Source: Candidatus Krumholzibacteriota bacterium (GTDB lineage Bacteria; Krumholzibacteriota; Krumholzibacteriia; Krumholzibacteriales; WJIX01). Taken from it: a stretch of 64,000 nucleotides of DNA. Both the position numbers and the translations under genes were made by a program. This document shows positions 1 to 64,000 of this stretch, one piece after another. Position 1 is the first letter of the stretch; each line of letters begins with the position of its first letter. The notes under the pieces are model-generated. The model saw only the letters and a list, made by a program, of their open reading frames with translations, was not told where the DNA came from and ran no database searches. The stretch lies in NCBI GenBank assembly GCA_034520215.1, contig JAXHNR010000001.1, positions 732,560-796,559 of the forward strand, read 5' to 3'.

Positions 1-186
1 AAAGAGATTCTAAGGGCTGATTACTGTCTGCGGGCATTACCGCTAAAAGAGGGCGATCATAAGATCAATTTTAATTATCAACCTAGAGTGATAGAAGCTT
101 CGTTAACATTATCGATTATAAGCTTTATATTGTCAGTGTTTTTGTCTATAGCCGGGTTTTTAATATTCAGGAGAAAGGTCGGTTGA
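1..186 (+). CDS. 3' end of an upstream membrane protein (partial; hydrophobic C-terminal segment), function unknown
   Basis: Frame 1 is open from the window edge to the TGA at 184-186 (…LTLSIISFILSVFLSIAGFLIFRRKVG*). Its stop overlaps the TTG start of the next gene (TTGA), consistent with operon packing. Confidence 0.3.
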   Translation, partial: KEILRADYCLRALPLKEGDHKINFNYQPRVIEASLTLSIISFILSVFLSIAGFLIFRRKVG

Positions 187-914
187 AATTGGATGCTCTT
201 GTTGTAATCCCCACGTATAATGAAGAGGAGAATGTTCGGGAGATAATAAGCATAGTTCTGGGAGTTTCGGACAATCTGGGAGTATTAATTGTTGATGATA
301 ACTCTCCGGATGGAACTGGCGAGATTGCCGAGAGAATAGCAGAGGAAGATGAAAGAGTTAACGTTATTCACAGGCAGGGTAAAATGGGTTTGGGGTCAGC
401 TTATATAGCCGGGTTCAAATGGGCTTTGACGAACACTCCAGCAAAATATATTTTCGAGATGGATGCCGATTTTTCCCATAACCCGGAGGATATCCTCAGG
501 TTTCTCGATGCAATCCGAAATAACGATCTGGTGGTTGGATCCAGATATCTTAAGGGGATAACAGTTGTCAACTGGCCCCTGCGCCGGTTGATTCTGAGTT
601 ACGGAGCGAATCTATATACAAGAATTATTACGGGGCTTCCGCTCACAGATTCTACCGGGGGCTTTAAATGTTTCAGGCGCGAAGTCCTGGAAAAAATGCC
701 ACTCGAAAAAATTCACAGCGATGGATATTCATTTCAGATCGAGATGAATTACCTATGCTGGAAAAAGGGTTTCCGAATCAAAGAGATTCCTGTAGTTTTT
801 ACCGATAGAAGAGTCGGCGTCTCTAAAATGTCGAAAAAGATTGTTTGGGAAGCTGTTTTTCTGGTATGGCGTTTAAGATTTATGAGTATAAGCCATATGA
901 AAAAGTTTAAATAA
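183..914 (+). CDS. GT2 polyprenyl-phosphate sugar synthase (Dpm1/Ppm1/ArnC/GtrB-like; dolichol-phosphate mannosyltransferase family)
   Basis: TTG start preceded by an AGGAGA ribosome-binding site. The N-terminus VVIPTYNEEENV…DDNSPDGT and an FEMDADFSHNPED DxD-type motif are typical of Dpm1-like GT2 enzymes. Length is 243 aa. Confidence 0.75.
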   Translation: MKLDALVVIPTYNEEENVREIISIVLGVSDNLGVLIVDDNSPDGTGEIAERIAEEDERVNVIHRQGKMGLGSAYIAGFKWALTNTPAKYIFEMDADFSHNPEDILRFLDAIRNNDLVVGSRYLKGITVVNWPLRRLILSYGANLYTRIITGLPLTDSTGGFKCFRREVLEKMPLEKIHSDGYSFQIEMNYLCWKKGFRIKEIPVVFTDRRVGVSKMSKKIVWEAVFLVWRLRFMSISHMKKFK

Positions 915-940
915 TTCTAATTTAAAAAGACAAATTCTTT

Positions 941-3016
941 ATGGATCTTTCAATAGTTATTGTTACTTACAACAGCAAGAATGTAATTGGAAAATGCATT
1001 TCCAGTTTGAAAGAATATTCTCCTTCCTGTAATTATGAAATAATAGTAATAGATAATGCCAGTAAAGACGGTACGCCTGAATTTGTAAGCAGCGAATTCA
1101 ATAATGTCAGGGTAGAAGCAAACAGTAGAAACAAAGGATATTCAGGGGGAGTAAATCAGGGGGTTTCCCTTTCAAAAGGACGTATGGTTTTGATCCTTAA
1201 TCCCGATATAGTAGTAAGAGAGAAATCTATAGACAGATTATTTGATTTTATGGAAAAGACACCGGACGCGGCGATGGTAGGGTCAAAGCTGCTTAACTCT
1301 GATGGATCTCTGCAATATTCCTGCCGGTCTTTTTATACGATAAAGGCTCTTTTTCTCCGGCGGACATTCTTAGGCAAGCTGTTTCCAAGAGCTAAGTCAT
1401 TGCGCAGGCATCTCATGCTGGATTATGATCATCAAAAAACCAGAAGAGTGGACTGGATTCTTGGAGCCTGCATGATGGTCCGCGCAGAAGTAATTGAAAA
1501 AATCGGGATGATGGATGAAAGGTTTTTCCTTTATTTTGAAGATGTTGACTGGTGTTACCGGATAAAACAGTTTGGATGGAATGTTTATTATCTGCCGCGG
1601 TCCGTTATGACTCATTTATATATGAGATCGAGTTCACGTTCCATGTTCCGTAAACCGTTCTTGATTCATCTTCTCAGTTTGTTGAAATATTATGATAAAT
1701 GGAATGTGGTATTCTATTTTTTCAAGAGACACAGGGCGATGCTAAAATCACTGACATTTGTTATTGTCGATATTTTGGCAATTAACGCGAGTTTCTTCCT
1801 GGCATATTGGCTTCGCGCGATCGCGGACTCCTTTTTCGCGCATGGTTTGTATCCACTGTCCTGGTATTACTATTTTATTTATTTCTATAACATTATATTT
1901 TTCTTCTCATTCCTTTTCGGAAAGCTGTATAGTATCAGGCGTGAGACAAGTTCTATAGAGGAATTCAGCAGAATCATAAAAGCAGTCCTTGTTTCATTGA
2001 CTGTGATAATGACTTCCACCTATCTGCTTCGTATTAGAATATATTCAAGGGTGATCATACTGGGCCAAGGTGTTTTTGGAATTATTATTGTTTTTACCTT
2101 TAGAAAATTAATTCGAACAGTACACCGGTTATTTGTTGAAGCCGGATTTGACCGCAAAAGGGTGGGGCTGGTTGCCAAAAGGGAAGAAACGGAAACTTTT
2201 CTAGAATCTGTTTCTTCTTCCCCTGAGCTGGGATTAGATATCGCCGGACATATTAATTACGAAGAGAATTCTTTGGGTACACCCGATGAAATTGTGGAAA
2301 TTATTGATAGATTTAAAATTCATGAAATATTTATTTTCCCGTCATTCGAGAACACTGATATAATGTTCACCTTAGTATCAAGCAATAAATTCAGTACTAT
2401 TCAGATAAGGATCGTTTCGCCTATTGCTCGTTTCCTGAGCGACAGAGTAAGGGTCGACAATATAGGAGGGGATTATCTGTTCTCTGTTGAGAAGGGCTCT
2501 GCTTTTCAATTGAGAAAGTGGATAATACGTGTTTTTGACATTTCCCTGTCTTCTTTGCTATTACCCATTTCAACAGTACTTTCTTTGCTTTTGAAGTTGT
2601 ACGGAAAGTGTAGAGTTAATATCTCCTTTTATAGCGAGAGGAGATTTGCGGGAGGTAAAAGAAGAATATTGTGGCCCAGGATAGTATTCGAGTCAGGCAG
2701 GGAGGCAAGTGATATTTTCAAGCCCGGGTTATATTTCTCCGTATTGAAAGGAAAGTTAAGTTTTGTGGGAGCTCCTGCTCTTCTCGCCGAGGATAGTATA
2801 ACACACTTTTGCTCAGAGGGCGCCTATTACAAACCGGGGATTACAGGACGATGGAGAATTTCGCCTACCGGCAACTTTCCCGCTTTAATCGAAGAAGAGA
2901 TAGTTGCACTGCAAAAACAGTCTTTAACAAATTATATATTATTAATATTTAAATCGTTTTTAGTATCCTTGTCAGGGACTTACCCCGAATGGTTTTATAT
3001 TGAGGATGGGGAATAA
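941..3016 (+). CDS. Bifunctional fusion of an N-terminal GT2 glycosyltransferase to a WbaP-like polyprenyl-phosphate phosphoglycosyltransferase (transmembrane segments, a CoA-binding-like cytoplasmic domain and a C-terminal Bac_transf domain)
   Basis: The N-terminus IVIVTYNSKNVI…IDNASKDGT with an EDVDW DxD motif marks a GT2 domain. The middle carries several hydrophobic helices. The C-terminus aligns by eye to PglC/WbaP (KRxFD-like RVFDISLSSLLL; xVLKGxxSxVGxP seen as FSVLKGKLSFVGAPA; KPGITGW seen as KPGITGRWRI). Confidence 0.6.
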   Translation: MDLSIVIVTYNSKNVIGKCISSLKEYSPSCNYEIIVIDNASKDGTPEFVSSEFNNVRVEANSRNKGYSGGVNQGVSLSKGRMVLILNPDIVVREKSIDRLFDFMEKTPDAAMVGSKLLNSDGSLQYSCRSFYTIKALFLRRTFLGKLFPRAKSLRRHLMLDYDHQKTRRVDWILGACMMVRAEVIEKIGMMDERFFLYFEDVDWCYRIKQFGWNVYYLPRSVMTHLYMRSSSRSMFRKPFLIHLLSLLKYYDKWNVVFYFFKRHRAMLKSLTFVIVDILAINASFFLAYWLRAIADSFFAHGLYPLSWYYYFIYFYNIIFFFSFLFGKLYSIRRETSSIEEFSRIIKAVLVSLTVIMTSTYLLRIRIYSRVIILGQGVFGIIIVFTFRKLIRTVHRLFVEAGFDRKRVGLVAKREETETFLESVSSSPELGLDIAGHINYEENSLGTPDEIVEIIDRFKIHEIFIFPSFENTDIMFTLVSSNKFSTIQIRIVSPIARFLSDRVRVDNIGGDYLFSVEKGSAFQLRKWIIRVFDISLSSLLLPISTVLSLLLKLYGKCRVNISFYSERRFAGGKRRILWPRIVFESGREASDIFKPGLYFSVLKGKLSFVGAPALLAEDSITHFCSEGAYYKPGITGRWRISPTGNFPALIEEEIVALQKQSLTNYILLIFKSFLVSLSGTYPEWFYIEDGE

Positions 3017-5304
3017 TGAAATATTTTATTCTATTGATTGCCGCGGCAGTTATATTTCCCGGTTCAGTGGTCCGCGCTGATATAAACTGGGATGTTTATA
3101 TATCTCAAAGCAAGGTAAACGCGATAGAGGTGGTGGGGGATAGTCTATGGTGTGCTACGGACGGCGGAATTATGCTGTTTGACAAGGGTGATTCGGTCTA
3201 TACCTCTTATTTAAACGGTCTTGAATTACGATCGAGTAATGTGGAAGCGGTTACTGTTGACGCGAATAATGATATCTGGGCGGGATTCAGAGGACACGGT
3301 GTAGCCCGTATAAGAAATACAGGGCAGGAGGCGAATTGGTATACGGAAGAATACGGTTTAATAAGTGACAGTGTAACCTGTATAGCCAATGTAGATAATG
3401 AAATATACTATGGGACAGTGAAAGGTATAGGTAAATTTGTGGAAAAGATTCCTTCAGGGGAAATGGTGCTTACAGATAGTTTGAGCGGTTCAACTATAAA
3501 TGATATTTTTGCTGTCAACGATACTATTTTATGGGTAGCTGGTTCGGACGGCGTGTCGAGATTCAACAGAGAAAGTTTTGATTATGATTTCTTTCCTCTC
3601 AGCAATGCTGTTTCTCTATGCTCTTTTAACGGTAATATTTATTGTGCCACAGACAGCACCATACAGTTTTTAGATGACGGAAAGTGGTCAGTGTTGGGAT
3701 TTCCCTCCGGCCCCGACAAATATCCGTTTGTTGCTGTAGCCTCCGGAGGCGGGGAGCTCTTTTGTATAACAGCGGACAGACTTTATAATTGGGACCTTTC
3801 ATCATCTGTATGGCGGAGCGTTGATTTCGTAGGAATGAAGGGTTTATTCTATTCTGAATATAAATTATCTGGGAGGTTCAATCTGAGAGCCCTTGGTATT
3901 GACAATGCGGGTATGCCCTGGATTGGCGGTGATAGCGCGGAGAGACCCGGAAGAGGAGTACACATCTGCTCTTATGACGGAGGCGCATGGATAACGAGGA
4001 ATCCGGGAGGACTTAATTCTAATATAATCAGAAGAGTCGATATGGACCCCGAGGGAGGGGTATGGGTTAGTACGACTTTTTTTGGAGTTTGTTATAATTC
4101 AGGGAATGACAACTGGATTTCATATATAGATTCCCTGTCCTATCTCAATTATAACATTGCTCTTATCTGTGATTCAAACGGAAGGCTGTGGAGTAGCGCG
4201 CTTGAAAATCCACTTGATATGGTTGAACTTGGAGAACGGCTTGTTGCTGAAGATGACAGGTGGAATAGATTTACCAGAGATGAAGACGGAATATCTTCGA
4301 GGCATATAAATATCGCGGAAGACCCCGCCGGTAATATCTGGTTTCTTTCTGATGACGATTATCCTTCGAAAGGATGGGGGATAGATATTGTAAACGCGTC
4401 CGCGACCGAGTGGATAAGTATAACACCGAGTAACAGTGATATTGCAGGAGGCAATGTAAGGGACTGCGTTTTTGATGGTTCCAGCGCTTATCTGGCTATC
4501 AATGATTACGGCGTTCAAGTGTGGAACACAGGGGGATTTGAATGGTCATCACTTAAGGATCGAAGTGATGATTATTGGTATACTGCTGTTGATCAAACAG
4601 ATCTTTCAAGTACTGAACTGAACGCTCTTGAGATTATTGAAGATAATTTATGGGTGGCGAGCGGGGGAGAATTATTGAAACAGGGTAGTAGTGGAAATTT
4701 GATAATATACACAAGCGATTTGACCGATGAGAAGAGGAAGATATTAAATAATGAGGTAAATGATTTAGATAGGGATGATTTCGGGAATTTATGGGTTGCA
4801 ACAAGCGCCGGATTGAATATTATTGACAAGAATGGTGAAGTTAAGGGAATTTATACGACTTATGATTACTGGAAATCTAATTTTCAGATCACATATCCCA
4901 ATTCAGTGATTTCACCCCTTCCCGATGCTTATTGCAAATCCCTTGCTTTCGATGGAGTGAACGACAAAATGTGGGTTGGAACGGGGAAAGGTATCGCCGG
5001 TATTGATATGGGAATTCTTTCACCGGAACAAAGCCCCCTTTCGGAATTATTTCTTTATCCAAATCCGGTATATTGTCACAACGGTGATGATGAACTGAAG
5101 ATTTCTGGTATATCGGGCATTGTGGATGTGGAAATTTACAATATCGAAGGAGAGCTTGTACACGAAAAGGAGAATATTTCTGACGGAGAAGTGATATGGG
5201 ATATTCTTACAATTAATGGATTTAAGGTCGTCTCCGGCATATATATTGTTAGGGTTATCGGAAATAACAGTTCAGAGATAAGAAAGGTTGCGGTTGTCAG
5301 GTGA
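3016..5304 (+). CDS. Secreted beta-propeller protein (Reg_prop/Y_Y_Y-type repeats) with a Por/T9SS-type C-terminal sorting domain
   Basis: Signal peptide MKYFILLIAAAVIFPGSVVRA. Repeated blades of the form IWAGFRGHGVARI, IYYGTVKGIGKF, LWVAGSDGVSRF. The C-terminal roughly 80 aa (LFLYPNPV…IEGELV…SGIYIVRVIGNN…RKVAVVR) matches the Por_Secre_tail pattern (YPNPF…G.YFY.V). Confidence 0.6.
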   Translation: MKYFILLIAAAVIFPGSVVRADINWDVYISQSKVNAIEVVGDSLWCATDGGIMLFDKGDSVYTSYLNGLELRSSNVEAVTVDANNDIWAGFRGHGVARIRNTGQEANWYTEEYGLISDSVTCIANVDNEIYYGTVKGIGKFVEKIPSGEMVLTDSLSGSTINDIFAVNDTILWVAGSDGVSRFNRESFDYDFFPLSNAVSLCSFNGNIYCATDSTIQFLDDGKWSVLGFPSGPDKYPFVAVASGGGELFCITADRLYNWDLSSSVWRSVDFVGMKGLFYSEYKLSGRFNLRALGIDNAGMPWIGGDSAERPGRGVHICSYDGGAWITRNPGGLNSNIIRRVDMDPEGGVWVSTTFFGVCYNSGNDNWISYIDSLSYLNYNIALICDSNGRLWSSALENPLDMVELGERLVAEDDRWNRFTRDEDGISSRHINIAEDPAGNIWFLSDDDYPSKGWGIDIVNASATEWISITPSNSDIAGGNVRDCVFDGSSAYLAINDYGVQVWNTGGFEWSSLKDRSDDYWYTAVDQTDLSSTELNALEIIEDNLWVASGGELLKQGSSGNLIIYTSDLTDEKRKILNNEVNDLDRDDFGNLWVATSAGLNIIDKNGEVKGIYTTYDYWKSNFQITYPNSVISPLPDAYCKSLAFDGVNDKMWVGTGKGIAGIDMGILSPEQSPLSELFLYPNPVYCHNGDDELKISGISGIVDVEIYNIEGELVHEKENISDGEVIWDILTINGFKVVSGIYIVRVIGNNSSEIRKVAVVR

Positions 5305-6716
5305 ATAAGAGAAAAAGAATTCTCATAGTGGGAGCGGGCGAAGCCGCTAGAATGGTAGTTTCCAGGATAAAGGAAAACAAAGAACTTGGATTGGTTGTTG
5401 TTGGCCTGCTGGATGATAATCCTGACCTTGACGGAAAAAAAATTGACGGTATTCCAGTTTTCGGGAAGACCTCACGTCTGGAAGAGTTTGTACTGGAGAA
5501 AAAGATCGATGAGATTATAATAGCGATCCCGACGGCTCCGCGCCCTTTTGTAAGGAATATGATACATCTATGCGGTAGGGCGGGGACTCCATATAAGATA
5601 GTTCCCGGTGTCATGGAGATAATCAAGGGTGATGTCAGCATTAATCAGATTCGTGAGGTTCGTGTTGAGGATCTCCTGGGAAGAGAGACGGTTGATTTTG
5701 AACTCGATTATATCAAACCCGCTCTATCCGGAAAGCGAGTGCTTGTAACTGGAGCTGGCGGAACGATAGGGAGTGAACTCTGCCGTTATATTTCTTATGT
5801 AAACCCCGCTGAACTTATACTTCTGGGGAGGGGGGAGAACAGAATATTTGAGATTGAAGAAGAGTTGAAAACAAAATTCAAAGATATTAAGATATCGACA
5901 GTCATTAACAATCTGAGGAATCCGCAGAGGACTAAAAGACTGATTGCTACCATTTCCCCTGATATCATCTATCATACTGCCGCCCATAAGCATGTTCATT
6001 ATATGGAAGAAGATCCCGAGGAAGCAATTATAAATAATGTAGGTACAACTCTCAATCTTGCCAGGGCTTCCGCAGAAGCTGAGACGGAGCGTTTTGTATT
6101 TATCTCTACAGATAAAGCGGCGAATCCCCGAGGTGTAATGGGGGCCTCTAAACGCGTTATGGAGTTGTATTTTTCGACTCACGGGCGCATGGATAAATGC
6201 CGTTTTATATCTGTGCGTTTCGGTAATGTGATAGGGAGCGCGGGTAGTGTTGTTCCCCTGTTTCTCAAACAGATTGAAAGGGGAGGCCCCGTTACGGTGA
6301 GCCATCCTCAGGCCGCTCGCTACTTTATGACAGTAAAAGAAGCGGCGCTTCTGGTACTTGAGGCGTCTGTAATGGGGGATGGAGGAGAGATATTTATTCT
6401 CGATATGGGAGAGGCAATAAACATCCTTGAGATGGCAAAAGATATTATCGTACTTACAGGCCATATTCCGGAGAAGGAGATATCAATAGAATTTACAGGA
6501 CTGCGTCCCGGAGAGAAGCTCCTTGAAGAGCTTGTAAATGTGGAGGAAAATCTGGTTTCGTCTGAACAGGAGAAGATATTCCTCGCCCGGTCCTCGTCAC
6601 AAATCCCCGCTGAATTGGATGAAAAGATAGAAAAAATGGTGCAATTTGCCGTAGAGGGAAAGAAAAACAAGATGTTGGAGATCTTAAGAACTCTAGTTGC
6701 CGGTTTATATAATTGA
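5301..6716 (+). CDS. CapD/PglF/WbpM-like nucleotide-sugar 4,6-dehydratase/epimerase (Polysacc_synt_2 family), soluble short form
   Basis: GTG start overlapping the upstream stop (GTGA). The N-terminus ILIVGAGEAAR is CoA-binding-like, and VLVTGAGGTIGSELCRYI is the Rossmann NAD(P) motif of the CapD family. Length is 471 aa. Confidence 0.75.
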   Translation: MNKRKRILIVGAGEAARMVVSRIKENKELGLVVVGLLDDNPDLDGKKIDGIPVFGKTSRLEEFVLEKKIDEIIIAIPTAPRPFVRNMIHLCGRAGTPYKIVPGVMEIIKGDVSINQIREVRVEDLLGRETVDFELDYIKPALSGKRVLVTGAGGTIGSELCRYISYVNPAELILLGRGENRIFEIEEELKTKFKDIKISTVINNLRNPQRTKRLIATISPDIIYHTAAHKHVHYMEEDPEEAIINNVGTTLNLARASAEAETERFVFISTDKAANPRGVMGASKRVMELYFSTHGRMDKCRFISVRFGNVIGSAGSVVPLFLKQIERGGPVTVSHPQAARYFMTVKEAALLVLEASVMGDGGEIFILDMGEAINILEMAKDIIVLTGHIPEKEISIEFTGLRPGEKLLEELVNVEENLVSSEQEKIFLARSSSQIPAELDEKIEKMVQFAVEGKKNKMLEILRTLVAGLYN

Positions 6717-6743
6717 TATTATTAACCCCGGAGAAGTAATATT

Positions 6744-7697
6744 TTGGTCAAAATAGAAATTGAAGAAAGAGTTGAAGAAGGCGAAATATACAAACTTTTA
6801 GATAAGATTAAATTCCGCAATTTTTTTAATACTCCCATCTGGATTGATATTCTCGAATCATCGTTTAGTGAGTTTTCAGCTCGTTGGATTACCGCCAGAA
6901 TAGGAAAAACCCTTTTAGGCTTTATGCCTGTTATTTTTATCAAAAGGAATATCTTTTATTTTATTCGCAGTCTCCCTTTCGGAACATACGGAACACCGGT
7001 AGCAGAAGATGGAGATATTTCAAAGAGTTTGGTAGAGCAGTTTCTAAAGCTTTCAACATCTTTCAGGTGTCTTAACGCGACCGCTGTAATATTTGATCCG
7101 GATTGGGATGAATGGCTCTCTTCTGCCGGGCTGTACGAAGTCGCCGAATGCAGAATTGCTGATTTGAAAGGCGGTTTTGAGGATTATAGAATGGTTAAGC
7201 TAAGCAGTTCTAAAAGGAAAGCATGCAATGGCTGCCAAAGAGCGGGTGTTGTTGTAAGACCTCTGAAAACAAAGGGGGAAGTTCTAAACTTTTATGATAT
7301 CTACACCGATATGGCTGCCCGATGGGGAGGTGTTCATCCTTTTCCCCTAAGTCTTTTTATGGAATTGTTCGTAAAGGGAGGCAGCAATGTTCTGATTCTG
7401 GGCGCCTTTCTCGATAACAGGTTATTGGGAGGTCATGTGGATTTTTATTATGGAGATATAGCTCAGGCATGGCAGGCCGGCGTTTCTGAAGAAGCTAAAA
7501 GTTACGGAGTTTCCCCTTATCTTGTTCTTCGTGCTATAGAGGAAGCATATAGGAGAAAGATGAAATTCTTTAATATGGGAAGCAGCGGGGGAGACGAAGG
7601 ATTGATTTATTTTAAAGAGTCGTTGGGTGGAAGAGAATTCAACTATCCGGTAGTAAAATCAGGGAAAAGATGGTGGGAATGGATAAGAAACCTGTAG
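6744..7697 (+). CDS. FemAB-family / Acetyltransf_6 (BioF2-like GNAT fold) protein typical of exopolysaccharide loci
   Basis: TTG start with a GGAGAAG ribosome-binding site. At 317 aa with FemAB-like N- and C-lobes (…FNMGSSGG…), it resembles the FemAB-related proteins associated with exopolysaccharide loci. The family assignment is made by eye only. Confidence 0.4.
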   Translation: MVKIEIEERVEEGEIYKLLDKIKFRNFFNTPIWIDILESSFSEFSARWITARIGKTLLGFMPVIFIKRNIFYFIRSLPFGTYGTPVAEDGDISKSLVEQFLKLSTSFRCLNATAVIFDPDWDEWLSSAGLYEVAECRIADLKGGFEDYRMVKLSSSKRKACNGCQRAGVVVRPLKTKGEVLNFYDIYTDMAARWGGVHPFPLSLFMELFVKGGSNVLILGAFLDNRLLGGHVDFYYGDIAQAWQAGVSEEAKSYGVSPYLVLRAIEEAYRRKMKFFNMGSSGGDEGLIYFKESLGGREFNYPVVKSGKRWWEWIRNL

Positions 7698-9220
7698 AAT
7701 CAGGGCAATCAAGGCTAGTGGAAAATACAGTATCTCTTACTGTATCGGGGATATTCAGTGTTGTCTTTACCCTGACACAACTTGGACTTCTCAGCCGTTT
7801 TTTAGGGGGTGAAGAGTTTGGCCTCTTTATCGCTCTAAGAGGATTGCATATCCTTCTTGCCACATTAATTCTCCTTGGTTTGCCGCAGGTACTTATGAGA
7901 TTTATACCTTCCTATCAGGGAAGAGGAATGAGAAAAAAGGCTTTTCTTCTTTTCCTTTCCTCAACGGGGATCGTTCTGTTTCTAGGTGCACTGCTGTATT
8001 CTGCAGCAGATCTCTGGAAGGGATGGATGCCTTCGAGACTGACGGAATTGCTTATCAGCAGAGATATTATATTCTGGCTGACACTTGCTTCTATCACACT
8101 CGGACTTAAGTTGTTGCTTTACGGGGCATTCAAAGGGTTAAGGGTTATGAGCGCCCAGATGGTTTTGGAGCTTTCCTGTCTAGGTCTCTTTACGGGATAT
8201 ATTTTCTTTACAAGGAACAGTCTGAGTGTTATTTCGCTTTTCCGCGCGCTTTTTGTAATTAATTTTCTTGTCTGCCTTACGGGGTTTCCTTTCTATTTCA
8301 GTTTGTCAAAACGTCTGATCGGCAAAGAGATAATCAGGAAAGACAATATTATCCTTCCGAAATTATTTCCATACTGGGGAAATTGCCTTCTCTTGAGCTT
8401 TGTAGCGCTTGCTTTTACCGATATTGACCGTTTTGCAATGTCATCAATGCTTCCAGTAGCGATGATTTCCGTATTTCATATAGCTTCCAGGATAAATGTG
8501 TTTCTGAAGAGATTCCTGGGATTTCCAATTATTGCCCTTCAGCCTGAAGTGACAAGGCTTTATGAAGAAGGCAGGTGGGGTGAATTCAAAAGTAAAATTG
8601 TTCTTTTTACAAAAGTAACTTTTGTCGCTTCGTTGCTAATGGTTGCCGTAGTTGCAATTACGGGGGGTGATATTATATCGTTAATTGCCGGAACAGGATA
8701 TAAAAACGCCTATACAATTTTATTGATCCTTTTGCCGACAGTACCTATCGCCGCTTTCATTGCCCCCCTTCTGGTAACGATGAAGGGGCTGCATTATATA
8801 AAATGGGCACTTCTTTGTGATTTAATCTGGATGATCGTCTATTTTGGCGGATTTCCATTTTTTGTTTCCCGTTTGGGATTGAAGGGAATGGCGGTCGCCC
8901 AACTGATTGCTTCTATCACCCAGATGCTATGTGCCGTTCTGATAGCTCGAAAGCAGGGCTTCTACGGAGGTATAGGGAGACGTGTATTCCGCGTTATACT
9001 CATAGTCGCGGTTATAATACCTGTTGGTATTTCAGCCGCGACTCTCTTGGGTCTGTGGGTATCGTTGTTATCCTTCGCAATGTTCCCTTTTTTATGCCGA
9101 TTTGTCTTCGGGCAGTTAGGTTTGTTTGAACCCGATGATGTGGAGCAGATTCTTAGTTTGATAAAATTCCGGTGGGGTAAGAGAATTGCCGGATGGTTTT
9201 TTCAGTTTGAAGTAGCATGA
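7670..9220 (+). CDS. Wzx-like polysaccharide flippase / polysaccharide biosynthesis membrane protein (MOP superfamily)
   Basis: 516 aa and highly hydrophobic throughout, with roughly 12 or more predicted helices. It sits inside the glycan locus and overlaps the upstream gene. Confidence 0.55.
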   Translation: MVGMDKKPVESGQSRLVENTVSLTVSGIFSVVFTLTQLGLLSRFLGGEEFGLFIALRGLHILLATLILLGLPQVLMRFIPSYQGRGMRKKAFLLFLSSTGIVLFLGALLYSAADLWKGWMPSRLTELLISRDIIFWLTLASITLGLKLLLYGAFKGLRVMSAQMVLELSCLGLFTGYIFFTRNSLSVISLFRALFVINFLVCLTGFPFYFSLSKRLIGKEIIRKDNIILPKLFPYWGNCLLLSFVALAFTDIDRFAMSSMLPVAMISVFHIASRINVFLKRFLGFPIIALQPEVTRLYEEGRWGEFKSKIVLFTKVTFVASLLMVAVVAITGGDIISLIAGTGYKNAYTILLILLPTVPIAAFIAPLLVTMKGLHYIKWALLCDLIWMIVYFGGFPFFVSRLGLKGMAVAQLIASITQMLCAVLIARKQGFYGGIGRRVFRVILIVAVIIPVGISAATLLGLWVSLLSFAMFPFLCRFVFGQLGLFEPDDVEQILSLIKFRWGKRIAGWFFQFEVA

Positions 9221-10512
9221 AAGAAAAACGAATATTAGTAATTGTGAATTTTTTCCCTCCCGCCGGAGGGGGTGGAGTCTATCGCCCTCTTTCTTTTGTA
9301 AAGTATTTAGCAAGGTTTTCCTGGAAGGTTACCGTTCTTACACCAAAAGTGGGTGAATTCTGGATTTCAGACCCCGGGCTTGAAGATCAGATACCGAATG
9401 ACGTTAAAGTAGTGCGGACATTATCAATTTCTCCGTCACGCTTTTTGAATGCTGTTAGAAAGAAAAACGGAAAAGCCAGGCCGAAGAGATCAACCGGCAG
9501 TTTTGAACTTCTCAGACGGCTCGGGGAAATATTTTTTATCCCTGATACATATGTGGGGTGGGCACCCTTTGCCTACAGGGCCGCTTCGAAACTGTGCCGC
9601 AAAGAGGATTTTGATGTTATACTCTCTACAAGCCCTCCCGACAGCACACATCTCGCGGCGGGAAAGATTTCACGTAAATATCGTATTCCCTGGATTGTAG
9701 ATTTCAGGGATCCATGGATATCCCTTTATCTTAGAAATCCCATAACGTCAGTTCACAGAAAGTTGCATCAAATGATGGAAAGGTACACCGTTGAAGCTGA
9801 GAGGATTTTGGTGACAACTGATTGGCAGAGGAGGAAACTTATTGAATTATACCCGGGATGCAGTGTGGAGAAAATCCCTAACGGCTACGAAGAAGAAGAT
9901 TTTGCCGGGCTTGAAGATGTTAAACCCGACCCGGGAAAATTTACTATATTGCATGCAGGTATGCTGACACTTGAAAGAAAGTCAGAAAACTTCCTCAAGG
10001 GAGTTTCCCTGTTCTTAAATCGAACTGAAAAAGCAAAAGGATTACTCAGAATTATCTTCGCGGGCGGAAGAGAATCAGCTAATGAGCAGTGGGTAAGTAA
10101 ATTGGGGTTGGAAAATATTGTTGTTTTCAAAAATAATCTCCCTCACCGCGAGTGTGTCAGGCTCGAAAAGAGCAGTCATGTGCTTTTGCTGATAAAACAC
10201 GACGATAGGCGATATAATGGGCTTATACCCGGGAAACTCTATGAATATATTGGCGCGGCACGCCCCATACTTGCCGTTGTTCCGGATGGAGAAGCAAAGA
10301 ATATTGTACAGGATCTTGATAGAGGTGAAACAGCTCAAGTAAATGACCCGGAAGATATTGCCGGTAAAATTGAGATTCTATTTGATCTCTATAAAACACG
10401 CAAACTCGACAGCAGCTATTCGCTTGAAGATGTGCCGAAATATTCAAGGAGATCTGAAGCGGAAAGATTGAATAATCTTCTCTCTGAGGTGGTGTATAAA
10501 GATGAACAGTAA
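9217..10512 (+). CDS. GT4 family glycosyltransferase
   Basis: The N-terminus ILVIVNFFPPAGGGGVYRP… (Glyco_trans_4-like) and a C-terminal retaining-GT Rossmann half. The ATG overlaps the upstream stop (ATGA). Confidence 0.6.
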   Translation: MKEKRILVIVNFFPPAGGGGVYRPLSFVKYLARFSWKVTVLTPKVGEFWISDPGLEDQIPNDVKVVRTLSISPSRFLNAVRKKNGKARPKRSTGSFELLRRLGEIFFIPDTYVGWAPFAYRAASKLCRKEDFDVILSTSPPDSTHLAAGKISRKYRIPWIVDFRDPWISLYLRNPITSVHRKLHQMMERYTVEAERILVTTDWQRRKLIELYPGCSVEKIPNGYEEEDFAGLEDVKPDPGKFTILHAGMLTLERKSENFLKGVSLFLNRTEKAKGLLRIIFAGGRESANEQWVSKLGLENIVVFKNNLPHRECVRLEKSSHVLLLIKHDDRRYNGLIPGKLYEYIGAARPILAVVPDGEAKNIVQDLDRGETAQVNDPEDIAGKIEILFDLYKTRKLDSSYSLEDVPKYSRRSEAERLNNLLSEVVYKDEQ

Positions 10513-11989
10513 GAATGCCTTGATAATTATCAGCGCTGTAATACTTTTTCTTGTTATCAGTGCACCCTTAAAAGATACAGTTGTTGATGACACCTATATA
10601 CATCTTCAATATGCGCGCAACCTGGCTGTTGATAACCAATTAGCTTTTAATAAAGGCGAGCCGTCTTACGGGGCAACAAGCCCGCTGTGGGTTTTTCTTC
10701 TTTCCGTGGGGTATAAGACGGGGGTCGATCTTCTTCTTCTGTCTCATATTCTATCGGAAGTGTTCGCCGTTTTGTCCATAATACTTATTTATTATTATGT
10801 TTTAATGGTTGAAAGGAAAAGGACGGCGGCCTCGGCAGCCGCGATTATCATGTCCGTGGAAGCCTGGCTTGTAAGGTGGAGCTCGGTGGGTATGGAGACT
10901 TCACTTGCTGTTTTCATGGTCCTTGTCGTATTTATTCTGTCCCTTAAAACATTAAGATCGATAATATATTCATCTTTGTTCGGTTTATCCCTCTTTTTTT
11001 CAGCTCTCGCCAGGCCGGAAATAATTCTTCTTGTTCCAATCGCCGCAGTTATTTTCCTGTTTAGAAAAAGAGAGAAATATTCCGTCAGATTAACGTGGCT
11101 GATTGTGTTTGTTTCAGCTTATTTTCTCTGGCTTATATTCATCAAGAATCATACGGGCACTTTTTTTCCACTTACCGCAGGGGCGAAACGAGGCTGGCTC
11201 TTTTTCAGTCCGGCTAATTTGAAGAGAGTGTTGCTGCCGCTAAAAATTATAGCAGCCACTTTAATTATACCTTCAGCATCTCTTATTATCTGGGTAATTT
11301 TTTACTGGGTAAAAAGGACCGAAGCTCTGAAAGAGGATATGATTTCAAATAATCTTCTCTTTCCTCTGGCGTGGGCTGCGATTCTGCCAATGGCTTATGT
11401 TCTATTAGACTTTACTATTCTTTCCAGATATCTTGTGCCGACCGCGCCTGCTATTATCGTTCTCGGAGTAGTTTCGGTCAGCCGGTTAATCTCATATTTT
11501 GCCTGCAGCCTCAAATTTGAACGGTTGATTCTTGGAATTTTTACAATATTCGTTGTACTGCAGAACGTTATCTTCTATTTTCTGATCGTTGTGCCGCCGA
11601 CAAGAAATTTTACCGACGATATCAATGACGTTCTCATTCCGATGGGAAAATGGATGCGTGATAATACTGCCGCGGAAGCCGTTGTGGCAACACCCGATAT
11701 CGGAGCTATAGGTTATTATTCTGAGAGAGAAGTGCTGGATCTTGGGGGGCTTGTAACTCCAGAAATAAACGGGATGCGAGATTCACTGACTGTTGAAAGG
11801 ATCGTGTCTGAAGGTTTTTTCCTTGAATACGATCCGGATTATCTAATTGATAGAAACCCCTCAGCCCGAAGATTCTCCGGGAAAATTATCAGGGGTGTAG
11901 AGTTTATACCTTTAATGAGCGATACAATTTCAACGCGGGGCGTACGTAAATCAGACCCCGTTGTTTATACTCTCTATCGGCTTGAATAA
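10502..11989 (+). CDS. GT-C fold integral membrane glycosyltransferase (ArnT/PMT_2-like, uses a polyprenyl-phosphate sugar donor)
   Basis: 495 aa with about 11 or more transmembrane helices. The first periplasmic-loop acidic motif VVDDTYIHLQYARNL is analogous to the ArnT/PMT DE/DD motif. It pairs logically with the Dpm1-like GT2 at 183-914. Confidence 0.5.
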   Translation: MNSKNALIIISAVILFLVISAPLKDTVVDDTYIHLQYARNLAVDNQLAFNKGEPSYGATSPLWVFLLSVGYKTGVDLLLLSHILSEVFAVLSIILIYYYVLMVERKRTAASAAAIIMSVEAWLVRWSSVGMETSLAVFMVLVVFILSLKTLRSIIYSSLFGLSLFFSALARPEIILLVPIAAVIFLFRKREKYSVRLTWLIVFVSAYFLWLIFIKNHTGTFFPLTAGAKRGWLFFSPANLKRVLLPLKIIAATLIIPSASLIIWVIFYWVKRTEALKEDMISNNLLFPLAWAAILPMAYVLLDFTILSRYLVPTAPAIIVLGVVSVSRLISYFACSLKFERLILGIFTIFVVLQNVIFYFLIVVPPTRNFTDDINDVLIPMGKWMRDNTAAEAVVATPDIGAIGYYSEREVLDLGGLVTPEINGMRDSLTVERIVSEGFFLEYDPDYLIDRNPSARRFSGKIIRGVEFIPLMSDTISTRGVRKSDPVVYTLYRLE

Positions 11990-12201
11990 AAACGGAATTA
12001 CTAAAGGGGCCGGGTGATAAAGATTGATCTACACCTTCTTTAAGAAGGGAGAATCGCTTTAGGGGCAGTTATTTTATAGTGCAAATTTATAAGGGGGGTT
12101 GCTATCTTCGAATTAGCTGAAAAAGAGTTTTGGATAAGCGGGTTAGAAGAAAACGAGATTGATTTAATATTGAATATAAGATTACATTAAACCTAATAAA
12201 T

Positions 12202-13110
12202 ATGAATATAAAAATAAGTCATAATAAGAATAATACAAATGTCAAACAGATAAAGAAGATTACGTGGACAGGGATTGCCTTAAACTTATTTCTGGCGTTT
12301 ATTAAATTCCTGTTTGGTTTTATTGGAGCGAGTCACGCGGTAATTGCTGACGCGGTTCACAGTATCTCAGACCTTTCTACTGATCTTGCCGTTCTACTGG
12401 GAGTAAAATATTGGAGTGCTCCGCCGGATAAAAACCATCCCTACGGCCATAGGCGTATTGAAACATTAATAACTCTCGCGATTGGTATTATCCTGGCATT
12501 TATTGCTGTCGGATTGGGATATAACTCTCTAACATCAGTGCGAGAAATACATAGAGAGCAAACAAGCTGGATCGCCGTTATTGGACCTCTTCTATCGATA
12601 GTTTTCAAGGAAATTCTCTATAGATGGACTTTAAAAATAGGTAATCGCGTAAAATCAACAGCTGTGATTGCAAATTCAATGCATCATCGTTCCGATGCTT
12701 TAAGTTCATTACCTGCATTAATTGCTGTTACGGTATCTTCTCTTAATCCGGAGCTGTCATATATTGATGATATCGGCGCCTTGATAATTTCAGTTTTTAT
12801 TCTAAAGGTTTCCTGGGATATAGTCAGGCCGTCATTAATTGAGTTGACAGATCATGGCGCGTCTGAGAAGGATCGTGAATTGATCAAGAATATAGTTATG
12901 AATATAGAAAGCGTAAAGGATGTACACGCCATACGGACACGTAAGTTCAGCTCTAATCTTGTCGTGGATCTCCATGTACTTGTTGATCCGGATATTTCAG
13001 TTCGAGAGGGTCATTGTATATCTCAGGAAGTTGAAGATGAGATATTAAATAAGGGCCCCGACATCATTGATGTAGTTGTCCATATAGAACCTTTCGAGAG
13101 CGGGCCGTAA
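12202..13110 (+). CDS. Cation diffusion facilitator (CDF) family metal efflux transporter
   Basis: HAVIADAVHSISD…HPYGHRRIETL and the second HxxxD motif AVIANSMHHRSDALSS, followed by a C-terminal cytoplasmic domain. Length is 302 aa. Confidence 0.8.
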   Translation: MNIKISHNKNNTNVKQIKKITWTGIALNLFLAFIKFLFGFIGASHAVIADAVHSISDLSTDLAVLLGVKYWSAPPDKNHPYGHRRIETLITLAIGIILAFIAVGLGYNSLTSVREIHREQTSWIAVIGPLLSIVFKEILYRWTLKIGNRVKSTAVIANSMHHRSDALSSLPALIAVTVSSLNPELSYIDDIGALIISVFILKVSWDIVRPSLIELTDHGASEKDRELIKNIVMNIESVKDVHAIRTRKFSSNLVVDLHVLVDPDISVREGHCISQEVEDEILNKGPDIIDVVVHIEPFESGP

Positions 13111-13316
13111 TAATACGGCATTTTTAAACCTGACGTTTACCCCTCTTAATCTCCATCGCGGGATTATCTCTGAAAAGTTCATTAATTCCCGCAGTGGGAA
13201 AGATTCCCATAAAAAAAAATCATATTTTTTTAAATTATTTTCGTGTATATAATGTAACCTATTTTATAGCAAGGGTTAACAAATGTATAAATATTTAAAA
13301 AAAATCCTTTTAGTTC

Positions 13317-13349
13317 TTGACACGGTGGGAAGAAGTGGGGTAGAGTGGG
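13317..13349 (+). promoter_or_regulatory. Putative dcw promoter (TTGACA -35) overlapping three direct GTGGG repeats with 10-bp periodicity (MraZ operator-like)
   Basis: TTGACA at 13317-13322. GTGGG at 13325-13329, 13335-13339 and 13345-13349, separated by 5-nt spacers (AAGAA, GTAGA). The site lies about 95 bp upstream of mraZ. Confidence 0.5.
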
Positions 13350-13441
13350 GGGCAATGGAGAGAAGTATTGAAAAAAAGTGATAACATTACAGAATTCAGC
13401 GCTAATATTTTTCTTTGAATATAGAATAGACTGGAATGTAA

Positions 13442-13876
13442 ATGCAGAATTTCCTCGGTGATTATGAATGTTCAATAGATTCGAAGGGCAGAATGCTCAT
13501 CCCTTCCAGATTCAGGCGCCTTATACCGGCGGATAACGATAATAAATTTGTTATCAGTCTCGGAAAGGAACAGTGTCTTAATTTGTATCCCCTCAACGAA
13601 TGGAGAGATGATGTTGAAAAGAGACTTCATCAGCTCCCTCCGGGCCTGAAGAAAAGAAAGGTAATACGTTTTTACAGCAAGATGTCCCGTCATGTCGAAT
13701 CTGATAAATCCGGCAGGATCGCTATACCGCGCAAATTCCTTGAAGTAATAAGTAATCCCGGGAAGGTAGTTGCAGTCGGACTTCTAAACTATATAGAAAT
13801 ATGGTCTTTTGATGATTACAGAGATATCAGCATAAAAATTGAAAATGATTTCCAGAAACTGGAATGGGAATATTAA
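13442..13876 (+). CDS. mraZ: Transcriptional regulator MraZ
   Basis: MQNFLGDYECSIDSKGRMLIPSRFRR… shows the duplicated MraZ/SpoVT-AbrB-like fold signature. First gene of the dcw cluster. Confidence 0.9.
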   Translation: MQNFLGDYECSIDSKGRMLIPSRFRRLIPADNDNKFVISLGKEQCLNLYPLNEWRDDVEKRLHQLPPGLKKRKVIRFYSKMSRHVESDKSGRIAIPRKFLEVISNPGKVVAVGLLNYIEIWSFDDYRDISIKIENDFQKLEWEY

Positions 13877-13924
13877 TAGAATTCACCGATATTTTATTTC
13901 CCTCTACGCCGGAGTGGAATCTGA

Positions 13925-14836
13925 GTGTTTCACATACCTGTTATGAAGAAAGAGATTTTAGATCTCCTGATAACGAACCCGGAAGGGATTTACGTGGACT
14001 GCACGGTTGGAACAGGAGGGCACACGGAGGGCATTCTCAAAGCGAAAAGAAATCGGAGAATTTCGGTTATTGGGATAGACCAAGATGGTATGGCTTTGGA
14101 TATTGCCCGGAAAAGATTAGAGAGATACGGAGAACGGGTAAGGTTGATTCAGGGGAATTTCCGAGACATAGAAAAATATCTAGCCGGAGAGAAGTACGAT
14201 GGATTCCTTCTGGATTTGGGAATTTCATCACTGCAGCTCGACGATAGTTGCCGCGGTTTCAGTTATATGAAGGACGGTCCAATTGATATGGCAATGGGAG
14301 AGGACGCGAATTCGGTCAGTGAAATGCTGGCCGGCGCGGACAGAGGAAAAATAAGCAGGATTATAAAAGTGTATGGTGAGGAAAGAAAACACGGAATGAT
14401 AGCAAAAAGTATAGTTAAAATGCGAAGTTCGGAGGCAATAGAGAGGACGGGTCAATTGGTAGAAGCTGTTAAGAAGGTTGTCAGTCCTAACAGGCTTTAC
14501 AGTACGCTTTCGAGAGTTTTTCAGGCTTTCAGGATTTGGGCCAATGATGAGATTGAAAACCTGAAGCTTTTTCTGCCCCAGACATTGAGGCTTTTAAGTC
14601 CGCGTGGGAGAATCGCTGTTATCTCATACCATTCTATCGAAGATCGCATCGTTAAGAGATTCTTCATCCACCAGGCGAAGAAATGTGTTTGCCCACCGGA
14701 TTTTCCGGTGTGTGTCTGCGATAAACGAGCAGAATTAAAGATCGTAACGAATAAACCGGTTTTACCATCTATTTTGGAAATTGAGAATAACAAGAGAGCA
14801 AGAAGCGCTAAACTGCGCGTAGCTGAAAGGATTTGA
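13925..14836 (+). CDS. rsmH: 16S rRNA (cytosine1402-N4)-methyltransferase RsmH
   Basis: HIPVM…YVDCTVGTGGHTEGIL… is the classic RsmH/MraW N-terminus. It follows mraZ. Confidence 0.9.
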   Translation: MFHIPVMKKEILDLLITNPEGIYVDCTVGTGGHTEGILKAKRNRRISVIGIDQDGMALDIARKRLERYGERVRLIQGNFRDIEKYLAGEKYDGFLLDLGISSLQLDDSCRGFSYMKDGPIDMAMGEDANSVSEMLAGADRGKISRIIKVYGEERKHGMIAKSIVKMRSSEAIERTGQLVEAVKKVVSPNRLYSTLSRVFQAFRIWANDEIENLKLFLPQTLRLLSPRGRIAVISYHSIEDRIVKRFFIHQAKKCVCPPDFPVCVCDKRAELKIVTNKPVLPSILEIENNKRARSAKLRVAERI

Positions 14837-14837
14837 T

Positions 14838-15266
14838 ATGAGCAGCAAGAAGAAATGTTATAGTTTGCAGATGTTAGTAAGCAGAATGCTCACGGGGAAG
14901 ATAAGTCAGCTGAATTTTTTGATACTCTTAGGATTGACGGCCAGCCTCGCCATGTTATATATCGGACTTCACGTCTATTCATATTCACTTTCTGAAGAAA
15001 TAAGCGGATGTTTAAAAAAGCGCACCTTCTTAAGAGAAAAAAAGGTATGGCTGCTTGCTGATTATAACAGACTTATAGCTCCTGAAAGGATTATCCCGGA
15101 AGTGGAAAGAATGGGGATGAAGCAGGGATCGTCCATGGATGTAAACAAGCTCACTCTGTATAGGAATAAGCGGCTGTTCCGGAATGTAAGTGAAGACCCC
15201 GAGAAAGTTACGAGCATAGCCAAAGAAAAAATCTTTATTTTTGGTGATGGCAATGTGGAGAACTAA
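14838..15266 (+). CDS. ftsL: Cell division protein FtsL-like (small bitopic membrane protein)
   Basis: A single transmembrane helix (FLILLGLTASLAMLYIGLHVY) followed by a coiled-coil-like segment. It lies between rsmH and ftsI. The assignment rests on position and topology. Confidence 0.5.
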   Translation: MSSKKKCYSLQMLVSRMLTGKISQLNFLILLGLTASLAMLYIGLHVYSYSLSEEISGCLKKRTFLREKKVWLLADYNRLIAPERIIPEVERMGMKQGSSMDVNKLTLYRNKRLFRNVSEDPEKVTSIAKEKIFIFGDGNVEN

Positions 15267-17368
15267 TGATACGTAAATTATCAAGAGGTCGTTTGAGGTT
15301 TATTGTTGTATTTCTGAGCGCGGCAGTAGCCGTTATTATATTCAGAATTGTAAAAGTTCAGATAATTCAGCATGAGAAATATAAGAATATCGCCAAACAG
15401 CAATGGCACAACAAACTCACAATATCCGCGGAAAGAGGGAAAATCCTCGATCGGCGAGGCCGGCCTCTGGCGGTCACTTACTGCACGTACACTCTTGGTA
15501 TTACTCCAAGGGATATACCTGAAAATAAAAAGGTTGTCGAATTTATTGCAAAGATAGCAGAGAGTACGCCTTCCCAAATAAGAAAACTTCTTAATAAAGA
15601 CAAAGATTATGTTCTTATAAAAAAAGGGCTTCGGCTAAGCGCCGGCCAGTTGTCAAAACTTTATCTGTTGCCGGGTGTTCGTCTTGATTCCGTTCACAAG
15701 AGATTGATGCCTCTACAGGCCATTGATAAACATTTTATCGGTGTTGTTAATCACAAACAGAAAGCTATTGGCGGAATTGAAAGCGCTTTTGACGAGATTC
15801 TAACTGGTAAAGACGGTTGGGTTGTTGTAAACAGAGATGCCAGAAACGGACCGTTCAGGCCTATTGACGCTCCGCACAGGAAGGCTATAAACGGTCGAGA
15901 TATATATTTGACGATTGACTCAAATATACAGACGATAGTTAATTTTGAATTAAAGAAGGCGGTAAGAAAATATGGTGCTGAAGGAGGAGTGATAATCGTA
16001 GCTGATCCTTCCAGCGGTGATATATTAGCTCTTTCAGAATTTTTCCCGGATAAACCCAAACACTCGTTATATTCAACCAGCAGTTATTATGAACCAGGTT
16101 CAACCTTTAAGCTTATAACCGATGCTTATCTTTTAAATACCGGCAAGGTGGCTCCATACGACGCTTTCTATGGAGAAGAGGGTGAGGCGGAGCTTGAGTT
16201 TGGGGTTTTCCGTGATGATCATCCTCACGGCTGGTTGACTTTCAGGGAATCGTTCGTCTTTTCAAGCAACATTTGTACAATTAAGGCAGTCTCTGGTTCC
16301 GGCAGGGAGGAATTCTATAGATATATTCTAAAGATGGGATTTGGGGAAAAAACCGGTGTGGACTTACCTGTTGAATCCGAGGGGTTTTTACGTGAGCCGC
16401 GGGAGTGGTCCGGGAGATCACTGGCAAGTATAGCGATTGGTCAGGAAATAGGTGTTACCCCGCTTCAGATGTTGTCCGCCTATTGCGCTCTTGCCAACGG
16501 AGGTGAATTGTACGTTCCCCGGGTTGTTCTGAAGCTCAGGGAAGAAGACGGCGGGATAGAGGAAATCCCAAGTGTAAGAGTAAGAAGGGTTTTCCCCCCT
16601 AAAATATCCAATACAATAAAGAATTTCTGCCGGGATGTTGTCAGGGAAGGAACTGGAGGAAACGCTTCCACAGAGATGGTTGCCGTGGGTGGAAAAACCG
16701 GAACAGCACAGAAAGCGGGTAGAAATGGATATCTGCGGAACAAATATATAACGAGTTTTATTGGATTTGCTCCCGTAGAGACCCCGCAAGTTGCCTGCCT
16801 TGTTCTTTTTGACGAGCCCGATTATCCCTACACATACGGAGGGCTTTCAGCGGCACCGGTTTTCAATAGAGTTATAGAGAGCATTTGTTTAACTACCGAC
16901 TATATATCACAAGATTCCGGAAAGATGCTTGCTGCCGGGGAAGGTGAAGAAGCAAAAATAAAAACACCATCTTTTTACAGAATGACTTCTTCCGAGGCTT
17001 ATAGAATGGCTTCAAGGTCGGGTATTGGCGTGAGGTGTTCAGATGATAAAGGGAGAGTATACTCTCAGATTCCCGGACCGGGAACACTTGTAGAGACGGG
17101 AACAGAAATAACTCTGCTTTTCAGAGAGAAACAATCCGGCGAGAGAAGATCACGCGTTCCGGATTTGAGAGGACTTACCATCAGGAAGGCTAGAAGAATT
17201 CTAATAGAATGCGGCTTTGAAAGCACAATATCCGGGTTTGGTATAGTTGAGAGACAGAACCCCGGGCCGGGCAATCTGCTGGAAGTAGGATCAAATATCG
17301 AGCTGTTTTGTAAAACAGGTTTAAGGTTATCGGAATCTTCATATAGGTCTAAAAGCGGGAGCAGTTGA
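15266..17368 (+). CDS. ftsI: Peptidoglycan D,D-transpeptidase FtsI (class B PBP) with two C-terminal PASTA domains
   Basis: N-terminal transmembrane segment, PBP dimerisation domain, and a transpeptidase domain (STFK-like SxxK, SSN, KTGT motifs: …GGKTGTAQK). The C-terminus carries two roughly 60-aa PASTA-like repeats (…GIGVRCSDDKGRVYSQIPGPGTLVETGTEITL… and VPDLRGLTIRKARRIL…NPGPGNLLEVGSNIEL). Confidence 0.85.
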   Translation: MIRKLSRGRLRFIVVFLSAAVAVIIFRIVKVQIIQHEKYKNIAKQQWHNKLTISAERGKILDRRGRPLAVTYCTYTLGITPRDIPENKKVVEFIAKIAESTPSQIRKLLNKDKDYVLIKKGLRLSAGQLSKLYLLPGVRLDSVHKRLMPLQAIDKHFIGVVNHKQKAIGGIESAFDEILTGKDGWVVVNRDARNGPFRPIDAPHRKAINGRDIYLTIDSNIQTIVNFELKKAVRKYGAEGGVIIVADPSSGDILALSEFFPDKPKHSLYSTSSYYEPGSTFKLITDAYLLNTGKVAPYDAFYGEEGEAELEFGVFRDDHPHGWLTFRESFVFSSNICTIKAVSGSGREEFYRYILKMGFGEKTGVDLPVESEGFLREPREWSGRSLASIAIGQEIGVTPLQMLSAYCALANGGELYVPRVVLKLREEDGGIEEIPSVRVRRVFPPKISNTIKNFCRDVVREGTGGNASTEMVAVGGKTGTAQKAGRNGYLRNKYITSFIGFAPVETPQVACLVLFDEPDYPYTYGGLSAAPVFNRVIESICLTTDYISQDSGKMLAAGEGEEAKIKTPSFYRMTSSEAYRMASRSGIGVRCSDDKGRVYSQIPGPGTLVETGTEITLLFREKQSGERRSRVPDLRGLTIRKARRILIECGFESTISGFGIVERQNPGPGNLLEVGSNIELFCKTGLRLSESSYRSKSGSS

Positions 17369-18853
17369 GTGTTACTTTCAGAATTAATAGAATCTGTTGA
17401 TGTATTGGAAGATAGAGGTTTTACGAATGTTAATATTTCTGGAATTTCAACAGATTCCAGGACTGTCAAAAAAGGTGACTTGTTTATAGCGGTTAAAGGA
17501 GAAAGATATGACGGGCATGATTTTGTAGGTGATGCCGTTAAATCCGGTGCGGCGGCAGTTGTTACACGAAAAAGGGTCAAATCCGAAGTTCCTTTGATTG
17601 TTGTTCGCGATACTGCTTTAGCCGAGGGGCTTCTGGCGGTTAAATATTACGGCAACCCCGCCCGGGATATGTTTTTAATTGGAATAACAGGCACAAACGG
17701 CAAGACTTCTTCAGCTTTCTTGCTTAAATCGATTCTCGAAGAATCCTTTGGAATCGTCGGAATTATAGGAACAGTAGGTTACGGAAGTGGAAAGAATATA
17801 TTTTCTTCACAAAGGACGACTCCGGGCGCTTCGGACTTGAACCGTAAATTGGCCGCGTTTAGAGATGAAGGATGCGGGGCTGTTGTAATGGAAGTAAGTT
17901 CCCACGGTGTTGTTCAGGGCAGAATTACAGGGGTAGAGTTTGATATCGGAATATTTACAAACATTTCAAGGGATCACCTCGATTACCATAAAACGTTTAA
18001 GAGTTATCTTGACGCGAAAAAGAAATTCGTTTTATCTCTCGCGGGCGAAGAACGGGTGAAAGAAGAAGGAAAATTAATATACAATACGGATGATTCTGTT
18101 GTGCGGGAAATTGGTAAAGAGTTTTATGGCAGGAAAATTTCCTTTGGAGTGGAAGATGATGCCGATATTAAGGCTGTTAATGTAAAGACGAATCTGAAGA
18201 ATACCACATTTGATCTTGAAGCTGCCGATGAAAAGGTAAGCATAGAGTTAAACCTCCTTGGAGAGTTTTCTGTGTATAACGCTTTAGCAGCCGCCGCCGC
18301 TTCCTACGCTCTCGATATAAGTTCTAATTATATAAAATCAGGATTGAGAAGAATAGAATCTATTCCCGGACGTTTTCAGGTTGTGCCTTCATCAAAGGGA
18401 CCGACAGTTGTTGTAGACTATGCGCATACTCCGGACGCGCTGGAGAACGTTCTGAAATTCTGCGTTAATCTTGATTCCGCGCGTCTTATTACTGTATTCG
18501 GATGCGGCGGTGACCGGGATCGCGGGAAGAGGCCTATTATGGGAGCGATAGCTGTAAGATTCAGCGATACAGTTTATGTGACGACCGATAACCCTCGCAC
18601 AGAAGATCCGCGCCGGATAATTGACGAAATTCTCGAAGGGATAGAAAAGGATAAATGTGAAGTAAAGGTTGTGGTCGATAGAAGAGAAGCTATAAGAAAA
18701 GCAGTGTTGGACGCGGGGGATAATGATCTTGTGCTCATAGCGGGGAAGGGTCATGAAGAGATTCAGATAGTCGGACGGAAGAGATTCAAGTTCAGTGATG
18801 TCAGTGAAGCTGAGAGAGCTATAAAATCAAGGGAGGTAGGTTATCAGAGTTGA
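17369..18853 (+). CDS. murE: UDP-N-acetylmuramoyl-L-alanyl-D-glutamate--2,6-diaminopimelate ligase MurE
   Basis: GITGTNGKTS P-loop and the Mur ligase fold. A DNPR motif (TTDNPRTEDP) indicates meso-DAP specificity. Confidence 0.9.
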   Translation: MLLSELIESVDVLEDRGFTNVNISGISTDSRTVKKGDLFIAVKGERYDGHDFVGDAVKSGAAAVVTRKRVKSEVPLIVVRDTALAEGLLAVKYYGNPARDMFLIGITGTNGKTSSAFLLKSILEESFGIVGIIGTVGYGSGKNIFSSQRTTPGASDLNRKLAAFRDEGCGAVVMEVSSHGVVQGRITGVEFDIGIFTNISRDHLDYHKTFKSYLDAKKKFVLSLAGEERVKEEGKLIYNTDDSVVREIGKEFYGRKISFGVEDDADIKAVNVKTNLKNTTFDLEAADEKVSIELNLLGEFSVYNALAAAAASYALDISSNYIKSGLRRIESIPGRFQVVPSSKGPTVVVDYAHTPDALENVLKFCVNLDSARLITVFGCGGDRDRGKRPIMGAIAVRFSDTVYVTTDNPRTEDPRRIIDEILEGIEKDKCEVKVVVDRREAIRKAVLDAGDNDLVLIAGKGHEEIQIVGRKRFKFSDVSEAERAIKSREVGYQS

Positions 18854-18875
18854 GCTTGAATGGTTAGCCGAATCA

Positions 18876-20246
18876 ATGGGGCGGGAGACCTATAATGGTG
18901 AAAGACCTCTGACGGGGGCTGTGGAAGGAGTTTCGATAGATACAAGGCGTGAATGCAGTGGAACTCTTTTCGTTGCCATTGAAGGGGAAAATAACGACGG
19001 CCATGATTATCTTGAAGACGCGGTTACCTCAGGCGCGAAAGCGCTTCTCGTTTCGAAAAACAAGAGAGATAAATGCGCGGGACTGGAAGTACCTGTATTT
19101 GAAGTCGAGGATACGGTAAAGGCTCTTCAGAGAATATCTTCTGACTATAAAGATAAAATAGGAGTTCGATCGGTAGGTGTTACGGGCACCACCGGTAAAA
19201 CAGAAACAAAAGAAATGCTTACTTCAATGCTCGCCGAGAAGTACAGGGTCCACGCGACCCCGGGAAATTATAATAATCATATAGGGCTTCCTTTAACAAT
19301 ATTGGGTATGGATGAAGAAACAGAAATTCTCGTAATTGAAATGGGAGCCAGCCGCAGCGGTGAGATAAAGCTCCTTGCCGGCATAGGTAAACCGGATATT
19401 GGCGTCATAACGAATATCGGCCCCGGTCATCTTGAATTCTTCAGGTCTTTAAAGGGTGTCGCAGAGGCAAAATCGGAATTAATAAGCTCATTATCTGAAG
19501 AAAATAGAGCGGTATTGCCGGCAGATGACGATTTCTTTGAATTCCTGAAAGAGAAAACCAAAGCGGATGTCGTCAGTTTCGGTTTTTCTGATGACGCCCA
19601 GTGGTCTCCTGAGGAAGTTGAATCAGTAAATGGAGGGGGATATAAGTTTATCCTCGGAGGTCAGGCTATGCGGATAAATAGTTATGGGAGATACCATCTA
19701 TTGAATGCGGCAGCCGCGACGGCGGCTGCTTCCTGCCTTGACGTTTCAATTTCCGATATTGCCGGTGCCATAGGCGATTTCAGGGCAGTTGAGAGAAGAG
19801 GAAGGATATTCAATGTGGGGGGGATTGTATTTGTAAATGATTCGTATAATTCCAATCCCTTGTCGCTAAAATCTTCTGTTGAAGCTTTTATGGAGATGCC
19901 CGTAGAGGGCAGAGCGTGGCTCGTGCTGGGAGATATGCTGGAACTGGGACCTAAAAGCGGAGACTTACACAGAGAAGTTGGAAAATTTTGCGGCAGGGCG
20001 GGAGTTTATGGATTGATTACTATGGGGAAAAAAAGTGTCGAAATTAGCAGAGAAGCATCTATTCAGAGCAAAGCGCCGGATATTATCAGTCATTTCATGG
20101 ATATAGTTAAGTTGTCCCGTTATCTGAATGAATTGTTAAAAGAGGGAGACGCTGTATTAATTAAGGGATCGAGAAATATGGGAATGTGGAAGTTAATCGA
20201 TGAAATTGAAATACTCAGGGAAACTCCAAAAAGGAGAGTTGACTGA
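18876..20246 (+). CDS. murF: UDP-N-acetylmuramoyl-tripeptide--D-alanyl-D-alanine ligase MurF
   Basis: GVTGTTGKTETKEM P-loop and Mur ligase C-terminal domain. Position between murE and mraY. Confidence 0.85.
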   Translation: MGRETYNGERPLTGAVEGVSIDTRRECSGTLFVAIEGENNDGHDYLEDAVTSGAKALLVSKNKRDKCAGLEVPVFEVEDTVKALQRISSDYKDKIGVRSVGVTGTTGKTETKEMLTSMLAEKYRVHATPGNYNNHIGLPLTILGMDEETEILVIEMGASRSGEIKLLAGIGKPDIGVITNIGPGHLEFFRSLKGVAEAKSELISSLSEENRAVLPADDDFFEFLKEKTKADVVSFGFSDDAQWSPEEVESVNGGGYKFILGGQAMRINSYGRYHLLNAAAATAAASCLDVSISDIAGAIGDFRAVERRGRIFNVGGIVFVNDSYNSNPLSLKSSVEAFMEMPVEGRAWLVLGDMLELGPKSGDLHREVGKFCGRAGVYGLITMGKKSVEISREASIQSKAPDIISHFMDIVKLSRYLNELLKEGDAVLIKGSRNMGMWKLIDEIEILRETPKRRVD

Positions 20247-21331
20247 TGCTCTATCACCTTCTCTATCCGCTGAAAGAATATTTCTTCGCGTTCAATGTTT
20301 TCAAATACATAACTTTCAGAGCCGCTTACGCGACTGTTACAGCTTTGGTTATGAGTTTTGTTATAGGTCCCAGAATGATAGGGTGGTTGGCGAAGATGCA
20401 AATTGGACAGAGAATCAGAGTAGATGTTCCAGAGCGGCATTCAAGTAAAGAAGGTACACCCACGATGGGGGGAGTATTAATTATAGCCGCGACAATAATT
20501 CCCACTTTACTTTGGGCAAACCTTAATAATCCTTATATTCAGCTTGTTTTAGTAGTTACGTTATGGATAGGGTTAATTGGATTCTGGGATGACTATCTTA
20601 GCGTAGTAAAGAAACGAGCCAAGGGTCTTGTCGGTAAATATAAGCTTTTTGGCCAGCTGCTCTTCGGAGCGGCACTTGGAGTATTTCTCTATTTCACACC
20701 CATTATACAGGAGAACGCGACCAGCACAGCTATTCCTTTCGTTAAAGACACATACCTGGATTGGAATATTTTTTATATTCCTTTTGTGATGCTTGTGGTT
20801 ACCGGTACTTCGAACGCGGTTAATTTGACTGACGGGCTCGACGGTCTCGCGACAGGTGTTACTATATTTTGTTTTCTGTCGTTTGCGATTCTCGCGTATC
20901 TCTCGGGGCATGCCGTTTTCGCCGATTATCTGAATATATTTTATCAGAAGGGCAGTGGAGAGCTTGCTGTATATTGTATGTCAGTTGTCGGAGCGTCTAT
21001 GGGTTTTTTATGGTTTAATACTCATCCCGCTAAGATTTTTATGGGGGATACAGGTTCTTTAGCTCTAGGCGGAGCGCTTGGGACAATCGCCGTTCTGCTT
21101 AAAAGCGAGTTTCTGCTGTTGATAATCGGGGGCATTTTCGTCATTGAAGCCGCTTCAGTTATATTGCAGGTAATTTCCTTCAAACTCAGGGGGAAGAGAA
21201 TATTTAAAATGGCGCCTCTTCATCACCACTTTGAACTGAAAGGCTGGAGTGAAGAGCAGGTAGTTGTGAGATTCTGGATTCTAGCCGCTCTCTTTATGTT
21301 GATTGGAATGAGTACTCTGAAACTAAGATAA
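20246..21331 (+). CDS. mraY: Phospho-N-acetylmuramoyl-pentapeptide transferase MraY
   Basis: MLYHLLYPL…FRAAYATVTAL… and the conserved NAVNLTDGLDGLA motif. Ten transmembrane helices. Confidence 0.95.
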   Translation: MLYHLLYPLKEYFFAFNVFKYITFRAAYATVTALVMSFVIGPRMIGWLAKMQIGQRIRVDVPERHSSKEGTPTMGGVLIIAATIIPTLLWANLNNPYIQLVLVVTLWIGLIGFWDDYLSVVKKRAKGLVGKYKLFGQLLFGAALGVFLYFTPIIQENATSTAIPFVKDTYLDWNIFYIPFVMLVVTGTSNAVNLTDGLDGLATGVTIFCFLSFAILAYLSGHAVFADYLNIFYQKGSGELAVYCMSVVGASMGFLWFNTHPAKIFMGDTGSLALGGALGTIAVLLKSEFLLLIIGGIFVIEAASVILQVISFKLRGKRIFKMAPLHHHFELKGWSEEQVVVRFWILAALFMLIGMSTLKLR

Positions 21332-22708
21332 GTGCAGATTTGGGAGAATGGTTTGTCTGATAAGTTTAAAACGGATTATCAAAATAAAAACGTTCTGGTT
21401 TTAGGGCTTGCCAGAAGCGGTCTCGCCGCGATGGATCTACTTCTGAAAAAGGGAGCCAATCTTATCGCCGCGGATGAGAACAGGGATATTTCGATGCCGG
21501 GCAGGTTTAAAGATATAAATATTCATCTCGGACCCTTTTCTGCCGATCTCCTTGACAGTTGTGATGAGGTAATTCTCAGCCCCGGGATTAGTACAAGTCA
21601 TCAGATTGTATTAGAAGCAGTTAATAGATCAATACCGATAGTTTCAGAGCTGGAATTGGGTTACCGCTTCGCGGAGGGAAAGATAATAGCCCTCACGGGA
21701 ACAAACGGCAAATCTACAACTGTCAAGATGATAGAAAGAATATTAATTGAATCCGGGCACAAAGCGATAGCAGCGGGAAATATAGGAAAGCCGTTCAGTA
21801 TGGTAACAGAAGATCTTGATTCTAAAGGTGTATTTGTAATTGAAGTCAGCAGTTTTCAACTTGAACTTATTTCAGATTTCAAACCGGATGTTACTGGGAT
21901 TCTCAATATGACCCCCGATCATCTGGACAGATATCCAACGGCCGCCGATTATTACAGGGCAAAAGAGAGAATCACCGCAAACAATGACGCCGGCGATTGT
22001 TTTTTCTACAATGCTGACGATGAAAGATGCGCCATGGCCGCGTCTAAATTCACGGGAAGTGTAGTCGCGTTTTCGTCCTCAACTCATCTTAACGAGGGAA
22101 TATTTCTAGATGGTTCAACTATAGTAAGAGCGTCAGATGAAAAGAGTCCGGAAGAGATTATGGATGTTTCTGACCTGAAGGTTGTTGGGCTTCATAATGT
22201 TGAAAACGCGCTCGCCGCGATTGCTTCGCTGAATGTATTTGGTGTGCCCGCAAAATCCTGCAGAGAGGCGTTGTCGAATTTCGAAGGGCTTGATCACAGG
22301 ATGGAGAAAGTTAGAACGGTTGAAAATGTAGTATATTTTAATGATTCAAAAGCAACAAATGTTGAAGCGACTGTAAAAAGCCTGGCTCATCTTGAATGCC
22401 CGGTTGTTCTTATCGCGGGTGGTCTCGACAAGGGAGGCGATTTTAAGAAATTGCAGCGGGTTGCTGGCAATATTCTGCATGTTGTATTAATAGGCAGCGC
22501 CGCCGATCTGATTGAAGAAGCGCTATGTGGAATTGTGCCTGTCTCTCGCGCGGAGACAATGACTGAGGCAGTTCAGAAAGCACGTGATGTTAGCGTAGGC
22601 GGTGCTTGTGTTGTCCTGTCACCAGCCTGTGCCAGTTTTGATATGTTTACAGATTTCAGGGAAAGAGGGAATCTTTTTAAAGATATAGTAAATCAAATTG
22701 GGGTGTAA
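21332..22708 (+). CDS. murD: UDP-N-acetylmuramoylalanine--D-glutamate ligase MurD
   Basis: GTG start. VLGLARSGLAA Rossmann motif and GTNGKSTT P-loop. Confidence 0.9.
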   Translation: MQIWENGLSDKFKTDYQNKNVLVLGLARSGLAAMDLLLKKGANLIAADENRDISMPGRFKDINIHLGPFSADLLDSCDEVILSPGISTSHQIVLEAVNRSIPIVSELELGYRFAEGKIIALTGTNGKSTTVKMIERILIESGHKAIAAGNIGKPFSMVTEDLDSKGVFVIEVSSFQLELISDFKPDVTGILNMTPDHLDRYPTAADYYRAKERITANNDAGDCFFYNADDERCAMAASKFTGSVVAFSSSTHLNEGIFLDGSTIVRASDEKSPEEIMDVSDLKVVGLHNVENALAAIASLNVFGVPAKSCREALSNFEGLDHRMEKVRTVENVVYFNDSKATNVEATVKSLAHLECPVVLIAGGLDKGGDFKKLQRVAGNILHVVLIGSAADLIEEALCGIVPVSRAETMTEAVQKARDVSVGGACVVLSPACASFDMFTDFRERGNLFKDIVNQIGV

Positions 22709-22712
22709 TTAA

Positions 22713-23897
22713 GTGGAAACGAGAAAGAGATACGACATACATTTGCTTTGCGCCGCGATTCTTCTCGCCGTTCTGGGAATGGTTATGGTTTCGTCTGCTA
22801 CTCAGATGATCGCGAAAGAGAAATACGGAACTCCTTATTTCTTTATGCAGCGTAAAGCTATGCACCTGGGGATGGGAATTCTTTGCCTGCTAGTGTGTAT
22901 GAAAATCCCCTTTGAGATTTACAGAAGAATTTCAGCAATGATGCTTTTTATCTCAATATTTCTATTAATTGCTGTTTTGATATGGGGAAAGGAAATTAGA
23001 GGAGCAAGGAGATGGCTCAATATTTATAACATTACTATTCAACCGGTTGAGTTGGTTAAATACTCTTTAGTAATATTTATTGCTGATATGATCGCGAGGG
23101 GAAGAGGCGGAATCAGAAGGTTTAAACAGGCGTTTCTTCCCGTATTTGTGTTTTCGGTAGTGATTGCGGTGTTGCTGATGCTACAACCCAATATAAGCAA
23201 CGCTACTCTGATTATTTTACTTTCCATGACTCTTCTTTTTCTGGGGAATTGTAAATTTGTTCATCTGGCAGGTTATTATGGAGCTATTATTATCGCTTCA
23301 GCGCCATATATTTATTTGAGGCCTCATGTTTACAACAGATTCTTAGCTATCTTAAATCGAGGGGAGTTTGCTCTATCTCAAAATTGGCATGTGAGACAAT
23401 CTCTGATCTCTCTGGGCTCTGGATTTATTTTCGGCTGCGGCCTTGGAAACGGGCATCAAAAATTCAACTTCCTGCCCGACCCCCATACAGATTTTATTTA
23501 TTCCATAATAGGTGAGGAGTTTGGAATAATTGGGACACTTTTCGTTCTCGGAATTTTTATTTTCATATTCCAGAGAGTTATGAATATAACAAGAAATGCG
23601 CCAACCACATTCGGCCGTTTTCTTGCCCTCGGGATAGGCCTGGTTATTTTATCCACGGCACTGATTAATATAACAATGAGTATAGGGTTGCTTCCTACGA
23701 TAGGGCTTCCACTTCCATTTGTAAGTTATGGAGGTACTTCTCTTATTACGACTATGTCTGCCGTCGGTGTCTTGCTGAATATTTCAGGAAGCGGGAAGAA
23801 GAAAGCCAGCCCCGGCCTTTTCCAGAGAACTGGTAAGAGCGCCAGCACTGTATTCGCGAGACGGGCCGAAAATAGAGGGAAGGGGAGGATTAAGTGA
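22713..23897 (+). CDS. ftsW: Peptidoglycan glycosyltransferase / lipid II flippase FtsW (SEDS family)
   Basis: SEDS-family membrane protein (…LPDPHTDFIYSIIGEEFG…), located between murD and murG. Confidence 0.85.
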   Translation: METRKRYDIHLLCAAILLAVLGMVMVSSATQMIAKEKYGTPYFFMQRKAMHLGMGILCLLVCMKIPFEIYRRISAMMLFISIFLLIAVLIWGKEIRGARRWLNIYNITIQPVELVKYSLVIFIADMIARGRGGIRRFKQAFLPVFVFSVVIAVLLMLQPNISNATLIILLSMTLLFLGNCKFVHLAGYYGAIIIASAPYIYLRPHVYNRFLAILNRGEFALSQNWHVRQSLISLGSGFIFGCGLGNGHQKFNFLPDPHTDFIYSIIGEEFGIIGTLFVLGIFIFIFQRVMNITRNAPTTFGRFLALGIGLVILSTALINITMSIGLLPTIGLPLPFVSYGGTSLITTMSAVGVLLNISGSGKKKASPGLFQRTGKSASTVFARRAENRGKGRIK

Positions 23898-25027
23898 AGA
23901 TTATTTTTTCCGGAGGAGGTACTGGAGGGCATCTCTATCCCGCTCTTGCTGTTGTGGATGAAATAAAAGCAAGGAGCCTCCCTTTAGAAGCTTTGTTTGT
24001 TGGAACGAAGGCAGGTATGGAATCGGAAATACTTCAGAAGTACGGATATGATATAAAGTTTATAAGCTCGCGGGGAATGAGGGGTAAGAACATTTTCGGC
24101 CTGGTTAATACCGCGTTCAGTCTTGCTCTGGGAATAATACAGGCTCTTGTAATTCAATTGAGGTTTAAACCGGATATAGTTTTTGGATTTGGAGGATACG
24201 CGAGCGCCGCGGTTGTAATTGCTTCGAGTTTTTCAAAATGCGGCGTGATGCTGCAGGAACAGAATTCGATTCCCGGAATTACAAACAGGCTGTTATCGAA
24301 GTTAGCAGACCGTGTATATCTGGGTTTTGAAAGTGCCGGGGAATATTTTAAAAAGAAGGATAATATTGTTATAACCGGCAACCCGCTGCGAAGAGTAATA
24401 ACGAAAGAATACAACAATAGACCTTATGAATCTTTTGGGTTGAAAGAGAATATTCCGACTCTACTCGTATTTGGGGGAAGTCAGGGAGCGAGATCTCTCA
24501 ACCAAGCCGCTGTAGAGTATTTCCTGGCGGGTAATAATAATATACAGGGGATAATACAGACAGGTTCAAGAGGATACCGGTGGGTGAATGAGAGAATCGG
24601 AGAAGTGGAAGGAGTATTTGTCACTGATTACATAATGGATATCCGCGACGCTTATCAAGTTGCGGATGTTGCTTTGGCGAGAGCCGGAGCACTGAGCGTG
24701 TCAGAACTCGCCGCGGTAGGGATTCCGTCAGTACTTGTACCCTATCCTCATTCTGTAGATGATCACCAGATTCATAACGCCCGTTTTATGGCCAGCGCCG
24801 GAGCCTCTGTAGTCATAGATGATTCCGTGCTTGACGGCAAGCATCTTGAAACTGCGTTGGAAGAAATTGTCGGGGATTCTGAAAGGTTTGAAATGATGAA
24901 GAAATCGGCCCTTGATATAGGAGTCAGAGATGCTTCCCGCAGAATAGTGGATGATATGTTGGAATTCTATCAAAGAAAATCAAAGGGTGTTTCTAAGAAA
25001 CGTTTTAGTGATAAGAAACTTATATAG
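23894..25027 (+). CDS. murG: Undecaprenyldiphospho-muramoylpentapeptide beta-N-acetylglucosaminyltransferase MurG
   Basis: IIFSGGGTGGHLYPALAV N-terminus and GT28 fold. Confidence 0.9.
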   Translation: MKIIFSGGGTGGHLYPALAVVDEIKARSLPLEALFVGTKAGMESEILQKYGYDIKFISSRGMRGKNIFGLVNTAFSLALGIIQALVIQLRFKPDIVFGFGGYASAAVVIASSFSKCGVMLQEQNSIPGITNRLLSKLADRVYLGFESAGEYFKKKDNIVITGNPLRRVITKEYNNRPYESFGLKENIPTLLVFGGSQGARSLNQAAVEYFLAGNNNIQGIIQTGSRGYRWVNERIGEVEGVFVTDYIMDIRDAYQVADVALARAGALSVSELAAVGIPSVLVPYPHSVDDHQIHNARFMASAGASVVIDDSVLDGKHLETALEEIVGDSERFEMMKKSALDIGVRDASRRIVDDMLEFYQRKSKGVSKKRFSDKKLI

Positions 25028-25039
25028 AAAGAGTTATAT

Positions 25040-26425
25040 ATGCTGGGAAAGAGAAAACATGTTCATTTTATTGGTATCGGCGGGATTGGTATGAGCGGGA
25101 TAGCCGAAGTATTAATAAATCTCGGATTTGAAATTACGGGATCTGATTTAAAAAGTACCGCGGTTACCAGACATCTCGAATCACTGGGAGCAAAAATATG
25201 GAAGGGACATAGAAAAGAGAATGTTTCAGAGAGTGATGTGGTTGTCGTTTCTTCCGCTGTATCTCCTTCGAATCCCGAAGTTGTAGAAGCCGGCAGAAGA
25301 AATATTCCTATTATCCCCCGGTCAGACATGCTGGGTGAATTAATGACGATAAGGGAGGGTATCGCGATTGCCGGCGCGCATGGTAAAACTACAACAACAT
25401 CAATCGCGGCTGAGGTTGTCAGCAGGGCGGGAATGGACCCTACAGTAGTTGTTGGAGGAAAGGTCAAGGCTTTAAAAGCGAACGCGAGGCTTGGCAAAGG
25501 TAAATTCATTATCGCGGAAGTTGACGAAAGTGACGGATACTTTGTCAGATTATCTCCTGTTATCGCTATGATAACAAATATTGACAGGGAACATATAGAT
25601 TGTTACGGGAGTATCGAAAATATATATGAAGCGTTTATAACTTTCGCGGGGCGTGTTCCTTTTCACGGCGCAGTAATATGTTGTATAGACAACTCTCATG
25701 TTAGGACGATTATTCCTAAAATAGACCGTAGAGTAATAACTTTCGGGTTAAGTGAAGATGCTGATGTTAGAGGAGTTATCAAAGAATATAGTGAGGAGGG
25801 AACAAGTTTTACCCTTTATATCAATGGGGAGAGAAGAGGGGACCTATTTATTAATCTTCCCGGGCGTTATAATGTTTTGAATGCGCTTGGTGTTTGTGCC
25901 CTATCCGAGGAGATTGGAATTAATTTCGAAGCCCTTAAGAAGGGGCTTCTAAAGTTCCAGGGTGTCGGCAGAAGATTTGAGTTTAAAGGAGAGACAGGGG
26001 GAATCCTTTTTCTTGATGATTACGCGCACCATCCCACTGAGATTCAATCTGTAATCGATACAGCCAGAAAGAATTTCTCAAGGAGAATTGTTGCCGTCTT
26101 CCAACCACACCGGTATACACGGACAAGGGATTTATATTCGGAGTTCAGCACATGTTTTAGTAAGGCGGATCAGGTCTTTATTACCGATGTCTATGCCGCG
26201 GGTGAGGAAGCACTGCCCGGTGTAAGCGGCGAGCTCATATACAGGGTTGTTATGAGAAATAATACTGGAACTGTTGATTATCTGCCGGACAGACGGGATT
26301 TGAAGAGCTCCGTATCGGATTTTATAAAAGAAGGTGATTTAGTTTTAACACTTGGAGCCGGTGATATCTGGCGTTTAGGAGAGGAAATCCTCAAAGAGAA
26401 AAGGCTAGAATATGAGAAGAAATAG
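25040..26425 (+). CDS. murC: UDP-N-acetylmuramate--L-alanine ligase MurC
   Basis: HFIGIGGIGMSGIAEVL and the AGAHGKTTTTS P-loop. Confidence 0.9.
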   Translation: MLGKRKHVHFIGIGGIGMSGIAEVLINLGFEITGSDLKSTAVTRHLESLGAKIWKGHRKENVSESDVVVVSSAVSPSNPEVVEAGRRNIPIIPRSDMLGELMTIREGIAIAGAHGKTTTTSIAAEVVSRAGMDPTVVVGGKVKALKANARLGKGKFIIAEVDESDGYFVRLSPVIAMITNIDREHIDCYGSIENIYEAFITFAGRVPFHGAVICCIDNSHVRTIIPKIDRRVITFGLSEDADVRGVIKEYSEEGTSFTLYINGERRGDLFINLPGRYNVLNALGVCALSEEIGINFEALKKGLLKFQGVGRRFEFKGETGGILFLDDYAHHPTEIQSVIDTARKNFSRRIVAVFQPHRYTRTRDLYSEFSTCFSKADQVFITDVYAAGEEALPGVSGELIYRVVMRNNTGTVDYLPDRRDLKSSVSDFIKEGDLVLTLGAGDIWRLGEEILKEKRLEYEKK

Positions 26426-27161
26426 TAAATCAGTTATGGCTTCGCGCAATTCGACGGTCAATAAGAATCACAGTTCCCGTTTGATCCTGCTCTTTACGAT
26501 AATTTTCATAGCAGGGGGAGGGTTATATCTCTGGTTTTTTACCGGAGTTTTTACCGTTCGACAAATAAATATCTACGAAGGAACAGACTTGCCGTTTGAT
26601 GCACTTTCAAAGTGTAAAGAACAATATATCGGATGTAACATCTTTACAATTCCACTTGAAGAATTAAAAATGGATATCCTCGAGTGCGGGGATGTGGAAG
26701 ATGTAGTTTTCAAGCGAAACTCTTTCCACAGTATCAATTGCTATTTGAAAGCCAGAAACCCAGTTGCGGCTGTGCTCTGCGGGGAAGTCCGTGAAGTTGA
26801 CGAAAACGGGGTGTTTCTTTCGAGAAATATTACAGGTAAAAGTGTGGATCTGCCTCTGATTACAGGGATTAAAGATATAGATGATGAAACAGGCAGGAAA
26901 GAGTTGAAGAAAGCCCTTAAGGTTCTGGATATATTTAAAAAATCCGGGTTTTCACCAGCCCATCAATTGTCCGAGATTCATATTGAAGAAGAGGAAGTTG
27001 CTCTTGTGTGGATGGGGAGCGGGTCGATAATACGTCTCGGAAAATACAGTTTAGAACAGCGAGTTCATAAATTGAAGAGTGTTTACAAAGTGCTTATGGA
27101 ACAGGAAATTTTTCCAAAGATGGTTGATCTGCGTTTCAGCCGTCAAGTTGTAATCAGATAA
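26412..27161 (+). CDS. ftsQ: Cell division protein FtsQ (POTRA-domain bitopic protein)
   Basis: Single N-terminal transmembrane helix (LILLFTIIFIAGGGLYLWFF) followed by a POTRA/FtsQ-like periplasmic domain. Position between murC and ftsA. Confidence 0.6.
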   Translation: MRRNSKSVMASRNSTVNKNHSSRLILLFTIIFIAGGGLYLWFFTGVFTVRQINIYEGTDLPFDALSKCKEQYIGCNIFTIPLEELKMDILECGDVEDVVFKRNSFHSINCYLKARNPVAAVLCGEVREVDENGVFLSRNITGKSVDLPLITGIKDIDDETGRKELKKALKVLDIFKKSGFSPAHQLSEIHIEEEEVALVWMGSGSIIRLGKYSLEQRVHKLKSVYKVLMEQEIFPKMVDLRFSRQVVIR

Positions 27162-27188
27162 GAGATTGCAAGAAGGTGAGGCTGTAAT

Positions 27189-28430
27189 ATGGAAATTGAT
27201 TTTATAGTGGGTATAGACATTGGATCAGTCAGAACAAGGGTTCTCATCGCGGAGATAACAGAATCCGGAGGAGCGAAGATAGTCGGGGCGGCCGGCAGGC
27301 CCTCCGCTGGTGTCGAAAAGGGTAGGATTACCGATGAAGAGAAGGCGGCAAAGGTACTGTCGAGATGCATAATTGAAGCTGAAAGGATGGCGGGGGTCAA
27401 TGTCGAAGGAGCTTGTTTGTCTTTCACAAGCGCTGGAATAAGGAGTTTCAGCAGTCAAGGTGTTCTTAATCTCGATATGGGAAGACAGATCTCTGATAGA
27501 GAAATTCAGCATGTAACGAAAAACGCGGAGAAAATCCCGCTCCCTTCCGACAGATACGTTCTTCATATGTTAGAACAGGGTTTTAATGTTGATGAAAACA
27601 AAAATATCAAAGATCCGTTTGGTTTGGAGGCTTCGCGGCTTGAAAAAAACATCCATGTAGTTACAGCAGTTAAATCTGAGGCGGAAAGTCTCGGAAGAAT
27701 AATAAAAAGCAACAATATAGAAATTATCGATATGATCTTCAGTCCATTTGCCGCGGCAAATTCAGTTCTTAAGGAATATGACAAGGTTGAAGGAGCATTT
27801 GTAATCGATATAGGGGGTGAAACCACAACGTACGTTCTTTATCACGGAGGTGTTGTTAGAAGCAGCGGTGTAATTCCGGTAGGCGGATTTAATATTTCAA
27901 ACGATCTAGCGATAGGGCTTGGGATTCCTATAGAAAAGGCGGAGGAAATTAAGTTAGAAAATTGTGACGCGAGCCTGTCACCTTCAGACTCCCATAGATC
28001 GGACAAGTTTGAAATATTAGTTGGCGGTGATTCATTTACTATCGGAATGGATAAGATCGCGGAGATTGTAAGACCCAGATGCGAAGAATTATTCACTCTG
28101 GTTAAAAATGACGTAGAACTTGATCCCTGCTTTAAAAAAATAAAAGGAAACATTTTATTAACCGGAGGAGGAAGCAAACTAAAGGGGATTGAAAGTGCTG
28201 CCGAAAATGTTTTTGGTTATAGGGTACTTAAAGGTTACATACCTGATATTACAGGGTTGAGTGAGCTTGTAGCCGATCAGAGTTGGAATGTTAGTCTGGG
28301 TTTGCTTCAGCGCGGGAGTGAGATATTAGAGGAAAACTATGAAGAGAAGAAAAGCAGAAGGAATTACTTTAACTTGGTGATTGACAGTTTAAAAAAGGTC
28401 GGTAACCCTTTTTACAAAGAGGAGGTCTAA
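27189..28430 (+). CDS. ftsA: Cell division protein FtsA (actin-like ATPase)
   Basis: IVGIDIGSVRTRVLIAEI phosphate-1 motif, the actin/HSP70 fold, and a C-terminal amphipathic tail. Confidence 0.85.
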   Translation: MEIDFIVGIDIGSVRTRVLIAEITESGGAKIVGAAGRPSAGVEKGRITDEEKAAKVLSRCIIEAERMAGVNVEGACLSFTSAGIRSFSSQGVLNLDMGRQISDREIQHVTKNAEKIPLPSDRYVLHMLEQGFNVDENKNIKDPFGLEASRLEKNIHVVTAVKSEAESLGRIIKSNNIEIIDMIFSPFAAANSVLKEYDKVEGAFVIDIGGETTTYVLYHGGVVRSSGVIPVGGFNISNDLAIGLGIPIEKAEEIKLENCDASLSPSDSHRSDKFEILVGGDSFTIGMDKIAEIVRPRCEELFTLVKNDVELDPCFKKIKGNILLTGGGSKLKGIESAAENVFGYRVLKGYIPDITGLSELVADQSWNVSLGLLQRGSEILEENYEEKKSRRNYFNLVIDSLKKVGNPFYKEEV

Positions 28431-28431
28431 G

Positions 28432-29574
28432 ATGAGGTTCGAATTCGATGAAGGTTCTGAACTGGCTAAGATTAAGGTTATTGGTGTAGGCGGCGCTGGA
28501 GGTAACGCGGTTAACCGTATGGTAGATCAAGGACTTAAGGGTGTTGAGTTTCTGGTTGTGAATACAGACGCTCAGGTTCTCGAGTATTCAAAAGCACATA
28601 AGAAAATTCAGATTGGAAGCAATTTGACTTCGGGGCTTGGATCCGGCGGAAAACCTGAAATAGGAGAAAAGGCAATAGAAGAAGATGCCGACATTGTAAG
28701 TGAAATGCTCGAAGATTCTGATATGGTTTTCGTTACAGCCGGAATGGGGGGTGGAACCGGTACGGGCGCGAGTCCGGCAATTGCCCGTGTTGCGCGTGAA
28801 AAAGGCGCTTTGACAGTTGGAATAGTAACCATACCTTTCTCGTTTGAGGGAAAGTGCCGCCAAAAACTGGCGTTGGAGGGAATTAACAAATTAAAGGAAG
28901 AACTTGATACTTTAATTGTCATAAGAAACGACAAGCTGTTATCGCTTGTTTCCCGGGAGACCCCCCTTACGGAAGCATTCTCCACTGCGGACGCGGTTCT
29001 TCACCACGCTACAAAAGGTATTTCCGATCTTGTGACGATTCCCGGATTAATAAACCTTGACTTTGCTGATGTGAATACTACAATGAGCAAAATGGGTGAC
29101 GCGCTTATGGGTACGGGAGTTGGAAGCGGTGAAGAGAGAGCTGTAGAAGCTGCCAGATTGGCATTGAACAGCCCATTGCTCGATGACGTATCGATTAAAG
29201 GGGCAAGAGGAGTACTGGTAAATATTACTGGTGATGAGAAGATGTCGCTGCATGAAGTGTCACAGGCAACGGCAATTATCAGTGATGAGGCCGGAGATGA
29301 AGCGAATGTTATATTTGGTGCGGTGGTAAATGATAACCTTGACGGTGAAATACATGTTACGGTTATTGCAACAGGTTTTGACTCCGGCAGGTCTATCATA
29401 AAACCAACTCGAATTGATTCGGCCCGGCTTGGAATCAGAAATGAGCCCGAAGTGAGTGTTGAGAAGGACTTGGAAGATTCAGAGATTGACATTAATGAGT
29501 TTGCGAGTGTGGGAGCTTCCTCGGGAGAAGTTGACCTGGATGTCCCCACTTTTCTAAGAAAACATCATGATTAA
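28432..29574 (+). CDS. ftsZ: Cell division GTPase FtsZ
   Basis: IKVIGVGGAGGNAVNRM, the GGGTGTGASP tubulin signature, and a C-terminal conserved peptide DVPTFLRK. Confidence 0.95.
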   Translation: MRFEFDEGSELAKIKVIGVGGAGGNAVNRMVDQGLKGVEFLVVNTDAQVLEYSKAHKKIQIGSNLTSGLGSGGKPEIGEKAIEEDADIVSEMLEDSDMVFVTAGMGGGTGTGASPAIARVAREKGALTVGIVTIPFSFEGKCRQKLALEGINKLKEELDTLIVIRNDKLLSLVSRETPLTEAFSTADAVLHHATKGISDLVTIPGLINLDFADVNTTMSKMGDALMGTGVGSGEERAVEAARLALNSPLLDDVSIKGARGVLVNITGDEKMSLHEVSQATAIISDEAGDEANVIFGAVVNDNLDGEIHVTVIATGFDSGRSIIKPTRIDSARLGIRNEPEVSVEKDLEDSEIDINEFASVGASSGEVDLDVPTFLRKHHD

Positions 29575-29588
29575 ATGGAAGGTGTAAA

Positions 29589-31229
29589 TTGTCTTTCTGG
29601 GGAAGGATATTCGGGTTGGGGAAAAATCCCGAATATGAAAAAGGGATAAAGTTCTATAATGAACAAAAGTATGAAAAGGCGATTGAACAGCTTGAGAAAG
29701 CGACAGACTCTATAGGGCGCGACGACCCAACCTATGCTCTGGGAATGTTCTACGCCGCGGAAGCGCATGTTCATATTGGTACAGCCTTGTACTTTTCCGG
29801 GGATATTGAAGAGGCCTTAAAACATTTTGAAAAGGCTGTAGGAGAAAATCCCACATACCCCGATCTTTATTACAGGATGGGTGTAATCAATTATCGTAAG
29901 GGTAATAAAGAAAAAGCGTTGAGAATGCTTGAAAAGGCAATTGAACTGAACCCAGCCTATTTTGAAGCTGTATGCTATCTTGGAATTATTCTCTACGAAG
30001 ATGACCGGAAAGAAGACGCGGATAAACAGTTTAAAAAGGCTCTTGAGCTTTCAGCTGATAGAAAAACCCCTGTAAGCAAGTTCTTAAGTGATCACCTGGA
30101 GAGCTGCAAAACGAATATTCCTAGCATTTCGTCTCTGAAGGGTATCTTCGACGCCGGTGTTGAGTTCAATTCGATGATAAAAAATGGTGTGGAAAAATTT
30201 AATATGGGAAAATTCGATGAAGCCGTTGAAAGTTTTGAAGAAATAAAGGAAATACATCCTGATTACGCCGATATACGTTTTAAACTGGCTCTTTCGTATA
30301 TGAAGGCCGGGAACTACAGCAGAGCCGACGCTGAGTTTAAAGAGGCATTGAAAATAAATCAGGATTATACTGAAGCTCAATTCTATTTGGGAATTCTGCT
30401 CTTCGATCAGAAAAGATTTATTGAAGCTCTTCCACACTTTAGAGAGGCCGTCAGCAAGACCGATAACTACACTGATATGAAGTCGTACCTCGGCGCCACA
30501 TTGCTTTATCTTGGACGTTACGAAGAAGCGAAGAGTTTGCTGGAAGAGGTGGTAAAGGATACTCCCTGTTATTCACAGGCTCTTTATTATTACGGTCTCC
30601 TGCTTTATAGTACCGGCGAGACTTCCAAGGCGGTTGATGTTCTTCAAAAAGGGATGAAAGAGGGGGAAAAGACGGGGTCGAATAATATTAATCTAGCTCT
30701 AATTCAGATCCGCACCGGCGATATGGAGGGGGCGATGGTAACGTTGAAGAACATAATCGAAGCGGGGTTTAAAAGCGCTGATGTTTATTATTTCGTCGGT
30801 GAAGTTTATCTGAGAACGGGCAGAGTCGAAGAAGCGGAAGCTTATTACCGGAAAGCCCTTGGCGTAAATAACGAATATCTAAGAGCAAGAGAAAAACTGA
30901 CATATATTATGATTAAAAAGGAAAATTACGAGGAAGCTGAAAGAATCATTGGTGATAATGAAAAGGGATACGCTGATATTTATAAGATTATGGGAGATAT
31001 TCAGAATTACATGAAGAATTATGAAAAAGCGGAGAATTATTACAGAAAGAGTCTGGAAGTAAATTCAGAATATACCGATGTTCTGCTCTCTCTTGCTATT
31101 GTATTGAGGAATAAAGGCGAAAGTGAAAAAGCTCAATCATTTCTCAAGAAGCTCATTGAAATTCAGCCTGATAATCTGGCCGCGCGTAATCTTCTCGGAG
31201 AGGGCCCCTTGAATATTGATAAAGCATAA
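29589..31229 (+). CDS. Tetratricopeptide-repeat (TPR) protein
   Basis: About 12 TPR-like 34-aa repeats (…A.YY.G..YY..G….A…F.KAL…). Its start lies 15 bp after the ftsZ stop. Confidence 0.6.
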   Translation: MSFWGRIFGLGKNPEYEKGIKFYNEQKYEKAIEQLEKATDSIGRDDPTYALGMFYAAEAHVHIGTALYFSGDIEEALKHFEKAVGENPTYPDLYYRMGVINYRKGNKEKALRMLEKAIELNPAYFEAVCYLGIILYEDDRKEDADKQFKKALELSADRKTPVSKFLSDHLESCKTNIPSISSLKGIFDAGVEFNSMIKNGVEKFNMGKFDEAVESFEEIKEIHPDYADIRFKLALSYMKAGNYSRADAEFKEALKINQDYTEAQFYLGILLFDQKRFIEALPHFREAVSKTDNYTDMKSYLGATLLYLGRYEEAKSLLEEVVKDTPCYSQALYYYGLLLYSTGETSKAVDVLQKGMKEGEKTGSNNINLALIQIRTGDMEGAMVTLKNIIEAGFKSADVYYFVGEVYLRTGRVEEAEAYYRKALGVNNEYLRAREKLTYIMIKKENYEEAERIIGDNEKGYADIYKIMGDIQNYMKNYEKAENYYRKSLEVNSEYTDVLLSLAIVLRNKGESEKAQSFLKKLIEIQPDNLAARNLLGEGPLNIDKA

Positions 31230-31328
31230 TGATTTGAGGAACTCTTGTCTCGAAATCCGGGAAAAAACGCAAAAAATAACATAAAGTATAAGGAAAAGTT
31301 TGTAGTAAACTTTCAGCAACCTGCCAGG

Positions 31329-32810
31329 ATGGCCAATAATATTTTTGTTGGTTATCCTTCTTCATACAGAACCGGCATGTCTAATCTCGGGTTTCATTTT
31401 ATATTCAAGGAATTGAAGTCAAGACGCCTGATGAGAGTAGAGCGTTTCTTTACAGATACATCTCCCTTTACTTTTGAGTCGGGATTGAAGATTTCTTCAT
31501 CCACCGCTCTCTTTATTACACTTTCTTATGAAGAAGACTATTTGAATCTTGTAAGGATATTAATAGATTCGGAAATAGAACCATCCAGAAAAAAAAGAAG
31601 ATGCCGGCCAATTATTATTCTCGGAGGTCCGGCCGTAAGCGCCAACCCTGCTCCAATGTCCGAAGTAGCCGATATTATAGCTATTGGCGAGGGAGAAGAG
31701 ATTATTAACAACATAGCTGACTTTGTGGATCGATATAGCGAAGGGGGGTGTGAGCAAATTGCCGATAAGCTCAAAGGTGTTGAAGGAATATTTGTTTCAG
31801 GGCAATCTACTGAAGGGGTAAAATTAGCTCATCCGGAGAATATTGACAGATTTCCGATATCGGCGGTTCTTTCAAGCAATACAGCATTTTCTGATATGCT
31901 CCTGATGGAGATAAGCAGAGGATGCCCGGGAAATTGTTGTTTCTGTCTTGCTTCGGCAATATACAGTCCGCTCAGGACTCAAAAGTATGAATCAATTATG
32001 AAAGTGCTCCTTGAGATCCCTGAATTTGTTAATAAAGTTGGTCTTGTAAGTACGTCGGTAACTTCGCATCCTGATTTCAATAGAATCGTCGAGGAGTTAA
32101 TTAAGAGGGGGATTAAGACCTCCTTCAGTTCTCTGAAAGCTGAAGATATCGATGTGGATAAGGCCTTCATGATAGGAAAAGCCGGGACTAAAAGTGTTGC
32201 CCTGGCTCCTGAAACGGGCAGTGAAGATATAAGATATATTTTAGGCAAGAAAGTTCCGGATGAAGCCTATTTTAACGCCGCGAGACTTCTCAGTCTACAG
32301 GGTATCAGAAAGTTTACGCTTTATTTAATTTCGGGATATCCCGGTGAATCAGAAAAAGTTATAAGGGAAACGGAGCTGTTTTTAAAGAATTTCAAGAAAG
32401 TGATAGGCAAGGGAAGTCTGTCCGTACATATAAATGTTGTTGTTCCAAAGGCGCAGACACCTCTCCAGTTCTATGCTTTACCTGAAAAAAGGAATCTGGA
32501 AATGAGATTGAAAAAGCTGGGGGAAATTTGCGAAGGTATCACCGGGAATGTCAGAGTTAAATCAATAAGAGGTGTTTTCAGGCAGGCAGTCTTGTCCCTG
32601 GGGGATGAAGATGTAGGCAAGGCTGTAATTAAATACGGCAGGGGAGGGATATCATGGAAGAAGGCGCTTAAGAACAGTAATGTGGCTCCAGAATTTATAC
32701 ATGACAAAAACCGTCTCTCAGAATTTCTCCCATGGGATAATATCACAGGGGAGCCAAAACGGCATTATCTGCTGAAAAGATTCAAAGATCTGATAAATCT
32801 AACGAGTTGA
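31329..32810 (+). CDS. B12-binding-domain radical SAM protein
   Basis: The N-terminus VGYPSSYRTGMSNLGFHFIF is B12-binding-like, and a CxxxCxxC motif (RGCPGNCCFC) lies at about aa 225. The likely true start is the MANNIF… codon at 31329; the ORF-track start at 31245 is an upstream extension. Confidence 0.6.
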   Translation: MANNIFVGYPSSYRTGMSNLGFHFIFKELKSRRLMRVERFFTDTSPFTFESGLKISSSTALFITLSYEEDYLNLVRILIDSEIEPSRKKRRCRPIIILGGPAVSANPAPMSEVADIIAIGEGEEIINNIADFVDRYSEGGCEQIADKLKGVEGIFVSGQSTEGVKLAHPENIDRFPISAVLSSNTAFSDMLLMEISRGCPGNCCFCLASAIYSPLRTQKYESIMKVLLEIPEFVNKVGLVSTSVTSHPDFNRIVEELIKRGIKTSFSSLKAEDIDVDKAFMIGKAGTKSVALAPETGSEDIRYILGKKVPDEAYFNAARLLSLQGIRKFTLYLISGYPGESEKVIRETELFLKNFKKVIGKGSLSVHINVVVPKAQTPLQFYALPEKRNLEMRLKKLGEICEGITGNVRVKSIRGVFRQAVLSLGDEDVGKAVIKYGRGGISWKKALKNSNVAPEFIHDKNRLSEFLPWDNITGEPKRHYLLKRFKDLINLTS

Positions 32811-32936
32811 TTTTAAGCTCAGCAAATTTAAGCTTATTTGTAAGAGGAAATATAACCGTATAAAGGAGGTATATTGATAAAGCTTTCCACTTGGCTCAAA
32901 ATAGTATAAGATATTTTTGAGTAAGTGCCGCGGGAT

Positions 32937-33128
32937 TCAGATAACTTTCTTCGCGAAGCCGCTCTTAATACACTTGGTACACACGTAAGTTTTTTGGCGT
33001 TTACCATCAATTTCTACTTTTATTTTCTGTAGATTAGGGATGAACCTTCTTTTATTGAGATTATGAGAGTGACTTACATTATGTCCAACAATCGGTTTTT
33101 TTCCGCATATCGCGCATTTTTTGCTCAT
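32937..33128 (-). CDS. rpmB: 50S ribosomal protein L28 (bL28, zinc-ribbon type)
   Basis: [34 protein letters not shown]…CTKCIKSG matches the bL28 consensus (…C.VTGK.P..GN.VSH..N.TKRRF.PNL). ATG at 33128 with an upstream GGAGG. The longer ORF-track call (to 33254) is an N-terminal over-extension. Confidence 0.8.
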
Positions 33129-33180
33129 ATAATTCCTCCATATTCTTTCCCGCGTTTGATATAAATTAGTATGTTGTGCT

Positions 33181-35298
33181 TTGATTGGCAAGGTAATTAT
33201 GCAAAGTAATCCAAATAACAGAAATATTCTTAAGATGAGCAGCCAATTTATCAAGGGCGTTGGTCCTTCAAGACAGTTGTTACTGAAGCGGTTAGGAATA
33301 GAAACGGTAGAAGATCTTCTTATGCATTATCCCCGCGGGTATTATGACAGAAGTAATATGACAAAAATATGTGACATGGAAGTTGAGAGTGAAGCAACTT
33401 TTACCGGTATTGTTCTGGTTGTCTCTCTAAGAAAATTGCGTGGCGGAAGAACTATTTTAAAGGTAGCAGTTGGGGATGAAACCGGACGAATAGACCTGGT
33501 TTTTTTCAATCAACCCTTTCTAAAGAAGAAATTCCGTCAGGGCAGAAAAATTATTGTCAGCGGAACGGTAAATCTATACAAAGGAGTAAAGCAGATTTCA
33601 GCCCCTGATTTTGAGTTTTATTCAGATGATCTTAACGGCGAATTTATACATACGAGCAGAATTGTTCCGGTATATCCGCTTACTTCTGGAATTTCCCAGA
33701 GAATGATGAGAATAATCATCAAAGCCGCTCTCGCGAAAGCAAAAGGAAGGATAGAAGAAAACATACCAGAGCCGCTGAGAGATTCTTTGAAATTTGTGGG
33801 ACGGGAAGAGTCTTTACGGCAGATTCACTATCCTGAAACATTTCAACATTTTGACGAGGCGGTCCGAAGGTTGAAATTTGAGGAAGTCTTCTTTATTCAT
33901 CTTTTATTGAAAATGAGGAGGAAGAAGATTTGTGAGAATAAACCCCGGCCTAAAATATCGCCTCCGTACGGTTTACTTAAGAAATTTCTTAAATCTCTTC
34001 CCTTCAGGCTTACAGAAGCTCAGAAGAAGGTTCTTCATGAAATAAGGGCCGATGTTGAAAGTAGCGGAGGGATGGGAAGACTGCTGCAGGGCGATGTTGG
34101 TTCAGGGAAGACGATAGTGGGGTTAGCTTCCATGATAATGGCTGTTGATAGCGGATATCAAACAGCGCTGATGGTGCCGACGGAAATATTGGCCCGCCAG
34201 CATTATAAAAAAATAAAGGAATATCTTAAAGATTTACCTATAAATGTGCGGCTTTTAATCGGTGCGTTAAAAAGGGAAGAAAAAGAAAGATTATACTCTG
34301 AACTGGAGCGAGGAAGTATTGATATTATTATAGGTACTCAGGCTTTGATACAGGAAGGCATATCTTTTAAACAGATTGGATTGGCTATTATAGATGAACA
34401 GCACAGATTTGGTGTTAAACAGAGAGCGAGTCTTGGCAAGAAAAATGAATTGCCCCACTTTCTTGTTATGACAGCAACACCAATTCCCCGTAGTCTCGCG
34501 CAGATAGTGTACGGGGACCTCAAATTATCTGTTATCGACAGTTTTCCTTTCGGCAGAAGAGAAGTTAAAACAAAACTCATTAAAGAGGAGGCTAAAAGCG
34601 AATGTTATTCCTTAGCGCGTAAATTATTCAGGGAAGGAAGGCAGGCTTTTATAGTATATCCAGTCGTGGAAGACACTGACAGAAGTGACTTGAAAGCGGC
34701 AACTGCTGAGTTCGAAAGACTCCAGAGGGATGTGTTTAGTGATTTTCCTATCGGTCTTCTTCACGGAAGGATGAGTTATGAGGAAAAATCGAAAGCGGTA
34801 GATATGTTTGTAAAGGGTGAAATAGCCGCACTGATAACAACTACTGTTATTGAAGTTGGTGTTGATATTCCAAACGCTTCATTGCTGATCGTAAACAACC
34901 CCGAAAGATTCGGACTTGCTCAGCTTCACCAGCTGAGGGGAAGAATAGGAAGAGAAGGAAAGGAAGGGGTTTGTTTTTTAATTTCAGGTGAAAATATTGG
35001 GGAGAACAGCTTGAATAGACTTAAGTTCTTCACTGAGACAAATGATGGATTCGCGGTGGCTGAGAAGGACCTTCAGCTCAGAGGACCGGGTGAAATATGG
35101 GGATTCAGGCAATCCGGATATCCGCTGTTTCGTTTGCTAAACCCAATCAGTGACAATATGATAGTAAAGCGATCGTGGGAAGAAAGTGACAAATTACTTG
35201 AGACTGATCCGTATCTGAATAAACCGGAAAACAGAGTTGTAGAGAAATATTTTCGATTGTACTATAAAGAACGAATGGAAATTGCTGAAATTGGATAA
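33181..35298 (+). CDS. recG: ATP-dependent DNA helicase RecG
   Basis: Wedge domain (…[25 protein letters not shown]…), helicase motifs [15 protein letters not shown] and HQLRGRIGR. The true start is probably at about 33235 ([11 protein letters not shown]). Confidence 0.9.
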
Positions 35299-35328
35299 TT
35301 AAAATAACTTCAATTATGGGAGGTAATT

Positions 35329-35877
35329 GTGATTTCGAGAGAAGAAGCACTGAAACTGGTTGAAGAACATATGACCAACAGGAATCTTATTAAACATGTT
35401 CTTGCGGTAGAGGTGATTATGAGGTCTCTGGCGGACAAATCTGACAAAGATCCGGATGTCTGGGGACTGGCAGGTTTGCTGCATGATCTGGACTATGAAA
35501 GTACGAAGGAAAACCCCGAAAAGCATGGATATAATACATTAAGATTACTTGAAGGGCTGGATATTTCAAATGAAATAAAACACGCTATATTAGCTCATGT
35601 GGGGCATGTTGAACCAGAATGCCTAATGGATCATGCTATATACTGCAGTGACCCTGTGACTGGCTTGATTGTTGCATCAGCATTAATGCATCCTACAAAG
35701 AGTCTTTCAGGAATGGATGAAGAGTTTGTGGGAAGACGCTTTAAAGAAAAAAGATTTGCCGCGGGAGCCGATCGTGAAGCAATCGCTAGTTGCAGTGAAC
35801 TTGGAATTGAGTTGCATGATTTCCTGCATCTTTCGCTAAAAGCAATGAGAGGCATCTCAGATGATTTAGGATTGTAG
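35329..35877 (+). CDS. HD-domain phosphohydrolase (YqeK/HDIG-like)
   Basis: H…HVLAVE…LAGLLHDLD shows the metal-binding H…HD…D pattern of the HD superfamily. Length is 182 aa. Confidence 0.6.
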   Translation: MISREEALKLVEEHMTNRNLIKHVLAVEVIMRSLADKSDKDPDVWGLAGLLHDLDYESTKENPEKHGYNTLRLLEGLDISNEIKHAILAHVGHVEPECLMDHAIYCSDPVTGLIVASALMHPTKSLSGMDEEFVGRRFKEKRFAAGADREAIASCSELGIELHDFLHLSLKAMRGISDDLGL

Positions 35878-35907
35878 ATGTGAGCTGGATTCAAAGGAGC
35901 CTTATCA

Positions 35908-36483
35908 ATGATTGTTGCATGCAATGAATGTGAGACGAAATACAGCCTTCCGGACGAGAATGTGCCCGAAAAGGGAATTCGCGTACGTTGTCCAAAATGT
36001 AATTTTGTGTGGAAGCTTAAAGCTGTCCATTCAAGCATACCGGATTTTGACAGGAGCAAGGGTGGTTTTAACGCCGAGTCTTCTCAAACGGTTAACGCCG
36101 AGGTCTGGAGTGATGAAATAGAGGATAAAGGGGTTTCATCCGGCGGGGAAATGGAAAGTGGATCTAGTTTCGAAGAGGTTGATCTCGAAGAGCGCGCCCC
36201 TTCCGAAGAGCGCGTTGATCAACAAGATACAAATGAAGAGAGGAATAAGAAAGAAAGGGTGAAAAGACTTGCCAGAGTTTTTGTAAGTGATATACTTGTC
36301 TATAATCAGGAAAAGAGAGACAAAGCACTTTCTGAAGGAAACCTGATGTCAGCTCTTGGACCTGAGATTAAAAAAGGCTGGGAGGGTTACAAGGGGAAAA
36401 TTGGACCCGGAATAGCCCACTCAAGTGATTATTTTAAAGATGCCCTCAACGAAATTCTCGCGGATGGGCAGAAGATTTTCTAA
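35908..36483 (+). CDS. MJ0042-type zinc-ribbon protein with a charged C-terminal domain, function unknown
   Basis: The N-terminus CNECETKYSLPD…RVRCPKCNFVW is a CxxC…CxxC zinc ribbon. It is followed by an acidic linker and a conserved-looking C-terminal segment. Confidence 0.4.
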   Translation: MIVACNECETKYSLPDENVPEKGIRVRCPKCNFVWKLKAVHSSIPDFDRSKGGFNAESSQTVNAEVWSDEIEDKGVSSGGEMESGSSFEEVDLEERAPSEERVDQQDTNEERNKKERVKRLARVFVSDILVYNQEKRDKALSEGNLMSALGPEIKKGWEGYKGKIGPGIAHSSDYFKDALNEILADGQKIF

Positions 36484-37315
36484 CGATGTGGATAAAGTTC
36501 TGATTATCATTCTAAACCTGAATCCGGAACTTCATTTAGAGTTTTTTAGAAAAATGGAATTACCGGATAATGTTGAAAAGAATTCCTATACTACTTTCCC
36601 TCGATTTCTAAAAGCCTTGCAGAAGGTTAAGAGAAAATCGCCCAGGGTTATTCTGTTCTTACCTCAAAAAAGGTTTAATCCCTCAAAACTTCGTCAGATT
36701 TGCCTTTTACTGATCGATACACCCGTGCATATTGTGACTGACGAGTGTGATGAAAGGACTTATCTTACATATATGTCCGCTGGCATTAAGAATATTATTA
36801 CTCCTCCTTTCAGCGAGAGTGATTATCAGTATCTTGTCGATGTATCCGATCAGGACCACCTGTATTTTCCCCGTAATAGAGAGTTGATAAGGGAAGGTCA
36901 GATTCGTCTGGATTTTCTTATACCGAGCAAACTGTCGAGGATTGTCGGTGTAAACCGCCTTGTTTCATTTTTGACCGCCGAAGCTGGATTTGCCCCGGAA
37001 GATTGCAGGGTAAACCTTCCAATGGTCATGGACGAAGCCTTAAGCAACGCTATTATTCACGGTAATAGTAACAAGAAGGAACTCAAGGTGCACATACGGA
37101 TTTATATAAGTATCAACCGTGTGATCATTCAGATAGAAGATCAGGGTGTGGGATTTGACCAGGACAAGATCGAGGATCCCACCGGTGAAGGAAAGATCTA
37201 CAATGATTCCGGAAGGGGTTTATATATTATAAAGGAAATCATGGATCGTGTCGCTTTCAAGAATGGCGGACGGGTAATTGAGATGGAAATGAGCAACAAA
37301 AACGCCAAAAAGTAA
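36425..37315 (+). CDS. Degenerate receiver-like domain fused to an RsbW/SpoIIAB-type HATPase_c (anti-sigma-factor-like serine kinase)
   Basis: The C-terminal N-box EALSNAIIHGN and G-boxes (DQGVGFD, GRGLYIIKEI) match GHKL ATPases of the RsbW type. The N-terminal half has a CheY-like beta-alpha pattern but lacks the canonical acid pocket. The start is uncertain (36464 or 36554 are more likely than 36425). Confidence 0.45.
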   Translation: MIILKMPSTKFSRMGRRFSNDVDKVLIIILNLNPELHLEFFRKMELPDNVEKNSYTTFPRFLKALQKVKRKSPRVILFLPQKRFNPSKLRQICLLLIDTPVHIVTDECDERTYLTYMSAGIKNIITPPFSESDYQYLVDVSDQDHLYFPRNRELIREGQIRLDFLIPSKLSRIVGVNRLVSFLTAEAGFAPEDCRVNLPMVMDEALSNAIIHGNSNKKELKVHIRIYISINRVIIQIEDQGVGFDQDKIEDPTGEGKIYNDSGRGLYIIKEIMDRVAFKNGGRVIEMEMSNKNAKK

Positions 37316-37467
37316 TTTAGATTCAAATGTGATCATCAGGCTGTAATTCTGAGAATTTTCTAATGTCAAGAATAATAGAGGAAACATAAACACCGGAAGC
37401 AAGAACGTTAGTTACTTTTACATTTGTGTTTATGGTGACTCATAGATTTGCCTTGAATGGATTAAGT

Positions 37468-37908
37468 TTATTTTTCTCCCCATTTTTCCTTTGTTATTTT
37501 CTTAAGCAGACTATCAATCTGAGTGCGTATTCTTATATTCTGGTCGGGTTCAAATAGAGCTTTTTTGACTCTGCCCTCATGGTCTTTCTTGACGTATCTT
37601 AGTGCTTTAATATTTTCGAGAGGTGTTAGTATATCCTTACTCACTCTGACTTCAATGCTTTTGTCATCGAGGTTTTTATTCGGACTGTTATACGGGTGCA
37701 TTCCCATTCCCCATCCATGAACGAACATGCTGCATATAATTGCTCTGAAAGTATTCTGTTTTTGGACTGAATCCAAATCAAAAGTTTCCTGAAATTTGTC
37801 AATCATTCCATCTATAATAATTCGGAGTTTCTTTATTTTCTTTTCATCCGGTTCAATATTAAGAAGGCGCTGGAAAACCTCTCTTAATATCTTTTCTGTA
37901 ATTTCCAT
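37468..37908 (-). CDS. Hypothetical protein (146 aa)
   Basis: ATG at 37908 preceded by an AAGGAGG ribosome-binding site on the - strand. No recognisable domain. The ORF-track call to 38031 lacks a ribosome-binding site and is probably an over-extension. Confidence 0.4.
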   Translation of the reverse strand: MEITEKILREVFQRLLNIEPDEKKIKKLRIIIDGMIDKFQETFDLDSVQKQNTFRAIICSMFVHGWGMGMHPYNSPNKNLDDKSIEVRVSKDILTPLENIKALRYVKKDHEGRVKKALFEPDQNIRIRTQIDSLLKKITKEKWGEK

Positions 37909-38138
37909 TCGAAACCTCCTTAGTATTGAAATAAAGAGTAAAGTTAGATATTCATATTGAACAACAAGCAAAAAAGAGACCAGATAACAATCTCGAACCG
38001 GGATATAATACCGTTCGAATAATATCACCATAAAACAATTGCCGCAAAATTCACTTCAAGAAAATATATTGAAGATAATGTTATAAATGGCATATTTCTG
38101 GCTTCGTTCAGTGTAAGGTAAAGCGGAAGGGAGTATCA

Positions 38139-38549
38139 ATGCAGCTTTGTGATGAAAAAACAATTTTTATGCAAAAAGCCATTTATTACGTTACCAGTCT
38201 GGTTGCCGCGAGAGGAATTGTAGAATTAACAGACAGAAACCTTAATTTTCAAGTTTCAGCGCTGGATTCGTCTTTTGGATTGAAAAATGTTTCATTGGAT
38301 GTTTGTACGATATCTTCCGTTAGAATAGCCGGAGGAAATCTGCGTCCGGCTATAATCATAACTGTAGCTGACAAGGATTATCAATTTGTACTCCCAAACG
38401 CATCGGTATTATATGACCATTTGTATGTACTCAGGAATAATCCGGTTAAAACCTTCTCGTCAACGAAAGATTCCCTTTTTGAGTGTGAATGCGGAAAAAG
38501 GTTCAGCAAAAGTTATAGATATTGTCCCTGGTGCGGCAAAAAATCATAG
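38139..38549 (+). CDS. Hypothetical protein with a C-terminal zinc ribbon (CECG…CPWCG)
   Basis: The ORF carries a C-terminal CxC…CxxC motif. The N-terminal part may be a small PH/GRAM-like beta-sandwich, which is a guess. Confidence 0.35.
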   Translation: MQLCDEKTIFMQKAIYYVTSLVAARGIVELTDRNLNFQVSALDSSFGLKNVSLDVCTISSVRIAGGNLRPAIIITVADKDYQFVLPNASVLYDHLYVLRNNPVKTFSSTKDSLFECECGKRFSKSYRYCPWCGKKS

Positions 38550-38671
38550 AAGCCCCCTCTATATGTATATTTTTTGTTTGTATGTTCCATCCAGATTCAT
38601 TAATTTATAGATGAGATATAATATTGACCATATACTGGAGATTCAGATACTTGGTTCATACGGAGGTTGTA

Positions 38672-39454
38672 ATGAGGCGGATTATATTACTATTTGTCGG
38701 ATTAATTTTTCTTTTGGGATGTGAGGAAGAATCAGTACAGAAAATAGATCCTTATGCAACCGAGCTGGGAGATGAAAATGCCGGCGGCTACGTTGTGATT
38801 AGGGGAGAAAATTGTTATCCAATAGGATTATATATTCATATTGATCATGATACAGTTCCCTTTGGAATGATTTCCTCCGATGAACCCGCTTTATTGAACC
38901 TGTCTCCGGGAACGCACCATCTTTCAGTTAAAAGCAACGGCGGCGTTATAGTTTTTGATGATGACGAAAATCCTATTTCCAAAGTCTATATGCAATGGGA
39001 CAAGGAGATTGAGGCTGAAGCTGATTACGCGCCCCTGGTACCGCTGGATTGTGACAGCGCTGTACTTGATTCAGTGCCTTGGGAAGATGACGGATATGAA
39101 GAGAATGACAGATACAGCGCCGCATATGATTTAACTGGGGATGAAGGCAGAAAGCTCGATTTGATCGATGGCAATGGAATGCAATTCGATGATGACTGGT
39201 ACGAGATATATGTGGCTTCGGGTGATACTCTAGTTGAAGTTACTTGTGAATTTACCCATATTAGAGGGGATATAGATATAGAACTTTATGATTCTTTAGT
39301 TAATGTTGTTTCTTCTTCTAATTCCTCAGCACCGGGCTCAGACAATGAGTTCATAAGTTGGGTTGTTTCATCGGGCGGAACTTACTATATCAGGGTATAT
39401 GGAGATGACTCTGGTAATGAGTATAACCTGTTGTGGAACAGTCTTTCTCCATAA
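38672..39454 (+). CDS. Lipoprotein with a C-terminal PPC (pre-peptidase C-terminal)-like domain
   Basis: Lipobox LLGC (MRRIILLFVGLIFLLGCEE). The C-terminal DDDWYEI…GDIDIELYD…GTYYIRVYG resembles the PPC/collagenase beta-sandwich. The start is taken at the internal Met; the ORF-track start at 38624 is upstream of the signal peptide. Confidence 0.45.
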   Translation: MRRIILLFVGLIFLLGCEEESVQKIDPYATELGDENAGGYVVIRGENCYPIGLYIHIDHDTVPFGMISSDEPALLNLSPGTHHLSVKSNGGVIVFDDDENPISKVYMQWDKEIEAEADYAPLVPLDCDSAVLDSVPWEDDGYEENDRYSAAYDLTGDEGRKLDLIDGNGMQFDDDWYEIYVASGDTLVEVTCEFTHIRGDIDIELYDSLVNVVSSSNSSAPGSDNEFISWVVSSGGTYYIRVYGDDSGNEYNLLWNSLSP

Positions 39455-39484
39455 GAACCGAGAGCGATTTAAAGTTGTACGTAT

Positions 39485-39526
39485 ATATGCAACGCTGACC
39501 TCCGTCAGCGTTGCATATTTTTATTT
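39485..39526 (+). terminator. Rho-independent terminator (perfect 15-bp stem, 4-nt loop, T-tract)
   Basis: ATATGCAACGCTGAC-CTCC-GTCAGCGTTGCATAT followed by TTTTTATTT, about 30 bp after the stop of the 38672-39454 gene. Confidence 0.65.
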
Positions 39527-39854
39527 GTACTTATATAAATATGCCTCGTGACTCAGGCCGTATTATCATTATTATTCGCATTTTAAGAGATTTTCAACTC
39601 CGTTCGTTGAATCTGCTTGAGCGGAAATGGTATCATCCATTATAACTCATTGTTATAGAATGGATTATAGAAAACAACATAGCATTTTAGTGGCATGATA
39701 TTTGCTTTACTGTCATTGGAGCCGGAACTGTAAGCTTTCAGGTGATTACAACACTTTGACAGGAAATGCTTGAATGCCGCGGTTATGATTCAGCATTCTA
39801 GAGAATTACTAAAGCGGACAGTAGCATCTGCATAGGACTTGAGGATTAATTATT

Positions 39855-40973
39855 ATGGCTGTTTATAATATCAGGAATGAAGAAGTAACCGTTAAAATCG
39901 TTTATTATGGTCCGGGATTAAGTGGAAAAACAACAAACCTTGAACATATCTACTCGAAATTGCCCAGAGAAAACAAGGGTAAAATGGTTTCCATGAAGAC
40001 CAGAACGGACCGTACCCTGTTTTTTGATTTTCTCCCAATGAAAATCGAACATCTTAACAATACTTCAGTCAAATGCCTTTTATACACAGTGCCGGGCCAG
40101 GTATTTTACAATGCCACCCGCAAACTTGTTCTAAAAGGTGTAGACGCGATAGTATTCGTCGCGGATTCCTCTTCGGGTAAAATGGATGACAATCTGGAAA
40201 GTTTGGAGAATCTGGAAGAAAATCTTCGCCAAATAGGCAAGAATCTTGACGAGATACCCTGGGTTCTTCAATATAACAAACAGGATATTGACGGAGCATT
40301 AAACAGAGATATAATGGATGAAAACTTGAACAAATCTCATAAAATGTCTTTCGAAGCGGTTGCCACGAAAGGTAACGGTGTGTATGAGACATTTGAATCC
40401 ATTGTAGGTCTGGTTATGAGAAGTATAGAAAAAGATATATTGAGTAATAGATCCATCAGCTCTAAAAAAACTCATGGTAGTGAAAATAGAGAAGAAAAGA
40501 TAGAAGTTGACGCCGAGGTTGTGCCCAATTCGAAGTTGTATGATATCAGCTCAGAGGCGGATGAAAGTGAGTCTTTAAATAATAGCGCAGAGGAGAAAAA
40601 AGAGGAGCATGAGTCTGTCTCTGAGTTTGTTGATAATGTGCTCAGCGAAAATGAAGAAAGCGCTGAGTTTGAATCTTTAACAGGTGAATATGGAAATCAA
40701 GGCCATGTTGTAGAATTCCACGATGACAGAAATAATACACCCGAGCAGAGAAGAGAGAAAAAGGAAAATTCTGTTGCCACGGAGTTTATAAATGATCCGC
40801 TCGAAAGACTTGCTCATCTGGGGCAGGAGTCAAACGAGGAAGAAAAGGACGACAAAGAAATTGCCGATTTACATGAACCTGAAAATACAGTAAGAATACC
40901 GGTTAAACTATCAAAAACCGATTTAGAAAATCTTTCAAAGCTGCATATAATTATTGATTTATCAGCTGAGTAA
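39855..40973 (+). CDS. mglA: MglA-family Ras-like GTPase (mutual gliding-motility/polarity GTPase) with a roughly 175-aa acidic low-complexity C-terminal extension
   Basis: The first about 195 aa match Myxococcus MglA nearly motif for motif: KIVYYGPGLSGKTTNL (P-loop), TDRTLFFDFLP (switch I), the MglA-specific TVPGQ replacing DxxGQ, and YNKQD (NKxD). Residues 200-372 are Glu/Ser/Asp-rich. Confidence 0.8.
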   Translation: MAVYNIRNEEVTVKIVYYGPGLSGKTTNLEHIYSKLPRENKGKMVSMKTRTDRTLFFDFLPMKIEHLNNTSVKCLLYTVPGQVFYNATRKLVLKGVDAIVFVADSSSGKMDDNLESLENLEENLRQIGKNLDEIPWVLQYNKQDIDGALNRDIMDENLNKSHKMSFEAVATKGNGVYETFESIVGLVMRSIEKDILSNRSISSKKTHGSENREEKIEVDAEVVPNSKLYDISSEADESESLNNSAEEKKEEHESVSEFVDNVLSENEESAEFESLTGEYGNQGHVVEFHDDRNNTPEQRREKKENSVATEFINDPLERLAHLGQESNEEEKDDKEIADLHEPENTVRIPVKLSKTDLENLSKLHIIIDLSAE

Positions 40974-41077
40974 CATTTCCAGTAAAAAATAACAAAAAAA
41001 CACTTGACCATTTAATGATTTAATACAAATATTGGAGTGGGGGAGAAGTGTGTTAATGGAGTTTAGAAGGGTGAGAT

Positions 41078-41437
41078 ATGTCTAAAATACTTGTTGTAGA
41101 TGACGAAATTAATGTAAGGAAACTCTACAAAGAAGAATTTGAAAATGAAGGGTATGATGTAGTTTGTGTTGGCGATGTCAAAGGTGCTATTGATTCAGTG
41201 GAAAACGATTCACCCGATCTTATTATTCTCGATATAAAGCTTGAAAATGAGAGCGGAATCGACGCACTTGTACAAATTGTAGAAAGGCGAAAAGACATTC
41301 CGGTAATAATAAATTCCGCGTATTCTGTATATAAAGAGAATTTCAAAACCTGGGCTGCCGATGCCTATATAGTTAAATCTGTTGATTTTGAGCCCCTGAA
41401 AGAGAAGGTAAAAGAATTACTCCAAAAACAGAAATGA
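41078..41437 (+). CDS. Stand-alone CheY-like response-regulator receiver domain
   Basis: ILVVDDE…, phospho-acceptor Asp in LIILDIKL, conserved S/T (INSAYS) and K (YIVKS). At 119 aa it has no output domain. Confidence 0.75.
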   Translation: MSKILVVDDEINVRKLYKEEFENEGYDVVCVGDVKGAIDSVENDSPDLIILDIKLENESGIDALVQIVERRKDIPVIINSAYSVYKENFKTWAADAYIVKSVDFEPLKEKVKELLQKQK

Positions 41438-41444
41438 GTCTGCT

Positions 41445-41882
41445 ATGAAGATTCGATTACTGTTAATTCTTCCATTTCTGATTAGTTTATTCTCAGCGTC
41501 TACTAACGCGCAGAATAGAGATATACAGCCAAGTATCTTTTCTGATTATCTGAATAATGCCGTAACAGACGGGTCTATCTGTATACCCGGTCTTGATTTT
41601 AAGAGTTCGATGGGTGTTTCATTCGCCTCAAACGGGAATCAATCTCAAAGCCTGGGTTACTATATGGGACATTTTAACTACGGTTTTGGTCAATCATGGG
41701 ATTTGAATCTTGATGTAGGTGTGCGTTCTGTTTTTGGACAACAGACACAGGGGGCTTCTCCTGAAGTTTTTGTCCCAAATATTGACCTTACATACAATCC
41801 CCCGGACAGCAATTTTATGCTGCGGCTGCAGTTTCGTCAGTATAGATCTCTTTTCGGATATAGATACAGTCGGTGGAGATAG
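41445..41882 (+). CDS. Small secreted protein, possible outer-membrane beta-strand protein, function unknown
   Basis: Signal peptide MKIRLLLILPFLISLFSASTNA, alternating aromatic/polar pattern, C-terminal …FGYRYSRWR. Confidence 0.35.
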   Translation: MKIRLLLILPFLISLFSASTNAQNRDIQPSIFSDYLNNAVTDGSICIPGLDFKSSMGVSFASNGNQSQSLGYYMGHFNYGFGQSWDLNLDVGVRSVFGQQTQGASPEVFVPNIDLTYNPPDSNFMLRLQFRQYRSLFGYRYSRWR

Positions 41883-42170
41883 TCGCGGTATTTATTATAT
41901 ACGTTTATTTTATAAATTTCTTGAAAAAGCAGGCACCCTTCCTTTAGCGTAGATGCCAGTATTTAAGTGGACTTATTGAAGTTGGTTCCTTATCCCAGGC
42001 CGATTTATTCCATAGAAGAGTATTTGGTTTTTTCCCATATTGCGGTAAATTAGTTTGATAGGTGTAGAAATTGAGGCGGCAGAGGATTATATCCAAATGG
42101 TTGAATTTCTGTAATCGTAGGCTGTTTTGAAAGACAATCAAGGAGAGTTGAGGATGAAAGGGTATATATT

Positions 42171-43214
42171 ATGTATAAACGTTTTATAAGAGATCCGTTA
42201 ACTGTCAGGATTTTTGTCAAAATTGTACTTGCCTCTGCCGCGGCATTTATTTTCTTTAGTTGTTCCGAGGACAGTACTGAACCGTCCAATTCTGTTCCAG
42301 AATTGACTACTGCTGAAGTTATTGATATAACAGGTACTACCGCGAAATGCGGAGGAGTGATTACCTCTAGTGGAGGAGCAAGTGTTACGGCGCGGGGAGT
42401 ATGCTGGAGTGTTGAAGAGCTACCCTCCCTAGAGGATAGTACGACAAACGACGGGACGGGGGCAGGCAGTTTTACCAGTGAAATAACAGGGCTGACAGCT
42501 GAAACTGATTATTATATAAGGGCGTATGCAGTAAACAGCGCTGGAACAGGTTACGGAGACACAAAGGAGTTTTCTACTACAGTATTCGGTACCGTGACGG
42601 ATATAGACGGCAACATTTATGAAACAAGAAAAATTGGGAATCAGTGGTGGATGACAGAGAATCTTAAAGTAACCCATTACTTGAACGGGGATTCGATAGC
42701 TGAAGTAGAAGACGGAGCAGTATGGGATGGTCTGGCAGGTGGCGCGTGCTGCAATTACGACAATAATGCAAGTTACATAGTTACTTATGGAAAACTATAC
42801 AACTGGTTTGCTGTAAATGACAGCCGTGGTTTAGCCCCCGAGGGCTGGCATGTGGCAAGCGACGCGGAATGGCAGGAATTAGAAATCTTTATGGGTATGG
42901 ACCCTTCAGAAGCTGCAGATACGGGATATCGCGGAACGGATGAAGGTGGCAAACTAAAGGAAGCCGGAATTGAAAATTGGGCAAGTCCCAACACCGGAGC
43001 TACTAATGAAAGCGGTTTTACGGCTTTGCCGGGAGGTTACCGGGGGCTTGGTGGTGATTATTCTAGTATCCACAACTCCGCTTTATTATGGGTTACTACA
43101 TCGATAACTGAAACTTTCGCCTGGAGTAGAATGCTCAGTTCATCTGATGGATACATTACGCGTACTGGTAGAGATAAGAATTCTGGTTTTTCGGTCCGCT
43201 GTGTAAAAGATTGA
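42171..43214 (+). CDS. Lipoprotein with a Fibrobacter succinogenes major paralogous domain (Fib_succ_major, TIGR02145)
   Basis: Lipobox FFSCSED and an Ig/Fn3-like N-terminal domain. Hallmarks: GNIYETRKIGNQWWMTENL, KLYNW.A, PEGWHVASDAEW, and the terminal GFSVRCVKD. Confidence 0.7.
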   Translation: MYKRFIRDPLTVRIFVKIVLASAAAFIFFSCSEDSTEPSNSVPELTTAEVIDITGTTAKCGGVITSSGGASVTARGVCWSVEELPSLEDSTTNDGTGAGSFTSEITGLTAETDYYIRAYAVNSAGTGYGDTKEFSTTVFGTVTDIDGNIYETRKIGNQWWMTENLKVTHYLNGDSIAEVEDGAVWDGLAGGACCNYDNNASYIVTYGKLYNWFAVNDSRGLAPEGWHVASDAEWQELEIFMGMDPSEAADTGYRGTDEGGKLKEAGIENWASPNTGATNESGFTALPGGYRGLGGDYSSIHNSALLWVTTSITETFAWSRMLSSSDGYITRTGRDKNSGFSVRCVKD

Positions 43215-43375
43215 ATCATCGCCCGCATACTGTTACAAATCATCGACTGCCTTATAGGTTATAAAAATTGGAGAAACTCCAAAATATAAATAGACTTGAC
43301 AGTTGTTGTGTATCTGCTTTAGTTTTCGGATAGATATGTGCCGCGCATCAATATGATTTCCTGATTGGGGGTGCT

Positions 43376-44539
43376 ATGAAGCTGCGTTGGGAGAAGTTGC
43401 TTGAGCTGGCCCGGGGAACGGAAAAGCAAAGCAAAAAAAACAAATATTCCACGTCTGAAAAGGAACTAGTTGAAGGAAAAACAACACCTGAAGAAATACT
43501 TTCCTTTGCCGAAGAACTACTCGAGAGAAAAAAAAGGAGTGAAGCTGAAGAATTATTCATTAATCTTATATCAAACCCGGATATTAGCGAATCAAATCTG
43601 GCAAAGGTATGTGGTCTCCTTCAGGAAATCGGTAATTACGAGGCGGCTTATAAGGGTTATTCAGAATTAAGAAGAAGAGATGAAATGAACGCCCACCCGA
43701 TTTATTGTATGGGTAAAATTTTTGAGATTGAGGGCAAGTTATCAGACGCTATAAGATTGCACCGTGAAGCTATATCCGTAGAGCCCGGCAATCCGGAGTG
43801 TTATTTCAGGCTTGGAGTGGCATATACAAAAAACCATCAGTACGAAGAAGCTGAAAAGTGTTATAGACAGGCAATCACACTTGATCCTACTCATTCTAAA
43901 TCATATACAAATCTTGGCTATATACTCGATATGCACGGCAAACAGGATGTTGCCATGCAGCAATTTCTAAAGGCAGTCCAGCACAACCCAAAGAGCGCGG
44001 AGGCTCATTTCAACCTCGGCGCTCTCTTCGGGGATGACGGAAACAAGCAGCAGGCTATTAACGAATTCCGTGTCGGACTTGAACTTTCACCGACCTGTGT
44101 TGAAGGACGTTACAACCTTGGAATGGCACTTGTTAATGAAGGTCATTATGAAGAGGCGATGGAGGAATTTAAAAAGATTTTAAAGATTGAACCTGATAAT
44201 GTTAATGCTTTCTTCTATATAGGATATTTATACTTTCGTAAGGGCCTCTATGGAAAGGCGCTGAATTATCTTCGGCGTGCTTCAGAGTTAAATCCAGGAA
44301 ACACTAAAATACTGTTTTACGTGGGGGAATGCTTTAACAACTTGGAGCGTTCCGAAGAAGCACTTGGATATTATAAAGAAGTTGTTAATATAAACCCCCA
44401 TGACAAGAAAGCCTATTTCAGTCTTGCTGTAACGTATGAAAAACAGGGGTATATGGGCAAAGCCCGTGAGTGTTATAAAAAAGCGGCCAGTGGAAGGGAT
44501 GTGAGGCAGAAATCGATAAAAAGAGGAATTCTCGAGTGA
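43376..44539 (+). CDS. TPR-repeat protein
   Basis: Multiple canonical TPR units (…AHFNLGALF…, …GRYNLGMAL…, …AFFYIGYLY…). Confidence 0.6.
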   Translation: MKLRWEKLLELARGTEKQSKKNKYSTSEKELVEGKTTPEEILSFAEELLERKKRSEAEELFINLISNPDISESNLAKVCGLLQEIGNYEAAYKGYSELRRRDEMNAHPIYCMGKIFEIEGKLSDAIRLHREAISVEPGNPECYFRLGVAYTKNHQYEEAEKCYRQAITLDPTHSKSYTNLGYILDMHGKQDVAMQQFLKAVQHNPKSAEAHFNLGALFGDDGNKQQAINEFRVGLELSPTCVEGRYNLGMALVNEGHYEEAMEEFKKILKIEPDNVNAFFYIGYLYFRKGLYGKALNYLRRASELNPGNTKILFYVGECFNNLERSEEALGYYKEVVNINPHDKKAYFSLAVTYEKQGYMGKARECYKKAASGRDVRQKSIKRGILE

Positions 44540-46095
44540 AATCCCGATTTAAATCTGGGTTGCTGTTTTTACTTGTCGGGTGTATTTTTGTCATCCCTCC
44601 CATGAAGCTAAGCGGTTCCGACGAAAATATCAGCCCCGAAAGCTGGGTTTATTCCGCCCTTCGGACATTTGAACTTATAGGGTTAGTCCATCTCTCCCCG
44701 GAAATGCCCTATTCACGAAATAAAATCGAATTCTATCTGGATAGAATATTGCAGAATTTAAAAGATTCTGACAGTCGACTGAGCCCAAGACAGAACTTTT
44801 TACTCCGGCGGTTGAGGCAGGAGTTTCAGGGAAAGTCCCACAGGCCTCGCGACCGAGAAGACGCCCCCGTGTGGTTATACCAGAAGGGAAGAAGATTTTT
44901 GAGTTTTGATATGAGCGCCGGTATGTCTTTAAGAAAAAGAATAGAATACAGAAAGGGTGAACTCGACGGACTTCTTTCACCGGATATTCTGATAGATTCG
45001 GGAGGCGGCTTCACGTATGAAACGGTTTATAAATTAAGATTGCGCCCCGAATGGAATAATAATGTTACACATAGTAGAGTAAATGCCAGAGAGAAGAGTT
45101 TCAGGGGGTTAACATCTGAGTTTGAAAGAGGGTATATTTCAGTGCATCGTAATTGGTGGGGTGTTACACTGGGCCGCGATTACATTCACTGGGGCAACAG
45201 CAGGGATGACGGTTTGATTCTTTCATCCGGCGCCGGCCCGCTAGACCATTTGAGTGCATACATGGAGCTCGGGGTCTTTAAACTGAGTTTGCTTCATTCT
45301 ATCCTTGATTCAGATGCGGTTGATCCAAGGAAGCTCTCAGGACACAGGTTGTCTGTTAAGCTTCCGGGAGATATATACATTGGAATAAGCGAGACAGTTG
45401 TTTATTCGGGCAGGGGACTGGATTTTGCCTACCTGCTGCCGGCCGGTTCATATTACGCCAATCAATATAATGAAAATGAAAATAAGTGTAATAATATTTT
45501 GTGGGGGGTTGACTGGAAGGTACCGGCTTGCAGAGGGTTGCTCTTTTACGGCGAATTCCTTGTTGATGATTTTCAATATGAGAACAGAGATACAGCTCCA
45601 GACAAGATCGCGTTGAATTTGACTGCCGAGGCACTCCTTGTGGCTGGTGGACACGATATCGAGGCGCTGTTTGATTACACATATATAGGTATTTATACAT
45701 ATTCACACACCGGTTCTCTGACTGTATACACAACGGGCAGTGGCGATGATACGGGTACAGGCAGAATTATCGGCTCTTACCTGGGGCCTGACGCGGACAG
45801 GTGGAGATTTCGTTTTTCGGCCGCTCTCAGTCCGAATATAGTTATGAAATTAAACGGGAGTTACAGCAGATATGGAGAGGGCAATGATTTGCGTCCCTGG
45901 AGCGCGGAGGAGCATGAACCTGATCTGCCCTTTCCAAGCGGACTTGTAACTGAGGAAAAAGAAATATCAATTTCAGCTTCGTTTGATTTTACGGGCGGGT
46001 CTATTCTTTACGCGGGGACGGGAATGAGGTGGCTCGATTCTGACCTTTCTGAATCTGAGGGATTTGCTTATCTTAAATTATTGTTGGATATCTAA
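44536..46095 (+). CDS. Wzi-like capsule-assembly outer-membrane protein (Caps_assemb_Wzi family)
   Basis: Signal peptide. The N-terminal helical motif WVYSALRTFELIGLVHLSPEMPYSRNKIEFYL parallels E. coli Wzi LRNDLAWLSDRGVIHLSLSTWPLSQEEI. The remainder is beta-barrel-like. Overlaps the upstream gene by 4 nt. Confidence 0.5.
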   Translation: MKSRFKSGLLFLLVGCIFVIPPMKLSGSDENISPESWVYSALRTFELIGLVHLSPEMPYSRNKIEFYLDRILQNLKDSDSRLSPRQNFLLRRLRQEFQGKSHRPRDREDAPVWLYQKGRRFLSFDMSAGMSLRKRIEYRKGELDGLLSPDILIDSGGGFTYETVYKLRLRPEWNNNVTHSRVNAREKSFRGLTSEFERGYISVHRNWWGVTLGRDYIHWGNSRDDGLILSSGAGPLDHLSAYMELGVFKLSLLHSILDSDAVDPRKLSGHRLSVKLPGDIYIGISETVVYSGRGLDFAYLLPAGSYYANQYNENENKCNNILWGVDWKVPACRGLLFYGEFLVDDFQYENRDTAPDKIALNLTAEALLVAGGHDIEALFDYTYIGIYTYSHTGSLTVYTTGSGDDTGTGRIIGSYLGPDADRWRFRFSAALSPNIVMKLNGSYSRYGEGNDLRPWSAEEHEPDLPFPSGLVTEEKEISISASFDFTGGSILYAGTGMRWLDSDLSESEGFAYLKLLLDI

Positions 46096-46910
46096 TGAGA
46101 AAAATTCTGAGTCTCTTTTCTATATTCAGATTACATAATATAGCCGCGGCAGTCATGGCTGTTGCCGCGGGTTTCTCAATGGGCGGGGGTGAACTGTTTC
46201 CGATGATGCTTCTCTGTGCCGTGGCATTAACAACAGCCACGGGCAATGTTATAAATGATTATTACGATCTTGATATCGACAGAGTCAATCGTCCTAACAG
46301 GCCCCTTCCGTCTGGTATCTTGTCGAGAAGACAGGCTCTTTACCTGTATATCAGTCTTTTGGCATTTCTCAGTTATATTTTAACCGATTTCAAATCGGAA
46401 GTAGTAATTTGGATAATTGTCTGGGTTGTTTTACTTCATCTATATTCCCGAGTTTTTAAACGTCGATATATGATCGGGAATTTTGTTGTGTCATCTGTTA
46501 CCGGATCGGGACTTCTGCTTGGTTCGTACTGTGGAGGCAACATTGAAGCGGGTATTATTCCGTCTTTATTTGCCTTCTTATTTATTTTTGGAAGAGAGAT
46601 CGTTAAAGATTGTGAGGATATAGAAGGCGATTATTTCTTCGGATCAAAGACAATAGCGATTATTATCGGGAAGAGAAGAGCTATGAGAATTGCGGCTGTT
46701 ATTTTTCTGCTTCTGATATTTGCTTTTCCTATTCCTTTTTTTATCGGGATTTACAGCAGGGTCTATTTTTTTATAATTATCTTTTCGATTATACCCATAC
46801 TTATAATATCTTTTCTACTGGCGTATAGGGCGAAACGCCCGGGATTTATTAGTTTACTTCTGAAGATTGGACTATTTCTTGGAATTATAGCTTTCTATTA
46901 CGCTGTATAA
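46095..46910 (+). CDS. UbiA-family membrane prenyltransferase (closest by motif to digeranylgeranylglyceryl-phosphate synthase-like enzymes)
   Basis: First Asp-rich motif NVINDYYDLDIDRVNRPNRPLPSG and second motif EDIEGD. At 271 aa with about 8 transmembrane helices. Confidence 0.7.
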   Translation: MRKILSLFSIFRLHNIAAAVMAVAAGFSMGGGELFPMMLLCAVALTTATGNVINDYYDLDIDRVNRPNRPLPSGILSRRQALYLYISLLAFLSYILTDFKSEVVIWIIVWVVLLHLYSRVFKRRYMIGNFVVSSVTGSGLLLGSYCGGNIEAGIIPSLFAFLFIFGREIVKDCEDIEGDYFFGSKTIAIIIGKRRAMRIAAVIFLLLIFAFPIPFFIGIYSRVYFFIIIFSIIPILIISFLLAYRAKRPGFISLLLKIGLFLGIIAFYYAV

Positions 46911-47012
46911 TATTATGTTTAATATTTACATCAGCGAACGGTATCTCCTGTAATTGTTCAATGCGGGATTTGTTTTTCTAATTGCTGATTTACCGGGAAG
47001 CAGGGTGTTTTA

Positions 47013-47837
47013 GTGTTCCAATTTCTTATTGTTATTATTCTCGCGGTAATACAAGGGCTGACGGAATTTTTTCCCGTAAGCTCTTCGGGCCACATAGTCT
47101 TGTTTAAAACAATTCTTGGAAGTGAAGGCGAAATGATCTTCCGGAACGGGATTATTTTCGAAGCTGCCGTTCATGTGGGTACGCTCGGCGCGGTTATAGT
47201 TGTATACAGGAGAAGACTGCTCAACTTATTCAAGGCGATTATATTATGGGCGCGAGGAGGGTTTAGAAGAAAAGAAGGTTTTAGCGATGATATTTCCTAT
47301 GTGGGATGGATTATATTGGGAAGTATTCCGACAGGGGTATTTGGTATAGTATTACATGATACTGTATCGAAGGCTTTCAATATGCCGTTACTTGTAGCAG
47401 TTTCGCTGATTATTACAGGGGTTTTCTTATTATTTGCCAGGGGGAAAGAGGGCAGCGGGGAATTTACTCTGGGAGTTGTATTATTAATAGGGATGGCTCA
47501 GGTGATAGGAATTATCCCCGGTTGTTCCAGAAGCGGGTGGACTATTACAACAGCGCTTCTTTTAGGTGTAGGGTTTAAGAGGGCGGCTGAATTCTCATTT
47601 TTATTATCTGTGCCGGCTATTATAGGTGCTTTTCTGTTTGAATGTCAGTATTTGGAAAATAGTTTGACTAAGGTCTCCATTGTTATCCTTCTTGTGGGAA
47701 GTGTGACGGCATTTCTTGCAGGTTTAGTAGCGTTGAGACTCCTTCTGCACATACTTAAAGAAGGATCCTTCCATCGTTTCTCGTACTATCTGATTCCCGC
47801 CGGGATAATATCCGCGGGCTGGCTTTATTATTTTTAA
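47013..47837 (+). CDS. uppP: Undecaprenyl-diphosphate phosphatase UppP (BacA)
   Basis: GTG start. LTEFFPVSSSGHIVL and the …PGCSRSGWTIT motif are diagnostic of BacA/UppP. Confidence 0.9.
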   Translation: MFQFLIVIILAVIQGLTEFFPVSSSGHIVLFKTILGSEGEMIFRNGIIFEAAVHVGTLGAVIVVYRRRLLNLFKAIILWARGGFRRKEGFSDDISYVGWIILGSIPTGVFGIVLHDTVSKAFNMPLLVAVSLIITGVFLLFARGKEGSGEFTLGVVLLIGMAQVIGIIPGCSRSGWTITTALLLGVGFKRAAEFSFLLSVPAIIGAFLFECQYLENSLTKVSIVILLVGSVTAFLAGLVALRLLLHILKEGSFHRFSYYLIPAGIISAGWLYYF

Positions 47838-47920
47838 AATGTGCAGGTGGTTATTGACCAGGGCTTTTCCCTGTGTTAATTTAAGAATTCGCGAGAGTAA
47901 TTCATAAGTTCAAAGGTGGA

Positions 47921-50641
47921 ATGATGCTTGAAAAGGTTTTTAATCCAAGCGAAATAGATCCCAAGTGGAGGAAGAATTGGAGTGAGACTAACGCGTTTAC
48001 AGCGGACAGTAATTCTGATGCCGATCCTTACACTATAATTTTGCCTCCTCCTAATGTGACTGGAACTTTGACTATAGGGCATGTACTGGGCACTACCGTA
48101 CAGGATATTCTGGTTCGATGGAAAAGGCTCAAAGGATACAATGTTCTCTGGCTCTCCGGAACCGATCATGCCGGAATAGCGACTCAGAAAGTAGTTGAGA
48201 ATAATCTGCTGAGGGAAGGTATTGACAAAGAATCGCTCGGGAGAGAGAAATTCCTTGAAAAATGCTGGCAGTGGAAGGATAAATGTCACGGCAGAATTGT
48301 CGAGCAGCTCAACAAGTTAGGCGCTTCTCTCGACTGGACTAGGGAAAGGTTTACTCTTGATGAGGGAGTATCAGAGGCCGTTAGAGAAGTCTTTGTAAGG
48401 TTGTATGAAAAGGGGTTTATCTACAGAGATAATTATATAGTCAATTGGTGTCCTTCATGTATGACGGCTATAAGCAACGAAGAGGTTGAATTCAAGGATA
48501 CAGATGGAAAATTATATTATATTGCCTATCCCTTTGAGGGGTCTGACGAAGAGATAGTCATTGGGACTACAAGACCTGAAACCATGCTTGGAGATGTCGC
48601 CGTAGCTGTAAATCCGGATGACATAAAAAGAACTCAATATGAGGGTAAGAGTCTTATTTTGCCTCTTGCCGGCAGGAAGATACCTATAATATTTGATGAG
48701 GCTGTTGATCCTGAATTCGGCACAGGCTGTCTCAAAGTAACTCCGGCACATGATCCTACTGATTTCGAAATAGGACGGCGGCATGATCTGGATGATGTTG
48801 TTGTAATCGGCCGTGATGGCAAGATGACAGAGGAGGCTGGAGAATTCAAGGGGCTTGACAGGTATGACGCGAGAAAGAAAGTATTGAAAGCCCTGGATAA
48901 TAAAGGTTTTCTTCGTAGAATCGAGGATTATAATCATTCTGTCGGTTACCACGACAGATGCGGAACTGTTATAGAACCTGCTATTTCAAAGCAGTGGTTT
49001 ATGAAAATGGACACATTGGCAAAACCGGCGATCGAAACTGTCAGGAACGGGGATGTCAGTTTTCTGCCCCCGAGATGGAAAAATATTTATCTCAGTTGGA
49101 TGGAGGAGATCAGAGACTGGTGTATCTCCAGGCAGCTGTGGTGGGGTCACAGGATACCTGTATGGTATTGCATGAAATGTGACAAAGCGGTTGTATCTGT
49201 CAGTACTCCTTCAGAATGCTCTTTCTGCGGCAGCTCCGAGCTTGTTCAGGATCCCGATGTTCTCGACACTTGGTTTTCTTCGTGGTTGTGGACATTTTCA
49301 ACCCTTGGATGGCCGGGGAAAACGGATGATCTTAAAACCTTTCATCCAACAGATGTACTGGTTACCGGCGGCGATATCATTTTCTTCTGGGTTGCGAGAA
49401 TGATTATGGCTTCGATGGAGTTTATGGGTGAACCTCCTTTCTCGACGGTTTATATAACAGGTATCGTAAGGGATATGAATGGGAGAAAGATGAGTAAATC
49501 TCTTGGGAATTCACCGGACCCGATAGATATAATTGATCGTTATGGGGCGGACTCGCTGAGATTCGCTCTTATGAGACTTTCACCTCCCGGGCAGGATATT
49601 ATGTTTGATGAAAAGAAGGTGGAAGTAGGAAAGCACTTTGCGAATAAAGTATGGAACGCGGCGAGATTTGTACTCAGTCAGAGTGACACATTGGGGTATA
49701 AGTTTGAATCCGGCAAGGACCTGGGTGAAGTTTCAGAGGGTGCTGACGGGAACGCTATTATATCTCTATTTAAATCTATCTTTGGCTTTACGCCCGACCT
49801 GGATTGTCAGTTCAATCTTGAAGACAAATGGATAGCCAGCCGTCTTGCCGGTATGTTGGACGATTATGAAAGATACATAGATTCATTCAGATTTGATGAA
49901 GCGATAAAAACATTCTACGATTTCTTCTGGCATGAATTCTGTGACTGGTATATGGAGTTTTCCAAACCTATTCTGTCTGAAGAGAAGAGTAAAGCGGCGG
50001 GTGTTCTTGTAACTTCCCGGGCTGTACTCGGCGCGTGTGTTATCGCCCTTAACCCTGTTATGCCCTTTATTACAGAGGAGATATGGAGTATGCTTGCTCC
50101 TGACTCAGAATCACTTTCTCAGTATAAGTTTGATGACGCGAGTGGAGATCTAAAAGACGTAAAACTGGAAAACGATATAAAGATACTGATGGAAGTAATT
50201 ACCGGAATACGTAATCTAAAACATACCTTTAATGTATCATCTTCTAAAGATGTAAAAGTCATTGTAAATTGCAAACCTGAAAGTAGTTTAAAGGAAATGT
50301 TATCTCCTTTCGTAAAGCAGATTCAACGCCAGGCGGAAATAGCTGAAGTGGATATCAGAAAGGGCGCCTCAAAACCGCCGAAATGTGCCGCTTCAGGGCA
50401 TTCTTCATTTGAAATATATATGCCTTTAGAAAAAATTGTGGATTTGGAAGGCGAGAAGAAAAAACTCGATAAGGATATAGACAAACTCGAAAGCCAAATT
50501 GATGTTATTGAGAAGAGACTTAATAACGAGCATTTCTTGAAGAAAGCTCCCGAAGAGGTAGTCAGCAGAGAAAGAGAAAGAATCCGTGATATGAAAGATC
50601 GCGGAAAACGGATGAAAGCTATCCTGGAGGATTTAGATTGA
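47921..50641 (+). CDS. valS: Valine--tRNA ligase
   Basis: PPPNVTGTLTIGHVL (HIGH motif), KMSKSLGN, an editing domain, and a C-terminal coiled coil. Length is 906 aa. Confidence 0.95.
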   Translation: MMLEKVFNPSEIDPKWRKNWSETNAFTADSNSDADPYTIILPPPNVTGTLTIGHVLGTTVQDILVRWKRLKGYNVLWLSGTDHAGIATQKVVENNLLREGIDKESLGREKFLEKCWQWKDKCHGRIVEQLNKLGASLDWTRERFTLDEGVSEAVREVFVRLYEKGFIYRDNYIVNWCPSCMTAISNEEVEFKDTDGKLYYIAYPFEGSDEEIVIGTTRPETMLGDVAVAVNPDDIKRTQYEGKSLILPLAGRKIPIIFDEAVDPEFGTGCLKVTPAHDPTDFEIGRRHDLDDVVVIGRDGKMTEEAGEFKGLDRYDARKKVLKALDNKGFLRRIEDYNHSVGYHDRCGTVIEPAISKQWFMKMDTLAKPAIETVRNGDVSFLPPRWKNIYLSWMEEIRDWCISRQLWWGHRIPVWYCMKCDKAVVSVSTPSECSFCGSSELVQDPDVLDTWFSSWLWTFSTLGWPGKTDDLKTFHPTDVLVTGGDIIFFWVARMIMASMEFMGEPPFSTVYITGIVRDMNGRKMSKSLGNSPDPIDIIDRYGADSLRFALMRLSPPGQDIMFDEKKVEVGKHFANKVWNAARFVLSQSDTLGYKFESGKDLGEVSEGADGNAIISLFKSIFGFTPDLDCQFNLEDKWIASRLAGMLDDYERYIDSFRFDEAIKTFYDFFWHEFCDWYMEFSKPILSEEKSKAAGVLVTSRAVLGACVIALNPVMPFITEEIWSMLAPDSESLSQYKFDDASGDLKDVKLENDIKILMEVITGIRNLKHTFNVSSSKDVKVIVNCKPESSLKEMLSPFVKQIQRQAEIAEVDIRKGASKPPKCAASGHSSFEIYMPLEKIVDLEGEKKKLDKDIDKLESQIDVIEKRLNNEHFLKKAPEEVVSRERERIRDMKDRGKRMKAILEDLD

Positions 50642-51567
50642 GTGATAATGAAAAGACCACCGGAGACAATGGTGAGGTTGACAGCCGTGATCCATTGAGC
50701 GGCGAAGAAACAGTTGGTGAAATCCTCTTTTCAGCAAGAGAAAAGGCCGGTGTCACGAGGGCTCAAATAAGTGAATCGACGAGAATACCTGAAGAGACTT
50801 TGAAATATCTTGAAACTGACAATTTTGATATGCTGCCGGCAAGGGTTTATGTCAGAGGTTTCATTCGCAATTTCGCGGGCGAGTTGGGATTGGATGTCGA
50901 ACATCTTCTTGAAAGATATGAGGTTCAGACGGGGCAGACTCATAAAAGTAAAGGTGATTTCTGGGAAGTAAAGGAAAAGACTATCGAAGAGAAAAGAACT
51001 TCCGCGGCTATTCCAAAAAACCTTCTCATGATCGTGTCAGTATTAGCGGTTGTGATTTTAATTTTTGTTTTCGTGTTCCGTAGTGATGATCGTCCGGATG
51101 TCCTCCCACAGAGTACAATCCCCGATGTGGAAGAATTTATTGGAAAAAATATGAATAAAGAAGGGATGAACAAAAAGGAGATTAATCAGTCTTTTCGCAA
51201 AGATAGCGTTAAAATCAGCAATCCCGAAAAAGCAAAAGACACTTCAAGCGGTAAATCGGTTGAGAAGAAGACTCTCCCCCTTGAGCTTAAGATAATTGCA
51301 AATAAAACGGACACTACCTGGTTTGATATAATTTCAATCTCACGGAAAGATCAAAAACCCGATACAGCCTATTATGACTTTATTCTGCTGCCCGGCGGAG
51401 AAAAAGAACTGACGGCAACGGATGCCTTTATATTCAGAAAGATTGGTAATGCCGCGGGATTCAGAATAGAATTCAATGGAGAGAAAATAGCTCCTCTCGG
51501 GGAAACTAACGAAGTACTGGAGAATATATATTTAGGCAGAGACAGTATAGCCCTGGGAAATATTTGA
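50638..51567 (+). CDS. RodZ-like cytoskeleton protein (HTH_25 + transmembrane segment + DUF4115)
   Basis: N-terminal XRE-type HTH (VGEILFSAREKAGVTRAQISESTRIPEETLKYLE), a single transmembrane helix (LLMIVSVLAVVILIFVFVF), and a C-terminal beta-rich domain. Confidence 0.55.
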   Translation: MSDNEKTTGDNGEVDSRDPLSGEETVGEILFSAREKAGVTRAQISESTRIPEETLKYLETDNFDMLPARVYVRGFIRNFAGELGLDVEHLLERYEVQTGQTHKSKGDFWEVKEKTIEEKRTSAAIPKNLLMIVSVLAVVILIFVFVFRSDDRPDVLPQSTIPDVEEFIGKNMNKEGMNKKEINQSFRKDSVKISNPEKAKDTSSGKSVEKKTLPLELKIIANKTDTTWFDIISISRKDQKPDTAYYDFILLPGGEKELTATDAFIFRKIGNAAGFRIEFNGEKIAPLGETNEVLENIYLGRDSIALGNI

Positions 51568-51595
51568 TATCTTCAACCATCTTCATAAAACTGAA

Positions 51596-53620
51596 ATGTC
51601 TATTTTCAAGCTCAGATCAGCATATAAACCGACAGGTGATCAACCGGAGGCTATAGATTCCCTCCTAAGTGGTCTGGGAATGGGAAAGAAATTTCAGACA
51701 CTTCTTGGAGTTACAGGTTCGGGAAAAACATTTACTATCGCCAATGTTATCGCCAGATCAAATAAACCTGTACTGATAATTTCACACAATAAAACTCTTG
51801 CCGCTCAACTATACGGAGAGTTAAAAAATTTCTTTCCGGAAAGCGCGGTAGAGTACTTTATCAGTTATTATGATTATTACCAGCCCGAAGCGTTTATTCC
51901 CGCGACAAGTACATACATCGAGAAGGATGTATCAATCAATGAAAGTATAGACCGGTTGAGGCTCAAGGCGACCGGTTCTCTCATGACCAGGAAGGATGTA
52001 GTCGTAGTAGCGAGTGTTTCGTGTATTTATGGACTTGGTTCACCGGAGCAGTTCAGTGAGCTTTCATTCAGTTTGAGAGAGGGAGAAAATATAGAGCGTG
52101 ACAGAATTGTCAGGAAGCTGGTTGATTTGTGGTACAGAAGAGATGACATAGAATTTGAACGCGCCACTTTCAGGGTAAGAGGAGATACAATTGAACTGCG
52201 CCCCGCTTTTATGGAAGAGGGGATAAGAATAGAACTTTTTGATGATGATGTTGAAAAGATTTCAATATTTAACCCCAGTTCGGGAGAGATTATCAGGGGT
52301 GCTAAAGAAATAAATATCTTCCCGTCATCACATTTTGTGGTTTCCAGAAAAAAGTTGGATATGGCGATATCGGGGATAGAAGAAGAATTGAAAATTAGAT
52401 ACAGGGAGATGAAGAAAGCGGGCAAAGAATTTGAAGCCAAACGGCTAAAAAGCCGTACTCTTTACGACATTGAAATGATGAAGGAGGTTGGTTACTGCAG
52501 CGGGATTGAAAATTACTCCCGTTATTTCTCCGGCAGAAAAGAGGGAGAAAGACCCGCTACCCTTATTGATTATTTTGGTGATGATTTTATAGTGGTAATT
52601 GACGAATCACATGTAACATTACCACAGATAAGGGCTATGTACCGAGGAGACCGCAGCCGGAAGATGACACTTGTTGAGCACGGGTTTCGTCTTCCCTCCG
52701 CTCTGGATAACAGGCCGCTTAAGTATGAAGAATTTGAAAGTATAATAGACAGGTTTATATTTGTTTCTGCCACTCCGGGAGATTACGAGATAGAGAAATG
52801 CGGGGGTGAAATCACGGAGCAGGTTTTAAGGCCGACGGGGCTTGTTGATCCCAGGATTGAAATAAGGCCTGTAAAGGGACAGGTAGATGACTTACTTGAT
52901 GAAATCCGCGTCAGTATAAAGAGGAAAGAAAGGGTTCTTGTTACAACACTAACGAAGAATATGTCAGAGGAACTGACATCTTATCTTAATAAGTTCAACG
53001 TAAAAGTACGCTATCTTCACAGTGATATTCGCGCTCTTGATAGAGTTGGCATACTTCGAGATCTCCGTTTTGGAAAATTCGATGTTCTCGTCGGTATAAA
53101 TCTTCTAAGAGAAGGACTTGACCTGCCTGAGGTCAGTCTCGTCGCCGTACTTGACGCTGATAAGGAAGGCTTCCTCAGATCAAGGGTATCGCTTATACAG
53201 ACGGCTGGTAGAGCGGCAAGGCATGTCGGGGGCAGAGTAATATTCTACGCTGACCGGATTACAGGTTCAATCAGGAAAGCTGTGGATGAAACATCAAGGC
53301 GCAGGGAAAAGCAGATCGAATATAACAGAAAGCATGGAATAATTCCAAGATCAGTTGTAAAATCAGTTGATGATGTAAGGATATCAACCTCGATAGCGGA
53401 CAGCGGTAAAAGAAGTATCGAAGAGGAGAGTATGGAAGATAGAGTTTATATTCCGGATAGTGGATATGATCCCGCTATTCTGAGAAAACTTGAAGAGGAA
53501 ATGGAAAAAGAGGCTGAGGCTTTGAATTTTGAAAGGGCGGCAAGTATAAGAGACAGAATTGAGGAAATTCGAATGAATCTTGAAGGGAGAAGAGAAATTG
53601 AAAAAGGGGACATTGATTGA
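51596..53620 (+). CDS. uvrB: Excinuclease ABC subunit B
   Basis: LLGVTGSGKTFT Walker A, helicase motifs, and a C-terminal UVR domain (EEEMEKEAEALNFERAASIRDRI). Confidence 0.95.
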   Translation: MSIFKLRSAYKPTGDQPEAIDSLLSGLGMGKKFQTLLGVTGSGKTFTIANVIARSNKPVLIISHNKTLAAQLYGELKNFFPESAVEYFISYYDYYQPEAFIPATSTYIEKDVSINESIDRLRLKATGSLMTRKDVVVVASVSCIYGLGSPEQFSELSFSLREGENIERDRIVRKLVDLWYRRDDIEFERATFRVRGDTIELRPAFMEEGIRIELFDDDVEKISIFNPSSGEIIRGAKEINIFPSSHFVVSRKKLDMAISGIEEELKIRYREMKKAGKEFEAKRLKSRTLYDIEMMKEVGYCSGIENYSRYFSGRKEGERPATLIDYFGDDFIVVIDESHVTLPQIRAMYRGDRSRKMTLVEHGFRLPSALDNRPLKYEEFESIIDRFIFVSATPGDYEIEKCGGEITEQVLRPTGLVDPRIEIRPVKGQVDDLLDEIRVSIKRKERVLVTTLTKNMSEELTSYLNKFNVKVRYLHSDIRALDRVGILRDLRFGKFDVLVGINLLREGLDLPEVSLVAVLDADKEGFLRSRVSLIQTAGRAARHVGGRVIFYADRITGSIRKAVDETSRRREKQIEYNRKHGIIPRSVVKSVDDVRISTSIADSGKRSIEEESMEDRVYIPDSGYDPAILRKLEEEMEKEAEALNFERAASIRDRIEEIRMNLEGRREIEKGDID

Positions 53621-54446
53621 TTTGATACGAACCGCTTTAGACGAAGATGATGTGAATAATGATATTACTACCGGGATACTTGTTGATAGTGATACCTGCG
53701 GCTCGGCAGAGATAATCGCTAAAGGGGAAGGGGTAATATCAGGGCAGGAATGCGCGGGATGTGTTTTCTCTTTTGTGGATGACTCGCTTATCTATTCTCC
53801 CAGAGTTGAAGATGGCGCGCGAGTGCGAAAAGGTGATATTGTTGCTGTCGTTGAAGGAAGTTTTTCCTCGATCCTTAATTCTGAGAGGCTGGCGCTTAAT
53901 TTTCTTGGACATCTTTCCGGTGTGGCGACTGTAACAGCTTCTTTTTCCCAGAAAGTCAAGGGCAGCGGTATCAGAATACTGGATACGAGAAAGACGACAC
54001 CCGGGTTGAGGTTTGTTGAAAAAAAAGCTGTTCGTGATGGCGGAGGCGAGAATCACAGATCTAACCTGAGCGAAATGGTACTTGTTAAAGAAAACCATAT
54101 TTCAATAGCCGGCGGCTTGGTTAATATATTGGACTTATTGGGCAAGGAACGGCTGAAAAAGGCGGAAATTGAAGTGGGATCGCTGGATGAATTATCTCTT
54201 CTTATAAAGAATCCTCCTGCAAGGATCATGCTTGATAATTTTACTCCTGATATGGTTGAGAGAGCGGTAGAGGAAGTCGAGAAATGCCGCGGGGAAAGAC
54301 CTGAAATAGAAGTGTCAGGTGGAATTTCTCTCGATACGGTAGATGATTACGTCATACCCGGAGTTAATTATATATCTGTTGGTTCTATAACATCATCGGC
54401 GCCGGCGTTGGATCTAAGTCTTATTATCGGGGAAACTGTTGTTTAG
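53580..54446 (+). CDS. nadC: Nicotinate-nucleotide diphosphorylase (carboxylating) NadC
   Basis: ILDTRKTTPGLRFVEKKAVRDGGGENHRSNL…VKENHI matches the quinolinate phosphoribosyltransferase core. The start overlaps the uvrB 3' end (alternative starts are possible). Confidence 0.8.
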   Translation: MKGEEKLKKGTLIDLIRTALDEDDVNNDITTGILVDSDTCGSAEIIAKGEGVISGQECAGCVFSFVDDSLIYSPRVEDGARVRKGDIVAVVEGSFSSILNSERLALNFLGHLSGVATVTASFSQKVKGSGIRILDTRKTTPGLRFVEKKAVRDGGGENHRSNLSEMVLVKENHISIAGGLVNILDLLGKERLKKAEIEVGSLDELSLLIKNPPARIMLDNFTPDMVERAVEEVEKCRGERPEIEVSGGISLDTVDDYVIPGVNYISVGSITSSAPALDLSLIIGETVV

Positions 54447-54468
54447 TATGTAAAGGGAGCCCTGTTTT

Positions 54469-55245
54469 ATGATGTTAAATGAACTTCATCCGGCGAACCT
54501 GAAATTAAATCTTAAATCTGACAGATTTGGGAGTATTGTTGTATTATACGAGTCGGTGGATTCAACGAATACTGAGTGTGAAAAACTCGCTGCTATAGGG
54601 TTTCCGGAGGGGACTGTTGTCACCGCGATAGAGCAGGTAGAAGGAAGAGGCAGGAAGCAGCGACAATGGTTCTCAAGTATAAAGGGCAGTCTTGTTTTTT
54701 CAGTGATTCTCAAACCCGGCAAATTGCCGACCGGTTTAACATCACTTATGGCGTATTCAATTATTGAAGTCTTAGATGATTACTCTCCAGAAATAATGAT
54801 CAAATGGCCTAATGATATATATTACAAGAAGAAAAAAATAGGAGGGATACTTGCTGAAGGTAAGAATGAATATGTGGTAATTGGAGCGGGGTTGAATATA
54901 AATCAGCAAAGGGAAGATTTCCCCGATGAGATAGCGCCGTTAGCCTCTTCCCTCAGGGGCGCGGCCGGAAAGCTGTTAGATAGAGGTATAATTTTGTGCA
55001 GAATTCTTGAATCCTTTGAAAAGAATTATTCGCGGTGGAAATTCTCCGCTTTTGGTGTATTCAAAGAAGCTGTTGAAGAAAGACTCTTATATATTAATAC
55101 AGATGTAATCGTTGAAGACGCGGGTTTTCATAAAGCAGGGAGATTTTTGGGTATAACCGAAGAGGGTTATATTTTACTCCTCTGCGGGGATGATATCAAC
55201 GTCCTTACTTCCGGAGACCTTAGTTTAAAGAGGAGTATTGAATGA
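54469..55245 (+). CDS. birA: Biotin--[acetyl-CoA-carboxylase] ligase, group I (no HTH)
   Basis: QVEGRGRKQRQWFSS…GSLVFSVIL (GRGRxGRxW motif) and a KIKWPNDIY adenylation loop. Length is 258 aa. Confidence 0.8.
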   Translation: MMLNELHPANLKLNLKSDRFGSIVVLYESVDSTNTECEKLAAIGFPEGTVVTAIEQVEGRGRKQRQWFSSIKGSLVFSVILKPGKLPTGLTSLMAYSIIEVLDDYSPEIMIKWPNDIYYKKKKIGGILAEGKNEYVVIGAGLNINQQREDFPDEIAPLASSLRGAAGKLLDRGIILCRILESFEKNYSRWKFSAFGVFKEAVEERLLYINTDVIVEDAGFHKAGRFLGITEEGYILLLCGDDINVLTSGDLSLKRSIE

Positions 55246-55979
55246 GTCGCGTTTTGACACTTGATATGGGAAACGGCGGTTTGAAAGCCGCTATTTTCAA
55301 AGATGATAAGATTGAAAAAAAGTGGAAGTTCAAGTTCGACACAGGATTTAAACATGTTTCAGAAGTGCTGAGGAATTCTTTTCCGGAGGGTATCGCGGTC
55401 AGTAGCGTTGTTCCCGAATGGACAGACTCATTTCTTGATAGGATCGACCGCGAAAAATATAAAAGAGTTTTATATGTGGATTCCAAGACTGAATTCCCTT
55501 TCCCCGTGCTTTTATCTTCTGGTGCTGAGGTTGGAGCGGACAGGGTGTGCGCTGCTTGCGGCTCGATACAAATAGGTGTTAAAGAAGCTGTAATAGTTGA
55601 TTTCGGCACAGCCGTTACTGTCGATGTGCTTAGCGGGAAAGGGTATGAAGGAGGAGTTATATTCCCGGGCGCTGAAATAATTCTAAATTCCCTCCATAGG
55701 GAAACCGCGGTTCTGCCCTTTATCAAGAGTTTATCCGGGCAGGGGAAGATACCGGGAAAAGATACTTATGAAGCTATCGCGAGCGGCACGTTCTGGGGGA
55801 TACTTGGAGCGGTTGAAAAACTGATAGAACGTTCCCTCGAAGCCCTGTCATCAGATGCCCGGATTGTACTTACAGGCGGGGGTATAAGTGTTATATCTTC
55901 TCATTTGAAGGGTTCCTTCCTGCACGAGCCAGACCTTGTTTCCAAGGGTCTTTTGATGCTGTATAATATGAATATGTAA
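55242..55979 (+). CDS. coaX: Type III pantothenate kinase
   Basis: VLTLDMGNGGLKAAIF, GADRV…, and IVVDFGTAVTVDV are ASKHA-fold CoaX signatures. Confidence 0.8.
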   Translation: MSRVLTLDMGNGGLKAAIFKDDKIEKKWKFKFDTGFKHVSEVLRNSFPEGIAVSSVVPEWTDSFLDRIDREKYKRVLYVDSKTEFPFPVLLSSGAEVGADRVCAACGSIQIGVKEAVIVDFGTAVTVDVLSGKGYEGGVIFPGAEIILNSLHRETAVLPFIKSLSGQGKIPGKDTYEAIASGTFWGILGAVEKLIERSLEALSSDARIVLTGGGISVISSHLKGSFLHEPDLVSKGLLMLYNMNM

Positions 55980-56134
55980 CATATATCTGCCTGTTATTAT
56001 AATAACAGAGCATCCCATTCGGACCCGGGCAGGTGGGCTCGTTTGTATTAGCGATTTTATGATAAAAAATTTCAGTATATTTGACATTTTTACTTGCATT
56101 CTATTTATGATGTCAATATATTGTCAATCTGATA

Positions 56135-56161
56135 GTAGCAGTCAGACAGTGAGAGTGCTAA
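56135..56161 (+). promoter_or_regulatory. CIRCE-like HrcA operator upstream of groES
   Basis: GTAGCAGTC-N9-GAGTGCTAA against the consensus TTAGCACTC-N9-GAGTGCTAA (7/9 and 9/9 matches). A TTGACA sits at 56091-56096 upstream. Confidence 0.55.
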
Positions 56162-56193
56162 TTTACTGAAAAGAAAGTAGAAAGGAGGATGTT

Positions 56194-56481
56194 GTGAAGA
56201 TTAAACCTTTAGCTGACAGAGTTCTTGTTAAAGCTGTTGATCCTGCCGATGTGAAAAAGGGTGGGATTATTATTCCCGATACCGCTAAGGAAAAGCCTCA
56301 AGAGGGGAAAGTTGTAGAAGTTGGAAAGGGACGTATTAACGAAACAAGTGGAAAACGTCTCGAGATGGAAGTTAAGAAAGGTGATTCCGTTCTTTACGGT
56401 AAATATTCAGGAACCGAAATTACCTTGGATGGAGTTGAATATCTAATTTTGAGAGAGAGTGATATATTAGCCACAATATAA
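56194..56481 (+). CDS. groES: Co-chaperonin GroES
   Basis: GTG start with an AAGGAGG ribosome-binding site. [13 protein letters not shown]…[22 protein letters not shown]. Confidence 0.95.
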
Positions 56482-56496
56482 CTTTTTAAGGGGTGA

Positions 56497-58137
<1,641 letters not shown>

Positions 58138-58159
58138 TCCGTAGAAATAATCTTCTGCG

Positions 58160-58193
58160 AAAGGCGCCTGATATATATCAGGCGCCTTTTTTT
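58160..58193 (+). terminator. Rho-independent terminator after groEL
   Basis: AAAGGCGCCTGATAT/ATATCAGGCGCCTTT is a perfect palindrome followed by TTTTT. Confidence 0.65.
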
Positions 58194-58398
58194 ATCACGG
58201 GGCTTAACATTGAAGTCAATATAACCAGGGATATTCATCAGATTGAAAAATGAATTTTGGAGGGATATCCAAATCCGGCGATATGTGATAGAATTTTCTT
58301 GAAATTGTCAATTGATATTAATATTTTAAACATGAAGCAGTTATTTATTATACTGCAGTTTCCTGATTATTAATGTCACGGAAGAAAGATTCCGAGTA

Positions 58399-60156
58399 AT
58401 GAAAATTGGAGGCCTTCAAGTGGAGCAATACAGGAAAGCGATTTTCAGATTATCAATAATTATATTTTCATTATCTTTGCTGATTCTTTCAGGATGCGGA
58501 GAGGATCCATTGAGTAGTGATGGTGGAGGTTACGATTTAGATCTTGTTAGAATTATATCTAATCCCGTAAGTCCAATGCCTGGAGAAAAAACTATACTAT
58601 CGGTACGTGTAGGCGGTTACAGTTCCGGTCCCTGGCCGTCTTATTACTGGGATGTAAGCGCGGGAAGTTTGCTTACTAACGGTGAAGCTACAGCTCAGTG
58701 GGTTGTTCCTGAAGGTACCGGTGAATACGAAATAAGACTTTCAAGCTCCCTTGAGAGCGAAAGTGAAGCATGCAGTTTGAATGTATCTGTTAGAAATTAC
58801 GAAAGGCTTGATACCGGCAGGGATTTTAGTGTCTATCCGAATTTGATAGGCGGTGAGATCTTTTTTGTTTCGCCGTCCGATGATATCTCCTTTGTAGATT
58901 CTGAATATTCAAGTTCAAATGTTATGCGTTTTATTGGTCCCGGTTCTTCAGAGGGTATTACGAGCAGGACTTTGGGGTTTAGAGCGGGACCAAATATGGG
59001 AGGTGATGATTTTGTCTTTACTGATAACGGACAGGATGTAATCGCCTCTATGCTGACTCCGTATTTCTTCATGACAAAATTACAGCGTAAGAATATAGCA
59101 AAATTTGGATTGTTCGGTGCTGGCGATGAAATAGTAACAGACCAATACGATGAAACCCAGAGAGAGAGATGTGACCAGTATAATAATCCCTATCCCAACG
59201 AAGACGCGAGCATGGTTGTAATGCAGAAACTGGAGGTGGGTGACAATGAAGATGGAACAAAGGATCTGTTTAATATATCTTTCTGGAATGAAACCTCCGG
59301 CATTCCTGTTAGACTCACAAATTCAATGATAACTGAACCTGTTGTATCAGGCGAAGATACTTTAGGGTGGAAAGATTATTATTTTGAGAACACAAAACCT
59401 GTGTTTACTCCAGACGAAGAGTACATTATTTACTTTTGTGACAGTTCAGGTATCTTTGAACCTTCTATGATTCCTTTAAACGCAGGAACGCCTGACCCAT
59501 CTGGTACGCTGGTGTTTGATATATTCAGCGGTATGGGAATTGATATCCCCGAAAACGTGATATTACAATGGAACCCCGAAGGTAACACCCTGGCTTTTAT
59601 TGCTGATGTTAACGGCGACAACACACTTTGTTTTCTGGATTATAATTCCGGTCCTCTTAGTTCATCGAGTTTAAACTCCAGAACAACCGGCATTACGGGA
59701 GCTCTGGAGTTTGTATGGTCTCCTCAAAATGGAGAAGGAGGGGCCGTTATTACAGAGACCGGTGTAGGGTTGGTTACCCCCGGAGGACAATACACGCCCG
59801 TAATGGATAAGGAGCTTCCAACCGATATGCTGTGCGGAGTCAATTTCTCTCCCGACGGTGAAAAAATCGGTTTCAGGATTGGCCGCATGGGTTCAGCCTG
59901 GCATGAGGCCTTTTCGGCTTTAATGGTTGATTCTTTAGGTGACGGCAGACCTCCAACCTATGTGACAAAAAAGTATCCTTGGCCCAGCGATGGGGAAATA
60001 TCAATCGACGATTTTGATTTCAGATGGAGAAGAGTGGTATTTGATTCCGACGGCTCAGGGCTTTACGGTCCCGTAACCATAGGAGAATCGGATCCTGAGG
60101 GTGAAGGTCCTAATCCGTCAACCGCGACTATTGAAATAGTTCATTCCTGGAAATAG
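58399..60156 (+). CDS. Large lipoprotein, possibly with a beta-propeller/TolB-like C-terminal region, function unknown
   Basis: Lipobox LLILSGCGED. 585 aa, Gly/Ser/Asp-rich beta-strand repeats (…LAFIADVNGDNTLCFLDYNSG…, …FSPDGEKIGFRIG…). Confidence 0.4.
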   Translation: MKIGGLQVEQYRKAIFRLSIIIFSLSLLILSGCGEDPLSSDGGGYDLDLVRIISNPVSPMPGEKTILSVRVGGYSSGPWPSYYWDVSAGSLLTNGEATAQWVVPEGTGEYEIRLSSSLESESEACSLNVSVRNYERLDTGRDFSVYPNLIGGEIFFVSPSDDISFVDSEYSSSNVMRFIGPGSSEGITSRTLGFRAGPNMGGDDFVFTDNGQDVIASMLTPYFFMTKLQRKNIAKFGLFGAGDEIVTDQYDETQRERCDQYNNPYPNEDASMVVMQKLEVGDNEDGTKDLFNISFWNETSGIPVRLTNSMITEPVVSGEDTLGWKDYYFENTKPVFTPDEEYIIYFCDSSGIFEPSMIPLNAGTPDPSGTLVFDIFSGMGIDIPENVILQWNPEGNTLAFIADVNGDNTLCFLDYNSGPLSSSSLNSRTTGITGALEFVWSPQNGEGGAVITETGVGLVTPGGQYTPVMDKELPTDMLCGVNFSPDGEKIGFRIGRMGSAWHEAFSALMVDSLGDGRPPTYVTKKYPWPSDGEISIDDFDFRWRRVVFDSDGSGLYGPVTIGESDPEGEGPNPSTATIEIVHSWK

Positions 60157-60173
60157 CGGAAAAGATAATTTAG

Positions 60174-61343
60174 TTGGAATCGAGTTTTATGCGATCAAAT
60201 AGACTGGGGAAGCTGCCTCCATATTTATTCGATGAGATTGACAGGTTGAAAGAGGCTTACACAGGGTCAGGTACGGAGATACTTGATCTGGGTATTGGAG
60301 ATCCCGATATTTTCCCTCCTGACAAGCTTATTAGGGCTTTAATAAACTCACTGGACAATCCGCGATATCATCGTTATCCGTCAGGTGACGGGTTGCCTCG
60401 TCTGAAGCTGGCTATACGGGAATGGTTGAAAAAGAGGTATGATATTGAATTCAAAAATGAGGAAATTCTCGTAACGATAGGAAGCAAAGAAGCAATAGGG
60501 CATCTGCCCCTTGCTGTTGTTGATCCGGGAGATACTGTTTTAATACCTGATCCCGGATATCCCGTGTACAACTCTTCCGCTGTTCTGGCCGGCGCTGACG
60601 CGCACACCATGCCGCTGACTGAAGAGCTCGGCTACTGGCCCGCGTTTGAAGAGATAGGCGATAAAGTATCCCGAAAGTCCAAATTGATGTTTCTAAATTA
60701 CCCTAACAATCCCACATCAGCTGTGGCCGACAGAGATAAATTTGCCGGCGCGGTTGAGTATTGTAGAAGGAATAATATTGTCCTGGCCAATGATGCCGCT
60801 TACTCGGAAATATCCTTTAATCATCCCGTTGACCTCCTGTTTCCAGTTGCCAGAGAAACAGACGTTTCTTATCTGGAATTCTTTTCATTCTCAAAAAGTC
60901 TTTCTATAGCCGGGTGGAGAATTGGATTTGTAATTGGTTCAGAAGATATTATTTCCTACTTGTCGAAAATAAAAGCTAATATTGATTCCGGGGCTTTCAG
61001 CGCCGTTCAAGACGCGGTTGCTGTAATGCTTAATGGTGATTTTGAGAAAGTAACACGGAATATTATGTCAGTATATCGTGAACGGCGCGCTATCCTCTCA
61101 AGCGGGCTTGACAGAGCCGGATTTGATTATATCTTTCCTCAAGCGACATTTTACTTCTGGATCAAAACACCTGGTGATTTCAATTCAATCCGGTTTTGTA
61201 AATATCTGTTGAAAAAAACAGGTATAGTCTGTACACCGGGAGTTGGTTTTGGGAAGTATGGTGAAGGGCATATTCGTCTATCGCTGACGGCTGATACAGA
61301 GATAATAAAAAAAGCGGCAGAAAAACTCGCCGTGTTCAGTTAA
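60174..61343 (+). CDS. dapL: LL-diaminopimelate aminotransferase-like class I PLP aminotransferase
   Basis: LPPYLFDEIDRLK…ILDLGIGDPD (the GIGD hallmark of DapL), NYPNNPT, and SFSKSLSIAGWRIG (the PLP lysine). The true start is probably at MRSNRLG (~60189). Confidence 0.55.
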   Translation: MESSFMRSNRLGKLPPYLFDEIDRLKEAYTGSGTEILDLGIGDPDIFPPDKLIRALINSLDNPRYHRYPSGDGLPRLKLAIREWLKKRYDIEFKNEEILVTIGSKEAIGHLPLAVVDPGDTVLIPDPGYPVYNSSAVLAGADAHTMPLTEELGYWPAFEEIGDKVSRKSKLMFLNYPNNPTSAVADRDKFAGAVEYCRRNNIVLANDAAYSEISFNHPVDLLFPVARETDVSYLEFFSFSKSLSIAGWRIGFVIGSEDIISYLSKIKANIDSGAFSAVQDAVAVMLNGDFEKVTRNIMSVYRERRAILSSGLDRAGFDYIFPQATFYFWIKTPGDFNSIRFCKYLLKKTGIVCTPGVGFGKYGEGHIRLSLTADTEIIKKAAEKLAVFS

Positions 61344-61372
61344 AGCGCGAAAGAAGTCGAAAGAGGTAATTC

Positions 61373-61735
61373 GTGGAAGAAAAAGTTGTTTTAAAGGGTA
61401 TAACGGTATTCGGTTATTACGGAGTTTCTCCAATTGAAAGAAAAATCGGCCAGAAACTTCAGATCGACGTTGAATATTGTCATGATTTTACTAAGGCAAG
61501 CATGACAGATTCTCTCGAGGATACAGTTAATTACGAGAGAGTATATACTAAGATAATGCAGACTGTTGAGAATAACAGGTTTAATTTACTGGAAACACTT
61601 GCTGACGCGATATGCCGTGAAGTACTTACTAATTTTCCCGTTTCTAAGATCAGGACTGAGATCCGTAAGTTGACCTTACCTTTTCCAAATAATTTATCAC
61701 ATGTTGCCGTTGTTATCGAACGAGAAGCTGAATAG
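61373..61735 (+). CDS. folB: Dihydroneopterin aldolase
   Basis: GTG start. LKGITVFGYYGVSPIERKIGQKL…EY fits the FolB tunnel fold. Length is 120 aa. Confidence 0.8.
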   Translation: MEEKVVLKGITVFGYYGVSPIERKIGQKLQIDVEYCHDFTKASMTDSLEDTVNYERVYTKIMQTVENNRFNLLETLADAICREVLTNFPVSKIRTEIRKLTLPFPNNLSHVAVVIEREAE

Positions 61736-62258
61736 CGCTGTACATATTGTTACACTTTCTCTCGGGTCAAATCTGGGGGAAAGGGAATCCAATATTATAG
61801 GTGCTGTAAAGGCTATGAATGATTTAGACAACTTCAGTCTGAAAAGGCTTAGTTCACTGTATGAAACAGAGCCCGCGGGAAGCGGTTTTTCCGGGACATT
61901 TATCAATTCAGCCGCCGTATTCGAGGCTGACATAGCTCCTTACGAATTATTATCTCTATGCAAAAAGCTCGAGAAGAGATTTGGCCGAAAAGAGGGATTG
62001 GACAGGCCTCTGGATATAGATATCATTCTGTATGGAGAAATCTTAATTAACAAACCTGATTTAAAGATTCCTCATAAAATGTTTAGGCAGAGATCTTTTG
62101 TGCTCGAACCTATGCTGGAAATATGCCCGTATTTTAAGGTTCCCCCGGATAATATGACCGTAAGTGATATCGCCGAGAGGATGCCTTCATCGGGTTGGGT
62201 CAGAAAGGTATCTTCGAGATCTTTTATAAACACCAGTTCACAGCTTTTAGACAGTTAG
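61701..62258 (+). CDS. folK: 2-amino-4-hydroxy-6-hydroxymethyldihydropteridine diphosphokinase (HPPK)
   Basis: VHIVTLSLGSNLGERE…LYETEPAG…RPLDIDIILYG matches the HPPK consensus. Overlaps folB by 35 nt. Confidence 0.8.
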   Translation: MLPLLSNEKLNSAVHIVTLSLGSNLGERESNIIGAVKAMNDLDNFSLKRLSSLYETEPAGSGFSGTFINSAAVFEADIAPYELLSLCKKLEKRFGRKEGLDRPLDIDIILYGEILINKPDLKIPHKMFRQRSFVLEPMLEICPYFKVPPDNMTVSDIAERMPSSGWVRKVSSRSFINTSSQLLDS

Positions 62259-62261
62259 TTG

Positions 62262-62568
62262 GTGGAGTTTCCCCAATTTTTATAACCTATAAGGTAGTCG
62301 ATGATTTGTAACAGTATGCGGCTGATTGATATTTTCAAAATCGTTGTCGGTTTCCCCGGCGAGGAAACCGCTGGCTCTGCGCCTCGGGCTCGCTCTTTCT
62401 GCCCCTTCGGGCCAGAAATCCTTGCCCGCTCGCCCTCCGGAGGGTTTTGAAAATATCAATCAGCCGCACTCATCAGCAATGAAAGCCCTATTCCACTTAC
62501 CAATCCTGATAAATGATAGTATCTCGCAATGTTATTACAATACTTGCCGAATTTTCGGGGAAACTCCA
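62262..62568. mobile_element. MITE-like non-autonomous insertion: 9-bp target-site duplication, 12-bp terminal inverted repeats, internal perfect 23-bp inverted repeat flanking a GC-rich structured core
   Basis: The direct repeat AGTTAGTTG appears at 62253-62261 and again at 62569-62577. The terminal inverted repeats are TGGAGTTTCCCC (62263-62274) and GGGGAAACTCCA (62557-62568). The internal inverted repeat GCGGCTGATTGATATTTTCAAAA (62318-62340) pairs with TTTTGAAAATATCAATCAGCCGC (62445-62467). The 104-nt core is about 65% GC and contains the palindromes GGTTTCC…GGAAACC and CCCTCCGGAGGG. Confidence 0.5.
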
Positions 62569-62616
62569 AGTTAGTTGTTGTTGACACAGGTGCTAATTTT
62601 AACTACCGTAACAGAT

Positions 62617-63291
62617 ATGAAAGATTTTAAAGAAAGATTAGTGTCAGAAGGAGTTAAATATATAGCAATAGAGGGGAATATAGCATCGGGAAAGACTACT
62701 CTCTCGCGTTTGATTGCCGAGGAGACCGGGGCCAGGCTTTTTCTGGAACAGGTGAATGACAACCCGTTTGTGGAGCAATTCTACGATGATTTTGAGGGAT
62801 ACGCTTTTCAGACTCAGATATTCTTTCTCTTAAACAGGTACAGGCAGCAGGTAAAGATAGCTCAGCAGAATCTTTTCGCGGAGCTTCTTGTCGCGGATTA
62901 TTTATTCGATAAGGACAAAATATACGCGCATGTTGTACTCGGAGACGAAGAGCTCGGGCTGTATACAAAACTTTGTTCTTTGCTCAACGGGAAGATTGTC
63001 CGTCCTGACCTCGTTGTATACCTCCAAGCTGATACCGAAGTTCTTATGGAAAGAATAAGGAAAAGAGGGCGAAGTTTTGAAAGAAATATTGAAGAGGAAT
63101 ATCTAAAGAATCTAAATGAGGCATTCAATCATTTTTTCTTTCATTATGATGATTCCCCTCTACTTATTGTAAACACGGATCAACTTGATTTTACTAAAAA
63201 CAGAGAACACCTCAATGATTTTTTCACACAAATTGCTGAGAGGTTCGAGGGAACAAGATATTATGTTCCTTCATGGGAGAATGATTTCTGA
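62617..63291 (+). CDS. Deoxynucleoside kinase (dAK/dGK/dCK family)
   Basis: [16 protein letters not shown]-loop, the ERS-like …[10 protein letters not shown]…, and the lid RKRGRSFE. The ATG at 62617 is more plausible than the TTG at 62575 called in the ORF track. Confidence 0.75.
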
Positions 63292-64000
63292 TGAAAAGGA
63301 AAATAACTCAGTGTGTTCTTAGAGAGATGAAGAGGAAGGGTGAAAAAATAGCGGCTATAACTTCTTACGATTACCTTACCACGAGATTGATCGACGAAGT
63401 CGGTGTCGACTTTATACTGGTGGGTGATTCTCTGGGAATGGTCGAGTTGGGATATGAAAGTACATTGCCGGTTACCATGGATGAAGTTATTCATCACCTC
63501 AAAGCTGTTACAAGAGCTAAACCAAATGCTTTTGTGGTTGGAGATATGCCATTTATGTCCTATCAGGCAAGCGTGGAAGATGCAATCAGGAACGCGGGAC
63601 GCTTTGTCAAGGAAGGAAGGGCGGAGGGGGTGAAGCTGGAAGGTGGAAGGAGAAACGCCGACGCAATAAAGGGTATAGTCAGAGCTTCTATTCCTGTTGT
63701 GGGGCATCTGGGCCTCACACCGCAGAGTTTATTGCAGATCGGTGGGTACAAAATTCAGGGGAAAGATAATCTGTCCGCTGAAAAATTGATTGAGGATGCT
63801 AAATGCTTAGAAAATGCGGGTTGCTGCTCTATTGTGATTGAAGGTGTTCCGTGGGAAGTTGCCAGAGAAATAACCGAGACCGTATCAATACCTACTATAG
63901 GTATTGGAGCCGGGGAATATTGTGACGGTCAAATACTGGTTATACAGGATATGCTGGGAATTTATGAAGATCCCCTGCCGAAGTTCGTAAAGATGTATGA
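63291..64000 (+). CDS. panB: 3-methyl-2-oxobutanoate hydroxymethyltransferase (ketopantoate hydroxymethyltransferase), truncated at the window end
   Basis: [28 protein letters not shown]…[28 protein letters not shown]…GDMPFMSYQ matches PanB. The ATG overlaps the upstream stop (TGATG). The frame is open to the window edge. Confidence 0.8.

Follow-up and report, generated by a model that had tools for sequence, protein, structure and literature searches.

An envelope-glycan operon conserved across Candidatus Krumholzibacteriota carries a PorZ-family gene and may build a surface anchor for type IX secretion cargo

Which glycan does the locus at the start of this stretch make, and what does it serve? 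The window analysed here, 64,000 nucleotides of DNA from the uncultured phylum Krumholzibacteriota, opens with most of a conserved glycan-building operon. The earlier note had described nine co-directional genes packed with overlaps of 1-30 nt and bracketed by a Dpm1-like synthase and a GT-C transferase. ORF calling upheld the co-direction and re-found the exact coordinates 183-11989, with eight complete, mostly overlapping genes; neighbours overlap at five junctions (by 1, 4, 28, 4 and 11 nt) and stand 26-27 nt apart at the other two. Nor is the locus bracketed, as its 5' side continues past the window edge into a ninth, 5'-truncated gene at positions 1-186. Domain identities were confirmed for g1 to g7 by Pfam, NCBIfam and PDB matching, and for g8 by fold (AF2 and Foldseek). 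The features are as follows:

1..186, + strand: 3' end of a YfhO-family (GT-C type) membrane glycosyltransferase gene extending beyond the left window edge
183..914, + strand: g1, soluble 243-aa GT2, a Dpm1/PpgS/ArnC-type polyprenyl-phosphate sugar synthase (Pfam, NCBIfam, PDB)
941..3016, + strand: g2, 691-aa fusion of a GT2 and a WbaP-like region (Pfam, NCBIfam, PDB, family alignment)
3016..5304, + strand: g3, 762-aa PorZ-family protein (NCBIfam, AF2 and Foldseek, orthologue profile)
5301..6716, + strand: g4, soluble PglF/CapD/WbpM-type UDP-HexNAc 4,6-dehydratase (Pfam, NCBIfam)
6744..7697, + strand: g5, FemX/VimA-family (Acetyltransf_6) transferase (Pfam, NCBIfam, PDB)
7670..9220, + strand: g6, Wzx-type (MOP superfamily) lipid-linked glycan flippase (Pfam, synteny)
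9217..10512, + strand: g7, GT4 (GT-B fold) glycosyltransferase (Pfam)
10502..11989, + strand: g8, 495-aa GT-C fold glycosyltransferase (AF2, Foldseek, homologues)

Taken as a whole, the locus covers the 3' two-thirds of a conserved operon for an envelope glycan, of which the window has at least nine genes and relatives have 13. About 40 genomes keep the eight genes in this order, always adjoining the dcw cluster, and because the same order holds with the identity of the propeller protein g3 going down to 27% across loci, the arrangement is far beyond chance.

The g3 protein has a signal peptide, two Reg_prop beta-propellers and a type-A T9SS C-terminal domain (Por_Secre_tail; TIGR04183, E 2e-10). 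Propellers and tail had been recognised before in a "cargo protein", but the protein is a PorZ-family member rather than an arbitrary glycosylation target. Its top NCBIfam match, T9SS_PorZ, scores 93 bits against an equivalog cut-off of 260, a shortfall that counts against the reading we prefer. The AF2 model (pLDDT 88.6) has the PorZ crystal structure 5m11 as its top and best full-length Foldseek match (E 3.4e-29, TM 0.57-0.58), with sensor-domain structures reaching a TM of only about 0.38. A profile of g3 orthologues finds full-length proteins of 720-750 aa, all of those tested (63/63) match the PorZ model, and six of the ten scored individually exceed the NCBIfam cut-off, at 271-300 bits. 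At the level of profile and predicted structure, g3 is a distant member of the PorZ family. In P. gingivalis, PorZ belongs to the type IX secretion attachment complex, where it binds A-LPS and passes it on to the sortase PorU (PMC8545088). The PorZ matches, together with this role, count for our preferred reading, to which we give a probability of about one half: that the locus makes a short glycan which carries an aminoacylated amino sugar and serves as acceptor for the cargo of type IX secretion. In the locus L050, another PorZ-like gene adjoins Wzy_C and DegT genes, a wider association that we also count for it.

The amino-sugar branch of such a glycan would begin with g4, which has an N-terminal CoA_binding_3-like domain, a Polysacc_synt_2 match (E 1.3e-99), PseB and FnlA as best NCBIfam matches and an STDKA motif; one relative (L023) has no g4 in its locus, which counts against the preferred reading. 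In deep clades, a DegT aminotransferase gene (E 2e-112; best matches ArnB and PseC) is inserted between g4 and g5. The bacillosamine branch of the Campylobacter Pgl system uses the dehydratase PglF, the aminotransferase PglE and the acetyltransferase PglD. The deep-clade order of PglF-like dehydratase, DegT/PglE-like aminotransferase and N-acyl transferase reads as this pathway with the acetyltransferase replaced, the third enzyme being FemX/VimA-like instead of a left-handed beta-helix protein. In a further difference from Pgl, no PglB-type WWDYG oligosaccharyltransferase was identified, and the locus of this genome, like the rest of the window, holds no aminotransferase, so that the amine to be acylated by g5 lacks a source here, which argues against the acceptor reading. 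For that reading we count the deep-clade gene order, the synteny in about 40 genomes and the translational coupling of g3 to its neighbours, by a 4-nt overlap with g4 and a 1-nt overlap in which the last base of g2 is the first base of g3.

The transferase g5 matches Pfam Acetyltransf_6 and FemAB. Its best NCBIfam match is TIGR03019 (pepcterm_femAB) at 49.7 bits, rising to 93 bits in the L033 orthologue, and its family profile finds FemX (E 2.4e-10) and an "aminoacyl-tRNA-dependent peptide synthase" (E 4.5e-10) as best PDB matches. We predict that g5 uses aminoacyl-tRNA to N-aminoacylate an amino sugar. VimA, which puts Ser or Gly on an amino sugar in the A-LPS linker system (PMC7468200, PMC13086638, PMC8545088), is reported to match TIGR03019 (PMC7468200), and this common family, with FemX nearest to the g5 profile, counts for the acceptor reading.

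The remaining genes allow a wider comparison. The fusion g2 combines an N-terminal, rhamnosyltransferase-like GT2, a WbaP-type transmembrane and CoA_binding_3 scaffold, and a C-terminal phosphoglycosyltransferase-like domain. The fusion of a GT2 to a WbaP-like scaffold stood as first described, but the phosphoglycosyltransferase domain is partial: its Bac_transf match (30 bits) covers only model positions 95-177 of 179, the C-terminal half, and WbaP structures align only from LFNVLKG on. In a 36-sequence alignment the family has a conserved SD[ILFV] at the expected DE site, and neither the KFRTM-type Lys/Arg nor the PRP Arg. This domain looks degenerate, judging from its sequence, and because it lacks the Asp-Glu catalytic dyad the locus has no initiating enzyme, a further point against the acceptor reading. 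Where the rest of the locus is scattered (L041), g2 and g3 stay adjacent, which counts for that reading. The flippase g6, conserved in position, matches Polysacc_synt (31.9 bits against a cut-off of 28.2), while g7 matches Glyco_trans_4_4, Glyco_transf_4 and Glycos_transf_1, with the PEP-CTERM-associated stp3 family as a weak best NCBIfam match; the assignments already made for the dehydratase, the FemAB-like protein, the flippase and the GT4 all held. Also as noted earlier, none of the eight proteins matches a Wzy, Wzz/Wzc or Wza family, and the gene set agrees with a short-oligosaccharide pathway, in which polyprenyl-phosphate sugars drive periplasmic steps, rather than with a capsule locus.

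In P. gingivalis and Tannerella forsythia, the A-LPS linker is made by a Wbp/Vim pathway with WbaP, GtfC, GtfF, VimF and Wzx and is used in PorZ-PorU attachment (PMC7468200, PMC13086638, PMC8545088). Both systems have a PorZ-family protein, a FemAB/TIGR03019-type transferase, a GT4, a WbaP-like protein and Wzx, and each has a single unit that is not polymerised, as in the P. gingivalis A-LS linker (PMC13086638); we count the WbaP-like protein, GT4 and Wzx without Wzy for the acceptor reading. The differences are several. Krumholzibacteriota, another phylum, have one operon that includes porZ, whereas porZ of P. gingivalis is located apart from the A-LPS-specific genes. Those genes (the vim operon, the wbp genes, wbaP, gtfC and gtfF) are given as separate genes (PMC7468200, PMC13086638). 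Here a PglF-type dehydratase (with DegT) stands in place of the WbpA/B/E/D uronic-acid route, two polyprenyl-phosphate-sugar synthases and two GT-C enzymes occur without Wzy, Wzz or WaaL, and the phosphoglycosyltransferase domain has no catalytic dyad. With no VimE-like deacetylase and no Wbp enzyme, the chemistry is unlike that of the only characterised example, which weighs against the acceptor reading. The earlier note had called the system analogous to but distinct from A-LPS/T9SS cargo anchoring; this is probably to be reversed, since the PorZ homologue, the TIGR03019 family shared with VimA and the GT4, WbaP-like protein and Wzx of the A-LS linker make the two look partly homologous. The locus would be a variant of the Porphyromonas system.

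TIGR03019-type FemAB proteins and stp3-like GT4s are also found in exosortase/EPS loci without T9SS, a point against the acceptor reading. The best NCBIfam families of g5 and g7 (TIGR03019 and TIGR04063, stp3) are those of the PEP-CTERM/exosortase EPS loci, but both scores are far under the equivalog cut-offs, the locus has no exosortase, and its sorting signal is a T9SS C-terminal domain. For those loci, too, an amino-acid-modified sugar has been proposed for sortase-type protein attachment (PMC7468200).

The periplasmic steps would depend on g1 and the GT-C enzymes. The g1 protein, the most conserved of the block (63-95% identity across loci), matches Glycos_transf_2 (E 2.6e-33), contains MDADFSHNP, and has PpgS, AglJ, ArnC and dolichyl-P-hexose transferase as top NCBIfam matches, all under their equivalog cut-offs; P. 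furiosus DPMS (5mlz, E 3.6e-34, residues 5-232) is its best PDB match, followed by ArnC and GtrB, as expected for the Dpm1-like enzyme that had been proposed. The GT-C gene most directly paired with it is the YfhO-family gene upstream, whose stop codon (TGA, 184-186) overlaps the TTG start of g1 (183-185). Positions 1-183 are open in frame 1 and encode the exact C-terminus of P0332, an 820-aa "YfhO family protein" (PF09586) on the same 1.57-Mb contig, and an orthologue lies immediately 5' of g1 in all loci with enough upstream sequence. Relatives have four additional genes upstream, among them a second, ArnC/GtrB-type synthase, bringing the full cluster to two synthases and two GT-C enzymes. 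The proposed pairing of g1 with the GT-C enzyme g8 was correct in both identities and recurs in all related genomes for which the sequence suffices; the closest partner, however, had lain outside the coordinates considered.

By itself, g8 has no Pfam or NCBIfam match, but PF13231 occurs in 13 of its 120 top homologues, which carry the source names GT39, ArnT-like or arabinofuranosyltransferase. In its AF2 model (pLDDT 90.2, pTM 0.91), the top 33 Foldseek PDB matches are GT-C only (STT3/PglB, AftB, ALG9, ArnT, AftD, DPY19 and PMT; TMq 0.53-0.63 over the 23 matches at E<=0.001), confirming the fold; g8 is not a Wzy or WaaL. It has a small C-terminal domain in the periplasm, and at the sequence level its one PDB match is AftB (E 0.21). 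Residues D29-D30, invariant in 32 sequences, lie just past TM1 in the first periplasmic loop of the model. The fold with this Asp pair, the upstream YfhO gene and the two synthases count for the acceptor reading.

These enzymes also bear on the earlier note's reading, a dedicated periplasmic glycosylation of g3 or of its own anchor, in which the GT-C enzyme would be a protein O- or N-glycosyltransferase like PMT/Ppm1, PglB or PgfS/PgfM. The strongest Foldseek E-values of g8 are to the oligosaccharyltransferases STT3 and PglB, the upstream ArnC-like synthase of relatives matches PgfS of a protein glycosylation system, and the GT39 names agree. However, AftB and ArnT cannot be told apart from oligosaccharyltransferases by TM-score, and in g8 no more than about 110 residues are periplasmic and a WWDYG-type motif is absent. 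The family of g3 has a known, different role (PMC8545088), and nothing marks g3 as a substrate. We consider this explanation very unlikely.

Three-component transmembrane glycosylation systems include GtrA/B/C, ArnC-ArnT and PpgS-Rv3779. CsbB-YfhO and GtlA-GtlB are further examples (PMC5836110, PMC8035078). Their logic, from a cytoplasmic GT2 through a polyprenyl-phosphate monosaccharide to a GT-C enzyme outside the membrane, is mirrored here by the translational coupling of the YfhO-family gene to the Dpm1-like gene and by the fold of g8. Unlike them, this operon has two synthases and two GT-C enzymes, no GtrA/GtcA-type small flippase, and its module sits within a Wzx-dependent oligosaccharide pathway with PorZ.

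The neighbourhood speaks to more general roles. In all genomes the operon immediately precedes the dcw cluster and has the same orientation as mraZ through ftsZ, and this conservation would be just as compatible with any essential envelope polymer, which counts against the acceptor reading. The product could be an envelope glycan of general use and perhaps essential, for instance an LPS O-unit or core extension, an S-layer glycan or some other surface polymer. It would have no special role in T9SS anchoring, and g3 would be a surface protein that binds or handles it and uses the T9SS signal incidentally. Besides its universal conservation next to dcw, this agrees with the EPS-typical matches of g5 and g7, with the frequent use of a polyprenyl-phosphate-sugar synthase plus a GT-C enzyme to decorate LPS and teichoic acids (PMC5836110, PMC8035078), and with the content of the 64-kb window, the only part of the genome visible, in which no other T9SS component (PorU, PorV, Sov/SprA or PorK-N) was seen and no other protein with such a C-terminal domain lies. 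This last point also counts against the acceptor reading. Yet g3 is specifically of the PorZ family rather than a generic Reg_prop protein and is translationally coupled within the operon in every genome, the absent Wzy and Wzz speak against a polymer, and the sortase reaction needs exactly an amino acid-bearing sugar (PMC7468200); we find a general glycan rather unlikely.

The same position suggests a secondary polymer associated with peptidoglycan or cell division, in which the FemX-like protein modifies a muropeptide-type precursor, the MOP flippase exports it and the GT-C enzymes decorate it. FemX, the nearest solved relative of g5, acts on UDP-MurNAc-pentapeptide, and YfhO enzymes of Firmicutes glycosylate teichoic acids (PMC5836110). 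Nevertheless, the two clusters are separated by a 212-nt gap and a CDF transporter gene in the window, by a methyltransferase in relatives and by two opposite-strand genes in L002. Moreover, g6 matches Polysacc_synt with no MurJ/MVIN-family match returned, the PglF-type dehydratase and DegT indicate a 6-deoxy amino sugar rather than a muropeptide, and PorZ is left unexplained. We judge such a polymer improbable.

Returning to the acceptor reading, the gene identities, folds, synteny and membership of g3 in the PorZ family are shown by the data, and from family assignments and gene order we infer a chemistry, an order of steps and a link to cargo anchoring, in which the operon would both build the glycolipid acceptor and encode the PorZ homologue presenting it to the sortase. 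Mechanistically, g4 would turn UDP-HexNAc into a 4-keto-6-deoxy sugar, and a DegT aminotransferase, encoded in the deep-clade loci and necessarily elsewhere in this genome, would convert it into a 4-amino sugar. The amine would then receive an amino acid from g5, giving a "linking sugar" with a free alpha-amine, comparable to the seryl sugar of P. gingivalis. Next, g2, g7 and the upstream GT2 and GT4 genes of relatives would assemble a short lipid-linked oligosaccharide to be flipped by g6. In the periplasm, the YfhO-like protein and g8 would finish or transfer the glycan using polyprenyl-phosphate monosaccharides from g1 (in relatives, also from the second synthase), replacing the Wzy/WaaL steps of the Porphyromonas pathway, and g3 would finally bind the product at the cell surface. 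If so, the operon makes a sugar anchor holding secreted proteins on the cell surface, a role that is probable because it carries a homologue of PorZ, the protein that hands the glycolipid over to the cargo-attaching sortase.

The eight genes at 183-11989 place a homologue of PorZ in a compact operon of a phylum other than Bacteroidota, together with a FemX/VimA-type transferase, a sugar dehydratase, a flippase and glycosyltransferases, and this arrangement is conserved across the phylum. We read the operon as a set of type IX secretion (T9SS) cargo-anchor glycan genes with a PorZ carrier, which would make it a variant of the A-LPS linker system of Porphyromonas, and give this reading a probability of about one half. 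The earlier note had placed the gene list exactly but counted nine genes; we found eight complete co-directional ones, and most of the domain calls made then were upheld by Pfam and NCBIfam.

Genes of the glycan operon and the cell-division (dcw) cluster downstream
183-914, + strand: g1, GT2
941-3016, + strand: g2, GT2 joined to a WbaP-type scaffold
3016-5304, + strand: g3, Reg_prop propellers and Por_Secre_tail
5301-6716, + strand: g4, Polysacc_synt_2 dehydratase (E 1e-99)
6744-7697, + strand: g5, Acetyltransf_6/FemAB
7670-9220, + strand: g6, Polysacc_synt flippase
9217-10512, + strand: g7, GT4
10502-11989, + strand: g8, without any Pfam or NCBIfam match of its own
13442-29574: dcw cluster, complete; by Pfam mraZ, rsmH, a PBP with PASTA domains, murE, mraY, ftsW, murG, ftsQ, ftsA and ftsZ

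Of the seven junctions from g1 to g8, two are 26-27-nt gaps; at the others the genes overlap, by 1, 4, 28, 4 and 11 nt. The + strand of 1-12000 holds no unaccounted ORF of at least 80 aa except one nested inside g7. Nested and antisense ORFs of 80-246 aa at the locus (at 9449-9700 and within 5297-6670 of the minus strand, for example the 246-aa antisense ORF at 5724-6464) look like by-products of composition. Scans for promoters and terminators gave no informative signal. Over the whole window (1-64000), nearly all ORFs of at least 150 aa lie on the + strand, every 2-kb bin has positive GC skew and cumulative skew rises monotonically, consistent with one replichore with strong gene-strand bias.

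The 5' boundary needed revision. The earlier note began the locus at g1; frame 1 of 1-183 is open and belongs to an upstream YfhO-family gene, truncated at the left edge of the window. The exact g3 and g8 proteins are recorded from a 1.57-Mb contig of a Candidatus Krumholzibacteriota metagenome-assembled genome. The translation of the truncated gene is identical to the C-terminus of the database protein P0332 from the same contig (820 aa, "YfhO family protein", PF09586), and the TGA stop at 184-186 shares bases with the TTG at which g1 starts. YfhO proteins are of GT-C type and are partnered with a GT2 polyprenyl-phosphate sugar synthase, as in CsbB-YfhO (PMC5836110, PMC8035078). Given this coupling to the 5' end of g1, the nearest GT-C partner of the Dpm1-like g1 lies outside the stretch first delimited. 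Relatives with longer upstream sequence carry four further conserved genes 5' of YfhO, encoding an SDR epimerase/dehydratase, a 330-aa GT2, a GT4 and another GT2; by its matches to ArnC (E 6e-46) and GtrB (E 5e-34), the 330-aa protein is a full-length synthase of the ArnC/GtrB type. The full cluster in these relatives thus comprises polyprenyl-phosphate sugar synthases and GT-C enzymes, two of each.

Searches with Pfam and NCBIfam gave no match to the Wzy, Wzz/Wzc or Wza families among g1-g8 or the five upstream proteins of relatives, and the only membrane protein left without a family assignment is g8, which has a GT-C fold by structural modelling. As judged from its predicted proteins, the locus is not of the Wzy-dependent O-antigen or capsule type, having no polymerase, chain-length regulator or exporter. 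The three-component CsbB-GtcA-YfhO and GtrABC systems include a small GtrA/GtcA-type flippase, whereas no GtrA-like match was found by Pfam among the locus proteins.

We scanned species-representative genomes with a PorZ-like alignment and compared the window proteins with the loci found by tblastn. The scan returned 44 Krumholzibacteriota-type loci, some in records labelled Latescibacterota, and the order g1-g8 was the same wherever the contig was long enough, down to 27-30% identity in g3. One locus (L023) is without g4, and the Latescibacterota bin977 locus L041 retains only g2 and g3, side by side. About 7 kb downstream of this isolated pair, at 19169-20230 of L041, lies a gene for a PNGase F-like peptide-N-glycanase (N-glycanase_C, E 4e-32), with a CBM9 protein encoded in between.

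In every related genome the glycan operon stands directly 5' of the dcw cluster, with mraZ and rsmH downstream in every case. Within the dcw cluster of the window, size-matching ORFs occupy the spaces between confirmed genes, and murF, murD and murC are assumed there from relatives. Between g8 and mraZ the window carries a CDF cation efflux transporter (12202-13110; best NCBIfam equivalog matches MamM and MamB at about 170-180 bits, under the cut-off), shared at that site only with the closest relative, L003; many other relatives have a SAM methyltransferase. This universal conservation beside dcw would fit a general envelope glycan operon equally well, an explanation that we regard as a genuine possibility at clearly less than even odds; the parts shared with the P. 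gingivalis system, set out below, point instead to cargo anchoring. That the operon makes a peptidoglycan-linked polymer appears improbable. Elsewhere in the window, 44536-47837 encodes a Wzi-like outer-membrane capsule-assembly protein (E 8e-16) adjacent to a UbiA-family prenyltransferase and a BacA/UppP undecaprenyl-pyrophosphate phosphatase, a trio that may provide further envelope or carrier-lipid functions, and 39855-40973 encodes a 372-aa protein with a weak Arf-family small-GTPase match (29.9 bits against a cut-off of 22.3).

The cargo-anchoring reading depends first on g3. Its top NCBIfam match is T9SS_PorZ (NF052228), at 93 bits and under the 260-bit equivalog cut-off, and its C-terminal domain (CTD) is of type A (TIGR04183, E 2e-10). 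With phmmer, the P. gingivalis PorZ structure 5m11 was matched through the C-terminal 130 residues of g3; the two proteins are of similar length, g3 having 762 aa and the 5m11 chain 758 aa. In an AF2 model based on 41 sequences (pLDDT 88.6), a signal peptide is followed by two beta-propellers and by a T9SS CTD, and the model's first Foldseek match is again PorZ 5m11, now over the whole length (E 3.4e-29, TM 0.57/0.58); the periplasmic domains of Bacteroides hybrid sensors, to which PorZ bears a resemblance, reach a TM of only about 0.38. As a reciprocal test, a profile of Krumholzibacteriota g3 orthologues was searched against 1.84 billion representative proteins. Many matches of 720-750 aa aligned end to end in one stretch, and all 63 full-length matches tested also match the PorZ model NF052228. 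Scored individually, 6 of 10 pass the PorZ cut-off with 271-300 bits, among them P0225, which carries the Pfam domain PorZ_N_b_propeller. A score under the cut-off, combined with PorZ as best structural match and with the profile's recovery of PorZ-model proteins, leads us to file g3 as a distant member of the PorZ family, not as an equivalog.

PorZ of P. gingivalis, whose structure is known (PMC5121618), binds A-LPS and hands it to the PorU sortase (PMC8545088). The version put forward in the earlier note, in which the encoded g3 protein is the substrate of glycosylation, is in our view unlikely. A CTD profile built in this analysis detected no further CTD proteins in the 64-kb window. With this profile no T9SS CTD was detectable in two proteins with other notable domains: a Fibrobacter succinogenes major paralogous domain protein (42171-43214, E 2e-51) and a protein with a PPC pre-peptidase C-terminal domain (38624-39454). 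In another lineage, positions 165-5619 of locus L050 hold an 836-aa PorZ-like gene followed by an opposite-strand gene of the O-antigen-ligase family (Wzy_C) and then a DegT aminotransferase. The L050 arrangement suggests that the association of PorZ with glycan genes reaches beyond the operon studied here.

The sugar chemistry of the pathway can be approached through g4 and g5. A deep clade of nine loci (L033, L034, L036-L040, L043 and L044) contains one extra gene between the two, and its identity as an aminotransferase was predicted beforehand and then borne out: it encodes a DegT_DnrJ_EryC1 protein (E 2e-112) with ArnB and PseC as best NCBIfam matches. The resulting order of PglF-type dehydratase, 4-aminotransferase and N-acyl transferase is that of the Campylobacter-type bacillosamine pathway, with the difference that the third enzyme is FemX-like. 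The window's own locus is without an aminotransferase, and no DegT gene was found in the 64 kb. For the third enzyme, the g5-orthologue profile has as nearest PDB entries FemX (E 2.4e-10) and an "aminoacyl-tRNA-dependent peptide synthase" (E 4.5e-10), and the best NCBIfam family of g5 is TIGR03019, which VimA is also reported to match (PMC7468200). VimA decides which of the two amino acids, serine or glycine, goes onto the linking sugar of P. gingivalis or T. forsythia, and the free amine of this amino acid is the site of amide-linked cargo (PMC7468200). The putative link between g5 and VimA stands on the match of both to TIGR03019.

The idea put forward in the earlier note depends on g1 and g8, which would supply and use a lipid-linked sugar donor of the polyprenyl-phosphate type. 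The best PDB match of g1 is the dolichyl-phosphate mannose synthase of Pyrococcus furiosus (5mlz, E 3.6e-34, residues 5-232), followed by ArnC and GtrB, and its four best NCBIfam matches are PpgS, AglJ, ArnC and dolichyl-phosphate hexose transferase, with none of the NCBIfam equivalog cut-offs reached (best 78 bits, against 370 for PpgS). Since its nearest characterised relatives are all polyprenyl-phosphate sugar synthases, g1 is predicted to be such a synthase, of a sugar specificity that these matches do not assign.

For g8 we aligned 32 homologues, predicted the structure with AF2 (pLDDT 90.2, pTM 0.91) and compared it with the PDB by Foldseek. The top 33 matches are all GT-C enzymes (best E 2.2e-8), including STT3/PglB, AftB, ALG9, ArnT, AftD, AftA, DPY19 and PMT; among them, 23 reach E<=0.001, with TMq values of 0.53-0.63 except for AftA at 0.47, values too uniform for the TM-score to separate GT-C subfamilies. 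At the sequence level AftB is the sole PDB match, a weak one (E 0.21), and PF13231 is present on 13 of the 120 best homologues. Residues D29-D30, invariant in the 32 aligned sequences, lie in the model between TM1 (residues 3-23) and the first juxtamembrane helix (29-44). According to the model, g8 is a GT-C fold enzyme with a periplasmic domain and an intact loop-1 acidic motif. An overlooked or cryptic Wzy or WaaL is excluded, as the model matches GT-C structures only; g8 and the YfhO-like protein are rejected as paralogues at the sequence level (hhalign probability 0.3%), and the YfhO profile found no sequence match in the PDB. The pairing of a Dpm1-like synthase with a GT-C enzyme proposed in the earlier note has held: g1 is closest to DPMS, ArnC and GtrB, g8 has the GT-C fold by Foldseek, and the two genes co-occur in related loci with long enough contigs.

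The product of g2 has the architecture of a large phosphoglycosyltransferase (PGT), with transmembrane helices, a CoA_binding_3 domain (E 2.9e-9) and a Bac_transf domain, and matches TIGR03025 over residues 276-554. The Bac_transf match amounts to 30 bits and covers only model positions 95-177 of 179, the C-terminal half. Monotopic phosphoglycosyl transferases have a conserved Asp-Glu catalytic dyad (PMC10942596). In 36 g2 orthologues the corresponding stretch has "SD" and then Ile, Leu, Phe or Val, and the Glu is absent. Nor does the alignment of these 36 sequences contain the basic residues (Arg/Lys) expected in the KFRTM and PRP motifs, at the positions established for PF02397. A working WbaP is accordingly rejected for g2: the GT2 half is intact, and the PGT half, in which WbaP structures align only from "LFNVLKG" on, cannot be aligned to WbaP or PglC before that motif and is missing the dyad. 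With the dyad missing, g2 is not classed as an active phosphoglycosyltransferase, and the locus is left with no enzyme assigned to initiate the pathway. The conserved g2, a GT2 joined to a probable pseudo-phosphoglycosyltransferase domain, is tightly coupled to porZ, overlapping g3 by 1 nt in the window and staying next to it even in L041.

In the P. gingivalis model, a single non-polymerised linker unit is made on undecaprenyl pyrophosphate through WbaP, GtfC, GtfF and the GT4 VimF, then flipped and passed to Wzy and WaaL (PMC13086638). The operon and this system have in common PorZ, a VimA-type enzyme, a GT4, a WbaP-like protein, Wzx and no polymerase; they differ in sugar chemistry, and the operon encodes GT-C enzymes in the place of Wzy and WaaL. 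The earlier note suggested a system analogous to, yet distinct from, A-LPS/T9SS cargo anchoring, whereas the shared parts point to a variant of the Porphyromonas linker system. Among the main weaknesses of the cargo-anchoring reading are its basis in 64 kb of this genome, the absent aminotransferase in the window's own locus, the score of g3 under the PorZ cut-off, and the conservation near dcw. In the papers cited, the chemistry of the cargo's glycolipid anchor is given for P. gingivalis and T. forsythia, and the named genes are not presented as one locus; within the literature library searched, we found no description of the studied locus, or of T9SS in Krumholzibacteriota or Latescibacteria.

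A more specific proposal, which we consider rather doubtful and put forward tentatively, is that the operon is a self-contained route to a type IX secretion anchor, independent of Wzy and WaaL. Mechanistically, a linking sugar of the 4-N-aminoacyl-bacillosamine type would be built into a short glycan, and the GT-C enzymes, fed by two polyprenyl-phosphate sugars, would assemble this glycan or ligate it to a membrane anchor in the periplasm. The phosphoglycosyltransferase domain, its translation coupled to that of PorZ, would have lost catalytic activity and would serve as a scaffold. Such a route might be an ancestral or alternative way of anchoring cargo, older than the LPS-based system of Bacteroidota.

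If the cargo-anchoring reading is true, the operon would provide independent genomic support for a glycolipid-handling role of PorZ, and would predict a new linking-sugar chemistry, with aminoacylation on a 4-amino-6-deoxy-HexNAc as opposed to a diamino uronic acid. The GT-C enzymes would then be replacements for the Wzy and WaaL steps, and the locus would supply a defined set of genes from which cargo anchoring could be reconstituted in vitro.

Follow-up and report, generated by a model that had tools for sequence, protein, structure and literature searches.

The 64-kb window, that is, the whole 64,000-nucleotide stretch of DNA that was analysed, was found to contain a gene (39855..40973, + strand, the end coordinate including the stop codon) that encodes a 372-aa MglA with a long acidic C-terminal tail. 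Our results showed that this gene is genuine, has been inherited vertically and belongs to a distinct "tailed MglA" subfamily with tails of ~170-400 aa, which occurs throughout Krumholzibacteriota and also in Latescibacterota. MglA is a model for the Ras-like switch that sets bacterial cell polarity, and the tailed MglA represents a natural, rearranged version of this switch in two little-studied phyla. The reading we prefer, at somewhat better than even confidence, is an MglA switch that has its own multi-motif docking tail and operates together with RomX. In such a switch, the G domain would cycle between GDP and GTP as MglA does, the RomX domain would read the GTP form, and the tail, flexible and multivalent, would be a docking arm through which partners or a cellular address are tethered to the GTPase.

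The G domain of the tailed MglA

To characterize the G domain (residues 1-195; 39855..40439, + strand), we compared it with solved MglA structures. Residues 2-193 aligned without gaps to M. xanthus MglA (5ymx_A, E 7.6e-60), with which the catalytic residues are shared, and to Thermus MglA (3t12_A, E 1.2e-57). The P-loop (GPGLSGKTT, G19-PGLSGKT-T27) and the NKQD motif (N141-KQD144, residues 141-144) were present, and G19, G24-N28, N141, K142 and D144 were invariant. The G3 motif carries Thr in place of Asp (TxxGQ); all five of its residues (T78-V-P-G-Q82, 78-82) were invariant among 113 sequences, which agreed with the preliminary description of residues 1-195 as a near-canonical MglA with a TVPGQ switch II. 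R53, the intrinsic arginine finger of switch I within TDRTLFFDF, and Q82 were likewise invariant (113/113), and G21 was found in 108/113. The MglA of Bdellovibrio has lost the Gly21 equivalent, whereas G21, R53 and Q82 are all retained here. In addition, the acidic patch of MglA was retained at positions 108, 112 and 115. The AF2 model gave a pLDDT of 88-96 for residues 91-190 and of 51-89 over the switch regions in residues 1-90. Judged by its sequence, the G domain was thereby shown to be a canonical Group-1-type MglA (Wuichet & Sogaard-Andersen 2015) with all catalytic elements intact. At 372 aa, the whole protein falls outside the size filter of Group 1 (single-domain, 150-240 aa), and it is not "coupled", as no mglB lies at most four genes away, an arrangement that is usual, not obligatory.

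The acidic C-terminal tail

M. xanthus MglA has 195 aa, whereas the protein studied here continues into a conserved, mostly disordered tail (residues 196-372; 40440..40970, + strand), as assessed by composition, charge-hydropathy and AF2. The tail comprises 177 aa with 26.6 % D+E, 38.4 % D+E+S, 11.3 % K+R and a net charge of -27. Thus the length of about 175 aa suggested earlier was right, and the Glu/Asp/Ser share given with it (40 % or more) was slightly too high, since the measured value lies just under 40 %. By charge and hydropathy, residues 196-342 plotted as disordered, and the AF2 pLDDT was below 50 at 206-249, 265-316 and 321-342, which supported the disorder assignment. The tail had no match among PDB sequences (E ≤ 10), and a search of 28 tails against Pfam (E ≤ 1) yielded no family shared by two or more of them. 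Modelled as the full-length protein and as the tail alone, AF2 gave no global tail fold (pTM 0.18); since its confidence for the tail was low, structural statements on the tail are weak.

The tail is nevertheless not featureless. It carries four to five short conserved motifs, in the order acidic amphipathic helix, strand-like G-H/R-x-V-E-L, F-I-x-D-P-L/M and C-terminal element of ~30 residues, and this order was identical in Latescibacterota MglAs. Conservation was scored on 113 sequences unless stated otherwise. Motif M1, AEEKKEEHESVSEFVDNVLSE (40587..40649, + strand), is the acidic amphipathic helix, in which A245, S254, V255, S256 and L263 were invariant and a helix was predicted by AF2 at 255-263; its Latescibacterota equivalent is SDAVDxAFREV. 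Motif M2, TGEYGNQGHVVEF (40680..40718, + strand; family consensus GYEEYGHxVEL, DVGRLVELD in Latescibacterota), contains the invariant G283, together with Y282, H284, V286 and L288 at ≥90 % conservation. In motif M3, EFINDPLERL (40782..40811, + strand; EFITDPM in Latescibacterota), D314 and P315 were ≥90 % conserved, and I312 reached this level in a 30-sequence alignment. Motif M4, the C-terminal element ENTVRIPVKLSKTDLENLSKLHIIIDLSAE (40881..40970, + strand), corresponds to VPVVISRSQVxKTxPLKLxLEI in Latescibacterota; P349 was invariant in the 30-sequence alignment and ≥90 % conserved in the larger set. By charge and hydropathy M4 plotted as folded, and its pLDDT was 64-72 when the whole protein was modelled and 74-84 when the tail was modelled by itself. 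Hence the earlier view of a tail without predicted fold held for the disorder, and it did not hold for the conserved motifs or for the last ~30 residues, which were modelled at moderate confidence. The segments VEVVA and NSEADESES were specific to Krumholzibacteriota.

For a conserved extension of this kind, partner binding, one of the two roles proposed for the tail at the outset, appears the most plausible. The candidate partners of the tail would be the Zn ribbon of a RomX fusion protein, a TPR protein and, in Krumholzibacteriota, a receiver, all of which are described below. Among eukaryotic small GTPases, flexible C-terminal segments such as the acidic tail of Ran and the hypervariable regions of Ras and Rho control partner binding or localisation. 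At 177 aa, the tail described here is much longer; it contains different motifs and none for lipidation, and no homology is implied by the comparison.

Distribution of the tailed MglA

The best 120 homologues of the tailed MglA were 363-450 aa long, were matched over 86-100 % of the query and came from several data sources, so that the tail, thought at first to be unusual for an MglA, in fact defines a large family among the relatives. The same single ORF was found in the genomes of 43 species, almost all of them labelled Krumholzibacteriota, and the G domain and tail formed one continuous ORF in 45/45 loci from independent assemblies. A tail-only profile search further matched MglAs of 480-591 aa from a second phylum. 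For one of these, the top 120 relatives were almost all 362-591 aa long, with one entry of 295 aa, and the named ones were labelled Latescibacterota or Latescibacteria; the tails in this phylum span 200-400 aa. The survey of homologues thus revealed the same motifs in the same order in two phyla.

These results bear on the possibility that a frameshift or mis-assembly at about 40.44 kb joined mglA to an unrelated low-complexity ORF. The sole hint of such an artefact was that the tail is acidic and of low complexity. The continuous frame in all 45 assemblies, the conserved motifs that reach the extreme C-terminus, the >120 full-length homologues from several data sources and the identical architecture in the second phylum all argue against it. 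With end-to-end homologues, 43 species genomes and motifs conserved in 113 sequences and beyond the phylum, the artefact reading was refuted, and we consider it extremely improbable. A literature search for MglA with Krumholzibacteriota or Latescibacterota returned no joint mention among the top-ranked papers. The reference census of prokaryotic small GTPases (Wuichet & Sogaard-Andersen 2015) left out sequences longer than 240 aa, and for this reason it overlooked the whole tailed architecture.

A Zn-ribbon-RomX fusion as candidate partner

Located 3.4 kb upstream of the tailed mglA, with opposite-strand genes in between, we found a gene for a 191-aa protein composed of a Zn ribbon, an acidic linker and a RomX domain (35908..36483, + strand). 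Fusion residues 114-185 aligned without gaps to residues 5-76 of RomX (8zna_A, E 3e-9), and the Zn ribbon matched GltJ (7zok_A, E 4e-4) and 2nb9_A (E 0.012). It has been reported that R11, R14 and D19 of RomX are needed for MglA-GTP binding and nucleotide exchange (bioRxiv 10.1101/2024.02.20.581209). These helix-1 residues are matched by R120, R123 and D128 of the fusion, which were invariant in 32/32 sequences, including those of Latescibacterota and MxRomX; the four Cys of the Zn ribbon were invariant as well (31/31). The fusion was conserved in both phyla, and on these residues it is a candidate MglA-GTP partner of the tailed MglA; the distance between the two genes and the opposite-strand genes in between count against a joint action. 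The search for a RomX homologue, proposed as a check in the preliminary description, was therefore successful, and because the MglA-binding residues are intact, a likeness to the MglA/RomR-RomX logic of Myxococcus is a fair analogy.

Several features separate this protein from the known systems. Unlike M. xanthus RomX, it carries a fused Zn ribbon, and the end of helix 3 that binds a receiver is missing: the helix-3 receiver interface (R76, W87) was not found in the fusion, since all 31 homologues stop six residues past the aligned region (..ILADGQKIF) and the W87 segment is thus absent. A ZitP/GltJ-type Zn ribbon is shared with GltJ of M. xanthus and the ZitP-PopZ system of Caulobacter, whereas no GYF domain or membrane module is present. 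There is a precedent in which one short motif within a disordered linker is recognised by MglA-GTP as well as by a Zn ribbon of the ZitP/GltJ type (PMC11135422). In the tailed MglA, by contrast, the motif-bearing disordered region is on the GTPase itself. In Myxococcus, the adaptor role that we propose for the tail is supplied in trans by disordered regions of RomR and GltJ.

MglB and the possibility of an auto-regulatory tail

To look for MglB near the locus, MxMglB, TtMglB and a two-sequence HMM were searched, without filters, against the window and 45 related loci (7198 stop-to-stop ORFs in all), and then against 3 Latescibacterota loci; the search covered the 64-kb window and ±10 kb around each related locus. 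No MglB-like ORF was detected in any of them; the best E values were 2.3 for the window, 0.69 for the first 45 related loci and 1.9 for the 3 from Latescibacterota. No PF03259 annotation was on record for five of the loci (L001, L002 and L046-L048). The absence of an adjacent mglB, as first noted, was thus confirmed for the window and within 10 kb in 48 related loci, in contrast to M. xanthus, which has mglB. The switch I / beta2 face, which binds MglB in Myxococcus and Thermus, was invariant in the tailed MglAs, and it is quite possible, on this sequence feature, that an MglB is encoded elsewhere in the genome. A total of 59 orphan MglA-family members, with no adjacent mglB, have been counted (PMC4316618). 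The orphan MglA of Bdellovibrio bacteriovorus, reported as re-purposed for predation control (PMC3983030), and SofG of M. xanthus share the lack of an adjacent mglB with the protein studied here, and neither has been described with the four-motif acidic tail.

The regulation of MglA is debated, both as to whether RomR/RomX is a GEF or an effector and as to the role of the MglB C-terminal helix. Nucleotide exchange is promoted when this acidic helix occupies an allosteric pocket of MglA (PMC6785124), which raises the alternative that, depending on the nucleotide, one or more elements of the tail turn back onto the G domain, either as a Ran-like C-terminal switch or as an in-cis copy of the MglB helix, and make the GTPase partly independent of MglB or a GEF. 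M1 (HESVSEFVDNVLSE) does resemble the MglB C-terminal helix (FAEISDDDIDNLFSE; sequence matched to 6h5b_B), hydrophobic pocket positions 64 and 67 are retained (V/I and I/L), position 185 is K or R in 76/113 sequences, and no mglB lies nearby. However, pocket residue K181 is Glu in 108/113 sequences, so that the resemblance is only a lead, and the likeness is a short acidic amphipathic pattern that could have arisen by chance. Moreover, AF2 docked neither the M1 helix nor the C-terminal element on the G domain, and for neither did the pLDDT of the whole-protein model exceed that of the isolated tail (55 against ~61 for the helix, 64-72 against 74-84 for the C-terminal element). As AF2 showed no tail fold and no sign of docking, in the full-length model or with the tail alone, docking in cis is unsupported, as is the auto-inhibitory role first envisaged for the tail. 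We regard auto-regulation by the tail as unlikely.

The adjacent receiver and the gene that follows

A stand-alone receiver of 119 aa (41078..41437, + strand; PF00072, 1.7e-21) starts 104 bp 3' of the tailed mglA in the window, and its closest solved relative is TrrA (3a0r_B, E 8.8e-27). D8, D9, D52, S80 and K100 were invariant in 37/37 relatives; with the acidic DD pocket, acceptor Asp, Ser/Thr and Lys all present, the sequence is that of a phosphorylatable CheY-like receiver. The initial account of a receiver-only ORF with an intact phospho-acceptor was accurate. M. xanthus likewise encodes a receiver and a RomX-domain protein with the MglA-GTP-binding residues in its polarity module; however, RomR adds a Pro-rich and a Glu-rich output region, whereas the protein found here is a bare 119-aa domain in which no Pro-rich linker or Glu-rich output region was detected. 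The receiver adjoined the tailed mglA in 45/45 Krumholzibacteriota loci and was absent beside it in 3/3 Latescibacterota loci. Directly 3' of the receiver, all 45 loci carried a homologue of a 145-aa secreted protein (41445..41882, + strand) with an N-terminal signal-like segment, for which no Pfam family was matched. Its first possible start lies at a median of -4 nt from the receiver stop codon, which suggests translational coupling to the receiver, while the gap between mglA and the receiver gene is ~105 nt.

It had been proposed that the receiver gates the switch: once phosphorylated, it would bind the tail or the G domain, giving a minimal MglA/RomR-like module. The constant adjacency within Krumholzibacteriota, the invariant phospho-acceptor set, the lack of a terminator between the two genes in a consensus scan and the precedent of RomX-type proteins that bridge MglA-GTP to a receiver are in line with this proposal, and VEVVA and NSEADESES could be receiver-specific tail segments. 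Against it, Latescibacterota MglAs have the same tail motifs with no receiver adjacent, the receiver overlaps the gene for the secreted protein and not mglA, the RomX domain here is without the receiver-binding end of helix 3, and the receiver itself is TrrA-like and devoid of the RomR output region. Receiver gating is therefore not supported as an explanation of the tail, and as a mechanism we consider it rather improbable. Its absence from all three Latescibacterota loci, and its overlap with the gene that follows, mark the receiver as a lineage-specific add-on and not as the reason for the tail. Within the docking-tail reading, the receiver and the co-translated secreted protein would be an operon addition specific to Krumholzibacteriota that may add a phosphorylation input.

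Promoter and leader of the tailed mglA

Upstream, the lipoprotein gene has its intrinsic terminator at 39485..39518 (+ strand), where a stem of 15 bp precedes TTTTATTTGT; this leaves a leader of ~336 nt before mglA. The strong terminator and non-coding leader of 330 bp noted earlier were thus both recovered, with the difference that a sigma54-type promoter lies inside the leader. This element was defined by -24 TGGCAC and -12 TTGC at an exact 5-nt spacing upstream of a gene. The copy TGGCAT-GATAT-TTGCT (39691..39706, + strand), 148 nt 5' of the mglA start codon, was the sole match in the 64-kb window (0.12 expected). Among the related loci in which a start codon could be identified, two of them from Latescibacterota, every one (44/44) had a perfect TGGCA[CT]N5TTGC, at 145-168 nt before the ATG across loci and at 81 nt in four. 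On this sequence conservation, the tailed mglA was shown to lie behind a sigma54-type promoter, a further difference from the M. xanthus polarity module. None of the window ORFs that were scanned encodes a Sigma54_activat domain.

The putative 5' UTR (39707..39854, + strand) was examined by alignment and covariation counts, in which 84 % of cells were paired, compared with 41-49 % in slid controls. The window leader by itself had an unremarkable single-sequence stability (z +0.52), and Rfam searches with the window, the leader and the leader of a relative gave nothing meaningful. The leader is conserved and probably structured in most relatives, with a predicted long-range stem, and it has diverged in the window copy. 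The conserved sigma54 promoter and leader are an unexpected control layer on a polarity GTPase. A bolder reading, which we hold to be doubtful, is that the tail would replace in cis the disordered output region of RomR and/or the MglB C-terminal helix; the product would be an all-in-one, self-addressing, exchange-tuning GTPase with a Zn-ribbon-RomX reader and no Roadblock GAP, turned on only when sigma54 and the leader RNA allow it. With its disordered arm, Zn-ribbon-RomX fusion and lack of a nearby mglB, the tailed family offers a comparative system for the interactions that are essential to the switch.

Conserved gene neighbourhood

The locus, first taken to be self-contained, is embedded in a gene order around the tailed mglA that was conserved across the two phyla. 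Since the synteny includes the housekeeping genes recG, valS and uvrB, it may reflect retained gene order and not functional coupling. Three neighbours, a 146-aa minus-strand ORF, a 136-aa Zn-ribbon protein and the lipoprotein N-terminus, had no credible Pfam match (E ≤ 1), the 146-aa ORF had none in the PDB, and none of the conserved neighbours of unassigned family (these three and the 145-aa protein) was Roadblock-like. The conserved context also includes an RsbW-like HATPase_c_2 protein, the gene of which (36425..37315, + strand) overlaps the RomX-fusion gene. Its N-terminal half was considered as a pseudo-receiver equivalent to RomR and was rejected (hhalign probability 0.2 %). Finally, a 387-aa TPR protein is encoded at 43376..44539 (+ strand); its homologue lies directly 3' of the tailed mglA in Latescibacterota, and by analogy this protein is a candidate partner of the tailed MglA.

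The Tailed MglA Protein and Its Distribution

The tailed mglA ORF (39855-40973, + strand) encodes a protein of 372 aa. Residues 2-193 aligned without gaps to the solved structures of Myxococcus xanthus MglA (5ymx_A, E 7.6e-60) and Thermus thermophilus MglA (3t12_A, E 1.2e-57), and the G-domain elements were all in place: a P-loop (GPGLSGKTT), the arginine of switch I (R53), the TVPGQ motif specific to MglA (78-82), and NKQD (141-144). These matches and intact motifs bore out the MglA-type G domain of the preliminary description, which had also named a frameshift or assembly error as a possible source of the tail. A single unbroken ORF spanned the G domain and tail in 45 of 45 fetched loci; therefore, an artefactual fusion was ruled out. 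When the full-length protein was searched against 5.8 billion protein clusters, the best 120 matches were 363-450 aa long, with 86-100% query coverage and 46-98% identity, and several of them were labelled Candidatus Krumholzibacteriota or Latescibacteria. A tail-only alignment matched 43 genomes in a set of one genome per species, and almost all of them bore the label of Krumholzibacteriota or of one of its classes. These sequence comparisons indicated that the fusion is genuine and the hallmark of a family.

The tail had been described as acidic, at least 40% Glu/Asp/Ser, and without a predicted fold. The acidity was confirmed by a net charge of -27, with Asp+Glu making up 26.6% of its 177 residues, and the Asp+Glu+Ser content was slightly less than claimed (38.4%). 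In a charge-hydropathy plot, residues 196-342 fell on the disordered side of the boundary and the final 30 residues on the folded side. The mean top-residue frequency was 0.51 in the tail versus 0.81 in the G domain, so the tail was less conserved, yet not random. Alignments of 30 and 113 sequences revealed blocks of conservation between linkers that varied and were rich in indels: VEVVA, NSE-x-x-ESES, AEEREEEHESVSEFVDxVLxE (A245, S254, V255, S256, and L263 invariant in 113 sequences), GYEEYGHxVEL (G283 invariant), FINDPLE, and the C-terminal VRVPVxLSxEEI...KVILxIxV (P349 at least 90% conserved). The tail matched nothing in the PDB by sequence, and no Pfam family was recurrently matched by the tails.

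A full-length AlphaFold2 model built from the 113-sequence alignment gave a pLDDT of 88-96 over residues 91-190 (most of the G domain), with lower values in the switch regions. In the tail, the pLDDT was below 50 at 206-249, 265-316, and 321-342, about 55 for a short helix predicted at 255-263, and 64-72 for the last 30 residues. When the tail was modelled alone (pTM 0.18), the short helices were unchanged and the C-terminal element reached 74-84. Comparison of the two sets of pLDDT values indicated that the local elements were no more confident with the G domain present. The suggestion that the tail is auto-inhibitory found no computational support, as the comparison gave no sign of fold-back onto the GTPase.

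A tail profile searched against 1.84 billion representative proteins returned just 27 matches, which beyond the Krumholzibacteriota family were MglA proteins of 480-591 aa and shorter, fragment-like sequences. The tails of the 480-591-aa proteins contained long Pro/Ala/Gln-rich linkers, yet equivalent elements followed in unchanged order (SDAVDxAFREV, DVGRLVELD, EFITDPM, and the C-terminal VPVVISRSQVxKTxPLKLxLEIxVxDD). When one of these proteins served as the query, a large group was recovered, of which the best 120 were almost all 362-591 aa long and the named members were labelled Latescibacterota or Latescibacteria. The proposed survey of relatives thus located similar tails in two FCB-group phyla, to which an MglA with a four-motif tail is common, the linkers alone having changed. 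The tailed form is missing from the described MglA family because the reference survey of prokaryotic small GTPases excluded sequences longer than 240 aa (Wuichet & Sogaard-Andersen 2015); it is a conserved, formerly filtered-out architecture of a well-studied switch. In a full-text literature search, none of the top-ranked papers combined MglA with Krumholzibacteriota or Latescibacterota.

Conserved Neighbourhood and the Receiver

The locus had been regarded as self-contained and as a possible receiver-gated polarity switch. It is not self-contained: the order of genes that runs from recG to valS and uvrB was kept across both phyla. Synteny alone is therefore weak evidence of functional coupling. 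Between 33181-47837 and three Latescibacterota loci (L046-L048), the shared order was recG, (HD), Zn-ribbon-RomX, HATPase_c_2, and a 146-aa ORF on the minus strand, continuing through the tailed mglA to TPR, Wzi, UbiA, (BacA), and valS. The receiver and a 145-aa protein were lineage-specific insertions, as were MFS, GT4, and LpxL-like genes.

The stand-alone receiver (41078-41437, + strand; 119 aa; PF00072, 1.7e-21) begins 104 bp 3' of mglA, and a homologue directly followed the GTPase gene in 45 of 45 Krumholzibacteriota loci. D8, D9, D52, S80, Y82, and K100 were invariant in 37 distinct sequences, in agreement with the intact phospho-acceptor described earlier (D52 with the acidic pair D8 and D9). 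Its nearest solved relative was the Thermotoga stand-alone regulator TrrA (3a0r_B, E 8.8e-27); an output region like that of RomR is lacking. The mglA stop codon and the start of the receiver gene were a median of 105 nt apart (29-218). At its stop, the receiver gene overlapped by a median of 4 nt the earliest possible start of the gene behind it, whose 145-aa product has a signal-like N-terminus. In three Latescibacterota genomes, a homologue of the window TPR protein (E 1e-85 to 1e-90) lay directly 3' of the tailed mglA, and both the receiver and the 145-aa protein were absent there. The tail therefore occurs without the receiver, which was added in a lineage-specific way and cannot account for the tail in general.

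Several other genes were observed around the locus. The 146-aa protein (37468-37908, - strand, from an internal Met) adjoined the HATPase_c_2 gene in both phyla and matched its Latescibacterota homologues at E ~1e-55, with no match in Pfam or the PDB. The 136-aa product of 38139-38549 (+ strand), which has a CxxC...CxxC Zn ribbon at its C-terminus, and a lipoprotein (38624-39454, + strand), whose window copy has an extra PPC domain, are encoded 5' of the tailed mglA and were detected in Krumholzibacteriota loci only. Between the 145-aa and TPR genes, a Fib_succ_major-domain protein (42171-43214, + strand; PF09603, 2.4e-51) looks like a recent insertion, because it was confined to the closest relatives (L003-L005). 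In L024 (9323-11527) and L043 (9380-10654), the mglA frame seemingly ran on or was disrupted, leaving the tail or start unparsed; the probable cause is faulty assembly or a frameshift in the two MAGs. The window has no genes for pili or gliding; one Latescibacterota locus carried type IV pilus genes, pilO and a secretin (L047 1-1729, - strand), about 8 kb 5' of the tailed mglA. Farther upstream, the window contains a polysaccharide-biosynthesis cluster (183-11989) and mraZ (PF02381) with a long same-strand ORF run behind it (together 13442-29574, + strand), which resembles a cluster for division and the cell wall (dcw); of these two, the scan took in only mraZ and the glycosyltransferase-cluster ORFs.

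Candidate Partners of the G Domain and Tail

MglB was searched with M. xanthus MglB (6h5b_B), Thermus MglB, and a two-sequence HMM, with filters off. Among 7198 stop-to-stop ORFs from the window and 45 loci, nothing better than E 0.69 was obtained; three Latescibacterota loci were likewise negative, and PF03259 was not on record among called genes within 10 kb in five loci. The reported lack of an adjacent mglB was thus seen at every locus examined. The switch I/beta2 segment KMVSMKTRTDRTLFFDFLP, which includes the beta2 strand through which MglA contacts MglB in the solved structure (PMC6785124), was almost wholly invariant in 113 sequences. This conservation indicates that the surface is still in use, a caution in reading the absence of mglB.

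One possibility is that tail motif M1 (HESVSEFVDNVLSE), an acidic amphipathic helix, mimics the similar acidic C-terminal helix of MglB (FAEISDDDIDNLFSE), which binds an allosteric MglA pocket (L64, I67, K181, K185) and promotes exchange (PMC6785124). Pocket positions 64 and 67 were still hydrophobic and position 185 was K or R in 76 of 113 sequences; however, position 181 was Glu in 108 of 113 and the helix was undocked in AlphaFold2. Mimicry is retained as a rival to the preferred reading.

The proposed search for RomX homologues identified a 191-aa fusion (35908-36483, + strand) in which an acidic linker joins a Zn ribbon to a RomX domain, initially annotated as a Zn ribbon only. Residues 114-185 matched RomX 5-76 (8zna_A, E 3e-9), and the N-terminus, a ZitP/GltJ-type Zn ribbon, matched that of GltJ (7zok_A, E 4e-4) and a 49-residue chain deposited as 'Uncharacterized protein' (2nb9_A, E 0.012). 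In M. xanthus RomX, helix 1 (R11, R14, D19) mediates MglA-GTP binding and exchange activity, and helix 3 (R76, W87) binds the RomR receiver (bioRxiv 10.1101/2024.02.20.581209). The corresponding R120, R123, and D128 were invariant in 32 of 32 sequences, Latescibacterota homologues included, as were the four Zn-binding cysteines. Every homologue stopped six residues past the aligned region and therefore lacks the W87 segment; the fusion keeps the residues for MglA binding and is invariably too short to contain the Trp with which RomX binds the receiver. The acidic patch that MglA turns towards RomX was mostly retained (108, D, E or G; 112, D or E; E115 in 107 of 113 sequences), and the fusion gene was present in every locus of both phyla long enough to hold it. 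The fusion is the best candidate reader of the MglA GTP state. In GltJ, a single short motif within a disordered linker is contested by MglA-GTP and the Zn ribbon (PMC11135422); purely by analogy, the Zn ribbon may reasonably be proposed to read a tail motif. The preliminary observation thus stood with minor corrections, and its interpretation was partly supported: the protein is a genuine variant of MglA, its tail is of a kind that probably binds partners, and RomX is a candidate partner, but the receiver does not explain the tail and the locus is not self-contained. A well-studied switch in a filtered-out architecture offers concrete, testable candidate partners; its mechanism here is what we infer.

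Promoter and Leader

The strong upstream terminator reported earlier was real, with a 15-bp stem and T-run at 39485-39518, about 336 nt from the mglA start. A sigma54-type -24/-12 element, TGGCAT-GATAT-TTGCT (39691-39706, + strand), was the sole consensus match in 64 kb (0.12 expected). A perfect TGGCA[CT]N5TTGC was present 5' of the start codon in 44 of 44 loci, two of them Latescibacterota, at a distance of 145-168 nt (81 nt in four loci). The window ORFs that were scanned included no gene for a sigma54 activator.

The leader of about 150 nt that follows (39707-39854; for example L002 9842-10003) contained conserved blocks in the order GCCGGGGTGGG ... CACCCTAGCTC ... CCTGCTCCGG ... GAGCGGGA ... 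CCCGCCCCGGC. RNAalifold predicted a long-range stem, with 84% of cells paired versus 41-49% in slid controls and a covariation score of 0.194 versus 0.055-0.095. In twelve pairs both partners had changed, and none of 500 shuffles reached the observed score. These results gave moderate covariation support for a long-range stem and inner helices in most Krumholzibacteriota leaders. The leader had diverged in the window and in L003; the stability of the window leader was unremarkable (z +0.52), and that of one relative gave z -0.94. The leader matched no Rfam family, and it may be a cis-regulatory RNA.

Follow-up and report, generated by a model that had tools for sequence, protein, structure and literature searches.

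A recent MITE insertion of a new family at the folK-dNK junction in Krumholzibacteria, with apparent targeting upstream of promoters

The Correia (NEMIS) elements of Neisseria and the ERIC/IRU sequences of enterobacteria are intergenic miniature elements with inverted repeats, which form long hairpins upon transcription and can influence the expression of neighbouring genes. Correia elements have termini of 26 bp and duplicate a TA, and neither group is known to keep a constant spacing to a -35 box downstream of it. Other mobile elements choose their site by a landmark, as in the case of the yeast Ty3 at RNA polymerase III start sites, Tn7 beside glmS, IS1397/ISKpn1 in REP sequences and the group IIC introns after terminators. 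To our knowledge, no bacterial inverted-repeat transposon has a sigma70-type promoter as its landmark. Target duplications of 8-10 bp are made by IS256, IS1, IS4, the IS903 group of IS5, ISAs1 and ISLre2 (ISfinder summary). In the full-text literature on promoter-targeted insertion in bacteria, we found only cases of activation by IS5 and the element MITEAba12 of Acinetobacter. The latter is 113 bp long, has termini (GGCTTTGTTGC) that match the co-resident ISAba12, and favours AT-rich targets with no positional pattern (PMC6382973).

The window, that is, the whole 64 kb stretch of DNA analysed, contains at positions 62262-62569 a real and recent MITE insertion, which belongs to a new family and shows apparent targeting of sites upstream of promoters. 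The family, found in Krumholzibacteria, is previously undescribed. Like MITEAba12 it is short and non-coding, with terminal inverted repeats, a 9-bp duplication and many highly similar copies; in both cases mobilisation in trans is presumed and duplications are found in part of the copies (40% in that element and about 7 out of 11 complete copies in this family). It differs from MITEAba12 in its length of about 306-308 bp, in its termini (TTGGAGTTTCCCC), in that no partner IS was found in the loci examined, and in having a conserved GC-rich hairpin module and a fixed distance to predicted promoters. The architecture resembles that of the Correia and ERIC/IRU elements, with no similarity in sequence. 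The duplication length (8-10 bp, mostly 9) is compatible with the IS families listed above, the transposase of which was not found here. The GGAG at positions 3-6 of the termini bears a loose resemblance to the G-rich ends found in the IS256 type, and the termini match no IS terminus known to us. Identity with REP, BIME or REPIN sequences, whose palindromic units of 20-40 nt go with a RAYT transposase and make no target duplication, was considered and rejected, the unit being 308 bp long with terminal repeats and target duplications.

The element lies between folK, the gene for HPPK (61701-62258, plus strand; Pfam PF01288, E=5e-31), and a deoxynucleoside kinase gene, dNK (62617-63291, plus strand; 224 aa from the ATG, the length of its homologues; PF01712, E=3e-42). 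The FolB, HPPK and dNK assignments around the element were all confirmed with Pfam. The sole record of this dNK has a TTG start, which lies inside the target duplication. Judging by motif, the native dNK promoter is predicted at 62581-62609 (plus strand), with TTGACA at 62581-62586, a 17-nt spacer and TACCGT at 62604-62609. It ends 7 nt before the ATG, and its -35 box starts 11 nt from the right tip of the element. The folK stop and this -35 box are separated by a gap of 6 nt, into which the element inserted, leaving folK, dNK and the putative dNK core promoter all undamaged.

The 9-mer AGTTAGTTG flanks the element at 62253-62261 and 62569-62577, as the first-pass annotation had described, and its left copy includes the folK stop codon (TAG, 62256-62258), which is still intact. 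In the whole 64 kb this 9-mer is found twice, nowhere else than at the two flanks; since two or more occurrences were reached in 7 of 100 shuffles, the repeat on its own is weak evidence. Perfect 12-bp inverted repeats had been placed immediately inside these copies. The complementarity is indeed perfect over 12/12 nt (TGGAGTTTCCCC, 62263-62274, with GGGGAAACTCCA, 62557-62568), but a single extra base, G62262, stands between the left direct repeat and the 12-mer, and the comparison with sister copies reveals that the true terminal repeat has at least 15 nt, TTGGAGTTTCCCCAA, common to about 20 copies. In the window, the left terminal repeat reads GTGGAGTTTCCCCAA (62262-62276, plus strand) and the right one TTGGAGTTTCCCCGA (62555-62569, minus strand), the end pair of the family being TTGGAGTTTCCCC...GGGGAAACTCCAA. 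With this correction the duplication can be read as 9 bp, with an element of 307 bp (62262-62568) and the terminal A assigned to the target, or as 8 bp, with an element of 308 bp (62262-62569, plus strand).

Inside the termini, a left arm (62277-62316) and a right arm (62469-62554) of subfamily-specific sequence enclose a perfect inner inverted repeat (62317-62340 and 62445-62468), all given on the plus strand, which in turn brackets a GC-rich core with three hairpins (62341-62444). The inner repeat had been taken as 23 bp, and is perfect as claimed, but measures 24 bp. The extent of the core (104 nt) and its high GC content agree with the earlier description, at about 65-67% GC (about 0.67 for the core, compared with roughly 0.35-0.45 in the flanks). 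At 308 bp the element stays under the roughly 600 bp allowed for a MITE, and its only ORFs are short, without a match in Pfam, and shifted out of frame in sister copies; this includes the 82-aa ORF already judged not to be credible, which is disrupted by a 2-nt indel in the alignment.

The folK-dNK junction is found without the element in three relatives (L002, L003 and L005), whose dNK proteins are 97, 95 and 89% identical to that of the window. In the closest of these, L002 (dNK 97% identical in amino acids and 95% in nucleotides), the junction reads ...gacAGTTAGTTGttgttgacac..., with a folK-dNK spacer of 42 nt and a single AGTTAGTTG exactly at the insertion point. The predicted dNK promoter is kept in the three empty sites and also in the dNK locus of MAG JAWODM01. 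Because of these empty sites and of the roughly 20 other copies, which have the same termini and different flanking duplications, the combination of features goes far beyond chance, and both lines of evidence favour the mobile-element reading of the first-pass annotation. The sequence was inserted here and belongs to a family, and it is best explained, with high probability, by the recent arrival of a MITE, a non-autonomous transposon bounded by terminal inverted repeats. An ordinary conserved intergenic regulatory region, immobile, would agree with the strong folding of the 308 bp and with the related metabolism of the two flanking genes, but this explanation is refuted by the same junction lacking the element in three close relatives, and its probability is negligible. 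In addition, duplications flank the element, about 20 unrelated loci carry it, and it is 90-91.5% identical between genomes in which dNK is only 70.7% identical in nucleotides, a disparity that shows horizontal spread.

Beyond this element, some 20 copies of the family, which fall into at least five subfamilies, were found in a Krumholzibacteriales MAG and in metagenomes. There are at least 14 loci in MAG JAWODM01, five true matches in JGI metagenomes and two copies in the window; when a T variant was allowed in the metagenome pattern, 14 chance matches were obtained and discarded. In viral contigs the core pattern gave 0 matches, and the terminus pattern gave nine, all of them chance matches without an element body. 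The 90-91.5% identity of the window element is to five subfamily-A copies of MAG JAWODM01, and copies of this subfamily are 96.7-98.4% identical to one another. Most subfamily-B copies are 97.7-99.3% identical, with one (L007) at 92%. The target duplications of the other copies are mostly 8-10 bp and differ from copy to copy (AAATGAAAA, CCCCGGCAG, AATTAATTC, TACCAGAC and TAAATGGTTT), and the four complete copies that have none are L007, L009, L014 and L015. The second copy in the window is a remnant, a solo left end at 43223-43282 (minus strand), with 59 nt that are 96.6% identical to 62263-62321. It breaks off where the inner hairpin would begin, 5 nt of the inner repeat being included. Its tip is 13 nt upstream of TTGACA (43296-43301)-N18-TAGTTT, the predicted promoter of the TPR gene at 43376; in L039, the orthologous site shares this TTGACAGT promoter and lacks the element.

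The core is the best-conserved internal part of the element across subfamilies A, B, D and E, and compensatory changes maintain the inner hairpin, in which nine pairs covary across subfamilies, together with one core hairpin. In the hairpins 97.2% of cells are paired, compared with 39-51% in slid controls. Two-sided changes occur in 15 pairs, against 8.3 ± 1.1 in shuffles (0 of 500 reach 15), counts that the shared ancestry of closely related repeats can inflate, and conversion between palindrome arms could yield the same signal without function. Together, the 24-bp hairpin and the GC-rich core form a cis module that is conserved in the family, and this module may act as a folded single strand, either RNA or DNA. 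A pseudoknot between the first hairpin loop, GGCGAG, and a downstream CTCGCC was considered and rejected, as the variants in L009, L013 and L015 give no support for it.

The nested arrangement had suggested to the first-pass annotation, as one of two readings, a second palindromic element that the MITE had captured or landed in. As considered here, there would be an inner palindromic MITE (62317-62468, the 24-bp repeat with the GC core) inserted into an older outer MITE, which would account for the different evolutionary rates of core and arms, for a subfamily-B copy (L012) that has no core, a 17-bp hairpin closed by a 5-nt loop being all that remains, and for the inversion of the core relative to the arm types in subfamily C. 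The core-less and inverted forms are explained equally well by deletion of the hairpin tip and by inversion between the arms. In every subfamily the inner repeat has no flanking duplication, and its outer part differs in A, B and E while the core is 87-89% identical, so that it is not a conserved transposase-binding end. A covariance-model search located the core solely inside full elements, and the window remnant at 43223 extends 5 nt into the inner repeat. We see no sign of a second element, which we consider quite improbable, and treat the nested core as a conserved and integral part of the family.

The core could also be a functional structured RNA (sRNA or cis-acting) riding on the MITE, which we consider unlikely; such an RNA would be transcribed right-to-left, in the direction of the gene behind the adjacent promoter. 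Covariation backs both the long stem and a hairpin, GTTGCGGTTTCC...GGAAACCGACAAC, and the core is conserved among subfamilies with unalignable arms. The right-to-left strand folds at -86.3 kcal/mol (z = -7.5) and has 33 G-U pairs compared with 10, among them one pair going from G-C to G-U to A-U across subfamilies, but this strand asymmetry is small and is biased by the structure having been predicted on that strand. A DNA hairpin would give the same pattern, the core is not bracketed by a convincing promoter or terminator, L012 does without it and subfamily C has it inverted. No known RNA family matches the core: Rfam 15 gave no match at the gathering threshold in the whole window, and at permissive E-values in four sister loci (cores A, B, D and E) the only matches were two flanking tRNAs. 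A weak score for Atu_C7 on the element (23.3 bits, threshold 45), on the strand opposite to the proposed RNA, was dismissed, being driven by a generic hairpin and T run. Scanning the element did not bear out the idea that it could provide a terminator or an outward promoter, the result being one weak terminator-like and two promoter-like (9/12) sites, within shuffle expectation. The hairpin with a T run at the left terminus is weak (-1.9 to -7.6 kcal/mol).

At the family level, the most unusual feature is the position of the element relative to predicted promoters. Of 20 independent copies, 13 have their left tip 11-14 nt upstream of a predicted promoter directed away from the element, the promoter being scored as TTGA[ACT]N-N16-18-TAnnnT with its start 11-14 nt from the tip, and 14 of 20 left tips fit once a junction duplication in L016 is removed. 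With a background rate of 0.13% of positions for this motif, the binomial P is about 3e-33. The copies that do not fit this spacing are L007, L018, L019, L033 and L036, plus L016 before correction. Among right tips the spacing is found in 1 of 11, namely the folK-dNK copy, which keeps its distance to the dNK promoter through this tip. The orientation is 14:1, and since the folK-dNK copy is reversed relative to the 14 others, this is a bias and not a rule. The first gene or tRNA downstream mostly points away from the element. On the predicted promoters the tip falls at about -47 to -50, and the duplicated 9 bp span about -38 to -47. Predicted promoters are also present at sites free of the element (the folK-dNK relatives and L039), and are therefore target DNA. 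In the window, the gene strand carries 11 instances of the motif, 5 of these within the 7% that is non-coding, and the other strand carries one.

These data suggest that the insertion point of the family is not random, and that the element homes in on predicted sigma70-type promoters, which the transposition complex may use as a landmark. As with Ty3, Tn7, IS1397/ISKpn1 and the group IIC introns, there is a defined distance from a functional signal and an orientation bias, and the insertion point itself has no conserved sequence; the difference is that the landmark would be a sigma70-type promoter (-35 box). Many transposases prefer AT-rich, bendable DNA, and a less likely account, although one with some weight, is that insertion is random or prefers AT-rich or bent DNA, and that the proximity to promoters arises later by selection, either because copies that disrupt genes or promoters are lost or because promoter-adjacent copies are kept for modulating expression. 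The genomes of this group are compact (the window is 93% coding), and with a gap of about 6 nt from stop to -35 box at folK-dNK nearly any surviving insertion would hug the promoter; MITEAba12, moreover, prefers AT-rich targets (PMC6382973). However, on the far side of eight promoter-adjacent copies lie 89-537 bp in which no ORF reaches 100 aa, so that the tolerated position was not the sole option, and yet the tip is always in a 4-nt window from the -35 box. The 97-99% identity within subfamilies leaves little time for differential loss, a 14:1 orientation bias is not expected from avoidance of gene disruption, and the duplicated 9-mers have no sequence in common, nor are all of them AT-rich (e.g. 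CCCCGGCAG).

As the first-pass annotation had stated, there is no transposase in the window, and neither a transposase nor an autonomous element with matching termini was found in the approximately 200 kb of loci examined. Paired termini at a distance of 1-3 kb are absent from these loci, and their all-against-all comparison revealed no shared IS-sized repeat. The ORFs beside the truncated copies L026 and L036 were rejected as transposases, their translations, read by eye, resembling HD-domain, small-GTPase and RecR-type proteins. Since no such enzyme or element was found, we infer both the mechanism and the family of the enzyme. From the termini and the duplication, a cut-and-join mechanism can be proposed, in which a transposase supplied from elsewhere would bind the termini of about 15-20 bp (TTGGAGTTTCCCCAAwwwTT), the target would be cut in a staggered fashion about 9 bp apart and joined to the element, and gap repair would duplicate AGTTAGTTG. 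The tip would be set at 11-14 bp from the -35 hexamer in a sigma70-type promoter, on its upstream side, usually with the 'left' tip towards the promoter, and what is read may be either the TTGAC box or RNA polymerase or sigma bound at the promoter. We tentatively propose, at somewhat less than an even chance, that the MITE family and its transposase are a bacterial inverted-repeat transposon with sigma70-type promoters as its integration landmark. It would dock on promoter-bound RNA polymerase/sigma or read the -35 box, and integrate centred at about -43, the class II activator position, in a preferred orientation, and the GC-rich hairpin module would either be needed in cis or be an RNA that is brought next to promoters.

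Taken by itself, the insertion at folK-dNK is an ordinary MITE event, close to neutral, in a phylum that is uncultured. If the distance is indeed measured from the -35 box, this would be a bacterial transposon that finds safe havens by reading promoters, a counterpart of the promoter targeting by Ty3 or Tf1 in yeasts, and it would provide a natural marker of promoter positions for a phylum without transcription data. For inserting DNA close to promoters, the transposase responsible could be of interest. Metagenome assemblies are broken by the element as well, which is relevant to the binning of Krumholzibacteria. The Logan contig L001, from the same strain, begins at window position 62531, within the right arm, and this looks like an assembly break at the repeat.

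FolB, HPPK and dNK domains were confirmed by Pfam in the neighbourhood of the element, which separates folK (HPPK, 61701-62258, with its stop TAG at 62256-62258) from dNK (start ATG at 62617). The direct repeat AGTTAGTTG is found at 62253-62261 and 62569-62577. The left terminal inverted repeat, TGGAGTTTCCCC (62263-62274), follows the first copy after a single G, while the right one, GGGGAAACTCCA (62557-62568), is immediately followed by the second. A perfect inner inverted repeat of 24 bp (62317-62340 and 62445-62468) encloses a 104-nt core with a GC content of about 0.67, versus roughly 0.35-0.45 in the surrounding region. The coordinates of the first-pass annotation were correct overall, except that the left side was off by 1 nt and the inner repeat was given as 23 nt. 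Compared with shuffled sequence, folding is far stronger on both strands for the whole element (z of -7.6 and -9.5), and the inner unit (inner repeat plus core) gives z of about -7.3 to -7.5.

Close homologues of the dNK protein are found in uncultured Krumholzibacteria. In the closest relative used, a JGI contig (L002) whose dNK has 97% protein and 95% nucleotide identity, the junction reads ...ttttagacAGTTAGTTGttgttgacacagg..., with the 9-mer present once and a folK-dNK gap of 42 nt. The short junctions of L003/L004 (95%) and L005 (89%) also lack the element. The window therefore differs from the empty site by exactly 307-308 bp plus one additional 9-mer, the footprint characteristic of a transposition event in which the target is cut in a staggered way. 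The proposed MITE-like insertion between folK and dNK is thus confirmed, and its reading as a mobile element is supported by the empty sites, including the single 9-mer of L002, and by the many copies elsewhere. The insertion is younger than the nucleotide divergence of roughly 5% that separates the window from L002. A Logan contig of the same strain (100% identity over 1470 nt) starts inside the right arm, at 62531, which is short-read assembler behaviour at a repeat.

The folK stop codon and the dNK -35 box, -10 box and start are intact after insertion, and upstream of about -47 the surroundings of the dNK promoter were all replaced by the element. We expect the insertion to be close to neutral, with a putative effect on dNK expression being possible. 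The suggestion that the element supplies a terminator or outward promoter was not upheld, as promoter and terminator scans of the element gave chance-level results. The dNK mRNA may be leaderless or nearly so, because the predicted -10 hexamer ends 7 nt before the ATG at 62617. The recorded start differs within 62575-62619: the database gene call for the identical strain (P0001, 238 aa) begins at a TTG within the right target duplication, and the relatives begin at the ATG at 62617 (224 aa).

When one genome per species was scanned for the left-end 23-mer, 14 loci were returned, all in one MAG distinct from the window's genome, Candidatus Krumholzibacteriales bacterium BLK5-2.bin.162 (JAWODM01). 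Five further true members came from scanning metagenomes (L026, L031, L033, L036 and L038). Subfamily A comprises five copies with 96.7-98.4% mutual identity and 90-91.5% identity to the window element. Subfamily B comprises seven full or contig-cut copies, six of which are 97.7-99.3% identical to the reference copy (L007, 92%); across the first 208 nt the subfamily matches the window element at 84%. The core-less L012 and the truncated L018 are also B-type. Subfamilies C, D and E are single, more diverged copies. The subfamilies have in common the first ~25 nt of the termini and the core, the arms being largely unalignable. The target duplications differ from copy to copy and were identified at L019 (AAATGAAAA), L016 (CCCCGGCAG), L011 (AATTAATTC), L010 (TACCAGAC), L008 (TAAATGGTTT) and, with one mismatch, L013 (AAAATTAYCGG). 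Four complete copies have no duplication, the expected outcome of recombination between copies. The family has moved between lineages, because the element is far more alike in the window's genome and the MAG (90-91.5%) than are the dNK genes (only 70.7% nucleotide identity).

The window also holds a 59-nt left-end remnant (43223-43281, reverse orientation, 96.6% identity to the window element), cut off where the inner hairpin would start, with its tip 13 nt upstream of a predicted TPR-gene promoter (at 43296). Its start follows directly on the stop codon of a Fib_succ_major-domain gene (42171-43214), which is absent between the same neighbours in a 63% orthologous locus (L039); the remnant therefore sits at the boundary of a rearrangement or of a gained gene.

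This position recurs across the family. Taking as left tip the one that bears the AATTTTTAT arm, and reading the flank outward, TTGAC (or TTGAA/TTGAT) starts 11-14 nt away in L006, L008, L009/L013, L010, L011, L012, L014, L015, L017, L026, L031, L038 and the remnant (43282), and L016 fits after removal of a 12-nt junction duplication. Every fitting copy has a TAnnnT hexamer 16-18 nt past the TTGA box. Of 20 independent left tips, 13 have the motif, compared with a background rate of 0.13% of positions (binomial P about 3e-33). Among 11 right tips it occurs at only one, that of the window element, whose right junction reads CTCCAA-gttagttgttg-TTGACA-N17-TACCGT-N7-ATG(dNK). Numbered relative to the promoter, the tip lies near -47 to -50, and the 9-bp duplication spans approximately -38 to -47. 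Several results say that these motifs are predicted host promoters outside the element: the dNK motif is shared by the three empty sites and the MAG dNK locus, the TPR-gene motif at 43296 is conserved (TTGACAGT) in the element-free 63% orthologue, the nearest ORF or tRNA past the motif is in most cases directed away from the element, and the window has 11 occurrences of the motif on the gene strand versus one on the other, 5 of the 11 falling in the non-coding 7% of its DNA.

The main rival explanation is that selection after insertion produces the promoter-adjacent position, and it alone could explain the folK-dNK copy, because there the stop codon and the predicted -35 box are just 6 nt apart. 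However, in eight further copies next to promoters, the DNA past the far end is free of ORFs of 100 aa or longer for 89-537 bp, and the tips still fall within the same 4-nt window. The 97-99% identity within subfamilies leaves little time for sorting of copies, the duplicated 9-mers have no sequence in common, and 14 of the 15 promoter-adjacent copies turn the same tip toward the promoter. For these reasons we lean toward target choice by the transposition machinery, which may sense the promoter as a landmark either by touching the RNA polymerase or sigma bound there or by recognising TTGAC directly. No bacterial inverted-repeat element positioned in this way was described in the limited full-text literature collection searched, which is absence of evidence. 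MITEAba12 (113 bp), mobilised by ISAba12, makes 9-bp duplications, intact in 40% of copies, in AT-rich targets with no positional pattern (PMC6382973). In contrast, the present family is larger, has a conserved structured core and, above all, occupies a fixed position upstream of predicted promoters. The folK-dNK insertion by itself is ordinary; the promoter-linked behaviour of the family is the new part and deserves follow-up.

A consensus fold from the alignment of 14 inner units has three supported parts: a 22-bp closing stem, a 12-13-bp hairpin (GTTGCGGTTTCC...GGAAACCGACAAC, right-to-left strand) and a 9-bp hairpin (TTTCTGCCC...GGGCAGAAA). Paired cells amount to 97.2% in this alignment and 39-51% in slid controls. 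Both sides have changed in 15 of 54 pairs versus 8.3 ± 1.1 in shuffled data (none of 500 shuffles reached 15); the closing stem contributes nine covarying pairs and the long hairpin four. The outer stem of subfamily E has an entirely different sequence and still pairs near-perfectly. This would indicate pairing maintained in a single-stranded form, RNA or DNA, but function-free conversion between the palindrome arms could also yield the paired changes. G-U pairs number 33 on the right-to-left strand versus 10 on the other, which is weak evidence because the structure was predicted on the right-to-left strand. The module can be lost or flipped: L012 lacks the core and retains a 17-bp stem with a 5-nt loop (GCGGCTGAGTGATTAAT-ATAAG-ATTAATCACTCAGCCGC), in subfamily C the core is flipped relative to the arm types, and truncated copies terminate at or within the hairpin. 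The proposal of a second element captured by, or landed in, an older one is without support, because the module has no flanking duplication and no stand-alone copies were found.

Rfam gave no match at curated thresholds; the best score (Atu_C7, 23 bits, threshold 45) rests on a generic hairpin and a T run. A covariance model of the inner unit matched solely inside full elements, with no extra copy in the window. As the first-pass annotation had stated, the window holds no transposase; across the window and some 200 kb of retrieved loci, neither a transposase nor termini paired at IS-like spacing were found. The window element shows every testable feature of a MITE, an autonomous partner aside. 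Target duplications of 8-10 bp, mostly 9, are compatible with IS256, IS1, IS4, IS903-group and ISAs1-type enzymes and decide nothing.

Several individual loci show further features. Tandem duplications span the element-flank junction in L016 (about 3515-3540, CGGCAGTTGGAG twice at the left tip) and L014 (about 2725-2752, CCAACTATAAT twice at the right tip), and may be repair footprints. Removing the L014 duplication leaves 12 nt between the right tip and TTGACT-N18-TAGAAT, which gives this copy predicted promoters at both ends. L019 also has, at 1111-1145, an isolated 18-nt stretch resembling a terminus (CAGGACTTTCCCCAAAAA), positioned between its subfamily-A copy and a TTGACT promoter box; a previous insertion at that predicted promoter may have left it behind. 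The B copy of L013 (605-1262) lies between divergent tRNA genes (605-677 minus, 1178-1262 plus), its left tip 14 nt upstream of the predicted promoter of one of them. L009 (1-327) and L013 (712-1038, same MAG contig) have 21 nt of left flank and the element in common at 99.4% and then diverge, probably because of misassembly at the repeat or because one copy is a recombinant.

The MAG has folK and dNK on separate contigs, with a subfamily-B copy next to each: a truncated one in L018 (173-830), with its left tip 37 nt past the folK stop, and a full one in L007 (1163-2204), with its right end 49 nt upstream of the predicted dNK -35 box. Both copies match the window in side and orientation, even though the site is empty in genomes nearer to the window than the MAG is; either insertions have recurred in this neighbourhood, or an old one was later rearranged. 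From the truncated copy to the contig end, L018 (1-172) is unusually GC-rich, its predicted translation being a low-complexity peptide rich in His and Arg, and this end may be chimeric. L012 (7369-7842) carries a degenerate subfamily-C copy 13 nt beyond its core-less B copy, the C core being inverted relative to its arms.
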